Positions 1 through 64,000 of a stretch of DNA of 64,000 nt are shown here, piece by piece. This DNA comes from Squalus acanthias. Its lineage: Eukaryota. The stretch lies in assembly GCA_030390025.1 (NCBI GenBank), contig CM059432.1, positions 47,060,001-47,124,000 on the forward strand. Direction: 5' to 3'. The first letter of the stretch is position 1. The number at the start of each line of letters is the position of its first letter. A program made the position numbers and the translations under genes. The notes beneath the pieces were generated by a model that was given only the letters and a program-made list of their open reading frames with translations, did not search any database and was not told the DNA's origin.

Positions 1-1
1 A

Positions 2-439
2 CCGCATCAGCCAGTTGGTTGGCTTCTCGGGGACAAGGGGTATGCATTGAGCACCTGGCTGATGACACCGCTCCGTACGCCGAACACCCCTGCTGAGCTG
101 CGGTACAATGAGAGCCATCAAGCTACCAGGAACATAATTGAGCGCACAATCGGCGTGCTGAAGCAACGGTTCCGCTGTCTCGACCATTCTGGAGGAGCCC
201 TGCAGTACTCGCCTGAGCGAGTATCCAACTTCGTAGTTGTGTGCTGCATGTTGCATAACATGGCAATCGTCAGGACCCAGCCAATGCCACCAGGCCTTGG
301 AGCACCACCAGAGGAGGAGGAGGAAGAGGAGGAAGAGGACGAGGAGGATGATCATCAGCAGCACCAAGGCGGGAGGGCGGCCCACAATGGTGAAACTGCA
401 AGGGCCGTCCGTCAACGGCTAATAGCAAGCCGCTTCTAG
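2..439 (+). CDS. Harbinger (HARBI1-like, DDE_Tnp_4) transposase, C-terminal part
   Basis: [18 protein letters not shown]...[26 protein letters not shown]...VVCCMLHN plus acidic tail. Confidence 0.9.
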
Positions 440-751
440 GGCCCCTGCTGTGGAAATGGCTTCTGCCATTGCTAACAACATCAATGAACCCAGCACGCAA
501 CCCCTAAGCCGGCCAAGGCACCAATAATTCCAAACAACAACCATGTATATTTTGAATACAGAAACTTATTTATTTTACAAACTCTGTGTGTGTCAATTTC
601 TCATGACAAACTCATAGAAATAAACACAAAAAAACAGTCAATAACATAACTGGTTCTCACAACCTGGAGATAATGTCCAAAACACTAAACAAAAGTTGGA
701 CCATGAACCTCGACCTTTAATAAAAAAATGACCAGCATTTTGTCACACCTC

Positions 752-2625
752 CTACTTTTTGCCCTTCGAGGGTGATCTCCTTCCCTTGCGCACTTCCCTC
801 CTTCTAACCCTACTGCTCCTCCGTAATGGGACCTCAGTGGCTGCAGCAAGGCTGGTGGAAGGCTGCTGCTCGTCAGACCCTGACACTGCAGATGCCCCTG
901 AAGGACGGCCTCGACCAGTTCTGGGCCTGGAGGGCCCGGCTGCAGACTGCACCAACTCTGCATGGGCGGCAGCAGTCTGTCCTACAGGCGGTGGCAAGTG
1001 CAGTGGAGAAGTGACAGTGTTGGCAGCAGGAATGCTGTCATCGTGAGAGAGGACAGCAACTCCCTGCTCGCCCGACACACTGGCACTCCCACGGGGCATC
1101 ACTTCAGCATCCGGAGCAATCTGCTGGAGAACAGATTGCTGGCCTGCTGCGGCGCGGTGAGAGCCCTGGGGACATGTGAACGAACCATCGAGGTTGGCAG
1201 CAGTCTGTGCTCGCGTGGCCTCAATCTGAGTCTGCATGAGAGCAGTCAGAGATGGGATCACGGCAGCCAGTGACTGAATTGCAGCACTAAGCGTTAGTGT
1301 GGCATCCGCCTGTGCTACAGCGAAGTGCTCCACACTCCTTGCCAGTGACTCAATGCATTCGGGCACCCTTCCCACTGCACCCATGAGCTCAGTGTGCATG
1401 CCCACCGCCTGGGTGTTCATTTCTGCGATCAGCCGCTCCTCCTCTGCGTCCATTGCAGTAGGAGTCTCTGGCCTACTCTCCCTCTGGGGAGAAGGCCCCC
1501 GTTCTTCCCTACCCCCATGGCGTTGCTGCAGCCCGCTGGGTCCTGGAGCTTCACCCTCATCAGACCCTTCCCCCCTGCTCCCCTCCAGGGAAGGCGTGTT
1601 CCCAGTGTGGGCATGGGCTTCCTCGGGAGAGGGTGGCACTGATGCTCCGGCTTCCTCTTCCTCCTCGGCTGCAGCTTCACTCCCAGTGGCAGCTTCAGGG
1701 CCCGTCTCCTCAGCTGGTGAATCACCATCTGAAAGCAGGGAGGTACAAGAGTGGCTTTAGCGTGAGGACAGGGTGGCAGTAAGGGAGGAATAAGTGCAGC
1801 GAGTTAGCAAGTTGGATTGAAAGTGTCAAAGGCTGGTGTTGTGAGGGACAAGTGGAAGGACAGAGGACAAAAAGGTGATGACCTTACCATTGCTGTCCAG
1901 AACGGGGTCGGCGTCTCCAGTGGCGACGGGACCGATCACCCGGCTTGCCACAATCCTGTGGACGCGCTCCTCAAGATCGCTGAGGGGTTGCAGCTGAGGC
2001 CGCCCTCCACCTGTCCGTTGCTGCTGTCTCCGATTATGCGCCAGCTTGGCCTGTAAGAAAAAGGACAGCATCTGAGTAAATATACAGCCATGGTCTTGCC
2101 TGATGTGCCTCCCATAGGTGAATAGCCCTTACTGTATACAGCCATGGTCTTGCCTGATGTGCCTCCCATAGGTGAATAGCCCTTACTGTATGCAGCCATG
2201 GTCTTGTCTGATGTGCCTCCCATAGGTGAATAGCCCTTACTGTATGCAAAGTGTGGAATGTGTGTGTGTGTTTCATGAAAGGGCCATAGGTGTTGGATGA
2301 GTGTTGGGCATTGGGGTTTTAAGACCCTCTGGCCATAGAGTGAGGTTGAGATGGAGGGATGGAGAGGTATTGAGAAAAAGCCACTCACCCTGACGACCCG
2401 AGTGAGGTCGTTGAACTTTTTGCGGCATTGAGTATGGGTCCTGGGCACCATGCTCCTGGAGGAGACGCTCTGAGCCACCTCCCTCCACACTCTTCTGTAC
2501 TCGCGTGGCAAAGGCCTCCTGCCACTCTCAGGGAAGAGTATACATCTTCTGCGCTCCACCGCGCCAACCAGAGCATCCAAGGCCCGCTCGGTGAAGCGAT
2601 GAGCTCATTCTCTCACCCTCTCCAT
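752..2625 (-). pseudogene. Harbinger Myb/SANT-like DNA-binding gene, 3 exons (2625-2389, 2050-1888, 1728-752), one premature stop
   Basis: MERVRE*AHRFTERALDALV...WREVAQ...RTHTQCRKKFNDL | AKLAHNRRQQQRTGGG | low-complexity exon ending in a basic tail; GT-AG sites keep frame; codon 7 is TGA (likely CpG decay of CGA). Confidence 0.8.
2081..2242. repeat. Tandem repeat, 3 x 54 bp, in intron 1 of the Myb gene
   Basis: Unit tatacagccatggtcttgcctgatgtgcctcccataggtgaatagcccttactg, three near-identical copies. Confidence 0.92.
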
Positions 2626-3249
2626 CCTTGGCAGCAAAATGGATTCACAGGTCTCTCCAGGCCGAGATTCAAGGCTGCAATGAGCAGGGTGTGGCTGGGG
2701 AGCAAGTTGGCCCCCCCCCCCACTTTAAGAAGTGGCCGGCGCCAGTGTGTCTGTGTTCCCTCGCTAACTGGCAGCAGCTGCGCTGCGCTCGCGCGCTGAG
2801 TTAGCGCCTCACTGCTCGGCCTTTGCGCCTTAAGACAGGTGTGCAGCACCTGATTTAGCGCTCCACTCACCTCCCGGGGCGGTAAAAGTGAAGTTTCCAG
2901 TCAGTGGCGATAATTAGCGCCAGGCGCTAATATTTGCGTCCAGACGATATTTGCGCCCCAATTGGGGCGCGACCTAATTTTTCCCCCTTAGAGTCAAGTG
3001 AAATGTATTGGAAAAATGTTACATGTGGGAATGATATGCTGTAGCCATTTCTTTCAATTAACTTATTCATGTAAAATCTCTATTCTGCCCCTATGAAATA
3101 CAATTTGTTTCTGTTAATATGCAAAATATTTATATATATATATATATATTATCACCTAAATAAATATGAGCTCTGAGGCTCCCCTTTTTAATGCTTTCTC
3201 ATGATGTCAATCCTATTACATGAAAGTAAAGTAATAGATTTTTCTTGCT

Positions 3250-4150
3250 GTGGAGGGAGAGAGTTCCAGGATTTTGACCCAGCGATGATGAAGGAACGGC
3301 AGTATATTTCCAAGTCAGGATCGTGTGTAACTTGGAGGGGAACTTGGAGGTGGTGGTGTTTCCATGCACCTGCTGCCCTTGTCCTTCTAGCTGGTAGAGG
3401 TCGTGGGTTTGTGAAGTGCTGTCGAAGAAACCTTGCTTCAGTGCATCTTGTAGATGGTACACACTGCAGTCACGGTGTGCCTGGTGGGGGGAGTGAATGT
3501 TTAAGGTGGTGGATGGGGTGCCAATCAAGCAGGCTGCTATGTCCTGGATGGTGTCGAGCTTCTTGAGTGTTGTTGGAGCTGCACTCATCCAGGCAAGTGG
3601 AGAGTATTCCATCACACTCCTGACTTGTGCCTTGTAGATGGTGGAAAGGCTTTGGGGAGTCGGGAGGTGAGACACTCACCGCAGAATACCCAGCCTCTGA
3701 CCTGTTCTTGTGGCCACATTATTTATGCGGCTGGTCCAGTTTCTGGTCAATTGTGACCCCCAGGATGTTGATGGTGGGGGATTCGGCGATGGTAATGCCG
3801 TTGAATGTCAAGGGGCGGTGGTTAGACTCTCGCTTGTTGGAGATAGTCAATGCCTGCTACTTGTGTGGCGCGAATATTACTTGCCACTTATCAGCCCAAG
3901 CCTGAATGTTGTCCAGGTCTTGCTGCATGCGGACATGGACTGCTTTATTATCTGAGGAGTTGTGAATGGAATTGAACACTGTGCAATCATCAGTTAACAT
4001 CCCCACTTCTGACCTTATGATGGAGGGAAGGTCGAGGTCAAGTAGGCTTTTCCTTCGTGGTGGTTCATTCAACACCTGCCGTAGGCCCAGTCTGGCAGCT
4101 ATGTCCTTCAGGACTCGGCCAGCTCAGTCAGTAGTGGTGCTACCGAGCCT
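3250..4150 (-). mobile_element. Degraded, internally deleted LINE (same family as 6160-12655)
   Basis: YKAQVRSVMEYSPLAWMSAAPTTLKKLDTIQD and DDCTVF remnants on minus strand. Confidence 0.85.
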
Positions 4151-5507
4151 CTTTGCCACAATGCTGAAATAAAAGCCACACAAAGCAAACTTTCCAATCT
4201 AACTTTATATACCTCTATGATATCAAAAAATCAACTCATCACCCTTATGCGTTCCCTTAGCGACTGTCTTGTGTGTGTCTTTGCCTGTCCTACTGATGTC
4301 ACACAGTCTACCCCAGTGACTGCAGCATGGCTGGTGGAAGGCTGCTGACTTTCAGTGGGGGTCACTGCAGATGGCCTTGCTGGTCGCCCTTGAGGAGCTG
4401 GTGGCTGGGAGTGTCAAATCAAGTGGCGGTGTTTCTTCTTCTTCTTCTCCTTCTTCACTCTCCTCTCCCTCTTCTTGGTCAACCATTGGCTGGGCAGGCT
4501 GCATTTCTTGGGTGTGTGAAAGGAGTTGTGGTCAGGGGAGGGCGGGAAAGCAAGAGGTGCATGCGAGAAGGAGGATAGCGTATGAGGATACCAGCATCTT
4601 GAATCCTTTCAGCCCCGATGCTGGCGAAGGGCTCAGCCATGCCCCTGCCAAGACTGGCCAGCACCGTCTCCTCCAAGGGGGTGAGGTGAAGCTAGGAATG
4701 TGAGGTATGCCTCGTGTTTGGTACAGATTGCTGGTAGGTGAGTGATTGCAGGTGCGGGGGGAAGGGGGAATTGTGCAATGAGAAGTGTGTGAGGCTAGTG
4801 GTTCAGTTGGTAGGAGACGGCTTTTGAAGATGCATTCACTGACATTGACCACTGGTCTGAGGTCATGAAACTTCTTTGGGCACTGGAGCCAGGTCATGGG
4901 AGCGACACTGCTGGCAGTGACGGCCTCGGTGATCTGGTCCCACATCCTTCTTTCTGGAGGGCCTCCTGGCCCCTGTGGGTAGAGGACCTCTCTTGCAGTG
5001 TTGACCCCCTGCACAAAGCTGGAGTGCTGCGTGCAAGACCCTGGGTGGCCCTTCCATGACTTGCTGAGCCATTTGTGTTAGTGCTGAAGCACTTTTCCCA
5101 TTTTTTTAGGTGTGGAAGGCAATTCACCGTTAAGAGCTGAAGACTCCCATTTGGGAATTCCTTTTAATGCCTTTTTTTCCAGAAGACAGTTGAGCTGAAA
5201 GGGCTGAAAGCTGCCTATTATTAAATAATTTTTATTTTTTTCATTTTAGAAGGCAGTTCCCCTTTAAATGACCGGACTGCTCTCTAAAATGACATCCTTG
5301 CTTTAAGAGAAGACTGTACTTGCTGCAATGATGCTATGGCCATGCTACATTGGGGCCTCCAGCCGGGACTAATGCCACAAAAGCGTTAATGTTAATTAGC
5401 TACCAGCGCCAATATCCCGGTCCTGCCAGCACCATCAATTTCAGCGCCCGTTAACTCCAGCCCATAGTGGTTCCAGCAGGTTCTTGGCGATCTCGAATTT
5501 CTAGGCC
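4150..5507 (-). mobile_element. Harbinger remnant (Myb gene fragments), related to 28906-32750
   Basis: MWDQITEAV...[12 protein letters not shown]; end GAATTTCTAGGCC then TAA; 4150-5200 is similar to 31570-32400. Confidence 0.7.
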
Positions 5508-7167
5508 TAAGAGTTAGATACAGTCTGCATGCAGCCTAGCTGTACATTTTTCAGAGTTTGTTACAGAGCAAATTGGGTGCTTATTTCACCCACAGTCCTT
5601 AATATAGAATTGCATATGTTGCTGATGTAATTTGACACATGTGTATTCCATTCATCCAAGCAGAATTATATGCACTCCCTGTTTTGAATACATCGTGAAT
5701 GATATCGAACACTGACACTCAATAGGGGTGGAACTCCTTCAGCTCACAGATCCAAGATGATCCATGAGCAGTAAAGTGCTCTTGCCAGCCTTTTGGAGAA
5801 AAGAAAATGTAATTGCTACTGACAACAGACATGGAGATTACCTATTTGGTCGGAATCTTTTGTCTTGAAGTAGTCACTGTCAACCCCTGAACAGCATAAG
5901 TAACACGATATAGTAAACCATTACTGACAGTGCTTTCCTGCACCGTGTTCCGAACTCCCATTGGACTGGAGTACCCAATGCGCACAGATCTCATGACAAT
6001 CACACTGAAGGAGTGCAGAATATTCAGCTACCATCTAGTATAAACAGCTGAAGTAATTAAAGGCTAATATAGGGGATGAATTTTTGGTCTGCTGCTCAGC
6101 AGAATTGGGGCAGTAGCACCCCAAAAATGTTGGAGAATGATGTACTGTGCCAAAAGGGGAACGATAGCATAGTGGTAATGTCACTGGGTTAGTAATCCAA
6201 AGATCTGGATTAATGATCTAGAGACGTGAGTTCAAATCCCACCACAGCAGCTGGGGAATTTAAATTCAGTTAATTACCTAAATCTGGAATAAAAAAGCTA
6301 GTATCAGTAATGGTAACCATGAAACTATCGGATTGTCGTAAAAACCCATCTGGTTCACTAATGTCCTTTAGGGAAGGAAATCTGCTGTCCTTACCTGGTG
6401 TGGCCTATATGTGACTCCAGACCCACAGCAATGTGGTTGACTCTTTGGCCCAGCAAGACACTCAGTTGTAACAATGAAACAAAATAATAAGAAAGAAACC
6501 GGACTGACCACCCAGCATCAGCACCGGCTATGGGCACAGCAATGGCATGCCCAGCCGACCCTGCAAAGTCCTCCTCACCAACATCTGGGGACTTGTGCCA
6601 AAATTGGGAGAGCTGTCCCACTGACTAGTCAAGCAACAGCCTGACATAGTCATACTCACAGAATCATACCTTTCAGCCAATGTCCCAAACGCCTCCATCA
6701 CCATCCCAGGGGTGGCGGCACAGTGGTATACAGTCGGGAAGGAGTGTCCCTGGGAGTCCTCAACATTGACTCCGGACCCCATGATGTCTCATGGCTTCAA
6801 ATCAAACATGGGCAAGGAAACCTCCTGCTGATTACCACCTCCCGCCCTCCCTCAGCTGATGAATCAGTGCTCCGCCATGTTGAACACCACTTGGAAGAAG
6901 CACTAAAAGTAGCAAGGGCACAAAATGTATTCTAGGTGGGGACTTCAATGTCCATCACCAAGAGTGGCTCGGTAGCACCACTACTGACCGAGCTGGCCAG
7001 TCCTGAAGGACATAACTGCCAGTCTGGGCCTGCGACAGGTGGTGAGTGAACCAACATGAGGGAAAAATCTACTTGACCTCGTCCTCACCAAGCTACCTGT
7101 CGCAGATGCATCTGTCCATGACAGTATTGGTAGCAGTGACCACCGCACAGTCATTGTGGAGACATTC

Positions 7168-10100
7168 GGTCTCGATTTTGCCATTGTGGGCGGGCTGGGG
7201 CGTGTCAGGTGGCATTTGTATCAGGACTCCGAAGTGAAGTGTGGAAAAAGTGCGATTTTCCCCTAATTGGTCAATTGATTTCCAGCATGTGGGAACCCCT
7301 GGCCCAATGAGTCTTTTCATCCAGAAAGTCACCTCCGATGATGTCATCAATGCTGCTGGATTTAAGGCCGGAAAGCAGCCTTGCTTCTTCTGGAGACTGC
7401 AAACTTTATGGCCATTGTAGTAAGCACTTCATTGATCGACTATGTCCACCAGCAGGCCAAAGTGTGCTCCACGCTTCGATGAGCCCTCCCTCCAAGCTCT
7501 GGTGGAGGGAGCAAGATCGAATAAAGAGGTGCTTTTCCCTTCCTCGGAGAAAAAAGCCACCCCAGCAGACTAAAGCTGTGTGGCTGCAAGTGGCCCAGGA
7601 GGTCAACTCCATCTCGATGAGCCGCAGAACCTGGCTGCAATGCAGGAAGAGGTTTCATGACCTTCTCCGCACAGGAAAAGTGAGTATGACTTTCCCATCA
7701 CCCTCAATCTGATCCCCATCGCCTCTCCTCACCAGCACTCTGCTTTGCCAACCACTTCCTCCACATCCCACTTGACACTTACAACCCTGCACCCTTACCC
7801 ATTCCCTCTCTCTCTATGGTCACATTCACTTAACTATTCGACCATGCAGCCCTCACACTCCCTATCACTGTGATGCAACAACAACTTACAACACACAGGG
7901 AGGGCCCTTTGTCTCCTTCTAAGCATCTATGCTATGGAATCTCTACACTCACTCCTTCATTCTCACTCAAACTCCACTTGTGTCCCTCATTGCAGGAAAA
8001 GAGAGCCCACAATAAGAGGGAAAGAGCCATGACAGGAGGAGGGCCACCCTCAGTAGCCCAGCTCACCGCCTGGGAGGAGGCGGCCCTGGAAATTGCCGGG
8101 ATCGAGGACGATTCCCAAGTGGGGGACGGACAGATGGGCACATCGCAGCAAGCTGGTGACAGAATAGTTTGGCATCTCTCTCATTGACATTGCATGAGTC
8201 ACTGATAATGATTCTGATGCTCTAACAGATTGACTTATGATCATCTGCACTATTCAATGTGCATGTAACCTTGACCTCACATCTCTAACTCTTTCCTTTA
8301 CTCCCCAACAGGACCATCGAAAGCCCCCGTCCCCACTGTCCAGGAGGAACAGCCTGAGCCTTCAGACTCCTCAGAGGAAGCTGCAACCTCTGAGGGTGCA
8401 ACGTCAGCAGAATTCAGCGCATCCAGCACCAGCGCAGACACTCATACATCGGTGGGACCTTCGCGAGATAGAGTAGTGTTGTCACCTGGTGTATCACAAC
8501 TCACAAGTCAGCATCAGCAGATGATGGAGACAGAGACAGCAGTGGAGAGTCCTCATCGGAGGGCACAGGACTCTGCCAGCTCGGCTCAGCTGCATGTCAA
8601 CCCTGTGCCTCCAGGTCCATCCAGAAGGAGAGCGGTGCTGGAACTCCAGGAACAGGTGCAGGAGTCTCTGGCAGGTTTTGTCTCCAGGGTCGCTGCGAGT
8701 GTGGAGCGAATGGAGGAGTCCATCGCGAACATGAGCAGAGCCTTTGTGGAGGCATTAGCGCATGAACGCATCACCGCGGAAATGATGGCAACCTCCGTGG
8801 AAAAGATGGCTACCTCCGTGGTAAGGCTGGCTACCGTAGAGGAGAGGATGACTACGGTAGAGGAGAGGATGGCTACAGCCATGGAGGAGCTTAGGCGCCA
8901 GGGTCTTGAAAATATGGTCATTGTTCAGAATAGAATGACATCTCTTAAGGAGCGATGGTCAGCTATTGAGCATACAAACCAAACCTTCATGGAAGTCCTC
9001 TGGAGTTGGACTTCCAGTGCAGAAATGGGTCCTCATGGCCCCCCTGCAATGCAGCAAGGTGCAGTCAAGCCACTTGCTAGCTCTGAAATGGGGCTGACCC
9101 ATGAGAGGGATGTTGGTGGCAGACAACAAGGAAGTGGGGGCTCCTCTCCAAGCGCTCACACGACCATGCCACTGCAGAGCCCTCAGTCAGAGCCCCACCA
9201 GAGTCCTCACCCAACTGAGATGGGCATCTCAGCCCCTGCACAGCCGCAGGAGCAGCAGACTGATGCCGAGCCCTCACAGGTTCGCAATCCCAGAAGACGC
9301 CCGCCAAAGGTGTCGAGACAGGAGCAGCAAGAATGTGAGCAAGGGGCCACCACATCTGCTGAAGCCACAGGGGAAGCACCACGTAGGAGCACGCTTAAGA
9401 GGAAGATAAAGCACAAGTAGTCACAAGGGTAGTCACTTGGGTGTTGTGATGTATTGTTTTTTGACCAGCCATCCTTGTCATGGTATCATAAACAGATTTG
9501 ATGACAAACTGTTGAAGTTGTGGCCTGTGTCATTTTGCAAATGGGACTTCCACATTGAGGGCTTAGGGTGACTTGCAATTGTCAGTAGGTGGTCAGAGTA
9601 ATAGGAATCCGCAGGTTCTTGTCCATTGTCGATGGTCAAGTAAGAAGGTGCGAGGCAAAAGTGTTTGATTGTGCAGGCTAAGCAAATCTGGCCAACATGA
9701 GTGCGTCCCTTGCATCCCGGCCAGCAATGTGGTCGCACGCTGGCACCTTCTGGCCTGTGCAGCTTCAGGTGGGTGAGCAGCAGCTTGGCGCTCCTGTTGT
9801 TGCTGCTGCTGTTGCTCATGGGTCTGCTGCTGTCGTGGCTGGTCTTCATCCAAATCTGATGTCCAGGAGGAAAGGAAATAAATGTTCGCCATGCTTCTGG
9901 TATATGCCTCAGTTGAGGAAGCGCTCAGTCAAGGTGGGGAGAGGGGTTTCCCAGAAGGTCACACTGGAGATGGGTGTCAGGCTCCAAACTTCCACAACAA
10001 TGAGCATGCCTGCTAAAAGTCCCCCAGACCTGAGACAACAAAGTTCTGCCACCTGCAAATGATGATTGCTGAAAACTCCTTTTTAATGGTGGAGCTGCAG

Positions 10101-10421
10101 CTGTTAGTAAGCAATCCAATTGTGAGGCCGACAGGATTAACTGGCGTGTTCCAAAGGAGGCGTGTAGGATGGGGGAAATGTCTAAAAATCAGAAAGGCGT
10201 CTCAAAATGGGATTATAGGGGCAATTAAGTGGTTGTTAAGGGCCTTAAGGGCCTATCCCGCCTCTTGGAGGCAGGGTGGAAACGGGGTCTGAAAACACGA
10301 ATTTGGGAAAATTGCTCGGAGGCGGAATGGAGGCGGGATCAGACCCGGCCACCATTTTTTGCGATTTTGACAACTCACATGCCTCCAATCCCACCTCCAC
10401 GGGCCTGGCAAAATCGAGCCC
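7168..10421 (+). mobile_element. Non-autonomous Harbinger carrying a Myb/SANT gene (exons about 7442-7679, 7996-8155, 8312-9420); transposase core deleted
   Basis: TIRs GGTCTCGATTTTGCCA / TGGCAAAATCGAGCCC; APRFDEPSLQALVEG..WLQVAQEV..RTWLQCRKRFHDL with a frameshift near 7540; EKRAHNKRERAMTGGG; flanks rejoin as LINE ...GTGGAGAC/GAAGTCCC. Confidence 0.85.
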
Positions 10422-12594
10422 GAAGTCCCGTCGTCACACTAAGGACACCCTCCATCGTGTTGTGTGGCACTACCAACGTGCTAAATGGGATAGATTCAGA
10501 ACAAATCTAGCAGCTCAAAACTGGGCATCCATGAGGCGCTGTGGGCCATCAGCAGCAGCAGAATTGTATTCCACCACAATCTGTAACCTCATGGCCCGGC
10601 ATATCCCTCACTCTACCATTACTATCAAGCCAGGGGACCAACCCTGGTTCAATAAGGAGTGTAGAAGAGCATGCCAGGAGCAACACCAGGCGTACCTAAA
10701 AATGAGGTGCCAACCTGGGGAAGCTGCAGCACAGGACTACATGCATGCTAAAAAGCGGAAGCAGCATGCTTTTGACAGGGCTAAGCGATCCCACAATCAA
10801 CGGATCAGATCAAAGCTCTGCAGTCCTGCCACATCCAGTCGTGAATGGTGGTGGACCATTAAACAACTAACTGGAGGAGGAGGCTCCATGAATATCCCTA
10901 TCCTCAATGATGGTGGAGCCCAACACATGATTGCAAAAGACAAGGCTGAAGTATTTGCAACCATTTTCAGCCAGAAATATTGAGTGGATGATTCATATCG
11001 GCCTCCTCCTGAGGTCCCCACCAGCACAGAAGCCAGTCTTCAGCCAATTCGATTCACTCCACGTGATATCAAGAAATGGCGCAGCGCACTGGATACAGCA
11101 AAGGTTATGGGCCCTGACAACATCCCGGCTATCGTGCTGAAGGCTTGTGCTCCAGAACTAGCCGCACCTCTAGCCAAGCTGTTCCAGTACAGCTACAACA
11201 CTGGCATCTATCCGACAATGTGGAATACTGCCCAGGTATGTCCTGTCCACAAAAAGCAGGACAAATCCAATCCGGCCAATTACCGCCCCATCAGTCTACT
11301 CTCAATCATCAGCAAAGTGATGGAAGGTGTCATCGACAGTGCTATCAAGCGGCACTTACACACCTATAACCTGCTCACTGATGCCCAGTTTGGGTTCCGC
11401 CAAGACCACTCTGCTCCCGACCTCATAACAACTTTGGTCCAAACATGGACAAAGGAGCTGAATTCCAGAGGTGAGGTGAGAGTGACTGCCCTTGACATCA
11501 AGGCAGCATTTGACCGAGTGTGGCATCAAGGAGCCCTAGTAAAACTGAAGTCAGTGGGAATCGGGGGGAAAACTCTCCACTGGCTGGAGTCATACCTAGC
11601 ACAAAGGAAGATGGTTGTGGTGATTGAAGGTCAATCATCACAGCCCCAGGACATCGCTGCAGGAGTTCCTCAGGGCAGTGTCCTAGGCCCAACCATCTTT
11701 AGCTGCTTCATCAATGACCTTCCCTCCAACATAAGATCAGAAATGGGGATGTTTGCTGATGACTGCACAGTGTTCAGTGCCATTCGCAACTCCTCAGATA
11801 ATGAAGCAGTCCATGCCCGCAGGCAGCAAGACCTGGACGACGTTCAGGCTTGGGCTGATAAGTGGCAGGTAACATTCGCGCCACAGAAGTGCCAGGCAAT
11901 GACTATCTCCTACAAGCGAGAGTCTAACTACCGCCCCTTGACATTCAACAACATTACCATCACCAAATCCCCCACCATCAACATCCTGGGGGTCACCATT
12001 GACCAGAAACTTAACTGGACCAGCCACATAAATACTGTGGCAACAAGAGCAGGTCAGAGGCTAGGTATTCTACGGCAAGTGTCTCACCTCCTGACTCCCC
12101 AAAAAATTTCTACCATCTACAAGGCACAAGTAAGGATTGTGATGGAATACTCTCCACTTGCCTGGATGAGTGCAGCTCCAAGAACACTCAAGAAGCTCGA
12201 CACCATCCAGGACAAAGCAGCCCGCTTGATTGGCACCCCATCCACCACCGTAAACATTCACTCCCTCCACCACCGGCGTACCGTGGCTGCAGTGTTTACC
12301 ATCTACAAGATGCACTGCAGCAACTCGCCAAGACTTCTTCGGCAGCTCCTCCCAAACCTGCGACCTCTACCACCTAGAAGGACAAGGGCAGCAGGCGCAT
12401 GGGAACACCACCACCTCCAAGTTCCCTTCCAAGTCACACACCATCTTGACTTAGAAGTATATCCTCGTTCCTTCATCGTCGCTGGGTCAAAATCCTGGAA
12501 CTCCATACCTAACAGCACTGTGGCAGTACCTTCACCACGCGGACTGCAGCGGTTCAAGAAGGCGGCTCACCACCACCTTCTCAAGTGCAATTAG
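10422..12594 (+). pseudogene. LINE ORF2 (linker and reverse transcriptase) with an in-frame stop at 10981
   Basis: ORFs 10276-10983 and 10984-12594 share a frame; motifs [43 protein letters not shown]. Confidence 0.88.
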
Positions 12595-13989
12595 GAATGG
12601 GCAATAAATGCTGGCCTTGTCAGCGACGCCCACATCCCATAAACAAATAATTAAAAAAAATTCCCGCCAATGGTGTGGCTGTCATTATCTTCCTCAGGGA
12701 CTACCCTGGACGGCCAGAGCACCCGCTTGAGTCAGGCACTCAGCCATTTTTATATGCAAATCGGGGCCCTATGACAAACATAAGGCCCCAATTGCTATAT
12801 TCAGAGAGCACTGAGCAGAGAGTGCACGGCACACGCTTCGCACAACATCAGCTGGTGATCCAACTGAAGAATTACCCAGCAGGCCCGTTTTAATTCATTT
12901 CTGTGGGGCCAGGAGGGTCATAGGTGCTCTTCCAGGCTCCACGAAAATAACCCAGGCCATTTCCACACCATCTCCCTACCGGTCTCAAGAATGAACCCCC
13001 TCCCCTTCCCTTCTGCACATAATTTATTTCAGGCAGAAGGCTGGCCGGATCATCTGATATTGCAACGGCCTGAAACCATAGCGGCCGGGGCGCTTTTCTG
13101 CTGCCTGCAGCTCACTGGACCTATGCTAATGAGGCCTGGTCCTCAAAATGGACTGGGCCACCCTTTGAGGGCTTCGACCAGCCAGCCAAATGGCAGGTCA
13201 CCTCAATACCGTTTGGGAGAGAAAAGCTTGTTCAGGAAATTTAATCAGAAGCGTAAGTTGTGCCAATAAGCCTGATTATTGACGACCATCATTGATTTAG
13301 GTGAAGAATACTCTCGCCTGGAATTTCCATAGGGTTTCTCTAGATCTCAACCTTGACTGATGGAGTAAAAGCCCTTTCTTTCTGAAGGTTGTTAGAGGTT
13401 AAGAATTTGGGCAGCCCTAACTCATTCCAAGTACACAGCATGAAGTGTTCTTAGTCAGACACTACAAAGATAGCTGACATGAAAAACTGTTTCACCTAAA
13501 CTCAGGTGCAGGGATAAGAACTGGTGCAGTTTGCCTTGTAGTCTACAGACCCTAACTTCTGCCCTGGGCCTGGGCGCATCTCCAGCATAACTACAGGAGG
13601 AGGGCTGGAAAATGGTGCAGAACCTGTTTCCGCCACGATTCCATCCCCTGGAGAGGAGGCCAGGAAATTCTGATGAGGGGAGAGAAGGCAGATCTTGCAT
13701 CCACCCCCACCGTCCATGTCAAGTGGGCATGTCTAAGAATGTTCCAGGGCTTCCCTGAAAATTCCATCCAGTATTCAACCCTAAAGGTCCAATGGGACCC
13801 AGCCAGCTGAGAGCAATTTTAGGTTTGTTATGGACCTTGGAAAGGCCCCAAAATGCTTGAAAGAGAAGGTAATTGATCTCAGAAGAGATTTACCACCTTA
13901 GAGGCTTGCACTGGTACTCCTTTGAGGCAAAGGGGAAATGTTTCCCACTTGCCTGCTCTACACAAATGGGCCTCTGTCTTCCACATCAG

Positions 13990-15530
13990 GGTTGGGCTGA
14001 TAAGTGGCAAGTAACATTCGTGCTACACATGTTCCAGACAATGACCATCTCCAACAAGAAAGAGTCTAACCACCTTCCCTTGGCATTCAATGGCATTACC
14101 AACAGCAAATCCCCCACCATCAATATCCTGGGGGTCACCATTGACCAGAAACTTAACTGGACCATCCACATAAAAACTGTGGCTACAAGAGCAGGTCAGC
14201 GGCTGGGTATTCTGCAGCGAGTGACTCACCTCCTGATTCCCCAAAGCCTTTCCACCACCTACAAGGCACAAGTCAGGAGTGTGATGAAATACTCTCCATT
14301 TGCCTGGATGAGTGCAGCTTCAACAAAATTCAAGAAGCTCGACACCATCCAGGACAAAGCAGTCCATTTGATCGACATCCCATCCAACACCTTAAACATT
14401 CACTCCCTCCACCATCGACACAATGGGCTGGATTTTGATACTGGGGCGGGTTGGGGTTGTGTCATCCGCATTTCGTGTTATCCACCCGACTGCAGTTGGA
14501 TGTGGGAGATTGATGCAATTTTCACTTAATTGGGCAATTGAGTTGCAGCATGTGGGAACCCATGAACCAATTAGTGGTTTCAGTCTGAAAGTCGCCTCTG
14601 ATGATGTCATCATTGCTGCTGCATTGCAGGTCAGAGACTGCCTGGCCTTTGCTGTGAGAGGACCTGGATGCAAAATGAGCAGCATCTCAGAGAGAGAGAG
14701 AATTTTTTTTGCAACCAAGTCCTCCCAGGCAGTCTCTGAAGACATTCCATGCAGCAGCATCAGAGGTGACTTTCAGACCTAATACTACTACTACCTTCAT
14801 CACATCTCCGTTGTAATAGTGGACCTGCAGCTGATAGTCAGCTATCGACTTGTGCTCCCGCCAGGTTTCACTGGCGTGTTTCACATCAGGCATGCTTCAC
14901 GCTGGAAAAGGGTTAAACTAGCTAAAACGTTTCAAAATGCCATTACAGAGCCAATTTAGGGCTTGTTAAGGGCTTTAATGGCCTCTCCTGCCTCTTGGAG
15001 GCAAGACGGAGTCGGGAACCCCGCAACCGATTTTGTCAAAATTGCGTGGAGGCGGAATGGAGTCGGGATCAGGTCCACCCACCACTTTTTGCTATTTTAA
15101 CCCCCCACACGCCTCCAAACCCGACTCCACGGGTCATTGAAAATCCAGCCCAATGTGTCTGCAGTATATACCAACTACAAGATGCACTGCAGCAACTCGC
15201 CAAGGCTTCTTCGACAGCACTTCCCAAACCCGTGACCTCTACTACCTAGATGGACAAGGGCAGCAGGTGCATAGGAACACCACCACCTGCAAGTTCCCCT
15301 CCAAGTAACACACCATCCTGACTTGGAAATATATCGCCGTTCCTTCATTGTCGCTGAGTCAAAATCCTGGAACTCCCTCCCTAACAGCACTGTGAGAGTA
15401 CCTTCACCTCACGGACTGCAGCAGTTCAAGAAAGAGGCTCACCACCACCTTCTCAAAGGCAATTAGGAATGGGCAATAAATGCTGGCCTTGCCAGCGACG
15501 CCCACATCCTGTGAATGAATAAATAAAAAA
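13990..15530 (+). mobile_element. LINE 3' fragment (same family as 6160-12655), split by a MITE
   Basis: WADKWQVTF...LKIHSLHHR-like stretch at 13990-14420 resumes about 15155 and runs to the tail. Confidence 0.85.
14425..15151. mobile_element. Harbinger-derived MITE
   Basis: TIR GGGCTGGATTTT / AAAATCCAGCCC, 3-bp TSD AAT; arms resemble ends of 7168-10421. Confidence 0.85.
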
Positions 15531-16598
15531 AAGATGATTAGGATTTCAAACCCAGTGAAATCAAATCTAAGGTATTAGTTAACCTGGGGGCAGAGTGGAG
15601 AACAGTGAATCATTTTCATTATTATCAAAATGAAAAAGAAAGTATTTTTTTTAAATACTGCTATTAGTGTATAATGAATATATATTAAAAATGCATAAAG
15701 GTCTCTCAAGAGCAGAGTATCTACCTCAAACATAATTTGCTTTCTTTCTTATTCCAATTTTCTCCCTTTCCTCTCCTCATTTTGTGAAAGTGCTGACTCT
15801 TGTTGAGGTACACCTCCACAGGCACCAGCAGCCCTCTGTTGCCTTGCCCATGTGGTAAATCTTTATGTGTGAGTATAGACAGTGAATAACAACAGCCCAT
15901 CTGACCATGGAAGACACCACCTCATAGTGAGCTAGAACCTATCTGCATCTAAAATTCACATTTGCCTAACTTTCAGCAAGGGTGATTATAATCATTAGGA
16001 ATGGAAACTCCATCTGATTTTCTTCACCATTAGGTCAACAGTCTGAAGCCAAATGTAGTACTCTTACTCAAGAGCATGTTTTAATAGATTGTAGGAAATG
16101 AAAAGTGTTTAAAGTGAGTTAAAACTACTAAGAATTAGTGCAAGTTTGACTTATAAACCACAGTCCTAAAGCCTAACTTTGGACTGAGATGTTCAGGATG
16201 TGCTTTTGTACAAATATTGGCCACTACAGCAGTAATTATACTCTACAACTGTCAATTATTTGAAAGTATAAGTATTGTGATATCCGTGGACAATGGGGTT
16301 GCCACCAGTCTGGTTCCAGGTGGACAGTCCATTTTTTGAGTTGACTGTCCAGAAATATCTAAATTGTCAACCAGACAACAGAGGTTAAATTCAGTCAAGC
16401 TAGATCAAAGAATTGGGTGAGGAGTTCAGCTCACTTGATTTTCCAGGGATTCATTTTAATCCACTCTCATCAAGTGAATCTGTAAACCAGCTGTGTAGAC
16501 TCATTCAATTTACCTTCAGATGTCCTATTTTTTGAAGCAGAAGGCTGTTTATTTTTCACATAGTTTGTGTCTTACGATGAAGGGATTGCAATTACTGT

Positions 16599-18376
16599 GG
16601 TCAGGATTTTGCTCATCTCAGCGGGTCCGGGGCGGGCGGCGTCAGTGGTGGGTCCCAACCCCGCAGCTGACTCCATCCCGCTGTCCAAAATGATTTTTCC
16701 TTGATAAGGTTTGTTAAGTCCACCCAGTGCATTTCCTGGTCCAATTAGAGGAAGCGGGTCTGATGACGTCATTTTGTGACGCATTATCAGCCAGTTTCCT
16801 TGAAGGGACCATGGACACCTTACTTTTGACGTTTGTGCTGTCAGTGTTCTACAGCATTGAAGTGCTGCAAACACTGACAATGACTGCAGAGAGGTGCAGG
16901 GCTGCACCCAGGTTCTCCCGTGACTCCCTCCATATGCTTATGGAGGGAGTCAGAGCACGCAGTGAGGTCCTCTTCCCTTCCGATGGGCGGAAGACACCTC
17001 CCCAGGAGATCAACACAGGCTGGTTGCACATTGCACAGGAGGGCACAAGCAGGGATGTCGACAGGAGGACCTGGGTGCAGTGGCGCAAACCTTTCAATTA
17101 TCTCATTAGATCACGAAACGTTAGTACAAAATCACACTCAACCTCATCCTGCTGTGCCTCTCATCACATCCCCATCACTCTGCCTTCCCTACCCTACGCC
17201 TGCACATCCTTACTCACACCAACTTACTTGCACCTCCACCCATCCCTCTCTATCTACATTATCACTTCCCCATCTCACTAGCCACCCCTCACACTCACCC
17301 TCATCCTAGTGTAATCATACCAACTAACAACACACAAGGGTAGCCACTTGGGTGTTTTATCCAATGTTCATGTAAAGTTTCTGTTAATGTGCTGTCAAAC
17401 ATTGAAATCTTTATTTTCAACACTTTGCATTCTTGGACAGATTTGTGTGCACCTTTGGAAGTGGCTTAGTGAGTTGCAGTGAATGGTGAGACATAACGGT
17501 ACCCCCCACAATGTCCATGAGTGTGAAAAGAATGGCTTGGGCATTGTAGGGATGCTTTATGGTGTTGGTGTGGGGTGGTGCCAACCTGGTGCATCATGTG
17601 GCAGCCAGGGTGTACAGCATCAAGTGAAGTAAATCTGGCCATGGTGAGGCCATCCCTGGCCTCCGGGGCAGCAATGTGCTCGGGTGCTGATGCCCTCTGT
17701 CCTGTGCAGCATCAGGTGATTGCAGAGAAGGTTGGTGTTGTTGTTGGTGCTGCTGGTGTGCCTGGTGCTGGTGCTGCTGGTGTTGGGGCTGATCGTGGTC
17801 GGATTCTGAGGACCAAGGTGAGACAGTATAAAGAGCACCCATGTTGATGGAGTAGATGACAGGTGAAGTACAGATGACAGAAGCATTCTGTCAATGGTGA
17901 GAGAGTTCTTCCAATGAGGTGATACTGGATGAAGAGTGGAAAGTGGAACGCCTGCAGAATCTGTGCTTGAAATGGACTGAGATACAGCTTGTGGCTGAGG
18001 AAAGTGATGATCTGTCAGGTGGGAGCTTTTACTGTACATTTTAAGCTGTCAAGTAATCAGCTGGAGCAATGGCCACTGAACTCCCGCCTCAGGTTGACAG
18101 CCATGGTCCCCGAACAGCGTGGTTCCCGTAGCCATGAAGCTAAAGTGAAAAGGTAAGTTAAAAAAGCCTGTTAATGATCTGTCAACTAGGCATTAATGAG
18201 ATTAATTGGGTCTCCTGCCGCTTCCTGTCGGGTCTGCTCAGCGCTGACAAACCCAACATTGGGAAAGGCACGTGGCAGCCGGTTGACAGCGGGGTCCCGA
18301 CCCACTGTCAAAAAAAATACTTTCCCACCCAACCCGCCACCGATCCCGCCCGCTGACCTTCCAGAAAATTCTGGCC
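16599..18376. mobile_element. Non-autonomous Harbinger (Myb exon 1 plus deleted transposase)
   Basis: TIR GGTCAGGATTTT / AAAATTCTGGCC, TSD TGT; AAPRFSRDSLHMLMEGV...WLHIAQE...RTWVQWRKPFN. Confidence 0.85.
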
Positions 18377-19028
18377 TGTGGTTGATAAGGTTTCCAATGA
18401 TTTTGTTTTATTAACAGCAAAGAAAATATTGAGTGTTGTAATTCCTCTGTGGGCCATTTTAAATACACTGCCTAACATTTTGACTTAAATCCATGTGCAC
18501 TATTATGATGAATCATTAACCCATATATTAAAAAAAATGTGTTAAAGACTTTATTAAATAGCAAACCCATAAATGTAATGCAAACTCAAAGCATAAACCC
18601 TTCCTGGCTTCCATCCTACTCCATGTCTAGTCTTGGATTTGGCAGTCACTATTAGGCAGTGGTCTCTGCTTTCTTGGTTGCTGACCTCAATTGTTGAAGA
18701 CTTTTGCCTGGTGACATCAATTAGCAGACTATACTGAACACTCTTCACTCAACTGAGTGACTTTTCATCCAGCCACATTTTGTGTTTCTATAAATGCAAA
18801 TAATTTAGCTACATAATAATGATGACTGTACTTCAAAAGTATCTCATTGGATGTGAAACACTTGGGATCGCCTGAGGACACGATAAATTGCAAAATTTTT
18901 CTTTATAATAAGTGACAACAACAATGAAACCTTTCCATAATTAAGCATTGCAGCTGCCAGGAAAAAAATGCTAAAATAGAAATATTCAATATGCTCTTGT
19001 TATTTTTTTGGCTTTTATTTTTCCCCAG

Positions 19029-19093
19029 TATTCAACATTCTTTGAATTCAGTGATCGACTGGAGTTTATGATGGAAAAAGCCTATATATACAG
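19029..19093 (+). CDS. CNGB3: CNGB3-like exon (human exon 9 equivalent, S4-S5 linker)
   Basis: ttccccag|TATTCA...ATACAG|gtaggc; 65 nt; [21 protein letters not shown](R). Confidence 0.92.
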
Positions 19094-22000
19094 GTAGGCA
19101 GCCATTTGGATGACAAAATCAATGTATGTTTTGTGTGAAATTCTTTAACATTAAAAATGGTATGTCTATTGAAGCGATGTTAAGAAATGCAGTAGAATAC
19201 TGCTTGTAACATATAATATGCTGAAATTTGTCCCCTTTTTTTAGTCAAAATAAATGATGTAACTTAGTTTCTTGTTGTGTAAATGCTGATTTCAGAAGCG
19301 GCATTGAATTATCAACTGAACATACTTTTTCAAAGCTGCTGACAGAAATGAGTTTCCATTCACCAGGTAGAAACAAAGATGCCACACACAAAATAAAAAG
19401 CAAAGAGCTTATGGCTACAGTCTGTCTCAATCTTTGGCGGTCTGCACTAGCCTCAATTAGTCTACATTAATTCACATGGCACTTCTCAGTTTGTTCAGTA
19501 TAACCTCACTATACTGTCATCTCTGACTGTAATACACCTAATTTGTTTTTGAAAGCTCAATATTGACCCACCAGGTCTGTATCATATGCCGCATACTTTG
19601 ATGAGTAGTCAAAAAGACTGTATTGTTTGCCTAGAATCATGTGCTGAGATTGAAGCCAAGGGACTGTAGCAATAGGTTATTGTTATTTTCATTCTTTGGT
19701 TGACATTTCACTCTCTTTGCCTGGGGAATGCAAATTAATTTCTGCCAGCAACATTTAGATTTTCATTTCTGTGCCAGGTTTGTAATATATGAAATAAAAG
19801 TAGCGATATCGAACACCAAGTAGTGAGAATCTGTTAGCAGCTAGGATTTGAATTGCAGCTGCATACAAAGCAGCCCAGATTTTCTGTTTATGTGGAATTA
19901 GGACACATCTTTGACATGATGGAAACCCCACCCATCACAAAGATGTGGCCCCTTGGCCTTGGTCAATTTTCCAGCCTCAGACCATTTAAATAATTTGATG
20001 GGCTTGCTGGCCTCCAGGTTGACCTAGGAGGCCTGTCGGCAGCATCGTATGGCTGGTGACTTCTGTGCTGCCAGCTGAAGATTACAAAACAAAAATGAAA
20101 TATTTAGAAATCATACCAAAGCCTATGCAACTCATCATCCTGCAGTCTATTGCACAGGCTTTCCAAATTTTTAAATTTAAATTCCCTCCCCCCTTCCCTC
20201 TCCCCGCCATAGCGATGCTTAGATGAAGGGACTGAGTGTAATGTTTCCAAGTTTGCTGATGATACAAAGTTAGGTGGGAAAGTAAGCTGTGAAGACGCAA
20301 AGAGGCTGCAGAGAGATATAGACAGGTTGACTGAGTGGGCAAGCACATGGCAAATGGAATACAATGCGGGGAAGCATGAAGTTATCCACTTTGGTAGGAA
20401 AAACAAAAAAGCAGAATATTTTTTGAATGGTGAGAGATTGGGAAATGTTTGCACTCAGAGGGACCTGGGTGTCCTTGTACATGAATCACAGAAAGTTAAC
20501 ATGCAGGTACAGCAAGCAATTAGTAAAGCAAATGGTATGTTAGCTTTTGTTACAAAGGGATTAGAGTATAAGAGTAAAGAAGTCTTACTACAATTATACA
20601 GTGCATTGGTGAGGCCACACCTGGAGTACTGTGTACAGTTCTGGTCTCCTTACCTAACGAAAGACATATTTGCCTTAGGTGCAGCGAAGGTTCAGTAGAC
20701 TGGTTCCTGGGATGAGGGATTGCCTTATGAGGAGAGATTGAGTAGACTAGGCCTATATTCCTTTGAGTTTAGAAGAATGAGAGGTGATCTAATTGAAACA
20801 TACAAAATTCTTAAGGGGCTTGACAGGGTTAATGCTGGGAAAATGTTTCCCCTGGCTGGGGAGTCTAGAACACGGGATCACAGTCACAGAATAAGGGGTC
20901 GGCCATTTAGGACTGAGATGAGGAGAAATTTCTTCACTCACAGGGTTGTGAATCTTTGGAATTCTCTACCCCAGTGAGCTGTGGAAGCTCATTCGTTGAG
21001 TATATTCAAGACAGAGGTCGATAAATTTTTGGGAACAAAGGGAATTAAGGGATATGGGGATAGTGCGGGAAGGTGGAGTTGAGGTAGAAGATCAGCCATG
21101 ATCTTGTTGAATGGCGGAGCAGGCTTGAAGGGCCAAATGGGCTACTCAGCTCCTATTTCGTATGTTCTTATGAATCTAGGGACAAACACTGGCGCTCAGT
21201 GTTACTCTGGCGCAAGTGACAGAATATTCATTAAATGACACATTTCTGTCATTTGAATATCATTATAACATGCCTATGCCCATATATAGGCAGGTGTATT
21301 GTACATCACCCATCACTTCTGGCAGGGAATTAGGGGGATGTAAAAATGGATGTGGACGGGGTGGAGCACATACTAATCCATTTCCTACATCTGCCTATTC
21401 CAATTCTGCCAAAAAATCAAAGTGGGAAGGTGCGAGATCCTGCCCATCATGTCCTTTACTCCTTCGCTAAGCATTCAATAACAGATTGCCACCCCCTAAC
21501 ATTCGGTAACAGATCCCAAAGTCCCTCCCCAATATGGGGTAAAAGATCCAGTGATCTTTTCTGACAGTTCTCCCCCAGTACTGAGTGACAGATAATAGCA
21601 TTGACTGCCAATATTGAGTGACAGGTCCCAATGTTCTCCCCAATACTGAGTGACATATTTCAGTATCCTCCCCCAATATTGAGTGACAAAACCTAGTGTC
21701 CTTCACCAAAACTGAATGACAAATCCCAGTACCCAGGAGTTCTAACCAGTGTTCCCTGTAAGCTGCGTTTTGTTCTGCGCGGCCTGTTTCTTTTAGTGCG
21801 CGGTCCCTTTAAATTTCCGCACATGAGCGGTATTTACAATGGGGAAACCGGTGAGCGGCCCGCGCGGAACCTTTCCCATTACTGCGCGGCCGTGCAGCTT
21901 AAAGGGAACATTGGTGCTAACTCATGAAATTTACCTCTAATAATCAACAGAGGTTATGTTGAGACTTTATAATGCACTTAAGAAGATAAAAACCGTAAAT

Positions 22001-25000
22001 GCTGGAAATTTGAAATTAAAACAGAAAATGCTGGAAATATGCAGCAAGTGAGTAACAAAGAAAGAGATAAGGCAGGTTTGTGGTGTAATCCTTTGTCAGT
22101 CTGAAACTGAAAGATAAGCAAGTATTTTAGAATGCTTTTATAACTCGGAAGTACGGGTTTCCCTCAGCTTCTGCCGAATTTAATGGCACAACCTGATTAC
22201 CATTTTTGGAATCCATTTCCCGGTCGCAGCCAGCCAGATTGAGAGACTGGCTGGCTGTCGGGCGGATAGGCCTGCGGCACCAGGCAGCAGCTGTGGAGTG
22301 TGGAGGAGGGAGGAGGAGGATTGTGGGTCAGGGGGCATCAATAAGGGGGCCTGGAGAGATCACAGGCCAGGTAGAAGATTAGGGGTGAGTTCGGGGAGAA
22401 GATTGCTGGGGGTCCAGGGAGAAGATTGCGGGCCATGGAGGACATCGGGAGGGCATCGGATTGCAGGACGGAGGGTCCCATTGTGGGAGGGGGGGTCCGA
22501 TTGCTAGGGAGGCTAACAGGGTAGCTTGGGGGGCTGGAGGAAGCACTCCCACTGGCCCACAAGCATGCTGGAAAGGCACTTACCTGTTCCATCCAGCAGT
22601 CCTCGCCTCCCTTCAGCTGTTGGGTTTCCCAAGGCCTGGGAAACCTGGTCGGCCAGTACTAAAGCTGGGAACAGAGATAAAATCTTAGGCACGCTGCCTA
22701 ATTAAAATATTTAAATGAGGGACCTGTCTCCTGAGAGCGGGTTGGTCACCCGCCCCCCGTCCCGCCTCTGTTAAAACCAGAAGTGGGCGGGTTCGAGGCG
22801 GTTTGGGTTCAGGCTTGAAATTTTTAACATTTTTACTTCCCACCCGACCCAAGCCCATCCATTTTTGGGGATTAAATTTACCCCCAATGTGGGCTACAAC
22901 CCTTATCTTTCATTATACCTTCCTTGAGGTGGTACATTCCATTTGCACAATGGTGCTCTACCTGTGAATACCACAATCTGACAAAACTCATCCCAACTGT
23001 TACAGTTAGATGAATCATTAGATTAGATAGCAATCTAAAAGCCAATACTACAGCCACTTTGTTGCAAAGCAAGTAGTTCACCATTAATACGAACTAGCAC
23101 ATATGTTTCATTCTGTTTACAGAGTTGCACGAACAACAGGATATCTGCTTTTCCTTCTGCATGTAAATGCTTGTATGTATTACTGGGCTTCAGAATATGA
23201 AGGCATTAGCAGCAATAAATGGGTCTACAATGGCAAAGGAAACAGGTAAAAGTTTCGTCAGATCCTGTTTGAGATTGTCACTGCAAAAATTGAAAAGCGA
23301 ACAATTAGCACGGCACACATCACTTTTCTAGGCCAATGATTATATTTTCACACTAACAGACAACAATTTCAACCTTTGGCTACATATGGGTGTGCTTTAA
23401 AATTCAAATCCACTGATGTTCTGCATTTACTGCCTGCATCTCTCTTACCTGCAAATGTGCGGCTCCTTGTCTCTGGCCTGCTACCCACTGCTCACCTACC
23501 CTGGCATGTTGTCCCAGAGGTAGAGTGAGAGAGAGGGAGAAGAGGGTTGTAATGGGCGGTGGCCTTTGGCAAAAAGCTAGTGAGACACAATATTCAAATC
23601 AAGTACAATTTAAAGAGTTCTTTTGGCTAGTTTGCAGGACTTCACTGAGCTTGAAACTACCATTTGTCACTAGAACTTCAGCAATAGTTTTATAATTTAC
23701 CAAAGATTTTATTGGTTAAATTCTGCAGTTAATTTCTTTAACATCACAATTATGTTAGCCTTCCATGTTAAAAAAAAGGATGGACTATTTTAAACCATTA
23801 TCCAATTCTCTGGATCAAAAAAGCAGTTCTCTAATCTTGGGGTCCAGGGGGGCGATTTTGCCAGCCCTGGGGAGGCAGGTATGGAGGCAGGACTGCCGGG
23901 AAAATGGCAAAATTTGGGGGCGGGTGCCCAACCCGCCCCCAACCCGCCTCCGTGCCATCTTGCCAGGAGGCGGGTAGCCGTCCCACGCCGGGTCCCGTCT
24001 CCTTGGAGGCGGGAAGGGTTAAAGCCTATTAACTGCCTGTTAACAGGTAGTTAACAGGCAGAAAATAGGATTATCCCCTTTTTGCTCTCACAAGTGCGGG
24101 CTTCCCGAAGGCTCCGAAACCTGCCAGGTCAGCAAAGTGAGTACTGGGTCTGCGGGGGTCGGGGGGGGTGGGGGCTGCAAAAGTGTGCTGTGAAGGTAAG
24201 TGCTGGGTGCAAGAGTGGAGAGGTGAGTATCTGAGGTAAGTGCAAAGTGTTAATAAAAGTGCACTTACCTTTGTTTCTTCCTGCAGGCTTTAGTCGGTGT
24301 GTATGCGGAGAGTCTAAGACCTCCGTGTTGGAGATGACAGATGGCCGTTGCATTCTCAGATGCAACAACCATCTCATTTCTGTAAAAGAAAGAAGTTTGA
24401 TGAGGTCTTGAATTCAAGACCTCATCAAACTACAGAGAATGTCACTGTTTGACAGCTTCACAGAGCTATCAAACGATGACAATTCATCTGTCAAAAATTT
24501 TTGACAGATGAAACGCCATACGTTGAGGTTTTCTGCAACCGGCTTTCCCTTAATTGGCCTGCTAAACCCGCTGGGCGGGCTTAACAAGGTCAATCAAGGG
24601 AAAATAGCGTGGGTTGGCCAGAAGTTGATGGAGGCGGGACTGAAACCCGACAAGTGCGAGTCCCGCCTCCAAAAGCTCCCCATTGAGAAAATCATCCCTC
24701 AGCTCTGCTGCTACAGTTTAGAAATTCCATTCATTACATTGCCTTCCAATCACACGTGGGTATCTGTGGACATAATGCAGAACATTCGAGTTAATCATTT
24801 ACTGAAGCAATTACTAGCAGGATTACATACAAATTGTTTGTTGTTTATATTTCAAAATCTAAGTCTGCTTGTCCTTTTTACGTTGCAACATGTATTTTTT
24901 CCTTAAGTGCTGCATTGCTTCACTTGCTGCATATGACTAATATATATTGCATTATTTCTTCTCTTTGAAACTGCACGGTACCTGCATTTTCTTCTCTGAA

Positions 25001-28000
25001 CATTGAATTTATTTATTTTCTTCACATTTTAGAAAAAAGCTTTAATGGTAAATTGTTATTTTTAATCATGTGGCATCAGTTCATACTTAAACTTGAAGAT
25101 GAATATTTTCTATTTTTCTTTTTTCATATATTTCTTTTTTCTTCTTGCCCTGTTGATAATTTTTTTAGCTACATCAGCTGTTTCCTTTATGCGGAGAAAT
25201 CCCTTCTGATGATTGCTGAGCTTCCATACCCCACCAATGAATTTGAGCAAATATTTCAGATGTGCAACTATTTTTTAGGAGTTCTTATTCTTTCAGCCAT
25301 TCTTGGTCAGGTATACTTAACAACTTTGTTATTTTTATTAACGTCTTAAAATAATACTACCTTTTTTTCTTGAAAATGCTTAAGTTATTTTACCAGAAAG
25401 AAGCCTTTTGTGCCTGATTTTAATCTATTATTTTTGTTTTCAGTTCTTTATAAGCTGCTAGATTTCCAATTGATTTTTGGCCAGCTCAATTGCAAATCTC
25501 GAACTGAATAGTTAGCAAAATCTCCTTGATACCAAAATAAAAGACACGGAAAATACATTAAAAATACAAGATTTAGGACCTAATGGGCGAAATGGTGACA
25601 GGTACAACATAATATAGACAAGAATAAAATAGTAGTAATAAAAAAGTCACTTTTATATAGCAGCAACATGTTAAAACACTTTCATAGAACAATCACTAAC
25701 AATCACTATTAGAGTGCAGTGATTGTTGTTATGTAGACAAGTGCAACAGCAATATCCCACAAACAACAATATGAATGACCAGTTAATCTGTATTTTTTTG
25801 TATTTTGTTTATTTGTTCTTTGGAAGTGGCAAGACTACATTTTTATTGCCCATCCCTAGTTGCCCTGAGAAGGCGGAGGTGGGCCTTTCCCTTGGACTGT
25901 TGCAGTCCTGTGGTGATGGCGCTCCTACAGTGTTAATTATGCCTCATATTCCAGGATTTTGGCCAAGTGGCAATGAAAAAACAGCAATACATGTCTACTT
26001 CAGGATGGAGGACTCAGTGATGGTGGTGCCATTGAAGGTCAGAGTTAGGTGAGTGGGCCTTTTCTTTGGAGATGGTCATTGCCTGGCATTTGCATGGCAC
26101 AAATATTACCTGCACTTGTCAGCCCAGACCGGGATGTTATCCTGGTCCTGCTGTAGACTGGCATGGGCTGCTTCATTACTGAATGGAGCTGAACACTGTA
26201 GAATCATAAGTGAACAGTCCCACTCCTGACCTTATGACAGAGGGAAGGTCATTAATGAAGCAGTTGAACATGGTTAGGCTAAGGACACTTCCCTGAGGAA
26301 CTCCTGATGTCCTGGGGCTGCGAAGATTGGCCTCCAACAATCATGACCATCTTCCTTTGTGTCAAGTGTGACTCCAGTCACTGGAGGATTTTCCCTTGAT
26401 CCCTTTTGGCCTCTTTTTTGCTAGTGCTCCTTGAAGCCATACTAAGTCAAGCGCTGCCTTGATGTCAAGAGCAGTTACTCTCACCTCTCCTCTGGCATTC
26501 AGCTATTGTGTCGATGTCTGGATCAAGGCTATGATGAGGTCTGGAGCTGAGCAGTTCTGATGGAACTCAAATTAAGCGATAGTGAGCAGGTTATTGGTGA
26601 GTCGGTATTGTTTGATGGCACTGTTGATAACTCCTTCCATGGCTTTGCTGATGATTGGGAGGAGCCTGTTTGGGCAGTAATTGGCACATTAGCTTTATGT
26701 CGATAGAGTTTACTGGACAGTTTTCCACATTGTTGTTTAGATGCCAGTGTCATAGCTGCACTGGATAGTTTGGCTGAGTGGGGTGGGGACACTACACTGT
26801 ACCCAGTGCACTCAGTATGGAAATGGTTGAGGAGGAATATTGGCTAGAGCATTAGAAGAACTCTTACTTTTCTTTGAATAGTACTATGAAACTTTCACAA
26901 CTACCTCTGGTTAATAGTGTCTCCAAGAATGCAGCATTACCTTAATTTTCACCTCATTCCAGTGAATTTTTAAATGTATTGGCAGTTAGTAAATGTATTA
27001 GCCTCATCAAATTTTCTTGGAGATTTTGCTTTCTGTATACCCTTATCCAAATACCGATTGCAGTAGTCAACCTAGATTATGCACTCAAATCTAACCTTCT
27101 GAACCAAAGTTTACCATTTGAGCTAATCTATCATATAGTAATTAGTAAGGGAACCAAAGTAAGGAGTGCATGGGTAATTTTCCAACTTCATATTTCCAGT
27201 GAGTTACCAAGAGAGGCAAATTTAAAATTCAGGCACATGCTGCATATGCTTTTCCTACCATCCTGGCCACTGTCTAAGGCTGAACAAGACAGTTCACAAC
27301 CTCTGCGTCCAATTTAACCCCAAGCTGAGCTTCCGACCCCAAATCCTCTCCATCACCAAGACCACCTACTTTTACCTATGTAATATCGTCCATCTCCGCC
27401 CCGCTTCATCTCAACTGCTGCTGAAACCCTCAGCCATGCCTCTGTTATCTCCAGACTCAACTATTCCAATGCTCCCTGACCGACCTCACACCCTCTCTAA
27501 ACTTTAGCTCTGCTGCCTGTATCCTAACTCGCACCAAGTCCCATTCACCCCTCACCCCTGTGCTTGCTGATCTACATTGGCTCTCGGTCCGGCAATGCCT
27601 CGAATTTAAAATTCTCATCTTAGTGTTCAAATCCCTCCATGGCCTCGCCCCTCCATCCCTTTCTCTGTAACCTCCTCCAACCCTACAAACCTCCGAGAAC
27701 TCTGTGATACTCCAATTCTGGCATTTTGTGCATCCCCGATTTCCATCAGTCCAGCTTTGGCAGCCGTGCCTTCAGCTTCCTAGGCCCTAAGCTCTGGAAT
27801 TCCCTTCCTAAACCTCTCTGCCTCTCTTTCCTTCTTTAAGACACTCCTTAAAACCTACATTTTTGGCCAAGCTTTTGTTCACCTCTCCCTAATACCTCTT
27901 TATATGACTCGGTGTCAAATTTTGTCTGATAATGGGATGTTTTACTACATTAAAGGTGCTATATAAATGCAAATTTTTGTAGTTGTGCTTGGAACATTGT

Positions 28001-31000
28001 GGGCAGCACGTGTCAGAATTTCTGACATTCATTCTTGCAGGGTGAGGCTCCCCACTAGGGCCTCAAAGCCAGAAAAAAATGTTACTTGGAACAGTGATAA
28101 AATTTGCGAATTATGAAAGAGATCTCGTCGATCAATCAATTAAACCGTCAGCACAGTGCTTAACTGTAGTAAAAACTGGCAATTAAGGTAATGGTCTGCA
28201 TTAGTACAGATAGAGTATAAATCTAAAGAGGTTGTATTGTGCTGTATAAGACACGGATAAGATCCCCTCTGGACTACTGCATGAGCTTCTGATCATCTAT
28301 ATAAAAGAAGAATATTATTGCCCTTGACAGGGTACGGAGGTGAGCAATAAAGATGATTCAGGTATGAAAAATGTATTTTATGAGGAAAGATTTAGGAAAT
28401 TGGGCTTATTTTCCTTGACAACTTTAGGTTTTCACAATTATTATGAAAAATGCCTAATTTCATCCAGGCGAATTATTCATTATGGTGAAAGGTTCAAATA
28501 ACAGAGGACACAGGTTAAAAATTAAGAATAGGAAGGAAAGTCAGACACCAAAGGGGTAATAAATTTATGACTTAAATTACAAAGGAAAGCAGTTGAATTA
28601 TCAATGGATTTAAGAGACAATTGGATTTGTTTTATTCATTCATGGGATGTGGGCATCGCTGGCAAGGCCAGCATTTATTGCCCATCTCTAATTGCCCTTG
28701 AGAAGGTGGTAGTGAACCACCTTCTTGAACCTCTGCAGTCCGTGAGATGAAGGTACTCCCACAGCGCTGTTAGGGAGGGAGTTCCAGGATTTTGACCCAG
28801 CGACGATGAGGGAACAGCGTTATATTTCCAATTTCTGGAGAGAGAAGGGGTTGAGGGATATGGTGAAATGGTGGGTTGGTGAGGTTGAGCTATGAAAAAG
28901 GCATAGGGCTAAAAGTTAAGGTGTTTTACACCACCCGTTACCGGCATAATTTAGTGAAAACACAGCGGCCACCACACTTTCGTGAGCTGGTGGCGGGTTC
29001 CACAGCATCCGCCATTTTCCAAGGGCCAGCAGCACTACCGGTAAAACGATGGCCCTGCAAATGTAAATTAGGGAGAGGGTGATGTGCACACTGACTTGTA
29101 GGGGGTGGTGTGTGGGGTCAGCCTTCACCTCTGACTCAGTGAGCGGTTCGAATCGCTCCCACGCCCCTGGTTCTAGACTTTGGACTTATTTAGGGGTTGT
29201 GAACAAAGACGCAGTAGACAACAGGTTCTGATGAAAGAGTTTTGACTTTATTAAAAGAAAAAGGTAACAAACGTAAAACACACTTAATGCTTAAACACAG
29301 GTTGGGGAACACACGGTACAGGTGAGGGAGAATGACAATATGCAAAAACCCTTATCCCTCCCAATCCCACTGTCTAGCTAGGTTCCAATTTCAAAGAATC
29401 AGGGATAATGCTCACCAATGACAGTTCTTGACAGTTGAGGTATTTCATGATTTCGGGGTTCACTGAGGTTTTTGGTTGTTGGGACCTGCCGTACCCCGGA
29501 TGTGGTAGAAGACTCCAGCTGCACTCCAGGTCAGTTTGGGTTTGTCCGCTGATGCGGTAACGCGGTTATGGATTTTTCTGGTAAGTACCCACTTTTCTTT
29601 GATAGAAGTAGGGAAAGTAAAGTTTTTGTTGGATACTTTAGCTTGTAGGGTGGAAACTTCGGGTTTTGCTCTTCCAATGGTGGTCTGGTCGTTGAGTTTT
29701 GTTGCAGTTGGGGTCCGGTTGGTGGCCTTTGGTGTCGGCTCGGTCGCGGCAGCCTAGATCATTACCTGAGTGCTGGTTATCTGAAGGTCCTGGTGGTTGG
29801 TCGTTGCGCGGGGCCTTGGTCCCCACGATACTTTTAAATGGCGGTCTGCCTCATGGAGCCCTTGGTGGCTCTGGTAGTCGAGTGGTTGCGTTGGAGGCCT
29901 GTCGGGGGCGGTACCTCCTGGAGCTGGACCGTGGATTGAGCGATGCCAACTCGCTCCCAGCCTCCAGTGACCTTGGCTAGTGGCTGTTAGTGCTGGACCG
30001 TGTGCTGAGCGATGCCGACTCGCTCCCAGCTCGTGGTCTCAGTTCTAGACCTTGCCTGGCCTTGTCTGTACCTGCCTCCGATCTCGCCTCGGGTCTGCCT
30101 CGTGGCCTTGCTGCTTCTTTCCTCCTCCTGCTCGTGGCTTGTGGTGTCTTGCTGGAACTGGAACTGGAACTGAGCTGAGAGAGACTTTCTTGGGGGATTA
30201 GGCCCCCAATTATACTGTTCAGGCCCTTTGTCTTTTTCGCGCCCAAAACCCCTTTACTAAATCGGTTTCATTTAGGTTTCAGTTGAGGCCTGTTCATTCC
30301 ATTGTCTTAGTTTTGGCGGGCTTGTTAAGTTTTGATGACTTTAACTTGGTGTTAAATTGTCCTGATGGCTTCCGATGTCTCCCATTTAGGCAGGGCCTTT
30401 ATCTACGTGTCAAATCTTGACCCTATTGTCTTAGGTTTATTGGCGGGCTTGTAAATCTGTCCCTGTGGATACTTGGTTGATTGGTTTTTGATGAAGTAAT
30501 AGGTGTACTAGATGTTTCATTGTTTTCAGGCTTCTGGTATCCTGTTTGGGCCTGGGAATTTCAAAAGGGGTCTTGGATTATTCATATTTGGATGTGTGTG
30601 TGAGGTTTTGGGTTTGTCTCTTCCTCCTTGGTTGGACTGCAGTGTAAACAATTCCCAGACAGCTTGACTGGGCCCCAATACCCAAAGCTGTCCACTGCCT
30701 TGCCACACCCCTCCGCAGCCTGTCTTGTGTCTGTGAAAGGTGTCTTTCCCAACAGTAGGATTCAAAAGCCATTTTCCTCAGGGTTTTTCTTCCCTGATCT
30801 TTAAAATGTCCAAAACTGAGGTTTTTACCTCAAATCACTTCACTTAGGTCCCATCATCCCAAGTTTGTATGAAAAGTCCAAAAATCACTCCCTTAGGGTT
30901 CTGTTTGAGTTTCTGGGGGATTTTGCGAAGCTTACAGACTTAACGCCACCTCGGCAAACTTGGACCTTAGTGCTGAGTTCAGCGTTAGGTCCTAAGCTAG

Positions 31001-34000
31001 CCATGAAAACCCAGCATTCAGCAGACTGACAGAGGTGCTGTCACCACCTCTTAAAGCGACACACACATCTTTCAGGTAAGTTTGCATTTAAGCTTTTGGA
31101 GTGGATTTTTTTTTTATTTTATTGAAGTAGTGTCTTCCTACAAAAGTTTTTTAAGTGGGCAGGGAGTGCTGCTGGATGCTTGCAAGGCCTCAGATGGTAA
31201 AGGAAGGCCTCTGAGAAGACAGAAAATGCTGCAAATACTCAGCAGGTCAGGCAACATCCGTTGAGAGAGAAACAGAGTTCACGTCTCAGTTTGAGATGCT
31301 GTCTGACCTGCAGAGTATTTCAGATTTACAGCATCCATTTGCAGAGGGAAGAGGAAGACACAGAAGAGGAAGACGCAGAAGAGGAAGACGCCGCAGAGGA
31401 AGCCACAGAGGAGGAGGAAGCGGAAGGAAGGATGCAACCCAGACAGCGCCTTTCAAGCTGGGATATCTGGGATAGAATCATCCGCCTGCGGTACCGGTGA
31501 CCACAACCCCAATTCCACTTTCAGCATTTATCCCACACCTTACTTTCCCTCTGTTACTGACCATCACAGCATGCTTTTGGCCACAATGCTGAAATAAAAG
31601 CCACCACAAAGCAAACTTTCCAACCCAACTTTATACATCTATCCATCCAATATGACATCAAGAAATCAACTCATCACCCTTATGCATTCCCTTAGTGACT
31701 GTCATGTGTGAGCCTTTGCGTATCCTACTGATGTCACACAGTGCTACCCCAGTGGCTCTTCCTCCTCCTCCTCATCCTCCTCATCCTCACCCTCCTCGTC
31801 CTCTTCCCCTCCCTCCCCTGGCCATGGGCTCAGCCATTATCCTGCCAAGAATGGCCAGCACCGTTTCCTCCAAGGGCATGAGGAGAAACTAGGAATGGGA
31901 GATGTGCATCGTTTTTGATAGAGATTGTTGGTAGGTGAGTGATTGCGGTGGGGGAGTTGTGCATTGAGCAATGTGTGAGGCTAGTGATGCAGTTGGTATG
32001 AGACAACTTTTGAAGATGCATTCACTGACCTTGACCAGTGGTCTAAAGTCATGAAGCTTCTTTGGGCACTGGAGCCAGGTGGTGGGGGGCGACATTGCTG
32101 GCAGTGACAGCCTCGATGATGTGGTGCCACATCGTTCTTTCTGGAGGACCTCCTGGCCCCTGTGGGTACAGGACCTTTCTTGCAGTGTTAACTCCCTGTA
32201 CAAAGCTGGAGTGCTGCATGCGAGACCCTGGGTGGCCCTTCCCTGGCTTGCTAAGCCATTTGTGTTGGTGCTGAAGCACTCTTCCCCTTTTTTTTAGATG
32301 CGGAAGGGAATTCGGCTTTAAGAGCTGAAGATTCCCATTTGGGAATTTTTTTTCAAATGTAAATTTTTTTTTTCAGGACGCAGTTGAGCTTTAAGGGCTG
32401 AGATAACACATTTTTACATTGTTTTATTTTTATAATTTCAGAAGTCATTGCCCATTTCAGAACACGACACTGCATTGCCCTTTTAACATCCCACAATGCT
32501 TTGCGAAATCACAGCCTCGCTTTCAGAGGCTGTGCAAAGCTGCAATGCTACTTCTGGACACCACATTGGGGCCTGATGCCAGGGTGAACACCACCAGGAG
32601 GGTATTACACGGTCAGATTAGCGCTGGGCTAATAATCATTAGTCCCCTGTGCAAATTTTCACTCCTACCGGTGCCACCATTTTTGGCGGCCGTTAACCTG
32701 CGACTGCGGTGGCACTGGCAGGTTTCGTGTCACACTCGAATTTTTAGGCCATGGTCTATATAGGCCTAAATTTGCCAGCTTGGCTCAGTTGGTAGCACTC
32801 CACCCATAATCCAAGCTGATAACTCAGTACAGTTCGGAAGGAGTGCTGCGTTGTATGAGGTGCCATCTTTGATCTAAAATATTAAATTGAGGCCTTGACT
32901 GCCTGTTCATGTGGATGTAAAACATCCCATGACACTATTTAAAGAAAAGCAGGGAGTTCTCTAGCTCATTCAATCATCTCATTTGTTGTTTGTATGACTT
33001 TGTTGTGCATAAATTGGCTGCTGCACATAACATAACTGCACTTGAAAAATAATTAATTGGCTGTAAAGCACTTTGAAATTTCCAGAGAATGTGAAAGGCA
33101 CTCTGTAAATGCAAGTTCTGTCTTTTTTCAAATCCTTCTTGTTCTTAGAAATTTTAATGTTCTAACCAACAATGTACATTCTGAATTTTTCCCCTAATTT
33201 AAATATGGTTTCAACTGCTAAAAAATATTTGTGTTCTCCAGGTACCTGAGGTGTTACTATTGGGCAGTCCGCACTTTGATTACTATTGGTGGCATTCCCG
33301 AACCAGTCACTGTCTTTGAAATAATCTTTCAGGGGTGCAATTATTTCACAGGTGTCTTTGTGTTCTCCAGCTTACTTGGTCAGGTAAATGGATATGCCTC
33401 AGAATGGATCACTGTTCATTACAGTGTATTCATTGTATCACTTTTAAATTGTGCGTCAAGCCAAAGAATAAAAGCAAAGGCTGAGGCAAAGGTTTGAAGC
33501 AAGTATTGCTGAATCAAATACTAGTAAATAAAAAGTTGTGTACACTTTATTACACTATACTAGAAAACTCTGTTTCCCAAGTTTGACATGAGGTGGAATT
33601 GGTCTACAATTGACTATTTTTATTTTAAACCTTCAATAGTCCATAAGCATTGCATTACTCTGCAAAAACACTTAATGAAACTGCCAATGTTGAATTGATC
33701 TGTTAAACAATTCCTTTTCAGTGGGAGAAGGATATTCAACCCAAATAATACTAATGGAAGTCTTTTAAGATAATTGGTAAAAAAAACAGGGGGAGATGAG
33801 GAGAATTTTTTTACTCAGCAAGTTGTTATAATCTGGAATGCATTGCCTGAAAGGGTGAAGGAAGAGGATTCAATAGTAACTTTCAAAAGGGAAGCAGATA
33901 TATAATTTAAAAAACATTTTTGCAGGACTACGAGGAACGACCTAACCCTTCAGTTACACTTGCGATTTTAAGGCTCTCACCAGATACTTCTCTCATGCTC

Positions 34001-37000
34001 ATTACCAAAGACCACTCATGTATGTGTGTCCTCATTCCCTGTTAACTGGCATGTGACTTTATACATAGTAGTCTAGATTTCTGATTAATGCTATTTCAAC
34101 ACTGGTGTTGATTTATTTTAAATTGGTTACCACCAGCAATAAAATAACGCCGAACAGAAAATTTAGGCTCTAATATCTGGTAAGGTAGCTGTTATGATTC
34201 TGAACATTTACCTCAAAAACTTCATGCTCAGCAACAAAGACCAATTTTATAAGCAAGACATCAACAGGCGTCCAAAGGTAGCTCGCTAGCTTCTATACCT
34301 GTGAAGATCGGGCAGTCCAGAGGCCGCCTGTTCGGCACTTGGATAAGTTGCCAGATCAGGTTATGATATAGTGGTAAAACGGAGACATGGCTTAAACATG
34401 GGCAGGAGTGGGAAACATTCCTGGCTATAATGTATTCAAGAGAGCTAGGGAAGGAAAAAAGGCAGGAGCGGATGTGGCAGTATTGATCAAGGATAATATT
34501 ACATTTCTACAGAGGGACAATATAATAGAGGTTTCAAAGACTGAATCTATTTGGTTAGAGTTAAGGAACAGAAAAGGAGCTGTTACATTGCTGGATATTT
34601 ATTATAGACCCCCAAATAGTGAGAAGGAGATTGAGGAGCAAATCTGTAGGCAAATTTCAGAGAAATATAAAAATAATAGAGCAGTAATAATAGGGAACTT
34701 CAATTACCCTGATATAGACTGGGGGAAAAAACAGAGTAAAGAGCAAGGAGGGTGAAGAAATCCTAAAATGTGTACAGGAGAACTTCCTTAATCAGTATGT
34801 TTCTAGTCTAACAGGGAAGGAGGCAGTGCTGAATCTAGTTCTGGGGAATGAAGTAGGGAAGTGGAGTGTGTTGCAGTCGGAGAACATTTGGGTAATAGTG
34901 ATCATAATATAATAAAGTTTAAAGCAGTTATAGAAAAAGACATAAAAAATCAAAAGTGAAAATACCCAACTGGAAGAGAGCCAGTTTCTGTGATTTGAGA
35001 AGGGAGCTAGCACAGGAGGACTGGAAACAAAGATTGGATAGGAAAACAGTTAATGAGCAATGGCAGCCATTCAGGCCTGAGATACTTCAGGTACAAACCA
35101 AGCATATTCCCATAAGGAAGAAAGATGGGGCATCCAAAGCTAGAGCTCCCTGGATGACAAAGGAAATAGAGGTTAAAATAGAACAGAAAAAGAAGGTTTC
35201 TGACAAATGTCAGGTACAGAATACAGCAGAAAACCAAGCAGAATACAGAGAGTGCAGGGGGAAATTGAAAAAGGATACAAGAATGGCAAAGTGACAGTAT
35301 GAGAAAAGATTACCGGGTAACATAAAAGGAAATCCAAAAATCTTTTATCAACATATTAAAAAGTAAAAGGATAGTTAAAGGAATGGTGAGGCCGATTAGG
35401 GACAAAAAAGGAAATCTTCTTGTAGTGACAGAGGGCTTGACTTAGGTACTGAATGAGTATTTTGTATTTGTCTTCATAAAAGAAGAGGACGAAGTTAATG
35501 TTGCAGTAGAGGAGGGGGTGTCAAAATATTGGATAGGATGAAAATAGATAGAAAGGAGATACTAAATAGGTTGGCATCACTCAAAGTGAACAAGTCACCC
35601 GGTCCAGATGGGATGCATCCTAGGTTGCTGAAGGAAGCCAGGGTGGAGAGAGAAGGTCTGACCACAACCTTTCAATCATCCTTGGATATGGGAGTGGTGC
35701 CAGAGGACTGGTGGAATGTAAATGTTACATCCCTGTTCAAAATAGGGAGAAGGATAAACTTGGTAACTACAGGCCAATCAGTCTAACGTCAGTGGTGGGA
35801 AAACTGCGAGAGACCCTTGTCAAGGACAACATTACTTCTCACTTGGAAACGCATAGGTTAATAAGGGACAGCCAGCACAGATTTGTTAAAGACAAATCAT
35901 ATCTGACTAATCTGATTGAGTTATTTGATGAAGTGACAAAGAGGGTTGATGAAGGTAGTGCAGTAGATGTTGTATATATGGACTTTCAAAAGGCATTTGT
36001 TAAAGTACCACACAACAGACTTATTCAGAAAATAGAAGCACATGGGATTAAAGGGACGGTGGTAACTTGGGTATGTAATTGGCTAAAGAATCGGAGGCAG
36101 AGAGTAGTGGTGAACGGATGTTTTTCTGACTGGAGAGAAGTATGCAGTGGAGTCCCCCAGGGGTCGGTATTAGGACCACTGCTTTTCTTGTTATATATAA
36201 ATGACATGGACCTGTGTATAGGGACTATAATTTTGAAGTTTGTGGATGATACAAAACTTGGCAATGTAGTAAATAATGAACAGGATAGTAGCAGACTTCA
36301 GGAGGGCCTAGACAGACTGGTGAAATGGGCAGACACATGGCAGATACTGAGCATAAGTATGAATTGATGCACTTTGGGAGAAACAACATGGAGGGGCAGT
36401 ATAATCTAAATGGTAGTATTTTAAGGGGGGAGGGGTGCAAGAGCAGAGGGACCTGGGGTGCATATTCACAAATCCTTGAAGGTGGCAGGGCAAGTTGATA
36501 AGGCAGTTTAGAAAGCATATGGGATACTTGGCTTTGTAAATAGCGACATTGAATACAAAAACAAGAAGTTATGCTAAATCTTTACAAATCACTGGTTAGG
36601 CCTCAGTTGGAGTATTGTGAACAATTTTGGGTACCACACTTTAGGAAGGATGTCAAGGCCCTGAAGAGGGTGCAAAGGAGGTTTACCAGGACTATACCAT
36701 GAATGAGGAAGTTCAGTTATGTGGAGAGATTGAAGAAGCTGGGATTGTTCTCCTTAGAGCAGAGAAGGTTAAAGGGAAACCTAATAGAGGTATTCAAAAT
36801 TATGAGGGCTGACAAGTGGGTCGGTAACCAAAGATCATAGGTTTAAAATAATTGGCAAAAGAACTGGAGGGGAAATGAGGAGAAATGTCTTCACACAGAG
36901 GATCTGGAACGCATTGCCTGAAAGGGTGGTGGAATCAGATTCCACAGTAACTTTCAAAGGGCAATTAGACATGTATTTGAAGAGGACTAATTTGCAGGGT

Positions 37001-40000
37001 TATGGGGAAAAAGCTGGGGTGTGGGACTAAATTGGACAGCTCTTTCAAAGAGCTGGCACAGGCATGATGGGCCGATTGGCCTCCTTCTGTGCTGTAAGAT
37101 TCTATGATTCTAGGTGGTTCAGGAATGTTTTGTGCGGCTGAAGTGGGGGGAGCCGTGGGCGGCAGTGGCCTAAATTTTCATTGTGGGGCCTGGAGGAGCA
37201 CTTCTGCTCCTTGTGACCCTATAAAAAATAATTTAAACTTATCTAACAAGGCCTCCACTGGGTGTCCTGCAGCTTCTACTGGTCAGAGTATCCACAGTGG
37301 CCGCTCCGCTCAGTCGATCATTAAAGTAGCCTATCTGAGTGATAGGACACTGATTTGGATATATTTATGAGGCTTCCATCTGAGTCAGCCTCAACCACCT
37401 GGCTTTAAAGTGGGTGATATCAGTGTGGTAAATGGACCGCAGGGAACTTAACTTAATACAAAGGAGGTTTGTTACTCAGGGTGAAGTCCCCCACCCAAAA
37501 TATGTTCTGTGTCCTTGTTACCTTCAGTGCTTCTTCCAAGTGGTGTTTCATCAGCTGAGGGAGGGCGGTAGGTGGTAATCAGCAGGAGCTTTCCTTGCCC
37601 TTGTTTGACCTGAAGCCATGAGACTTCATGGGGTCCGGAGTCAATGTTGAGGACTCCCAGGGCCACTCCCTCCCGACTGTATACCACTGTGCCGCCACCT
37701 CTGGTGAGTCTGTCCTGCTGGTGGGACAGGACATACCCAGGGATGGTGATGCAGGAGTCTGGGACGTTGGCTGAAAGCTATAATTCTTTGAGTATGGCCT
37801 AGAAATTGGAGGTGTTAGTGTCGGCTGTTGAGTCCCGTTTTGGTGTAAAAAATGACGGCTGCTTCCGCCAGTAGCTGCCATTTTCAGCAGGTAGCCAGAG
37901 CTGCTGATGTTTGCGCTCGCTGGGGATATGTAAATTATACAGAGCATCACATACCCAGGGATGGTGATGGAGGAATTTGTCTGAAAGGTATGATTCTGTG
38001 AGTATGACTATGTCAGGCTGTTGCTTGACTAGTCTGTGGGACAGCTCTCCCAATTTTGGCACAAGTCCCCAGATGTTGGTGAGAGAGGACTTTGCAGGGT
38101 TAACTGGGCTGGGTGTGCCGTTGCCGTGTCCATAACCAGTGCCAAGGTCAATCTGGACTCATTCTTATTATTTTGTTTCGTAGCAGTTTGTTACAACTGA
38201 GGCCATTTCAGAGGGCAGTTAAGAATCAACCACATTGCTGTGGGTCTGGAGTCACCTATAGGCCAGACTGGGGTAAGGACAGCAGATTTTCTTCCCTAAA
38301 GGACCTTAGTGAACCAGATGGGTTTTTACAACAATCTGATAGTTTCATGGTTACCATTACTGATACTGGCTTTTTATTCCAGATTTATTTAATTAACTGA
38401 ATTTAAATTCCCGAGCTGCCGTGGTGGGATTTGAACTCATATCTTCTGGATCATTAGTCCAGACCTCTGGATTACTAGCCCAGTGACATTACCACTACGC
38501 TACCATTCCCAATACATTGTTTTCTCTCTGAACAGAGAGAAGCAGGAGAAGCACGCATGTGGCTTTGCCAGGATAGCGGGCTTCTTGATGGTGCAGGGCG
38601 CCATCGTCTGCACCTATGTGGCTTTGTGAGCGCCGTATATCAATCCTGAGATCTTCTGTAACCGCAAAGGCTACCACTCACTTCATGTGCTGTTGTGCAA
38701 CCACGCCCAGTGCATCCTGATGGTCAATGCCCGCTATCCTGTCAGCAATCATGATCCTTTCATCCCGCGTCAATCTGGTGGCTGCTCGGAGACAAGGGTT
38801 ATCCGCTCTACACCTGGCTGATGACTCCCCTCTGCAACCCCACCACTCGTGGCCGGCAATCATATAATGAGAGCCATGCTGCCACCAGGAACATCATCGA
38901 GCAGACCATCGGGCTGCTGAAGCAATGGTTCCGCTGCCTTGGCCGCTCAGGAGGAGCCCTCCAGTACTCGGCGGAGCAGGTGTCCCATTTTCTGGTGGTC
39001 TGCTGCATGCTTCACAACTTGGCCATCATGAGGGCGCAGCACTTGCCAGCAGGGATTGTAGGGCCACCTCAGGAAGGGGACGAGCGAGAGGAGGGGGAGG
39101 AGGAGGAGGAGGAGAAGAGGAAGAGGAGCAAGAGGAACAGGAAGAGGAGGAGGACAAGGAGGAAGAGAGGAGGCAGGCAGTAAATACCCCTTCCGAATGG
39201 GCTGTCCGTGAACACCTCATCAGACTCCGATTCGAGTGAATGAAACCCCAGATCCCCTTTGCTCACCACATCCCCATCAACCACAGCCCCATCATACCAT
39301 CCCTCTGTCACAGAACATCACAATGTCCTCCTGGGCACAAATATGAAATGAGAGCCACCACAAAAGAAACATTCCAAACAAAATTAATACATTTTTAAGT
39401 ATTCAATTAACAATAGAAAATCAACTACTCACCCTTGTGCAATACCTTAGTGCCTGTCGTTCGTGTGCCCTTCCCTACTCTGGTCCTCCTAAGCAGTGCT
39501 CCCCTAGTGGCTGCAGCCTGGCTGGTTGAAGGCTGCTGAGTTTCTGTGAGGGAGACTACAGATAGTCTTGCATGACAATTTCGACCAGCTGTGGACCTAG
39601 AAGGCCCGGCTTTGGACTATACCACCTCGGCATGGAAGGCAGCAGTCTGGGGCAATGGCAGAGTGGCAGTAGTGGGAGTAGGAATGCTGTCATCCTGAGA
39701 GAGGACAACAGGTTCTTGCACCACGGTGCCACTGCCACTTCCCGGGGTGGTGCCTCAGCATTCCTAGCAATCTGTGGGAGGATAGATTGCTGGCCTGCTA
39801 TGACACCCTGCAAGTCCCTTTCCACACTTGTAAACCCAGCCATGATGACAGCAGTCCGAGCTTCCACTGCAGCAGTGAGACGTTAGATCGCTGGAAGCTG
39901 TGACATTGCCCATCACACACAACATCATTGGCTGGGTCCAAAAGGTCTCTCCAGGAGTTGTCCAACATTTCCATCCTGGAAATCATGGGCTCCAAGCTTT

Positions 40001-43000
40001 GCGTAAAGCCCCGTCCAATGTTGGAGCCGGACTCCTCCATGCTCCTTGACACTGGCAAGTGGCTCTCTGGCAGGCTTGCCATTGTGCCGAGGATTTCCGT
40101 GAGCATGTCCATCAGTCTTCTTTTGAAGGCCACCCCATCGAGGTCATCATCTGAGACATGTGCAACAGAACATGTGCGCGAACTCGCCCTCCGGGGAGCT
40201 GACCCCCAAGCTACCCTTTCCCCCTGGCATTGCTGCGGCCCACTCGTGCTCGGTGCCTCACCATGTGCAGATCCCGCATCTATACTACCCTCTAAATTCT
40301 GTGCAGTGCTAGTTTCTGAGCTGGTGTCTGTGCGTGTCAGATGCAGTGATGGTGTGCCATCTTCTTCATCTCCACTCTCCTCCATAACTTCGGGGACAGG
40401 CTGTGCTGGTGGCAGTTCTTGGTCATCTGAAAGCAGAAAGGTGAGCGGTGGCGGGGGGGCGGGTGGAGGGGCGATGAAGCAAGATACCCATGCATACACC
40501 ATCAGCAGCTTGTAAGTGAGAAGAGATTGTGAGATGAGGGGGAAGTGGGATGTGAGAAGTAGGATTAGGAATGACCACATCGTTATTGTCGCCAAGGGCT
40601 TCAACTTCGCCTGTTTTCACAGCCTCAGTGACTTCCCCTCCAATGATGGCGAGCACTGTCTCTTCCACTTGGGTCAAGGCCTGTAAAGCGGCTTGGCCGC
40701 CTCCCATCTGGCGCTGTTCACAGCGGTTGTGACTCACCTTGGCCTACAAGAGAAAGGGAAGTGTGTGAGTGAGTGTGGTGCAATGTGTTTGGGTGGTGTG
40801 CCTGCCATAGTCGAATAGCTGTCAGTGTGTGCAAGGCTTGAGATGTGGGTGTGAGTGTTGCAGCAGTGGTAAATGTGTGAGGGTGAGGTGAGGCTATGAT
40901 TGTGAGGTATGAGTCATGATTGCTAGAGATTGTTGGTAGGTGAGTGCTGGGGGTGTGGTGCATTGAGCAGTGTGTGAGGCTTGTGGTGCAGATGGTGGGA
41001 TATGGCATTTGCTGAAGCCTTCACTCACCTTGACCTGCTGTGTGAGGTCATTAAACTTTTCGGATCCATGTCCGCAGTATGACACTGCTGGCCATGACGT
41101 ACCATGTATCTCTTGCCAGAGCCTTCTGCAAGTGGGCTTTGATGGCTTCCTGCCACCCTGTGGGAACAGGTCACCCTGCCTTCTCTCCGCTGTCACTACC
41201 AATGCTTCGAGAGCTGCATCAGAGATAAGTAAATAGGGAAAAAGCTATTTCTACTGGTCACTCAATTGGTAACTAGAAGCCATAAATGTAAGATTTTTCA
41301 CCAAAGGAATAAAGGGAGAGATTAGGAGAATTTTTTTTAATGCAAATGGTTGTTATAACATGGAATGCCTTCCAGAAACAAAGTTGGAAGCACAATCCAT
41401 AATAGTTTTAAAAGGGAACTGAATTAATATGGTTAATATTAGTCACAGAGTTGTTCTCATAACTTTCTTACTGTAACATTAGTGTTATTTGTAATGTCAT
41501 TGGGGATCATTTTGATTTTGGGCAATGGTGCAAAACGGGCAATATTGGATCAGCCGCCCATAATGGAAATGAAAACCAGGAGAGATGTACAATGGGCAGC
41601 TGATCTGATATCACCCGTTTTACACCATTGCCCAAAGTCAAAATTATCCCCATTGTGTGTGAGCTGAAATCTTGCAAAACCAGTTGGTGTAAAAGATGGG
41701 TTTCCTCGACCTGCAAGTAATCATAGAATCATAGAATGGTTACCGCACAGAAGGAGGCCATTTGGCCTGTCGAGCCCGTGCCGGCTCACTGCAAGAGCAC
41801 TTCAGCTAGTCCCATTCCCTGCCCTTTCCCCATAGTCCTGCAAAATTTTTCCTGCAGGTACTTATCCAATTCCCTTTTAAAAGCCACAATTGAATCTGCC
41901 ACCACCACTCTCTCAGACAGTGCATTCCAGATCCTAACCACTCGCTGTGTAAAAAAGTTTTTCCTCATGTCGCCTTTGGTTCTTCTGCCAATCACCTTAA
42001 ATCTGTGTCCTCTGGTTCTCAACCCTTTCGCCAATGGGAACAGTTTCTCTCTATCTACTCTGTCTAGACCCCTCATGATTTTGAATACCTCTATCAAATC
42101 GCCTCTCAACCTTCTCTGCTCCAAGGAGAACAACCCCAGCTTCCCCAGTCTATCCACATAACTGAAATCCTTCACCCCTGGAACCATTCTTGTAAATCTT
42201 TTCTGCACCCGCTCTAAGGCCTTCACATCCTTCCTAACATGTGGTGCCCAGAATTGGACACAATACTCCAGTTGAGGCCAAACCAGTGTTTTATAAGGGT
42301 TCATCATAACTTTGCTTTTGTACTCTATGGTAGAAAAATTGGGTTGCTTTGCGCCTCCCGTTAGAGCCCCTGGGGAGCGCTAACGGGGCGCAAAGCCCCT
42401 AGCGCCCGGGCGCGGCGCCGCTAATGCCTCCCGTGAAATTCAGCGGGAGGTTAATGGTGGCGGTAGCTGGTAGCGCCCCGTGCAATGACGTCAACGTCAT
42501 GCGCAGCGTCCCGCTCGCGCTCCAGCCGCAAACTTCGGCTGCGCCCCCTGACCTATTGCCGGACGATATGTCGAACAGGGTCAGGGTGCCGTTTGTGCAG
42601 CCGTGATGGCGGGTGCTGGCAGGCGGCCAGAAAAGAAAATGGCCGCCCGGCACCTGCCCCCTTCCCCTCTTTCATTCGGGGTGCCAGCCGCGATCGCTCA
42701 GCCCGGCACCCCTCTTGAGTGCCGGGCTGCTTTCCCGGCACCCCGCTCCCCGGTGATCCAGCAAGGCCTCGATGCACGTAGTGCTATGCCCTTCCCCTTT
42801 AATCAGGGGAGGGAGACCTGCAATACCACGGCGCTACGTGCTGACGCGCATGGCGCTGTTGCACGTAGCGCCACGATATTCAGTGGTAGCACCCCAGGAA
42901 GGGGGGAAGCGCTTCCAGTCGCGCCCCACCTCCTGCTTAGGGTGCTACCACTGAATTTACGGCGCGGGGCGCCCCGGCAAAGTTAGCGCCCCAAAGGGGG

Positions 43001-46000
43001 CACCACCGAACTTTTCCCCCTATGCCTCTATGAAGTCCAGGATCCAGAATGCTTTTTTAACCGCTTTCTCAACGTGCCCTGCCACCTTCAATGATTTGTG
43101 CACATATACCCCCAGGTCTCTCTGTTCATGCACCCCCTTTAGAATTGTACCCTTTAGTTTATATTGCCTCTCCTCGTTCTTCCTACCAAAATGTATCACT
43201 TCGCACTTTTCAGCAGTAAATTTCATCTGCCACGTGTCCGCCCATTCCACCAGCCTGTCTATGTCTTCTTGAAGTCTATCACTATCCTCCTCACTGTTCA
43301 CTACACTTCCAAGTTTTGTGTCATCTGCAAATTTAGAAATTGTGCCCTGTATACCCAAGTCTAAGTCATTAATATATATCAAGAAAAACAGTGGTCCTAG
43401 TACCGACCCCTGGGGAACACCACTGTATACCTTCCTCCAGTCCGAAAAACAACCGTTCACCACTGCTCTCTGTTTCCTGTCACTTAGCCAATTTCATATC
43501 CATGCTGCCACTGTCCCTTTTATTCCATGGGCTTCAACTTTGCTGGGAAGCCTATTCTGTGGCACTTTATCAAATGCCTTTTGGAAGTCCATGTACACCA
43601 CATCAACCGCATTGCCCTAATCAACCCTCTCTGTTACCTCATCAAAAGACTCAATCAAGTTAGTTAAACACGATTTGCCTTAACAAATCCGTGCTGGCTT
43701 GCCTTAATTAATCCACTCTTGTCCAAGTGATTGTTAATTTTGTTCCGGATTATCATTTCTAAAAGGTTCCCCACTACCGAGGTTAAACTGACAGGCCTGC
43801 ATTTGCTGGGTTTATCCTTACACCCTTTTTTGAACAAGGGTGTAACATTTGCAATTCTCCAGTCCTCTGGCATCAGCCCCATATCCAAGGAGGATTGTAA
43901 GATTATGGCCAGTACCTCCGCCAGTACCTCCGCAATCTAAGAGTTAACACACCCGGAGCCCATAAATGATTGACTCTTGGTTAGGTAGTCTCCAAGATCT
44001 GCAAATGAAGAGTACAATGAAACAGCTTGACAATAGAAGATAAAGCAAGCTTACTGCAGAACTTAATGAATGGCCTGAATTTTAATCGGTGGCAGGTTGG
44101 CAGTGAGGGGGGTGCTTGGAAGCAGTCGGGAAACCTGAATTTAATGGCAGGGCCTAATTTGCATGGGAAACCTCTGTTTCCCACTCGCAGCCAGACAGAT
44201 TGAGAGGCTGGCTAGCTGTGGATGAGTAGGCCTGCAGCACTAGGCCGTAGAGAGGAGGGAGGGAGGGATCACGTGGGGGCCAGGGGATGGCCAGAGGAGG
44301 ATCGGGGGGAAGGGTCGGGACCAATCGAAGGGCTGGAGGAGCAGTGGGGGGGTCAGGAACGATCAGAGGGCCGGAGGAGCAGTGGGGAGGGGGGTTGGGA
44401 ACAATCGGGGGCCGGAGCGGCTGATCAGAGGGCCGGAGGAGCTGGGGTGGGGGGGAGGGATGGAGGGGGCGGAACCGAGTGTGCATTGGAGGGCTGGAGG
44501 AGCTGGGGTGGTGGCCGGGTGAGCATTGGAGGAGCGGGGGATGGGGGGAGTGGGTGCAGGTGCGCATCAGAGGGCCGAGAGCAACACGGGGGGACAGAGG
44601 CAGCAGATCGGGGAGCCAGGAGCAGCAGCACAGGGTCCGGAGCAGCATGGGTGGTTGAGGCCTCATTGTGGGTGGGGGGGGAATCGGAGGACAGGGGGGG
44701 GAATCGGAGGCCTCGTGGGGCGTCTGCAATCACGGGGGATGGATTAGGCAGGGAAGCTGGATCCAGGAGGTAAGTGTAAAGGCCCTTACCTCCTGGATCC
44801 AGCAGTCCTCGCCTTACTTTAGCTGGCAGGTTTCACGAGGACTGCAAAACCAGACTAGCCAATGTTAAATTTAAAATGGAGGTTAAATCTGAGGCACACC
44901 AGCCTCATTATAATATTTAAATGGAATACGCACCTTCTGGGAGCGGGTTGGCTTCCCCCCCACCCTGTCCTGCCTCCATTAAAATTGGAAGTAGGCGGGT
45001 TGGAGGCGGGTTCTGGTCAGGATTCTGACTTTAACACTTTAACTTCCCACCCGACCCAAACCCACCCATTTTTTGGGGTTAAAATTCCCCCCAAAATGTC
45101 TGATGGGTCTGCCTTTTTCCTCATTTTCAGATGCGTGATATTATCGGGGCCGCCACTGCAGGGCAGAATTATTACCAAACCTCTGTGGACAACACAATGA
45201 CATACATGAATATGTATTCAGTTTCAAGATACGTGCAAAATCGCGTGCGTAAATGGTATGAATACATATGGGAATCACAAGGCCTGCTGGGTATGTAAGC
45301 TGAGTCCACGCTGTGCTTCCTATTTCAGAATTTCTCTGGCGGCTTCTTTGACATTAAAAAAAACACAATATTTCTTTCAGATGCATCTGAGCTATTGGAA
45401 GATATGCCAACAAAGATGCAGCTGGCCATTGCTATTGATGAAAACTATGCGATCGTCAGCAAAGTTGACCTGTTTAAGGTATGTATGTAAAATGTTAACC
45501 AGTCTGCTAAAAATCAGCATGTGTATATAACAGAGTTTATTATTGCCTTGAGTTGACTGGATTCTGTCTACACTATTAACTATGGGAATCGTGCTAAAAA
45601 GAAGTTCAGATGAATCACTAGATACAGCTTTTAAACTGCAAGTACACTATTGAAAGTATGCTTCAAAATTCTTCTGTGTGTTACTTTTGGGACACTGTTT
45701 CACGTGTTTGCATTAACTTCCTACCTGTGCTATTTTAACATATTTATTAACTCATTTAAAATAATAGTACACATGGAAGTTTGATGCAAACATGTTAACC
45801 AGTCTGCAAAAAAAATCAGCATGTGTACATAACAGAATTTATTAGAGCCAACAATGTTTCACATTGTTTCTCTATTAGTGTGACAGCCATAAACAATACT
45901 TGTTGACTCAGAGCTAGTGCTATATCAACGCAAAAGTAAGAGGCTGCAATATATTTTTCTTGTTGACCCTAATTTTAAAATATTGATATTTTCATCCCTG

Positions 46001-49000
46001 CTATTTTAGTGGAGGCGTTAATCCACATTAATACATCGACTTAAATAGTGGAGAGAGAAATTTCAGACAACACCTTAAATTTTCATACACTGTATTCCAC
46101 TGTATAATTTCAGACCTTGATTTTAACTCCGCCGCCTGCTGTAAACTAGGAGTGGGTACGTGCCCACTCCATTTTAATTGCCACCTACCCCAAATGGTTT
46201 ATGCCAGGCGGGGAAGCAGTTAAAATGGAGCTGAGGACTTACCCACTCCATTTCCACTGACCAACTGCAATTTTATATTGCAGGCGGCAAGGCCATCTGC
46301 CCCAAGCTGGCAGGGTCCTCTTTAAATATGGAGATCGGCCTCTGATGACATCATCGGGCCCAATCTACAATTTAACTTGAGGTCTGAGCAGGGGAGCAGT
46401 GGTGGCTTCCCCGCCAAACCATCCCTACCAGGAGCCAAGCCCAGAATAGTTCCAGTAAAGTAAGTTATTTATTGTGTTTTTTAAGCTTCCTTGGGGATCA
46501 GGAGTCCTTGAGGATCCACGGGACCCACATGGAAACTTAGGGCTTCCCCCTACTCCGGTATTCCCCCACCCCCACCTATCCACTTACCTTAGTTCCAGGG
46601 ACCATTCTCTCTGGTCCCCGGCAGCCTCCTCTGACCTCCACGATTTAACCAGCTGCTCCCAAAGACTTACTGGCCGTTTTGGTTGGGAAGAAGACAAGCA
46701 AATGAAGCCCAGCTATTAAAATCAGCTGAGCCTGCCTGCTACTGCTCCAGGACAGACACACTGCTCACTTTGCTGCAGTCCTGCTCAGAAGTAAGAATCA
46801 AGGCCATAATCTTCCTGCATTAAGATAGAAAGCCTAGTATACACAGATAATGCTAGAAGAAAAGGCAAACAACAGAATTGCAATTATCACAAAGACTTAT
46901 GAAAGCCTAAGAGGAAATAGAAAAAAAAACAACAAAAAATTTAGAAAATCAGTGCTGAAATGTACTAAAAACTGTTCACTTAATAATACTATTGTTGAGG
47001 CTGCCGCGAAACACGAATTAAGACTGAATCCATGTGTGAGAAAACAAAGGCTTTTTAATACCGCTGCATGGTCCAAAAAGGCTGAAAACTGCTCCCAGAA
47101 TTCTCTGGAAAAATCCTGAGGCCCCGCCCACTCCTTTTCTCCTGCCTTAAAGGCAAGGTGCTCGATATATTGTCCACGGACGGAAAAGTGGATTAAGGCC
47201 TTTTAGGTGGCGATCCGCCACACAGCTCCCCCCAGAATCCGCTTAGGAGGTGTGGACGAGACGGTGCGGCGGTCTGATGGGCCGGCCGGAGCAGCTCTTG
47301 TAGGACGCCGGTGGACGTGGAACAGCCGGGTGAACCGGCTTGAGGGCAGGTCGGCCGCATGGTGGTGGACGAGCTACAGGGACCTGCTCACCGGGCTCCG
47401 AGTGTGCTGGCTTGAGTCGGTCAAACGACACTTTTTCGGTCCTGTCGCCCACTTGCAGGGTGAAAAATTTGTCCCCAGCCTGTAGCACCTTGTAGGACCC
47501 GTCGTACGGGGGTTGAAGGGGACCGTAGTGGGCGTCGTGCCGGACGAAAACGAACCGTGCCTGGTGCAGGCTTAGTGGGACGTGTGAGGTGGATTCGCCG
47601 TGTCGGGCAATGGGCACCGGGGCAAACTGCAGCGCCGGTGAGGCGAAGTCGAGGCGTTGCTGGTCGGCTGACCAGGGTGTCGTGGCAGTGGGCAGGAACT
47701 CGCCAGGTACGCGTAGCGGCTGACTGTACCCGAGCTCTGCTGCCGATGCGTGGAGGTCTTCTTTAACCGCGGTGCGCAGGCCGAGGAGGACCCACGGAAG
47801 TCGGTCGGTCCAGGCGCCGTCCTGGAGGCTGGCTCGAAGAGATGCCTTCAAGGATCTGTGGAACCGCTCACACAGTCCGTTGGCTTGGGGGTGGTACGCT
47901 GTGGTGCAGTGAATGGTCACCCCGAGATTGCGTGCGACGGCGGTCCAGAGTTCAGAGGTAAATTGCGGACCTCTGTCCGACGTCATGTCGGAGGGGACGC
48001 CGAACCGTGCGACCCAGGTGCTGACGAAGGCTCTGGCGATGTCGGTGGTGGTGGTAGAGGTCAGTGGAATTGCCTCGGGACAGTGCGTGGTGCGGTCAAC
48101 GATCGTCAGCAAGTGCGTGTGGCCTTGCGACGGCGGCAGGGGCCTGACGATGTCCACGTGGATGTGGTCGAATCTCCGCGAGGGGACGGTAAACTCCTCG
48201 AGGGGTGCTTTCGTGTGTTGCTGTACCTTGGCCCGTTGGCAGGCTAGGCAGGAGTTGGCCCAAGTACGCACATCCTTGCGAAGGCCGCGCCAGACAAAGC
48301 GGTTGGCTACCAATTTGATGGATGCGCGGGCGCCGGGGTGGGAGAGGTTATGGAGAATGTTGAATACTCGGTGGCGCCAGGACGCTGGGACGACGGGCCG
48401 AGGTTGACATAGGGATATGTCGCACTTGACCGTGACTGCGGTCGGGCCACAGGCGACGTCGGCCAGGCATAGCCCTGGTAGGTTGGTAGGTGCGGAGAGC
48501 AGATCAGGGTCGGTGATCTGGTCTGCTGCGAGTTGAGTGTAGTCGACTGCCAGGTGTGCGGCGTGGATGGCGGGGCGGGAGAGGCAGTCAGCTACCACAT
48601 TGTCTCGGCCGGAGACGTGTTGGATGTCCGTGGTGAACTCGGACACTGCCGCGAGCTGGCGCTGCTGCCTGGCGGACCAGGGGTCGGTTGTCTTTGCCAT
48701 TGCGAATGTCAGGGGCTTGTGGTCGACAAACGCAGTGAGGGGGTGGCCCTCAAGCAAAAAACGAAAATGGCGGACTGCCAGGAACAGCGCGAGGAGCTCG
48801 CGGTCGAAGGTGCTGTGCTTGACCTCCGGGGGGCGTAGTTGGCAGCTGAAGAAGGCAAGTGGTTGCCAGGCGCCGTCGACCCACTGCTCATACACGGTGC
48901 CGACCGCGTGGTCGGAGGCGTCCGTGGTGAGCGCTACCCTGGCATTGGGCCGTGGGTGCGTGAGCAGGGTGGCGTTGGCAAGCGCGGTCTTGGTGGAGTC

Positions 49001-52000
49001 GAAGGCGGCGGACGCGTCTGCCGTCCATTCGACCGTCATCTTGCCGCTCCTGCCCCGGAGGGCTTCATACAGGGGCCTCATGAGGGACGCCGCTTTGGGG
49101 ATGAAGCGGTTATAGAAATTCACCATCCCGAGGAACTCCTGGAGGCCTTTGATGGTGGTGGGGCAGGGAAATTGTTGGACGGCCTGCACCTTGGTGGGCA
49201 GTGGAATGGCCCCAGCATGGGTGATGTGGTGGCCGAGGAAGTCGATCTTGTCCAGGCCGAACTGGCATTTGGCTGGGCTGAGGATGAGCCTGTGGTCGCT
49301 GAGGCGCCCGAACAGGATGCGAAGGTGTTCAAGGTGTTCCTGCTTGGAGGAACTGGCTACCAGGATGTCGTCCAGGTAGACGAACAGGAACTTCAGGTCC
49401 CGAAGGACCGAGTCCATGAGCCGTTGGAATGCCTGGGCCGCGTTTTTGAGGCCGAAGGGCATCCGCAGGAACTCGAACAGGCCGAAGGGGGTGATTACGG
49501 CCGTCTTGGGGACGTCCGCGGGGTGGACGGGGACTTGGTGGTAGCCGCACACCAGGTCGACCTTGGAAAAGACTGAGCGGCCGGCCAGTCTAGCCGAGAA
49601 GTCCTGAATGTGCGGCACGGGGTACCGATCAGGGGTGGTGGCGTCGTTGAGGCGGCGGTAATCCCCGCAGGGGCGCCAACCCCCACCTGGTTTGGGGGCG
49701 ATGTGGAGTGGGGAGGCCCAGGGACTGTTGGAGCAGCGGATGATGCCGAGCTGTTCCATGGTGGCAAACTCGGTCCGCGCGATCTCCAGTTTGGCCGGGT
49801 CCAGCCTGCGGGCATGGGCGTACACTGGGGGGCCTGTGGTGGGGATGAAGTGTTCCACCCCGTGTTTGGCGGCCTCCGCGGAGAAGGTCGGATTGGTAAG
49901 GGCCGGGAATTCGGCCAGGAGTGCCGAGTAGTCATCCGTGGCCCGGGCGTGGCACTGTGACGCCATGTCGGCGGGTTGACGGGGGGCCATGGCGCCTAGG
50001 ATGGGGGACATGGTGTTCATGTCCACGAGGCGGTGACGAGGGATGTCTACCAGTAGGCCGTGGGCGCACAGGAAATCTGCGCCAATGAGAGGGGAGAGCA
50101 CCCTGGCAGTGATGAACTCCCATCGGTAGCGGCGACCAGCGAGGTCGAGGGTGACTGTCCGGGTGCCGTACGTCCGGATTTCCGAGCCGTTAGCAGCAGC
50201 CAGCGCCAGTCCTCGTTCGCCCTTTTGGATGTCGAGGGAGGAGGCCGGGATGATGCTGTGCTGAGCTCCAGTGTTGCACAGGAACCGGCGGCCGGTTTTG
50301 TCATCCGTGACGTACAGCAGGGAGCCCGCGTGGCCCACAGCCATCGCGGGGGCTGGTACGGGGGCGGACTTGAAAGAGCAGGGAGGTGTGCACCGTTGTG
50401 CCCTGGCGCCGAACCGTGCGTGGTAGTCACAGTGGCCCGGGTTAGTGGGGCGCAAAGGCCCCGTGGGCTTGGTGGCTGGTCCTTGTGGCCGCGTGGTGGC
50501 CGGTGAGGGGCGCGCCCAGGCATTGGCTGCCAGGTCCGGAGTGACGTCGCGGCTGGAGTGAGCGGACAGCAGCTTGTCGGCCTCATCGTCCAGGGCTTCC
50601 AGATTCGTGAGGCCGGACGCCACGATCGCTGGGCGGATGCTGAGAGGGAGCTGGCGGATTAAAAGCGTGCGGAAGAGGGATCCGGGTGGGCTCTTGTCGG
50701 TGAGGGAGAGCATGTGGGAGAGAGGTCTGACAGTGAGGCATCACCGAGGCCTGGAAGGTCGAGGAGGTGGCAGTTTCGCTGATATGCCGAGGCCGTAAAT
50801 TTTTTAAGGAGCGCTGCCTTGAGATGTGCATACTTGCCTTCCTCTGGTGGGTTCTGCAGCGCTGTCCAAACCTTCGAAACTGTGGCGCTACCGAGTGATG
50901 TGACGAGGTAGTCGTACTGCGTCCCATCTGTGGTGTTTCGCAGCCAGAAGCGGGATTCAGCTTGGAGAAACCAGGCTTCGGGCTGGTTTTCCCAAAACTC
51001 CGGCAGTTTCACAGAAACTGCGTTCGTGTCCGCCATTGCAGTGCTCGGAATACGTTCTGAGCATCGGGGTCACCAATGTTGAGGCTGCCGCGAAACACAA
51101 ATTAAGACTGAATCCATGTGTGGGAAAACAAAGGCTTTTTAATACCACTGCATGGTCCAAAAAGGCTGAAAACTGCTCCCAGAATTCTCTGGAAAATTCC
51201 TGAGGCCCCGCCCACTCCTTTTCTCCTGCCTTAAAGGCAAGGTGCCTTAAAGGCAAGGTGCTCGATATATTGTCCACGGATGAAAAGTGGATTATGCCCG
51301 TTTAGGTGGCGATCCGCCACACTATGCCTTTTAAATGAACTTTTGCTTGTAGCTAATCCCCTAGTAACTGTGGATGCCCAATATATAGGCATGTTTATGA
51401 TCTGGCACTGTACTGATGTAATGGCCAAAAAATGGCACTGAAAGTGTTATGATGTCACTCATCATTTGAACATATTAATGAAGCTCTGGCCTAGCTCCAC
51501 CCCTTTTTCTATCACAATACGATCTTTGAACTGGCACACAAGCGACTTAATGAGTTATGTGGCATAGTTGGCTAACACATTATCCTGGCATTCTGTCCTG
51601 TCCAGACTGTTGGGATTAAAGATTCCTACCGTAACCGTCATATAACTTGGGCAATCTCAGCTCAGTTTCTAAGTGTGAGTTGATCCACAGCAACTGTTAT
51701 GCGCATTCAAACAATGCACATAATTTGGCAGAAATTGACTATGACTTAGAGATCCCACAAAGATCGTTATTGTGAGAAAAGGAATAAAACCATATATTCA
51801 CAGTAAAGGTTGTTCTTTTGAGGTTGGCTGCAAGGCAGATTCCTGGGAAGAGTTGAGTAAGTATACTCTGCTTCTAAAACTGCTCTGTGCTGATGTGGGT
51901 ACCAAAAGCATTCTATTTCCAGCAGTGACATTCATCACTTTGAGGACCAACAAAACCAAATTGAAAATATAACTTTTTGTTGATAAGCCGTACATGATTT

Positions 52001-52777
52001 ATTGTTAATGCTGAAGAAATGCAGTGCTCCAGAGAAATTAGGTTACTCCCTGCAGTGAAATGATCAAACTTAAACGTGTCGGTCCTTGGTGAAATATGCA
52101 TCAGCTTCCAGCTCTAGACTGTGGCATTTGTCGCAGTTGGTTAACTTTGGACAGCAATTATAAGCGACAAGGTAATATCGGCAATAATCTTTTCTTTTCG
52201 GTGTCTAAAGGTTCTGTGCTTTTTGCCAAGAGAATCTGAAATTAACTATTATAAATAACCTGTTATACACTGCATCCTGTGTTACTGGTTTTTAACAAGC
52301 ATGTTTTGTTCTTAGGTGAAATCATAATAGACAATATAATTTTTTGGCCTAGATAAGAACTAGTTTCAGTGGTCTCAGGTAAACAGCCCACTGTTGCAAG
52401 GTGGAGAGTATGCCAAAGTCCACGCGACAATGAAACAAGGTTTCACATAGTCAGTAACTCCTGTATCAATATAACTTTAGTAAATCATGCACATAGGCAG
52501 CACCCACACCTGGGAAGAACAGCATAGGGATGGGAGGAATTGTCGGTAGCAACCCTAGAGTTCTATCCATAATTCAGTAAACAAGAAAGAAGTAACATTT
52601 TCCAGGTATTTATAGATTTAGTGCTGTCTAAAAGCCACTAAAATGCTTATCTTATTGGACTTTAATCAATATTGTATTGCCATGTCTCTCCAGGAGTGTG
52701 ACCAAGAGATGATATATGAAATGCTGCTCAAGCTGAAGTCAGTTGTATATTTGCCTGGTGATTTTGTATGTAAGAAG
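19029..52777 (+). CDS. CNGB3: Cyclic nucleotide-gated channel beta subunit (CNGB3-like), partial multi-exon gene: 19029-19093, 23123-23245, [25169-25310 or 33242-33383], 45131-45290, 45381-45478, 52694-52777
   Basis: Manual splicing at AG/GT sites gives one open frame: [45 protein letters not shown]...[21 protein letters not shown]...[17 protein letters not shown]...[35 protein letters not shown]. Exon sizes 65/123/142/160/98/84 match human CNGB3 exons 9-14 as recalled. [20 protein letters not shown] and KVDLFK favour CNGB3 over CNGB1. Flanking exons were not found in the window. Confidence 0.9.
20215..21172 (+). mobile_element. CR1 LINE 3' fragment
   Basis: [43 protein letters not shown]; tail TATGTTCTTATG. 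Confidence 0.9.
21560..21730. repeat. Degenerate tandem repeat, about 34-40 bp unit
   Basis: Repeated core ctcccc(c)a(g/a)ta(c/t)tgagtgaca, about 5 copies. Confidence 0.6.
21747..21913. mobile_element. hAT-type MITE (167 bp)
   Basis: TIR CAGTGTTCCCTGTAAGCTGC / GCAGCTTAAAGGGAACATTG; 8-bp TSD GTTCTAAC/GTGCTAAC. Confidence 0.8.
22150..22885. mobile_element. MITE-like repeat, related to 44072-45092
   Basis: Shared blocks gcagccagccagattgagag, atccagcagtcctcgcc, cttcccacccgaccca and end AAATTTACCCCC. Confidence 0.65.
23123..23245 (+). CDS. CNGB3: CNGB3-like exon (exon 10 equivalent, S5 and turret)
   Basis: tttacag|AGTTGC...AAACAG|gtaaaa; 123 nt; [40 protein letters not shown]. Confidence 0.93.
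23848..24699. mobile_element. Harbinger-like MITE with internal palindromes
   Basis: Ends GGGGGCGATTTT / AAAATCATCCCT flanked by CAG..CAG. Confidence 0.65.
25169..25310 (+). CDS. CNGB3: Duplicated, divergent pore-helix/filter/S6 exon (candidate mutually exclusive alternative exon)
   Basis: Long pyrimidine tract ...ttttttag|CTACAT...GGTCAG|gtatac; 142 nt, phase 2 to 0, open; [47 protein letters not shown] aligns without gaps to the canonical pore exon (22/47 identical). Confidence 0.8.
25830..26770 (-). mobile_element. Degraded LINE RT/3' fragment (6160 family)
   Basis: Reverse complement of tail (tttattgcccatccctagttgccctga) and RT remnants (gccttgatgtcaagagcag). Confidence 0.75.
27310..27972 (+). 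mobile_element. L2 LINE 3' fragment
   Basis: ctccagactcaactattccaatgct (SRLxYSNA), tacattggctc (LHWL), aaaattctc; tail taaaggtgctatataaatgcaa. Confidence 0.75.
28906..32750. mobile_element. Degraded Harbinger with nested LTR
   Basis: Ends GGGCTAAAAGTT / AATTTTTAGGCC; acidic transposase tail at 31340-31500 (+); Myb remnant 31830-32280 (-). Confidence 0.65.
29097..30936 (-). mobile_element. Probable solo LTR or deleted LTR element (1.84 kb)
   Basis: TGTA...TACA termini, 4-bp TSD GACT both sides, AATAAA on minus strand near 29248, no coding homology recognised. Confidence 0.65.
32780..33118 (+). mobile_element. tRNA-derived Deu-domain SINE (SacSINE1/AmnSINE-like), degraded
   Basis: tggctcagttggtagcactc head; gtggatgtaaaacatcccatgacactattt core; L2-like tail gaaaggcactctgtaaatgcaag. 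Confidence 0.7.
33242..33383 (+). CDS. CNGB3: CNGB3-like canonical pore/S6 exon (exon 11 equivalent)
   Basis: ttctccag|GTACCT...GGTCAG|gtaaat; 142 nt; [47 protein letters not shown]. Confidence 0.95.
34360..37112 (+). mobile_element. CR1 LINE ORF2, frameshifted
   Basis: [58 protein letters not shown]; tail (ATTCTATG)n. Confidence 0.92.
37470..38505 (-). mobile_element. 5' part of the tRNA-headed LINE (second copy)
   Basis: Head GTAGCGTAGTGGTAATG...GAGTTCAAATCCCACC at about 38410-38503, then [25 protein letters not shown] and [10 protein letters not shown]. Confidence 0.85.
38530..41222. mobile_element. Harbinger remnant: transposase (+, to 39239) and Myb gene (-, about 41220-39447)
   Basis: [57 protein letters not shown]. 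Confidence 0.85.
41502..41651. mobile_element. 150-bp MITE (Harbinger/Tourist-like)
   Basis: About 38-bp TIRs GGGGATCATTTTGATTTTGGGCAATGGTG / CACCATTGCCCAAAGTCAAAATTATCCCC; TSD ATT. Confidence 0.8.
41719..43915 (-). mobile_element. CR1 LINE 3' half, split by a MITE
   Basis: [37 protein letters not shown]; tail (ATTCTATG)n. Confidence 0.92.
42329..43020. mobile_element. GC-rich Harbinger MITE
   Basis: GGTAGAAAAATTGGG...CCGAACTTTTCCCCC with TSD TAT; interrupts CR1 cleanly. Confidence 0.82.
44072..45092. mobile_element. MITE-like repeat (22150 family)
   Basis: GGCCTGAATTTTAATC...GTTAAAATTCCCCCC; G-rich low-complexity centre. Confidence 0.65.
45131..45290 (+). CDS. CNGB3: CNGB3-like exon (exon 12 equivalent, C-linker)
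   Basis: ttttcag|ATGCGT...TGCTGG|gtatgt; 160 nt; [53 protein letters not shown]. Confidence 0.94.
45381..45478 (+). CDS. CNGB3: CNGB3-like exon (exon 13 equivalent, C-linker)
   Basis: ctttcag|ATGCAT...TTTAAG|gtatgt; 98 nt; [33 protein letters not shown]; preceded by a 90-nt intron. Confidence 0.93.
46993..51321 (-). mobile_element. Full-length Ty3/Gypsy LTR retrotransposon, CsRn1-like
   Basis: LTRs 46993-47222 and 51077-51321 (TG..CA), TSD CTAT, PBS TGGTGACCCCGA (tRNA-Trp), PPT GGATTCTGGGGGGAGCTG, gag-PR-RT-RH-IN order. Confidence 0.95.
47243..51036 (-). pseudogene. gag-pol polyprotein, frame break near 50715, protease DTG changed to NTG
   Basis: [72 protein letters not shown]. Confidence 0.88.
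52694..52777 (+). CDS. CNGB3: CNGB3-like exon (exon 14 equivalent, start of CNBD)
   Basis: ctctccag|GAGTGT...AAGAAG|gtaatc; 84 nt; [28 protein letters not shown]. Confidence 0.94.
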
Positions 52778-52856
52778 GTAATCTTTGTTTTTCTCCTGTT
52801 CATATAGTAAATTGATTGCACCCAAATGTGCCTAATTAAATTCAGTTGGGCTTATA

Positions 52857-53561
52857 GGGCTAGAAATTGCATAGCGTCCCGTTTGAGGCGATAACTTTTG
52901 CAGGAGTGCAAAAGTATCGCCGGGCGCTACACAATTGAATCCGACGTGAACTTCCGGTTTAGCGCTCCAGGAGAGAAGTGGAGCGCTAAATCAAGCGCTA
53001 TCACTTCCCTTGGAGCGCTAAACGGAGCAAGAGGGGCGGTAGCGGCAGAGCGCTGCACGGGACATTGTGCCGGATTCACAGGCTCCTTCCCTCCCTTAAA
53101 GGAAGGACCATTGCTGAGGTCATTTCAAGTTAAGGCTGGGAATGGTCGGCGACGGCACCTGCAATCCGCGAAGAGCAGCCCCAAGCACTCTCAGAGAATG
53201 GAGGGATGGAAAAAATTCAAAAAACAGCACACTGGGGTGATAATAAAATTTGGGGCGACCTGACCACCACTGCCTTTAATTAGCATTCCCTGAGCGGCCA
53301 CCCGAGGTGACAACGCCTCCTGCAGCTGCTGTTGTTGACGCCCGGCGATGCTGCAGGGGGCGGAAGCGAATTTCAGATCCGGGGCGATAACGGGGCGCTG
53401 CGTGCCAGATGATGTCACAATCACCGGGGTGCTAGGGACCGAGGGGCTAAGTCTTAGCGCCAGCACAAAAGCAGCAGGGAATTTCGCCGCGCCCGGTTGC
53501 GCCCCATTATCGCCTCCCGGAGGCGCTAACGGGAGGCACTAAGGAGGCCAGTTTCTCCCCC
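52857..53561. mobile_element. Harbinger MITE
   Basis: GGGCTAGAAATTG...CAGTTTCTCCCCC, TSD ATA; shares ggagcgctaaatca and ggcgctaacgggaggc motifs with related elements. Confidence 0.8.
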
Positions 53562-54257
53562 ATAGTTCACTCACAGGTAGCATTATATGTTCAGAATTAG
53601 CACGGAAGTCAAATTATAAATATCTTGAAAAACAGTAAGGCTTCCGAGTCTAACATTACAAAAATGTTTGATAATTAGATGTAAATGCAGAAACTTGAGA
53701 ATTTGATTACATTATAGGCATGAATTAGAGAAATGGAAAGACTGTCAGAAGCTTTCACTAATAAGGCAGATAATCATTGCAAACCATAATTATACATTAC
53801 TAGAAAATTGGACTTAATGTATAATTTCACAAGCAGCAAAAAATAATTCAAGCTTTCAAATAATCTTTCTATTTATTATTTAGAATGTAAATTAGATCTT
53901 TTTGTTTATCTCATTTTTTATTGTTGTGTTTGTTATTTTCACTCCCAGACCTGTGTACGGAAGTTGTGGTCGCCTTTCATCTCTGGAATCTGAACTTATA
54001 TTTTTAGTTATTTTACTTGTTATGATCTCTTGTTAGATAAAAATGTTTCTTTGTTTGTGGATAATTATGATAAAACAGTTGATAAAAGCTGAACTACAGC
54101 TGTTTGTCCCAAAACTCTTCCGGGAAAATCTTTTTTGATTCAAGGAAGCACATGAGTGACGTATTATTTCAGTCATGATAGCATCACATAAAACGATGCA
54201 TTTTAATTATGTTTATATTCTCATGCCACGTGTTTCCAAACAAACAAAACAGTGTCA

Positions 54258-54690
54258 CCTGTGGCTCAGTGATCGCACTCTGGTCTCTGAGTCAGAAGGT
54301 TGTTGACTCAAGTCCCATTTCAGAGGCTTAACCATGTAATCTAGGCTGACGCTTCAGTACCCAAGTGCTGCCCTGTTGGAGGTGCTGTTTTTCAGATGAG
54401 ATGTTAAACTGAGGCTCCATCTGCCCTCTCAGGTGGATGTAAAAGATTCCACGTCACTATTCAAAGAGTTCTTCCAGTATCCTGGCCAATATTTATCCCT
54501 CAACCAACACCTTAAACAGATGATCTGGTCATTAATTTCATTGCTTTAGTGGGACCTTGCTGCGTGCAAATTGGCTGCAACGTTTCCTACATTACAACGG
54601 TGAGTACACTTTAAAAGTACTTCATTGGTTGTAAAGCGCTGTAGTATGTCCTGAGGTCATGAAAGGCACTATATAAAATCAAGTCGTTCA
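54258..54690 (+). mobile_element. Deu-domain SINE (SacSINE1-like)
   Basis: gtggctcagtg...ctgagtcagaaggttg head; cagatgagatgttaaactgagg...ggtggatgtaaaagat core; L2-like tail. Confidence 0.8.
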
Positions 54691-54989
54691 TTCAGATTTG
54701 CTAGTTTGTCATGTAGTACCCCTTTAATTGAATTATTTTACTGAACAGTCCCATAATCCTAAATGTTGCAAAGCGTATATTTATAGTTATGAGTTTCTTT
54801 CAGTCATCCCTTTTTCAAAAGGCATCTTATGTAGGACTTTTTCTCTTGTGACATCATGAACTTCTGTCCCCTTATCCCTTGATGATATCTCTGGAGCCAA
54901 ATTTTATGATGTCACAGAAGAAGGAATTCCATAAAAAAGACATGCTCCCAGACTGCCTCTACCCTGCAATTCTGAAGTGTACAACAGAA

Positions 54990-56360
54990 TAACAAGGGGT
55001 GGCTCAGAGGTGATACGAACATACGAAAAGGATGGGTAAAGAACATCTAATCCATCAAGCCTGCCCCATTCAGACATGGTGCAGCCACAAATACCATTGA
55101 CCCACTCCCCAATCACACAATCTCTTGGGAGAGACAAAAAAAACTCTGGCCAACTTCGGAAAAAGTCTGGGAAATTCATCCTGACAGCAGAGTTGTCACC
55201 AGGACAATGACTCTGTGAAAAGAAATGCTTCCTAACATCTAACCTAACTCTTTGTCTATGTATTTTATATGCCTGCTGTCTAGTTCTCCCATTCCTATAC
55301 TTCTCAAATATCCTATCCACCTGAATTAAATCTAATCCTTTCATCATGTTAGAAACCTAAATCATATCTCCTTTAAGCCTGTGCTTCTCTAATTAAATTA
55401 ATTTACCTGGATGAGTGCAGCTCCAACAACACTCAAGAAGCTCGACACCATCCAGGACAAAGCAGCCCACTTGATTGGCACCTCATCCATCACCTTAAAC
55501 ATTCACTCCCTCCACCACCAGCATACCGTGGCTGCAGTGTGTACCATCTACAAGATGCACTGCAGCAACTCACCAAGGCTTCTTCGGCAGCACTTCCCAA
55601 ACCCGCGTCCTCTACCACCTAGAAGGACAAGGGCAGCAGGCGCATGGGAACACCACCACATGCAAGTTCCCCTCCAAGTCACACACCATCCTGACTTGGA
55701 AATATATCGCCGTTCCTTCATCGTCGCTGGGTCAAAATCCTGGAACTCCCTCCCTAACAGCACTGTGGGAGAACCTTCGCCACAAAGACTGCAGTGGTTC
55801 AAGAAGGCAGCTCAACACCACCTTCTCAAGGGCAATTAAGATGAGCAATAAATGCTGGCCATTGCCAGCGATGCCCACATCCCAGGGAAACAAATAACAA
55901 AAAATTAAAATAGCCCGAACACATCAAGTTAGGAGCCCAAAGACTTGGTATCATTTTGGTTGCCCTCCTCTGTACCTTCTCTAAGGCCTTGATAAACCTG
56001 CCACGTGTGTGAACATTAGACAAATTACTCCAATGTGGCCATACCAGGGCCTAATACAGCTTAAATGGATTATGATTACTTTTAAGATCATAAGAACATA
56101 AGAAATAGGAGCAGGAGTAGGCCGTACGGCCCCTCGAGCCTGCTACGCTATTCAGTAAGATCATGACTGAACTTTTAAATCAACTTGATTTCCTGCCCTA
56201 TCCCCATATCCCTTGATCCCCTCAGTGTCCAAAATACTGTACTCAACGACTGAGCATCCACAGCCCTCTGGGGTAGAGAATTCAAAAGATTCACAACACT
56301 CTGAGTGAAGAAATTTCTCCTCATCTCAGTCCTAACTGGCTGACTCCTTATCCTGATAGT
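54990..56360 (-). mobile_element. CR1 fragments (-) with a nested LINE 3' end (55405-55890, +)
   Basis: [35 protein letters not shown]; nested WMSAAPTTLKKLDTIQD...HHLLKGN. Confidence 0.75.
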
Positions 56361-56365
56361 ATTAC

Positions 56366-57100
56366 CAATGTTCCCTGTAAGGTGCGCGGCCACAGAGCGA
56401 TAGGTAAGGTCCCGCGCACTTAAATTCACAGGCCTCGCAGTGAGCTGGACAGCTGGAGCGGGGTAGAGGCCAATACCCAACGAGCGGGAAAAAGTCATAG
56501 CGATGAGAGAATGGCCCGGGAACCCTCACAGGGAGAGTCATTTGGGACCTCACAGAGCCGATCCAAATTGGAATGGCGTTTGCTAACATACGGAGCCCTG
56601 CAATCCGGCGAGCGTTGTCTCGGATAGCCGTTGACTAATAACAGCCGCAGGACCCACAATTCTCTGCAACTCAGCAACCGCTCTATCCACGGCGCTGATT
56701 TCCCCGCAGAGAGTGCGCATGCTCCCCAGGGCTGCGGTGCATTCTCAAAGGAGAGAAACAGAGTCGGACTCGGTGGGCACCGGGTGAAAAAAACCAGGAA
56801 TTGGCAGGTAGGATGGGGGAGGCGCTAGAGCAGCGATTTAATGGTGCCGGGGCCCTCACCGCACATCCGCCGGGCCTGGCGACTCTGGTTCGGGGCCTGA
56901 GACATGCACTCGGTGTGGCTGAGACCTGCGCTCGCCCACGCTCAGTTTCCTGGGCCTGCTCCTCCCATACTCTGCGCAGGAAGGCAGTCTCTGGCCGCAC
57001 TTTGGAACAACACACTGCGGGAGCGGTTTTTTATCGGAGACTGTTGAGGACCTCAGTGTGCGCAGCGAGCAGGAAAGTGAATAAGTTATATTTTTATTAT
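56366..57100. mobile_element. hAT-like transposon end (GC-rich)
   Basis: Starts CAATGTTCCCTGTAAGGTGCG, like the TIR of 21747-21913; other end not found. Confidence 0.5.
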
Positions 57101-57561
57101 CTTGTATTTGGAATATTTTTACTTTAAGGTTAACTTTTTTTTAAATAAATTATCCCAATCTCTAGACAGCGAGTGTCTTGGTGAACCTCTTCAGGGAAAT
57201 CTTTTTTTATATTTCACGTTTCAATTCATGCGGTGTAATGCAGACAAAGGTGAGATTTGGATGTGTAACCCAAGGAGATGGTCCTGAACTGGAAATGTTG
57301 ATGTGAATGAGTGTCTGATGAAAGCTGAGCAATAGCAAGGTGGAAGGGGAAGCAAAGCACTTTTTAATCTACAAGCACTTTTGCTCCCATGGAAAGTGGT
57401 TTTGGGTGTACTTCAATGAAAAAGTGGTGGTATAACCTAAGAGATAATTGAGGGTACTAAAGGTGTGAGGCATGAGTCTTGGACGGGTTTATGTTTGCAC
57501 TGAGTGCACGTTAACTCCAGCTTTAGTTTCTCACCACCTCCCCACAAATGTTGGAAACAAA

Positions 57562-59240
57562 GGGCTGGATTTTATCAACCTTGGCAGGTCCGTGGTGGGC
57601 GACGTTGGTGGCGAGTCCCAGCCTCGTTGCCGGCTCCAGCCTGCTGTCCAAGTGACCTTACGCTGATTGGGCTTGTTAAGCCCGCCCAGCGCATTTCCCC
57701 TTCAATTGAAGGAAGTGGGTCTGATGACGTCACTTGATGACGCGTCATTAGCCGGTTTCCTTAAAGGGACCATGCGCAAATTAATTTTGACAGTTGTGCT
57801 GTCAGTGTTCCACAGCATTGAGGTGCTGCAAACACTGACAAGCACTGCACAAAGGTGCATGGCTGCACCCAGTCACTCCCATGACTCCCTCCATATGCTT
57901 ATGGAGGGAGTCACAGCACGCAGGGAGGTCCTCTTCCCTTCCAATGGGCGGAAGAGACCTCCCCAGGAGACCAACGCAGCCTGGTTGCACATTGCACAGG
58001 AGGACACAAGCAGGGATGTCTTCAGGAGAACCAGGCTGCAGTGGCACAAACCTTTCAATGATCTCAGTAGATCACGAAACGTTACTGCAAAGCCACACTC
58101 AACCTCATCCTGCTGTGCCACTCATCACATCCCCATCACTCTGCCTACCCTACCCTACTCCTGCACATCCTTACTCACAACAACTTACCTTGCACCTCCA
58201 CCCATCCCTCTCTATCTACATTATCACTTCTCCATCTCACTAGCCAACCCTCACACTCACCCTCATCCTAGTGCAATCATACCAACTAACAACACACAAG
58301 GGTAGGCACTTGAGTGTTTTAGTCAATGTTCATGTGAAGTTTCTGTTAATGTGCTGTCAAACATTGAAATCTTTATTTTCAACACTTTGCGTTCTTGGCC
58401 AGATTTCTGTGAATCTTTGGAAGTGGCTTAGTGAGTTGCAGTGAATGGTGAGACATAACGGTACCCCCCACAATGGTGATGAGTGTGAAAGGAATGGCTT
58501 GGGCATTGTAGGGATGCTTTATGCTGTTGGTGTGGGGTGGTGCCAACCTGGCGCATCATGTGGCAGCCAGGGTATACAGCGTCTAGTGAAGTAAATCTGG
58601 CCTATGGTGAGGCCACCCCTGGCCTCCCAGACAGCAATGTGGTCGGGTGCTGATGTCCTCTGTCCTGTGCAGCATCAGTTGATTGTGAAGAAGGCTGGTG
58701 TTGTTGTTGGTGCTGCTGGTGTGCCTGGTGCTGCTGGTTTTGGGGTTGATCGTGACGGGATTCTGAGGACCAAGTGAGATAGTTTCAAGGGCACCGATGC
58801 TGATGTAATAGATGGCAGGTGAACTTGAGATGACAGAAGCGATCTGTCAATGGTGAGGGAGGTTGTTCGAACGAGGTGATACTGGATAGAGAGTTTACTC
58901 CAAACACTTGCAACCTGCATAAAGCTCAACCTGTCTTCAAAATGCAATAAGCAACAGCTTCTGAGCTTGGAAAGTGAACAGCTGTGGGATGGGAGCTTTT
59001 ATTGCACATTTGCAGCTGTCAAGTAATGAGGTGTTCCAATGGTCATACAACTCCTGACCGGCTTACCTGACATGATCCCCGAGCAGCATGGACCCCGTGG
59101 GTGACCTCATAAAATGTAAAGGTGAGCACAAAATTCTTCTTAATGTGTTGTTAACAAGGTCATAATGACCTAAATTGCCTCCCCCGCCACTGTGTGTCGG
59201 GTCTGTTCAGCACTGACAGACCCGACATCTGGGAAAGGTG
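57562..59240. mobile_element. Non-autonomous Harbinger, second copy of 16599-18376
   Basis: GGGCTGGATTTT start; colinear with 16599-18270; truncated by the RTE insertion. Confidence 0.85.
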
Positions 59241-59242
59241 TG

Positions 59243-60040
59243 TCTTCTTCTTAGGCAGTCCCTCGGAAACGAGGATGACTTGCTTCCACACTAAAAATGA
59301 GTTCTTAGGTGACTGATGAGTCCAATGCGGGGACCTACAGTCTTTGTCACAGGTGGGGCAGACGGTGGTTGAAGGGGCGGGTGGGTGGGGTTCTTGGGTT
59401 GACGTGCGCTCCTTCCGTTGTTTGCGCTTGGCTTTCGCTTGCTCGCGGCGAAGAGACTCGAGGTGTTCGGCGCCTTCCCGGATGCTTCTCCTCCACTTTG
59501 TGCGGTCTTGGGCCAGGGATTCCCAGGTGTCGGTGGGGATGTTGCACTTTTTCAAGGAGGCTTTGAGGGTGTCCTTGAAGCATTTCCTCTGCCCACCTGG
59601 GGCTCTCTTGCCGTGTCGGAGCTCCGAGTAGAGCGCTTGCTTTGGGAGTCTCGTATCGGGCATGCGGACGATGTGGCCCGTCCATCGGAGCATGGTCAAA
59701 GCTTCGATGCTGGGGATGTTGGCCTGAGTGAGAACACTGACGTTGGTGCGCCTAATCTGCCAATGGATTTGCAGGATCTTTCAGAGGCAGCGTTGGTGGT
59801 ACCTCTCCAGTGCTTTGAGGTGCCTGCTGTACATGGTCCATGTCTCTGAAGCATACAGGAGGGCAGGGTATCACCAATGCTCTGTAGACCATGAGCTTGG
59901 TGCTGGGTTTGAGGTCCTGGTCTTCAAACACTCTCTTCCTCAGGTGACCGAAGGCTGCACTGGCACAGAGAAGGCGGTGTTGGACTTCGTCATCGACGTC
60001 TGCCCTTGTTGACAGTAGGCTCCGAGGTATGGAAAGTGGG
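59243..60040 (-). mobile_element. RTE-clade LINE 3' fragment
   Basis: LRWTGHIVRMPDTRLPKQALYSEL..GKRAPGGQRK.FKDTLK, CPTC finger, tail GGACTGCCT(AAG)n. Confidence 0.88.
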
Positions 60041-61050
60041 GTTGAAAGTGAGGTCCTGACTAATTCCTAGCCATGTGCTTTGTTGTGGCACCAGGCGGTG
60101 GGTGCCATGTGAGATAGAGTAGTGTTGTCACCTGGTGTCTCACAACACAAGTGAGCAAGAGCAGATGGTGGAGACAGGGACAGCAGTGGAGACTCCTCGC
60201 CAGAGGGCCCAGGATGCTCCCAGCTCTGCTCGGCTGTATGCAGACGCTGAGCATCGGGGGCCATCCAGAAAGAGGGCGATCCTGGAGGTGCAGCAAGAAG
60301 TGCAGGAGACTATGACAGATTTTGCGACCGCGATGTCTGCAAATGTGCAGAGAATGGAGGAGTCCAGCTCCAACAAGAGCACCACTGTGTCGCAGGTGAT
60401 GGCGACTGTAGGCTCTTCCATGGATAGGATGACCACCTGCATGGAGTAGCTAATTCGCCACTCACAGGAGCACATGCTATCTATGGAGAATAGATGGCTA
60501 TCTATGGAGATAGATGGCAGACGCTCATAGACCTCCTCTCTAGAGAGATGTCAACGTAGATGTGGGTCCTCACAGCCCCACTGCTGTGCAGCCAGGTGCT
60601 CTCCAGCTTCTTGCTAGCAGGGAAGTGCGGGTGGCCCATGAGAGGATGATGGTGAGAGGGAACATGGAAATGGGGGCTCCTCTCAAAGTGCACACAAAGC
60701 TTTCCCCCATTGCCACTCCCCCTCGCCCCACCTCAGTCAGCACCCCAGATAGCTCCTCGAATCACGATGGCCAAGTCTGCCCTTGCACAGTCGCAGGAGG
60801 AGCAGACTTTGGCAGAGCCATCACAGGCTCCAAAGCCCAGAGGACATCCACCAAAAGTGTCTACGCAGTCGCAGCAGGGAAGTGAGCAGGCTGCCTCTAC
60901 CTCTGCTGAAGCCATAGGGGTAGTACCTCGTAGAAGCACACTTAAATGAAAGATAAAACACAAGTAGATGCACAAGAGTAGCCACTTGGGTGTTTTAATA
61001 CATGTTTCTGTGAAGTTTCCGTTACTGTGATGTCACACACAAAACTATTT

Positions 61051-61943
61051 GGGGGAGAAATTCAGTATCGCCCCATTTGGGGCGCAATTATCGGCCGGGC
61101 GCAAAGATTAGCGCCTGGCGCTAATTATCGCCTCTGACTGTAAACTTGACTTTTATCGCCCCTGGAGGTGATTGGAGCGCTAAATCAGGCTCTTCACACC
61201 TGTCTTAAGGCGCAAAGGCCGAGGAGGGAGGCGCTAACTCAGAGCGCTGGCGAAGCTCATGTGATGTCAGTCAGCAATGGAACACACACACAATGGCGCA
61301 GGCAAGTTCTTAAAGGGGAGGGTTGATCTTGCTTTCCATTCACATCCTGCTCATTGCAGCCTTGAATCTCGGCCTGGAGAGACCTGTACATCAAATCTGC
61401 TGGAAAGAACAATGGAGAGTACCAGGAAAAGAGCTCAGAGTGCAGCACCCACAGTCTCTTCTAAATCGATACAAGGAAGGGCAAATCAAAATGAAACTGC
61501 AAAGTGCAGCTCAGTACCCAAAACTCCTTCACACAGCGTTGAATCTCTCCAGAAGTCTGTCTCTCTCTCTCTCAGAATGCGTGGTTCAAAAATATCACCA
61601 ACAATAAAAGGCAGGAAGCGGTCGCCTTTAAATAGCGCTCCCCCAGTCCCTTCCTGACTGCAAAATGCTCCCCTCAACCTGTCGTTGCTAGCGGCAGGCG
61701 GTAAGGCAGGGGGCGCCACTCAATATACGCTCCGGGCCACTACCGGGGTGTTGCGCACTCGACTGACATCACGATCTGCCGGCGCAGGAGATCGTGGCGG
61801 TAGTGTTTAGTGCCGCCGCAAAATGTCTAGTTAATTTCGCGAGCGGCGCAAACATCGCCGCCCCCGGGTGCTAGTTGCTTTGCGCCCCATTAGCGCCCTC
61901 TTAAGGCGCTAACGGGAGGCGCAACCAACTGAATTTTTCCCCC
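61051..61943. mobile_element. Harbinger MITE of the same family as the 1-2987 element
   Basis: GGGGGAGAAATTCAG / CTGAATTTTTCCCCC, TSD TTT; 61051-61440 is similar to the reverse complement of 2600-2987. Confidence 0.88.
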
Positions 61944-62162
61944 TTTATTTTCACCACTTTCCGGTCATGGACAAATTTGTGTGCAACTTTGGAAGTGACT
62001 TAGTGAGTTGGAGTGAATGGTGAGACATAACGTTACCTCCAGCAATGGTGATCAGTGTGAAAGGAATGACTTGGTCATTGTAGGGATGCTTTATGGTGTT
62101 GCTGTGGGGTATTGGGAGCCTGGCGCAGCATATGGCAGCCATATGGGTGTAATGCATGAAGT

Positions 62163-63372
62163 TAAGTAAATCTGGCCATGATGATGCCATCCCTGGCCTC
62201 CCGGGCAGCAAAGTGCTCGGGTGCTGGTGGATCAGAACCGCAGCTTCCTCCTGCTCCTCCTCCTCTTCTTCCAGCTGATGCTCCTCCTGCTCCTCCTCTG
62301 AAGAGGCTGTGCGCTCAGTGCCTTGCTCCTCATGCAACGCTAATCCTCGCTGCTGCGCCATGTTATGCAGGGTGCAGGAGACCAGGACAATTCTGGAGAC
62401 CCTGGCTGCTGCATACTGAAGCACTACTCCAGATCTGCCAAGGCATCTGAAGTGCATTTTCAGCATGCCTATTGTCTGCTCTATGAAATATCTGGTGGAA
62501 ACGTGGCTTTCATTTTATCTCTCCTCGACCTCAGTACTTGGCCTCCTCAAGGGTTGACATGAGCCACGTCTTCAGTGGATAGCTCTTGTCTCCAAGCAGC
62601 CAGCCGGAAAGTCTGTTTGGAGGAGCAAAGAGCTGAGGGAGAGTGGACTGGTGCAGGACGAAAGAGTCATGGCAGCTGCCAGGGAATTTGGCATCTTACT
62701 ATGGTTGCAGACGAGTTGCACATTGAGGGAGTGGAAGTCCTTGCGATTGACAAAGACTCCTGGGTGATGATGGGGTGTCCTGATGGCCACATGTGTGCAG
62801 TCGATGAGGCCCTGCACCCTTGGGAAGCCAGCCAGCGCGGCAAAGGCCAGCGCCCGCTCAGTAACACTGGCTTCATCAGTGACAAAGTTGATATAATTGG
62901 CTGACTTGTCAAAGAGGGCATCAGTCACCTGTGTGATGCTTCTGTGGGTGGCTGACTGCGAGATGCTGCAAATGTCTGCTGCAGATCCCTGGAAGGAGCC
63001 TGAGGTGAAGAAGTTGAGGGCAATGGTGACTTTAACAGCCACTGGTAAGGTGTGTCCACCCGCTCCTCTGGGCTGCAGGTCTTGCTCCAGCAATCTGCAA
63101 ATGTCTGCGACGACCTGGCGCAATAGCCTGAGCCTCCTTTGGCACTGCTGCTCCATCATGTTGAGGAAGCTCATCTTCTGCCTGTACACCCTGTGTTGGG
63201 GATATCGTTTCCGGTGCGGTGCAGCCCTGCGCTGATGCCCTCTGTCCTGAGCAGCATCAAGTGGTTGAGGAGAAGGTTGGTGGTGTTGCTGTTGATGCTG
63301 CTCGTGTGCCTGGTGCTGCTGGTGTTGGGGCTCATTGTGAGGACCAAGGTGAGACAGTATAAATGGCACCCA
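62163..63372 (-). pseudogene. Harbinger transposase pseudogene
   Basis: [45 protein letters not shown], then frameshifts, LKMHFRCL..SCTLHNMA. Confidence 0.85.
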
Positions 63373-63749
63373 TTCTGATATAATAGATGGCAGGTCAAGT
63401 AGAGATGACAGAAGCAATCTGTCAATGGTGTGATAGGTTCTACCAATGAGGTGACAGTGGATCCCGACTTTGCTGGAAACACTTGCAACCTCTAGAAAGC
63501 TAAATCTGTGCTGACAATGCACTCAGCAACAGCATCGGCTTTAGGAAAGTGACCATCTGTCAGGCGGGAGTTTTTATTGTACTTTTCATGCTGTGCGCTA
63601 ATGAGGTGGATCAATGGCCACTCAACTTCCGCCTCCGGTTCACAGACATGGTTCCCAAGCTGCGTGATTCTCGTGCTCTTCCAGGGAAATTTGAAAGGTA
63701 GGGTTAAAAAGATGCTTAAGGGTCTGGCAAATACCTGATACTGATGTCA

Positions 63750-63950
63750 GGTTAACTGTCCTATTTTCTCTCTCTCTCCGTTCTTGAATAGTGGTGTTGC
63801 ATTTGCTACCTTCCAATCCACAAGGTCCATTCTAGAACCCAGAGAAATCTGGAAGATCAAAACCAATGCATCCACTATTTCTGCAGCCACCTCTTTTAAA
63901 ACCCTAGGATGTAGGCCATCAGGTCCAGCGGATTTGTTAGCTTTTAGTCC
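63750..63950 (-). mobile_element. CR1 LINE fragment
   Basis: KSAGPDGLHPRVLKEVA..DWKVANATPLFK. Confidence 0.8.
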
Positions 63951-64000
63951 TGTGCACTCGCATTTAGTGATTTGTGTACCTGGACACCCCAATCTCTTTG

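Follow-up and report, generated by a model that had tools for sequence, protein, structure and literature searches.

Ancient, tandemly duplicated and mutually exclusive exons are known from voltage-gated Ca2+ and Na+ channels and from the flip/flop module of AMPA receptors, where two exons of equal length give channels with altered properties. The alternative exons 12a and 12b of invertebrate Cav3 T-type channels shift the Na+/Ca2+ selectivity. In cones, Ca2+ entry through the cyclic-nucleotide-gated (CNG) channel drives light adaptation. According to PMC10761061, CNGB subunits have a Gly in the selectivity filter where alpha subunits have a Glu, and R403 of CNGB3 (K841 in CNGB1) points towards the filter; both the filter Gly and R403/K841 weaken Ca2+ binding. 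The weaker Ca2+ binding of native rod and cone channels, compared with channels built of alpha subunits only, is explained in the same text by a beta subunit without the filter Glu, a property treated there as a fixed trait. A Gly-to-Glu mutant of CNGB1 showed a much enhanced Ca2+ block (Xue et al. 2022, via PMC10761061). The arginine gate of CNGB3 is assigned to R442 in that text.

The window, which is the whole stretch of 64,000 nucleotides of Squalus acanthias DNA that was analyzed, contains exons matching CNGB3 proteins in tblastn searches and running from the S4-S5 region into the beginning of the binding domain (Table 1). Most likely, this is the central part of an intact CNGB3 (cyclic-nucleotide-gated channel beta-3) gene, in which the exon for the pore helix, filter and S6 occurs in two tandem homologous copies, exon A and exon B, used singly. 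The CNGB3 protein of the sawshark Pristiophorus (P0001) has the domains Ion_trans (E 5.5e-23) and cNMP_binding (E 2.7e-18). Its best matches among solved chains were CNGB1 and CNGB3 (E about 1e-222 to 1e-231, 741-772 bits), and the solved CNGA chains followed at E about 1e-90 and 297-306 bits. Exon B was identical in 45/47 residues to Pristis and in 42/47 to gar isoform X1, and showed 81% identity to human CNGB3 clusters among the matches listed. It aligns with residues 394-440 of the human CNGB3 chain 8etp_D (809 residues). The named relatives of both exons were all labelled CNGB3, except for one partial bird record labelled beta-1. An alpha-subunit origin of exon A was rejected, as exon A scored 30-34 bits against solved beta pores and 16-20 bits against alpha pores.

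Table 1. Features of the CNGB3 gene in the window
Feature	Position	Strand	Basis or remark
CNGB3 constitutive exon, S4-S5 region	19029..19093	+	tblastn to P0001, P0004 and P0005; AG/GT boundaries
CNGB3 S5 exon; last 2 bases (AG) are part of a split codon	23123..23245	+	37/40 residues identical to Pristiophorus P0001
Acceptor AG of exon A with a long pyrimidine-rich stretch before it	25100..25168	+	Read directly; regulatory role putative
Exon A: alternative pore helix, filter (MIAE) and S6	25169..25310	+	142 nt; donor CAG/GTATAC
Possible tandem alternative acceptor of exon A	25169..25177	+	9 bases ending in a second AG (25176-25177); use drops 3 residues
Exon B: canonical CNGB3 pore helix, filter (TIGG) and S6	33242..33383	+	142 nt; donor CAG/GTAAAT
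C-linker exon 1; begins with MRD, which includes the arginine-gate residue of beta-3	45131..45290	+	Common to both isoforms
C-linker exon 2	45381..45478	+	Matches to CNGB3 proteins; boundaries read
First exon of the cyclic-nucleotide-binding domain region	52694..52777	+	Matches to CNGB3 proteins; boundaries read

The initial annotation had placed two pore exons of equal length between the S5 exon and the C-linker, and this was confirmed by re-reading of the sequence and by alignment. The end of the S5 exon at 23245 and the beginning of the C-linker exon at 45131 likewise agree with that annotation. Each exon lies between an AG and a GT, and both end GGTCAG/GT. Past the first base, each consists of 47 stop-free codons. 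The gapless alignment of the two exons contains 22/47 identical residues and 84/142 identical bases, and a tblastn search with exon A found exon B with an E value of 1.5e-13. As a control for chance similarity, exon B was compared with every 47-residue frame free of stops in the window (23,670 over the two strands). At least 15 identities were observed only for exon A (22) and for exon B itself, and no third copy of the pore exon was found among these frames. The two exons are neighbouring, homologous, equal in length and phase and equipped with their own splice sites, as is characteristic of a tandem duplication. The codon split by the preceding junction reads AG/C (Ser) with exon A and AG/G (Arg) with exon B, in agreement with the public proteins, ...GKGNS-Y... 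in P0001 and ...GKGNR-Y... in P0004 (Scyliorhinus torazame). Isoform X2 of S. canicula (P0009) is without exactly the three residues that the second acceptor of exon A would drop. Four sequencing runs (X9, X10, X1 and X2) yielded DNA contigs only, dominated by intron repeats; those from X9/X10 cover positions 24669-25596, with 33 letters that differ, and 33050-33500, with 15.

The consequences for the reading frame were also as first described. Either exon alone preserves the frame. Exon A followed by exon B results in a frameshift with a TGA 25 codons into exon B, and because 142 is not a multiple of three, the frame is shifted as well when neither exon is included. Mutually exclusive exons are recognized by such a break of the frame when both or none are included. 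The frame would enforce exclusivity, with nonsense-mediated decay clearing double or null forms, and the choice between the exons may be made by regulated splice-site use. Exon A appears to combine a long pyrimidine tract with a weak donor, and exon B a short tract with a better donor.

The filter of exon B, T-I-G-G, is of the beta type with Gly in place of the alpha-subunit Glu. Exon A, with M-I-A-E, departs from the beta rule, and the A-type form would be a natural exception to what has been treated as fixed. In the alignment with the human CNGB3 chain, residues 403, 409 and 410 correspond to positions 10, 16 and 17 of the exon. Because exon A has Glu for Gly, and because the engineered Gly-to-Glu change in CNGB1 enhances block, we infer a possible splice switch of Ca2+ block or permeation. 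Exon A would return the filter Glu and set it beside the pore-helix Lys/Arg facing the filter. In a channel of three alpha subunits and one beta subunit, the ring of three Glu would then become a ring of four, which could give stronger Ca2+ binding and block and an altered Ca2+ share of the current. Ca2+ entry and feedback in photoreceptors of the cone type could thereby be set by splicing. The odds that exon A, by restoring the filter Glu, strengthens Ca2+ binding and block were judged to be about even. The hypothesis is based on a single aligned residue and on the behaviour of a mutated subunit of another kind, CNGB1. The Thr to Met and Gly to Ala changes that exon A also introduces into the filter could instead narrow or disable the contribution of the beta subunit to the pore. 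An AlphaFold2 model of P0001, built on a 28-row A-type alignment, showed a helix-loop-long helix arrangement over the exon A residues, at a mean pLDDT of 47 and a pTM of 0.34, values too weak for the model to be used.

A real switch could also serve a purpose other than Ca2+ tuning in cones. The A-type subunit could be a poor conductor or a gating modifier, could pair with another alpha subunit, or could have a role in the pineal, the parietal organ, olfaction or sperm. Such a role would be in line with the exchange of T-I-G for M-I-A together with several residues in S6, and with the use of exon A in every catshark model, although catshark retinas are rod-dominated. However, F35 and V38 (exon numbering), which we take to be the cavity-gate positions of S6, are retained in shark exon A, and the CNGB1 Gly-to-Glu mutant is a direct precedent for an effect on Ca2+. 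The loss of cones has furthermore been accompanied by decay of CNGB3, which links the gene as a whole, with its two exons, to cones; CNGB3 is reported to be pseudogenised in the cone-less little skate and in the Greenland shark, and both cngb3 paralogues of zebrafish are reported to be expressed in cones. A purpose outside cone Ca2+ tuning was regarded as rather unlikely.

A comparison with the CNGB loci of other fishes had been proposed in the initial annotation, and exon A was found intact in CNGB3 proteins of chondrichthyans, bichir, gar and teleosts. A profile search for A-type segments gave 60 matches among 6192 candidates. Names were attached to 42 of the 60, and these belonged to 3 chondrichthyan, 1 bichir, 1 gar and 37 teleost clusters; the search was made on the representatives of clusters, in which A and B isoforms are grouped together. 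None of the 42 named representatives came from a tetrapod, lungfish, coelacanth or cyclostome, which weakly suggests that the A-type is missing there. Within the three chondrichthyan clusters, exon A was present in 10 of the 12 proteins, including all seven isoforms (X1-X7) of S. canicula. The remaining two were the S. torazame protein P0004, with TIGG, and one fragment with neither exon. B-type proteins were found in 13 elasmobranch clusters, 12 of them listed as such in addition to that of S. torazame.

Predicted isoform pairs of equal length within the same species were found in gar, chum salmon, pink salmon, turbot, Eleginops and pikeperch. The members of each of these six pairs differ at 25-26 positions, all confined to the 47-residue segment. 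The pairs are pipeline predictions, and such variants need transcript support. P0128 is an A-type CNGB3 of 610 amino acids encoded on a contig of 2226 nt; an open reading frame of this length leaves no room for introns on so short a contig, which is therefore a spliced transcript. Models containing parts of both exons were seen in Perca flavescens, Danionella, Albula, Coregonus, Dissostichus and Neogobius, and are evidently mis-spliced annotations. The mutually exclusive use that was first proposed is thus supported by the frame rule, by the six predicted pairs, all from ray-finned fishes, and by the A-type transcript contig. In cartilaginous fishes, an A-type and a B-type form of one species were not seen together among the seven S. 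canicula isoforms and the listed elasmobranch clusters.

This last result, and the use of exon A in all seven catshark isoforms, would also be expected if the choice were fixed by lineage, so that only one exon, for example exon A, is ever spliced in this shark and the other is kept by chance or slowly decaying, with no active switch. However, both exons are intact in the window together with their splice sites. Each is also close to its counterpart elsewhere, as seen from the match of exon B to Pristis, the B-type models in 12 further elasmobranch clusters and the complete identity of exon A to the sawshark. Had one exon been unused, conservation of the two copies for hundreds of millions of years would not be expected, and both forms are predicted within one species six times in ray-finned fishes. 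A fixed choice was considered improbable, and alternative use of the two exons is the preferred reading.

Exon A was found to be better conserved in cartilaginous fishes than the five constitutive exons that flank it. The identities to the window were 47/47 for exon A and 156/174 for the flanking exons in Pristiophorus (Fisher p = 0.016), 46/47 and 142/174 in S. canicula (p = 0.0045), and 40/47 and 103/174 in the elephant shark Callorhinchus. The core of pore helix and filter was unchanged in 11/11 A-type peptides. No stops or indels were present in 50 properly spliced A-type segments; distinct segments free of both numbered 29 for the A-type and 58 for the B-type. Conservation of both copies across species is a further mark of mutually exclusive exons. 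In a tree of pore segments, the A-type formed one clade (SH-aLRT 100%) outside a 49-row clade of gnathostome CNGB3 B-type segments (support 98), in which exon B of the window was placed. The order of the exon duplication and the CNGB1/CNGB3 split was not resolved by this tree of 47 columns. Exons A and B were identical in 20-22 of 47 residues in 8/8 species compared, which argues against recent conversion. Both copies are, by these comparisons, under purifying selection, and copy A appears as a single old clade. From the A-type proteins in sharks, a chimaera, bichir, gar and teleosts, together with the isoform pairs, the transcript contig and the conservation, the duplication is probably older than the divergence of cartilaginous from bony fishes, and the pair would be at least as old as the jawed vertebrates. 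An old duplication kept by selection, as had been suggested at the outset, is supported. That exon A is instead a decaying pseudo-exon, a dead duplicate sometimes mistaken for an exon by gene predictors, which do err at this locus as shown by the chimeric models in six fish taxa, can be dismissed, given the intact A-type segments with their invariant core, a conservation above that of the flanking exons which already contradicts such a reading, the spliced contig that includes exon A, and the 9-nt alternative acceptor modelled in catshark X2, the AG of which exists in the window.

Tentatively, non-tetrapod jawed vertebrates may tune the Ca2+ permeation or block of cone-type CNG channels by splicing between a beta-3 Gly filter (three-Glu ring) and an alpha-like Glu filter (four-Glu ring), possibly according to cone type, retinal region or pineal. 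The switch would be roughly 450 million years old, and tetrapods would have lost it or silenced it in their line; such a loss, if true, would explain why it was overlooked by a field built on mammalian channels. Many fishes would then make two types of cone channel, differing in Ca2+ entry, from one gene. For annotation, tandem exons of this kind give chimeric or arbitrary gene models, and calls of CNGB3 pseudogenes in rod-only sharks should weigh both exons. Family-wide studies in which transcripts at least 95% identical are collapsed have overlooked the pair. In the literature searched (CNGB3 and CNG splicing, tandem exons, pore, fishes), no published description of the CNGB3 exon pair was found, and three A-type peptide motifs were absent from the text searched. 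The words 'exon' and 'pore' have 0 occurrences in a paper on CNG family evolution (PMC9803222), and PMC10354024 has no passage on the filter. The earlier statement that mutually exclusive exons are not known for a CNG channel pore thus holds for this literature but not for the databases, which already contain predictions of such isoforms for many fishes; the pair is new to the former and was present, unremarked, in the latter.

The closest counterparts are predicted RefSeq CNGB3 pairs. Examples are those of Lepisosteus oculatus, XP_006634394.1 (B-type) and XP_015209839.1 (A-type), and of Oncorhynchus keta, XP_035597531.1 and XP_035597532.1. They have the same exon types in the same gene and place, and the two proteins of a pair are equally long and deviate from each other in the 47-residue pore/S6 segment only. 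No paper discussing these records was found. The intron between exons A and B is 7.9 kb in the window, whereas in a teleost-like record it is a few hundred bases, judging from an open reading frame (P0021) that reads through both exons. Exon A resembles the engineered CNGB1 Gly-to-Glu subunit in being a beta subunit with an alpha-type filter Glu, for which an enhanced Ca2+ block of the heteromer has been reported. That mutant is man-made, belongs to the rod channel and differs in a single residue, whereas exon A is natural, belongs to CNGB3 and has 24 other residues changed, including Thr to Met and Gly to Ala in the filter. Exons 12a/12b of Cav3 are likewise alternative exons near a pore, but in another channel family and in the turret of domain II. 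The exon pairs of Cav and Nav channels and AMPA receptors encode parts of S3-S4, S6 or the extracellular ligand domain, in contrast to the pair described here, which encodes the selectivity filter of a CNG channel.

The window carries part of a CNGB3 gene, free of stops and frameshifts, with two alternative pore exons between its S5 and C-linker exons. The closest protein was CNGB3 of Pristiophorus japonicus (public record P0001), which has Ion_trans and cNMP_binding domains, and 156 of 174 residues encoded by the five flanking exons of the window were identical to it. P0001 scored 741-772 bits against the solved CNGB1 and CNGB3 chains versus about 300 bits against alpha subunits. The initial annotation had described a tandemly duplicated pore exon in a CNGB3-like gene, and its exon lengths, AG/GT boundaries, shared 3' ends and 22/47 identical residues were all reproduced from the window sequence; the neighbouring S5 and C-linker exons were found where it had put them. 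Features of the window are collected in the table.

Features of the CNGB3 region and surrounding repeats (window positions)
Feature	Position	Strand	Remarks
ORF fragment	2-436	+	DDE_Tnp_4 (Harbinger-type transposase) domain, E 3.5e-20
536-residue ORF	10984-12591	+	Reverse-transcriptase domain RVT_1, E 4.5e-39; LINE-like element in intron upstream of exon at 19029
ORF	16718-17278	+	Myb/SANT-like DNA-binding domain, E 4.3e-05; similar to ORF at 57667-58302, probably copies of one repeat family
CNGB3 exon	19029-19093		Match to shark CNGB3 proteins
S5 exon	23123-23245	+	Match to shark CNGB3 proteins; last two bases part of split codon
Exon A, alternative pore exon	25169-25310	+	142 nt, AG before, GT after, 3' end GGTCAG/GT
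Second AG in exon A	25176-25177		Nine bases into exon A
Codon of exon position 32, exon A	25263-25265		Cys
Exon B, canonical pore exon	33242-33383	+	142 nt, AG before, GT after, 3' end GGTCAG/GT
Codon of exon position 32, exon B	33336-33338		Cys
C-linker exon	45131-45290	+	Match to shark CNGB3 proteins; downstream neighbour of the pair
CNGB3 exon	45381-45478		Match to shark CNGB3 proteins
CNGB3 exon	52694-52777		Match to shark CNGB3 proteins
ORF	57667-58302	+	Similar to ORF at 16718-17278

Exons A and B each contain 47 stop-free codons, counted after the first base, and align without gaps, with 84/142 bases identical. This similarity is beyond chance. Among the 23,670 stop-free 47-residue frames of the window, at least 15 identities to exon B were found only in exon A, and tblastn of exon A against exon B gave E = 1.5e-13. 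The same frame scan revealed no third copy of the pore exon within the 64-kb window. Translation bore out the frame rule proposed earlier: either exon alone keeps the frame, exon A followed by exon B shifts it, with a TGA after 25 codons of exon B, and omission of both breaks it too, because 142 nt is not divisible by three. Exon choice also alters the split codon formed by 23244-23245 with 25169 or 33242, which reads AG/C (Ser) with exon A and AG/G (Arg) with exon B, so that the shark isoforms differ at 26 positions and not 25. Public proteins follow the same rule, with Ser in those carrying the exon A segment (A-type) and Arg in those carrying the exon B segment (B-type).

A pyrimidine-rich tract, about 65 nt long, precedes exon A, whose donor, GTATAC, is weak; at exon B the tract is short and the donor, GTAAAT, is better. 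Use of the second AG of exon A as acceptor would drop three residues, and exactly these three are missing from the corresponding 12-residue stretch of catshark CNGB3 isoform X2 (P0009); the second AG in 25169-25177 is possibly a conserved tandem acceptor. The intron between the two exons is 7.9 kb long in the window and full of repeats. Intron stretches at about 20300-21300, 24000-24700, 27200-29100 and 31000-32000 had a contig depth thousands-fold above that of the exon regions in four runs of other organisms; they are high-copy repeats common to those taxa.

Ten protein clusters were opened and their members classified as A- or B-type. Six species were found with a predicted pair of isoforms of identical length, one of each type: gar (705 aa), chum salmon (783 aa), pink salmon (781 aa), turbot (739 aa), Eleginops (657 aa) and pikeperch (651 aa). 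All 25-26 differences within each pair were confined to the 47-residue segment. In bichir, A-type and B-type models lie on one contig, and Ensembl-derived records of both types exist for rainbow trout. The 610-residue P0128 is a complete A-type protein whose contig, at only 2226 nt, must be a spliced transcript. Ab initio models of Perca flavescens, Danionella, Albula, Coregonus, Dissostichus and Neogobius fuse part of exon A to exon B. Such fusions are errors of annotation that arise from the tandem exons, and they place exon A upstream of exon B in those genomes also. Public models with fused or both exons are P0114, P0115, P0151, P0153, P0154, P0156 and P0157. At the sequence level the pair has what characterizes mutually exclusive exons born by tandem duplication: the two exons are homologous and conserved, match in length and phase, have splice sites of their own and cannot be combined in frame. 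Mutual exclusion in the window is predicted from the frame rule together with the comparative record. The tandem pair itself is real, and its interpretation in the initial annotation is supported.

When the exon A peptide was used in a word-based search, three protein clusters among 11 candidates matched, with identities of 47/47 in Pristiophorus CNGB3, 46/47 in Scyliorhinus canicula CNGB3-like and 40/47 in Callorhinchus milii CNGB3. Ten of the 12 members of these chondrichthyan clusters have exon A instead of exon B, among them the seven catshark isoforms X1-X7; the remaining two are an S. torazame protein with the canonical TIGG exon and a fragment with neither exon. HMMER searching of 1.84 billion representatives (E <= 0.001) gave 88 matches. 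Two chondrichthyan proteins ranked first, followed by 13 proteins with 64-72% identity across all 47 residues, one of them the CNGB3 model KAG2458381.1 of the bichir Polypterus senegalus, and below these by canonical pores, mostly at 40-51% identity and a few up to 57%. A profile built from 11 A-type peptides matched 60 proteins among 6192 candidates. The 42 that were named comprised 3 chondrichthyan, 1 bichir, 1 gar and 37 teleost clusters, almost all of them annotated as CNGB3 or CNGB3-like. No tetrapod, lungfish, coelacanth or cyclostome protein was among these 42, which is weak evidence of absence from the four groups, since the search covered cluster representatives only and a 90% cluster takes in both A and B isoforms. 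Models of 12 more elasmobranch clusters, and of all tetrapods among the matches listed, contain the B-type exon. The salmon CNGB3 cluster also includes P0166, a 98-residue JGI/IMG metagenome protein under the name 'sorbitol-specific phosphotransferase system component IIBC', which apparently reflects a wrongly labelled piece of fish DNA within a metagenome.

Comparison of the window with three cartilaginous fishes showed exon A to be at least as well conserved as the constitutive exons flanking it. Its identity to Pristiophorus compares with 156/174 for the flanks (Fisher p 0.016), that to S. canicula with 142/174 (p 0.0045) and that to Callorhinchus with 103/174 (p 0.00094), the last flank value being lowered by one exon whose model is defective. 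In 11/11 A-type peptides, the core of the pore helix and filter (F5, Y7, A8, E9, K10, L12-I15, E17-P19 and P21) was invariant. Exon B was identical at 45/47 residues in Pristis, and it is the better conserved of the two at greater evolutionary distances (in gar, 42/47 vs 35/47 for exon A). Identity between A and B within a species was 20-22/47 in all eight species compared, which favours a single ancient duplication with no homogenization since. A tree was built from 87 distinct segments; its 29 A-type rows formed one group (SH-aLRT 100) attached outside the 49-row CNGB3 B-type group (SH-aLRT 98), the 47 columns being too few to place the A group with respect to CNGB1 and lamprey beta genes. 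From the phyletic pattern alone, the duplication is dated to before cartilaginous and bony fishes diverged. The presence of exon A in chondrichthyan, bichir, gar and teleost CNGB3, its single group and its conservation agree with the earlier proposal of an old duplication kept by selection. At exon position 32, both shark exons have Cys, in the motif Q-x-C-N-Y-F, as does the lamprey CNGB-Y protein P0250, and other residues occur there in bony-vertebrate exons; the Cys is either an ancestral state retained in both copies or the result of local conversion.

Exon A scored 30-34 bits to solved beta pores versus 16-20 bits to alpha pores and is thus derived from a beta pore exon; the same scores rule out an origin from an alpha subunit. 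Aligned to the 809-residue human CNGB3 chain, its 47 residues cover 394-440, so that exon position 10 corresponds to R403 and positions 16-17 to the two filter glycines. When the 14-residue pore-filter stretches of the two exons were compared, exon A was found to have Glu at position 17, Thr replaced by Met and Gly by Ala in the filter, with Lys kept at position 10 and Glu beside it. According to PMC10761061, the filter glutamate of alpha subunits is essential for Ca2+ permeation and block, and beta subunits have glycine there, so that native channels carry three negative charges and not four. The pore helix also has a residue directed at the filter, Arg in CNGB3 (R403) and Lys in CNGB1 (K841). 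Both features are expected to weaken Ca2+ binding, and Ca2+ block is much enhanced in a Gly-to-Glu mutant of CNGB1 (PMC10761061). The arginine-gate residue R442, named there, lies two residues into the next exon and is common to both forms. An A-type subunit would be predicted to make the filter more alpha-like and more electronegative; Ca2+ would then be bound more tightly and block more strongly, and its share of the current would change. We regard the balance for and against this prediction as about even.

CNGB3 has been reported to be pseudogenized in the cone-less little skate and the rod-only Greenland shark, and both zebrafish cngb3 paralogues to be cone genes that differ in cone-type preference. 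Among the proteins with an A-type exon are cngb3.1 of trout and cngb3.2 of carp. Together these observations tie the gene, and not a given exon, to cones.

No description of mutually exclusive pore exons in any CNG channel was found in the literature searched, and a study of CNG family evolution (PMC9803222), in which near-identical transcripts were removed before analysis, makes no mention of exons or pore. The initial claim that none was known for a CNG pore holds for this literature but not for the databases, as A and B isoforms already sit in RefSeq, Ensembl-derived UniProt records and GenBank as unremarked predictions. What makes the pair interesting is the content of the swap: a natural beta-3 form in which the filter glutamate is restored leads to a clear-cut hypothesis, open to test, on how cone channels of fishes handle Ca2+. 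Tandem-duplicated, mutually exclusive exons are well known in ion channels, such as Cav, Nav and AMPA flip/flop, and exons 12a/12b of invertebrate Cav3 change selectivity. The CNGB3 pair is of the same general kind as these exon pairs, and not a new kind.

What the first reader, a model, noticed from the sequence alone, without database searches (positions are those of the whole stretch)
25196..25300. Alternative exon puts an alpha-subunit-type Glu in the filter and changes gate residues
Seen: canonical [16 protein letters not shown] becomes [16 protein letters not shown], and S6 [11 protein letters not shown] becomes [11 protein letters not shown]. Established: CNGA subunits have TIGETPPP, whose Glu binds Ca2+/Mg2+ and sets divalent block, while CNGB subunits have Gly there. 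The alternative exon has Glu at that exact position. It also loses the T and G of TIG and the pore-helix Trp, and changes the equivalents of human CNGB3 R403 to Lys and F434 to Leu (numbering from memory). Inference: the isoform would alter Ca2+ permeation, block or gating of the heteromer, or act as a silencing subunit.
Basis: partly seen in the sequence, partly recalled or inferred. Interest (0 to 1): 0.8.

Follow-up and report, generated by a model that had tools for sequence, protein, structure and literature searches.

The report
Ancient swappable pore in cone channel
A shark gene for the cone light-sensing ion channel subunit CNGB3 carries two interchangeable copies of its pore exon; the second copy, spliced into RNA of related species and also found in chimaera, ray-finned fishes and lampreys, puts an acidic residue where this subunit normally has glycine, which would likely strengthen calcium block of the channel.

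Summary
The window is a shark CNGB3 gene with two tandem 142-nt copies of the pore/S6 exon (human exon 11): '11a' at 25169-25310 and the canonical one at 33242-33383. Using both, or neither, gives a premature stop. RNA-type contigs of relatives splice exon 10 to 11a, and one continues to exon 12, skipping the canonical copy. 11a is also in chimaera, gar, bichir, teleosts and lamprey CNGBX, so it is probably about 500 My old. At the filter position (human G410) it has Glu or Asp in 50 of 50 distinct sequences; the canonical exon has Gly in 36 of 36. 11a derives from a CNGB exon, not from CNGA. Stronger Ca2+ block is inferred from an engineered CNGB1 G-to-E mutant. Against a simple CNGA-like filter: T407 is lost, G409 is mostly Ala, and a low-confidence model lengthens the pore helix. 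Six of six published eye transcripts use the canonical exon, so the expressing cell is unknown. No tetrapod copy was found (weak evidence). It sits uncommented in database gene models; ten literature searches found no description. The scan noted it before only on this window.

The parts
19029..19093 (+). CNGB3 exon equivalent to human exon 9 (65 nt)
   Evidence: human size from PMC12146803
23123..23245 (+). CNGB3 exon equivalent to human exon 10 (123 nt; S5 and turret); upstream partner of both pore exons
   Evidence: spliced to 11a in contigs of X1 and X7
24828..24878 (+). Short intronic stretch conserved in a relative (45 of 51 letters), about 300 nt upstream of 11a; possible splicing element, untested
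   Evidence: run X14 record 3
25169..25310 (+). Alternative pore exon '11a' (142 nt): pore helix, filter MIAE, S6
25194..25196 (+). Glu codon at the V402 position of the pore helix; present in all full-length 11a sequences seen
   Evidence: 57 of 60 hits carry it and the other 3 begin downstream of it
25218..25220 (+). Filter Glu codon (human CNGB3 G410, CNGA3 E368 position); synonymous GAG/GAA change in relatives
25290..25292 (+). Leu at the upper cavity-gate position (human F434)
33242..33383 (+). Canonical pore exon (human exon 11, 142 nt; filter TIGG)
45131..45290 (+). Exon 12 equivalent (160 nt; carries the arginine-gate residue R442; C-linker); downstream partner
   Evidence: the X7 contig runs from 25310 into it, 28 of 30 letters matching
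45381..45478 (+). Exon 13 equivalent (98 nt)
52694..52777 (+). [quoted passage not shown]

Best explanation
This shark CNGB3 gene has two tandem copies of its pore exon of which only one fits the reading frame, RNA of related species splices in the upstream copy (11a) in place of the canonical one, and the resulting subunit likely gives the channel a fourth acidic filter residue and so would likely bind and be blocked by Ca2+/Mg2+ more strongly. Shown: exon pair, frame logic, splicing in relatives, conservation from lamprey to teleosts, conserved Glu/Asp at the G410 position, origin from a CNGB exon. From published work: CNGB subunits act in heteromers with CNGA; their Gly and pore-helix Arg/Lys are thought to weaken Ca2+ binding; an engineered CNGB1 G-to-E change much enhances block. 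Inferred: 11a-CNGB3 assembles with CNGA3 and conducts; the Glu faces the lumen; smaller unitary current, lower noise and a changed Ca2+ fraction follow; F434 to L/M alters gating while the arginine gate is kept; exclusion is helped by decay of frameshifted transcripts; the isoform serves a minority of cone-type photoreceptors (a cone subtype or pineal cells).
For: Same length and phase, AG/GT ends. Either exon alone is open; both stop at 33317, neither stops at 45198. The 1,923-nt intron is bridged in X1 and X7, and X7 continues into exon 12; X5 fits the same join: 3 studies, 2 organisms. Database isoform pairs differ only in this exon: gar, 25 differences at 411-453; Petromyzon, 27 at 401-446; trout has both forms in one cluster. 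Position 17 is E in 47 and D in 3 of 50 distinct 11a segments, G in 36 of 36 canonical ones. 11a is 100%, 98% and 85% identical to sawshark, catshark and chimaera, above the flanking exons (for chimaera 75%, 62%, 62%). All 13 11a rows form one clade (100/100) ordered like the species tree. CNGB1 G-to-E precedent (PMC10761061 section 9). R442 is kept in 45 of 47 11a isoforms. cngb3 is a pseudogene in the cone-less little skate and in the Greenland shark, which ties the whole gene, both exons, to cone-type cells.
Against: No functional data. T407 (Ca2+ site 2 in the CNGA structures) is M/V/L, and G409 is Ala in 46 of 50, so the filter is not a CNGA copy. In AlphaFold monomers the pore helix runs to the G409 position with 11a but ends at the I406 position with the canonical exon; both models are poor (mean pLDDT 52 and 44; rmsd mostly above 20 A to solved chains), so this is only a hint. 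The basic residue at 403 is retained and E413 is lost, so the outer charge is rearranged and not simply raised. Six of six eye-derived CNGB3/CNGBX transcripts in Lamb 2016 use the canonical exon. No RNA of the window's own species was found, the tissues of the runs are unknown, and 2 of the 5 runs laid (X6, X14) show 11a only with intron flanks.
Confidence: 0.58

Rival explanations
1. 11a makes a damping or silencing subunit: it assembles with CNGA but its reshaped filter (M-I-A-E, longer helix, extra pore-helix Glu) cuts conductance or surface delivery, so splicing turns the channel down.
For: T407 and usually G409 are replaced; longer helix in a weak model; long stem branch of 1.34 changes per site; not the assembled eye isoform in 6 of 6.
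Against: Strict conservation of an acidic residue at exactly the CNGA Glu position, with E/D interchange, suggests ion coordination; lamprey has V-I-G-D, close to the T-V-G-D of human CNGA4. Hinge G430 and R442 are kept.
Confidence: 0.2
2. The channel conducts, but the Glu points behind or above the filter; the selected differences lie in gating, pharmacology or subunit contacts (V402E, F434L/M, S6 changes), not in divalent block.
For: Predicted helix extension would move the Glu; V402E is as constant as the filter Glu; F434 is L or M in 46 of 50 segments, the other 4 being chimeric gene models.
Against: Ungapped alignment with I408, L411, P412 and P414 retained around the site; the model is low-confidence and monomeric.
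Confidence: 0.15
3. 11a serves a non-photoreceptor tissue, with another CNGA partner.
For: All 7 catshark RefSeq isoforms, both chimaera models and many teleost models use 11a, whereas eye assemblies use the canonical exon.
Against: The gene is reported as a pseudogene in two rod-only elasmobranchs, which an essential extra-ocular role should prevent. Not exclusive of the best explanation's biophysics.
Confidence: 0.15
4. A neutral relic or pseudo-exon picked up by gene predictors.
For: Some gene models join both exons or parts of them (P0015, P0031, P0191, P0195, P0196), so annotation of the locus is error-prone.
Against: Spliced contigs, conservation to lamprey, higher identity than flanking exons, synonymous change at the Glu codon.
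Confidence: 0.02

Closest known systems
Vertebrate CNGB3 (cone CNG channel beta subunit; human exon 11, filter TIGG)
   Same: Same gene, same exon sizes (65/123/142/98 nt), canonical exon nearly identical, arginine gate kept.
   Different: A second pore exon with filter MIAE, MIGE or VIGD; the review states TIGG for CNGB subunits; in human minigenes skipping exon 11 gives p.Y394* and no substitute exon is mentioned in the passages read.
CNGA filter (TIGE; TVGD in human CNGA4) and the engineered CNGB1 Gly-to-Glu mutant
   Same: Acidic residue at the fourth filter position.
   Different: Natural, switched by splicing, derived from a CNGB exon; lacks T and mostly G, keeps the basic pore-helix residue, adds V402E.
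Mutually exclusive homologous exons from tandem duplication (SNAP25 exon 5a/5b; the 97 human cases of Abascal 2015)
   Same: Tandem, equal length, one used at a time, ancient.
   Different: [quoted passage not shown]
Snail Cav3 exons 12a/12b and TRPM3 pore-loop isoforms (abstracts only)
   Same: Splicing near the pore changes ion selectivity or pharmacology.
   Different: Those alter a turret or loop; here the whole pore helix, filter and S6 of one subunit of a heteromer are exchanged.

Membership tests
CNGB3 gene | Canonical pore exon best matches CNGB3, and exon sizes match human CNGB3 | tested here: met
   E 7.9e-22 to CNGB3; 65/123/142/98 nt; a separate CNGB1 locus lies on C6
CNGB3 gene | Ion-transport domain plus cyclic-nucleotide-binding domain in the 11a isoform | tested here: met
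   Catshark and lamprey 11a isoforms hit both Pfam families; the two gar isoforms hit cNMP_binding only; exons along C8 46.97-47.17 Mb
Mutually exclusive homologous exons | Tandem homologous exons of equal length and phase with intact splice sites | tested here: met
Mutually exclusive homologous exons | Transcripts carry one copy, not both | tested here: met
   10-11a-12 in one X7 contig; canonical-only eye transcripts; both or neither give stops. Shown in relatives, not in the window's species
Mutually exclusive homologous exons | Both copies conserved across species | tested here: met
Mutually exclusive homologous exons | Regulated, cell-type-specific choice | not testable with these tools
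   Run tissues not given; contigs cannot show levels
CNGA-type selectivity filter (TIGE) | Acidic residue at filter position 4 | tested here: met
   E 47, D 3 of 50
CNGA-type selectivity filter (TIGE) | Thr at position 1 and Gly at position 3 | tested here: not met
   M/V/L at position 1 in 50 of 50; Ala at position 3 in 46 of 50
CNGA-type selectivity filter (TIGE) | Descent from a CNGA pore | tested here: not met
   The 11a clade lies among CNGB exons, apart from the two CNGA rows (only 47 columns)
CNGA-type selectivity filter (TIGE) | Carboxylate projects into the lumen and sets Ca2+ block | tested here: inconclusive
   Low-confidence monomer models only; no electrophysiology
Silencing or modifier channel subunit | Co-assembles and lowers current | not testable with these tools
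   Needs expression

The most novel reading that the evidence does not exclude
The early vertebrate cone-type CNG channel had a splice switch between a three-carboxylate, weakly blocked pore and a four-carboxylate, strongly Ca2+-blocked pore. Lampreys, cartilaginous and ray-finned fishes still use it to give a distinct photoreceptor class (a cone subtype or pineal cells) different noise, gain and Ca2+ feedback, and the tetrapod line lost it.
Probability: 0.35. Interest if true: 0.86.

Novelty: new variant of a known kind. Interest (0 to 1): 0.7.

Why it matters
The Gly of CNGB in the filter is treated as the fixed reason why native rod and cone channels are less blocked by Ca2+ than CNGA homomers. 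A natural, ancient, splice-selectable Glu/Asp version would mean that fish and lamprey can tune Ca2+ entry and block through one exon. It gives a natural test of the proposed roles of G410, R403, T407 and F434. It also warns that many database 'CNGB3' fish proteins are the non-canonical isoform, which affects phylogenies, cloning and disease models. The switch is directly testable by heterologous expression and in laboratory teleosts.

Tried and rejected
Gene conversion from CNGA: rejected by the exon tree. A matching exon in this shark's CNGB1: none in 70 kb around its pore exon with an 11a profile, and no further credible copy among the 7 matches of the genome search (the three weak hits on small contigs contain stops). 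RNA docking structure enforcing exclusion: 21 pairings of splice-flanking regions, best z -2.5 against simple shuffles, not convincing. Steric exclusion: the intron between the copies is 7.9 kb here and about 200-250 nt in two unnamed fish-type ORFs, long enough to splice. Structure: both AlphaFold monomers were low-confidence and the fold search gave only the family. No complex prediction was run, as it would tend to pass by likeness to solved CNG structures. Tetrapod copy: none among 42 named hits (3 cartilaginous, 39 ray-finned; 18 more unnamed); 100 of 100 bird and reptile representatives are canonical; no further 11a-like group among the 150 listed of 165 profile hits. This is weak: isoforms hide inside clusters (the gar pair shares one) and one search missed the known lamprey copy. 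Orthology of the lamprey gene (CNGBX) to CNGB3 is unresolved: a joint clade is not rejected (p-AU 0.295) and the opposite test did not finish. No listed holder is on record as RNA. Zero depth on the canonical exon in X5-X7 was not used, since human-like contigs are filtered and the runs were found with 11a. Which teleost duplicate carries 11a: one lineage in the tree, but database labels conflict (carp 'duplicate 2', trout 'duplicate 1').

Full report
OBSERVATION. Both are 142-nt exons with AG and GT ends and the same phases; they share 84 of 142 nt and 22 of 47 aa without gaps. The downstream copy matches human CNGB3 394-440 (E about 1e-21). The upstream copy matches CNGB1 and CNGB3 at about 1e-7 and CNGA far more weakly. 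Neighbouring exons of 65, 123, 160, 98 and 84 nt agree with human exons 9 (65), 10 (123), 11 (142) and 13 (98) as given in PMC12146803. I call the upstream copy 11a. The genome is 3.7 Gb, and the flanking exons are 89-92% identical to sawshark CNGB3, so the host is a shark. CNGB1 is a separate locus on C6, and the remaining CNGB3 exons lie in order on C8.

MUTUAL EXCLUSION. Each copy is 1 mod 3 in length. With either copy alone the frame is open through exon 14; with both it stops at 33317, with neither at 45198. The run search listed 17 runs, 14 holding part of the stretch, none of the window's own species and none on record as RNA; I laid 5 of them. In X1 and X7 one contig bridges the 1,923-nt intron from exon 10 to 11a, and the X7 contig continues with 30 letters of which 28 match the start of exon 12, skipping the canonical exon. 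X5 has a 252-nt contig that fits the same join. X6 and X14 show 11a only with intron flanks, and X1 shows the canonical exon only with intron flanks. Bridging a GT-AG intron shows that these contigs come from spliced RNA; tissues are unknown. Database isoform pairs agree: gar X1 and X2 are both 705 aa and differ at 25 positions, all in 411-453; two Petromyzon models differ at 27 positions, all in 401-446.

CONSERVATION. The exon is found in sawshark (100%), catshark (98%, all 7 RefSeq isoforms) and chimaera (85%), then in gar, bichir, whitefish and toothfish. A profile search gave 60 hits: 42 named (3 cartilaginous, 39 ray-finned) and 18 unnamed. Petromyzon and Lethenteron carry a version with V-I-G-D, in a gene whose N-terminus matches the CNGBX of Lamb 2016. 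Among 50 distinct 11a segments, position 17 is E in 47 and D in 3; it is G in 36 of 36 canonical segments. Position 9 (V402) is E throughout. My pattern selected on that residue, but 57 of the 60 hits match the pattern and the other 3 start downstream, so the constancy is not an artefact within that set. A few chimeric gene models contaminate the counts after position 23. 11a is more conserved than its flanking exons in sharks and chimaera, and the Glu codon differs only synonymously in X1, X5 and X6. In a 47-column tree the 13 11a rows form one clade (100/100) on a long stem among CNGB exons, with lamprey basal, then cartilaginous, then ray-finned fishes. The simplest reading is one duplication before the lamprey-gnathostome split (about 500 Ma, the figure in PMC4494069), fast divergence, then strong constraint. 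Amphioxus, tunicate and sea cucumber CNGB-like proteins have G or N at the site, so the acid is derived. Whether CNGBX is the CNGB3 orthologue is unresolved; this shark's CNGB1 has no second exon. No tetrapod copy was found, but the searches are weak for that question (see Tried and rejected).

MECHANISM. The review PMC10761061 gives the filter as TIGE in CNGA and TIGG in CNGB, says that heteromers have three acidic residues plus a pore-helix Arg/Lys and weaker Ca2+ block, and reports much enhanced block when CNGB1's Gly is mutated to Glu. It names F434/I438 as the cavity gate and R442 as a second gate. 11a supplies the Glu naturally; changes R403 to K, the CNGB1 state, which lacks R403's hydrogen bonds to the filter; shrinks F434 to L or M; and keeps G430 and, through exon 12, R442. 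The most likely effect is stronger divalent block and altered Ca2+ flux. This is inference. Against a plain CNGA mimic: T407 becomes M, G409 becomes A in 46 of 50, E413 is lost and V402 becomes E. AlphaFold monomers from 36-sequence alignments end the pore helix at the G409 position for 11a and at the I406 position for the canonical control, but mean pLDDT was 52 and 44, so this is only a reason to keep the reshaped-filter rivals open.

WHERE IT IS USED. All six eye-derived CNGB3 or CNGBX proteins in the supplement of Lamb 2016 (ray, bamboo shark, gar, bowfin, two lampreys) have the canonical exon, so 11a is not the main assembled retinal form there. Yet cngb3 is reported as a pseudogene in the cone-less little skate (bioRxiv 10.1101/2025.07.30.667746) and in the Greenland shark (PMC12770505), which argues against an essential role outside cone-type cells. 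A minority photoreceptor class, in retina or pineal, fits both facts but is not shown.

LITERATURE. Ten full-text searches found no description of a second CNGB3 pore exon. What I saw: PMC10761061, outline, passages and part 1 of section 9; PMC9803222, passages and section 7 ('exon' and 'pore' have 0 occurrences); PMC4948711, passages, section 18 and searches of supplement files 2-4 (file 1 could not be searched); PMC7954323, supplement search only, no CNGB hit; PMC4494069, PMC8370914, PMC12146803, PMC12770505 and two bioRxiv preprints, passages only, their supplements unseen; PMC9694082, PMC9290681 and PMC2581893, search listing and start of abstract only. The primary CNGB1 mutant paper was not read; I rely on the review. 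Most subscription papers are outside the library, including older fish CNG cloning work that I only recall, so a prior mention cannot be excluded. The isoform is already present, without comment, in RefSeq and Ensembl-derived gene models. The scan's earlier notes list it only on this window.

VERDICT. A real, ancient, mutually exclusive pore exon in a vertebrate cone-type CNG beta subunit. The class of event is known; this instance and its acidic CNGB filter appear undescribed. Existence and conservation are near certain; the Ca2+-block mechanism is about 0.58. Interest 0.7.

Noticed in passing
window:47246-50740 (-): Open frame of 1,165 aa with reverse transcriptase, RNase H and integrase domains (LTR-retrotransposon-type pol) inside a CNGB3 intron.
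   Followed up: partly
window:10984-12591 (+): 536-aa frame with a reverse transcriptase domain, probably a LINE fragment.
   Followed up: partly
window:25102-25317 and 33157-33498: Intron flanks of both pore exons are conserved in relatives' contigs (14 differences in 217 letters; 41 in 341), and in X1 exon 11a has 3 differences against at least 9 in the canonical exon. This fits splicing regulation.
   Followed up: partly
P0132: A fused icefish gene model holds both teleost cngb3 duplicates: the first shows both pore exons, the second only the canonical one, so one duplicate may have lost 11a.
   Followed up: partly
P0004, P0014, P0016, P0022, P0024, P0032, P0111: Several sharks have Ser for P412 in the canonical exon, and many teleost-type canonical exons have Asn for T407.
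   Followed up: no
G000:C7:17811608-17812806 (-): A CNG-alpha-like match split into two adjacent pieces, one with a stop, possibly a broken CNGA gene.
   Followed up: no
P0310: Short unnamed ORF that looks like a decayed 11a copy.
   Followed up: no
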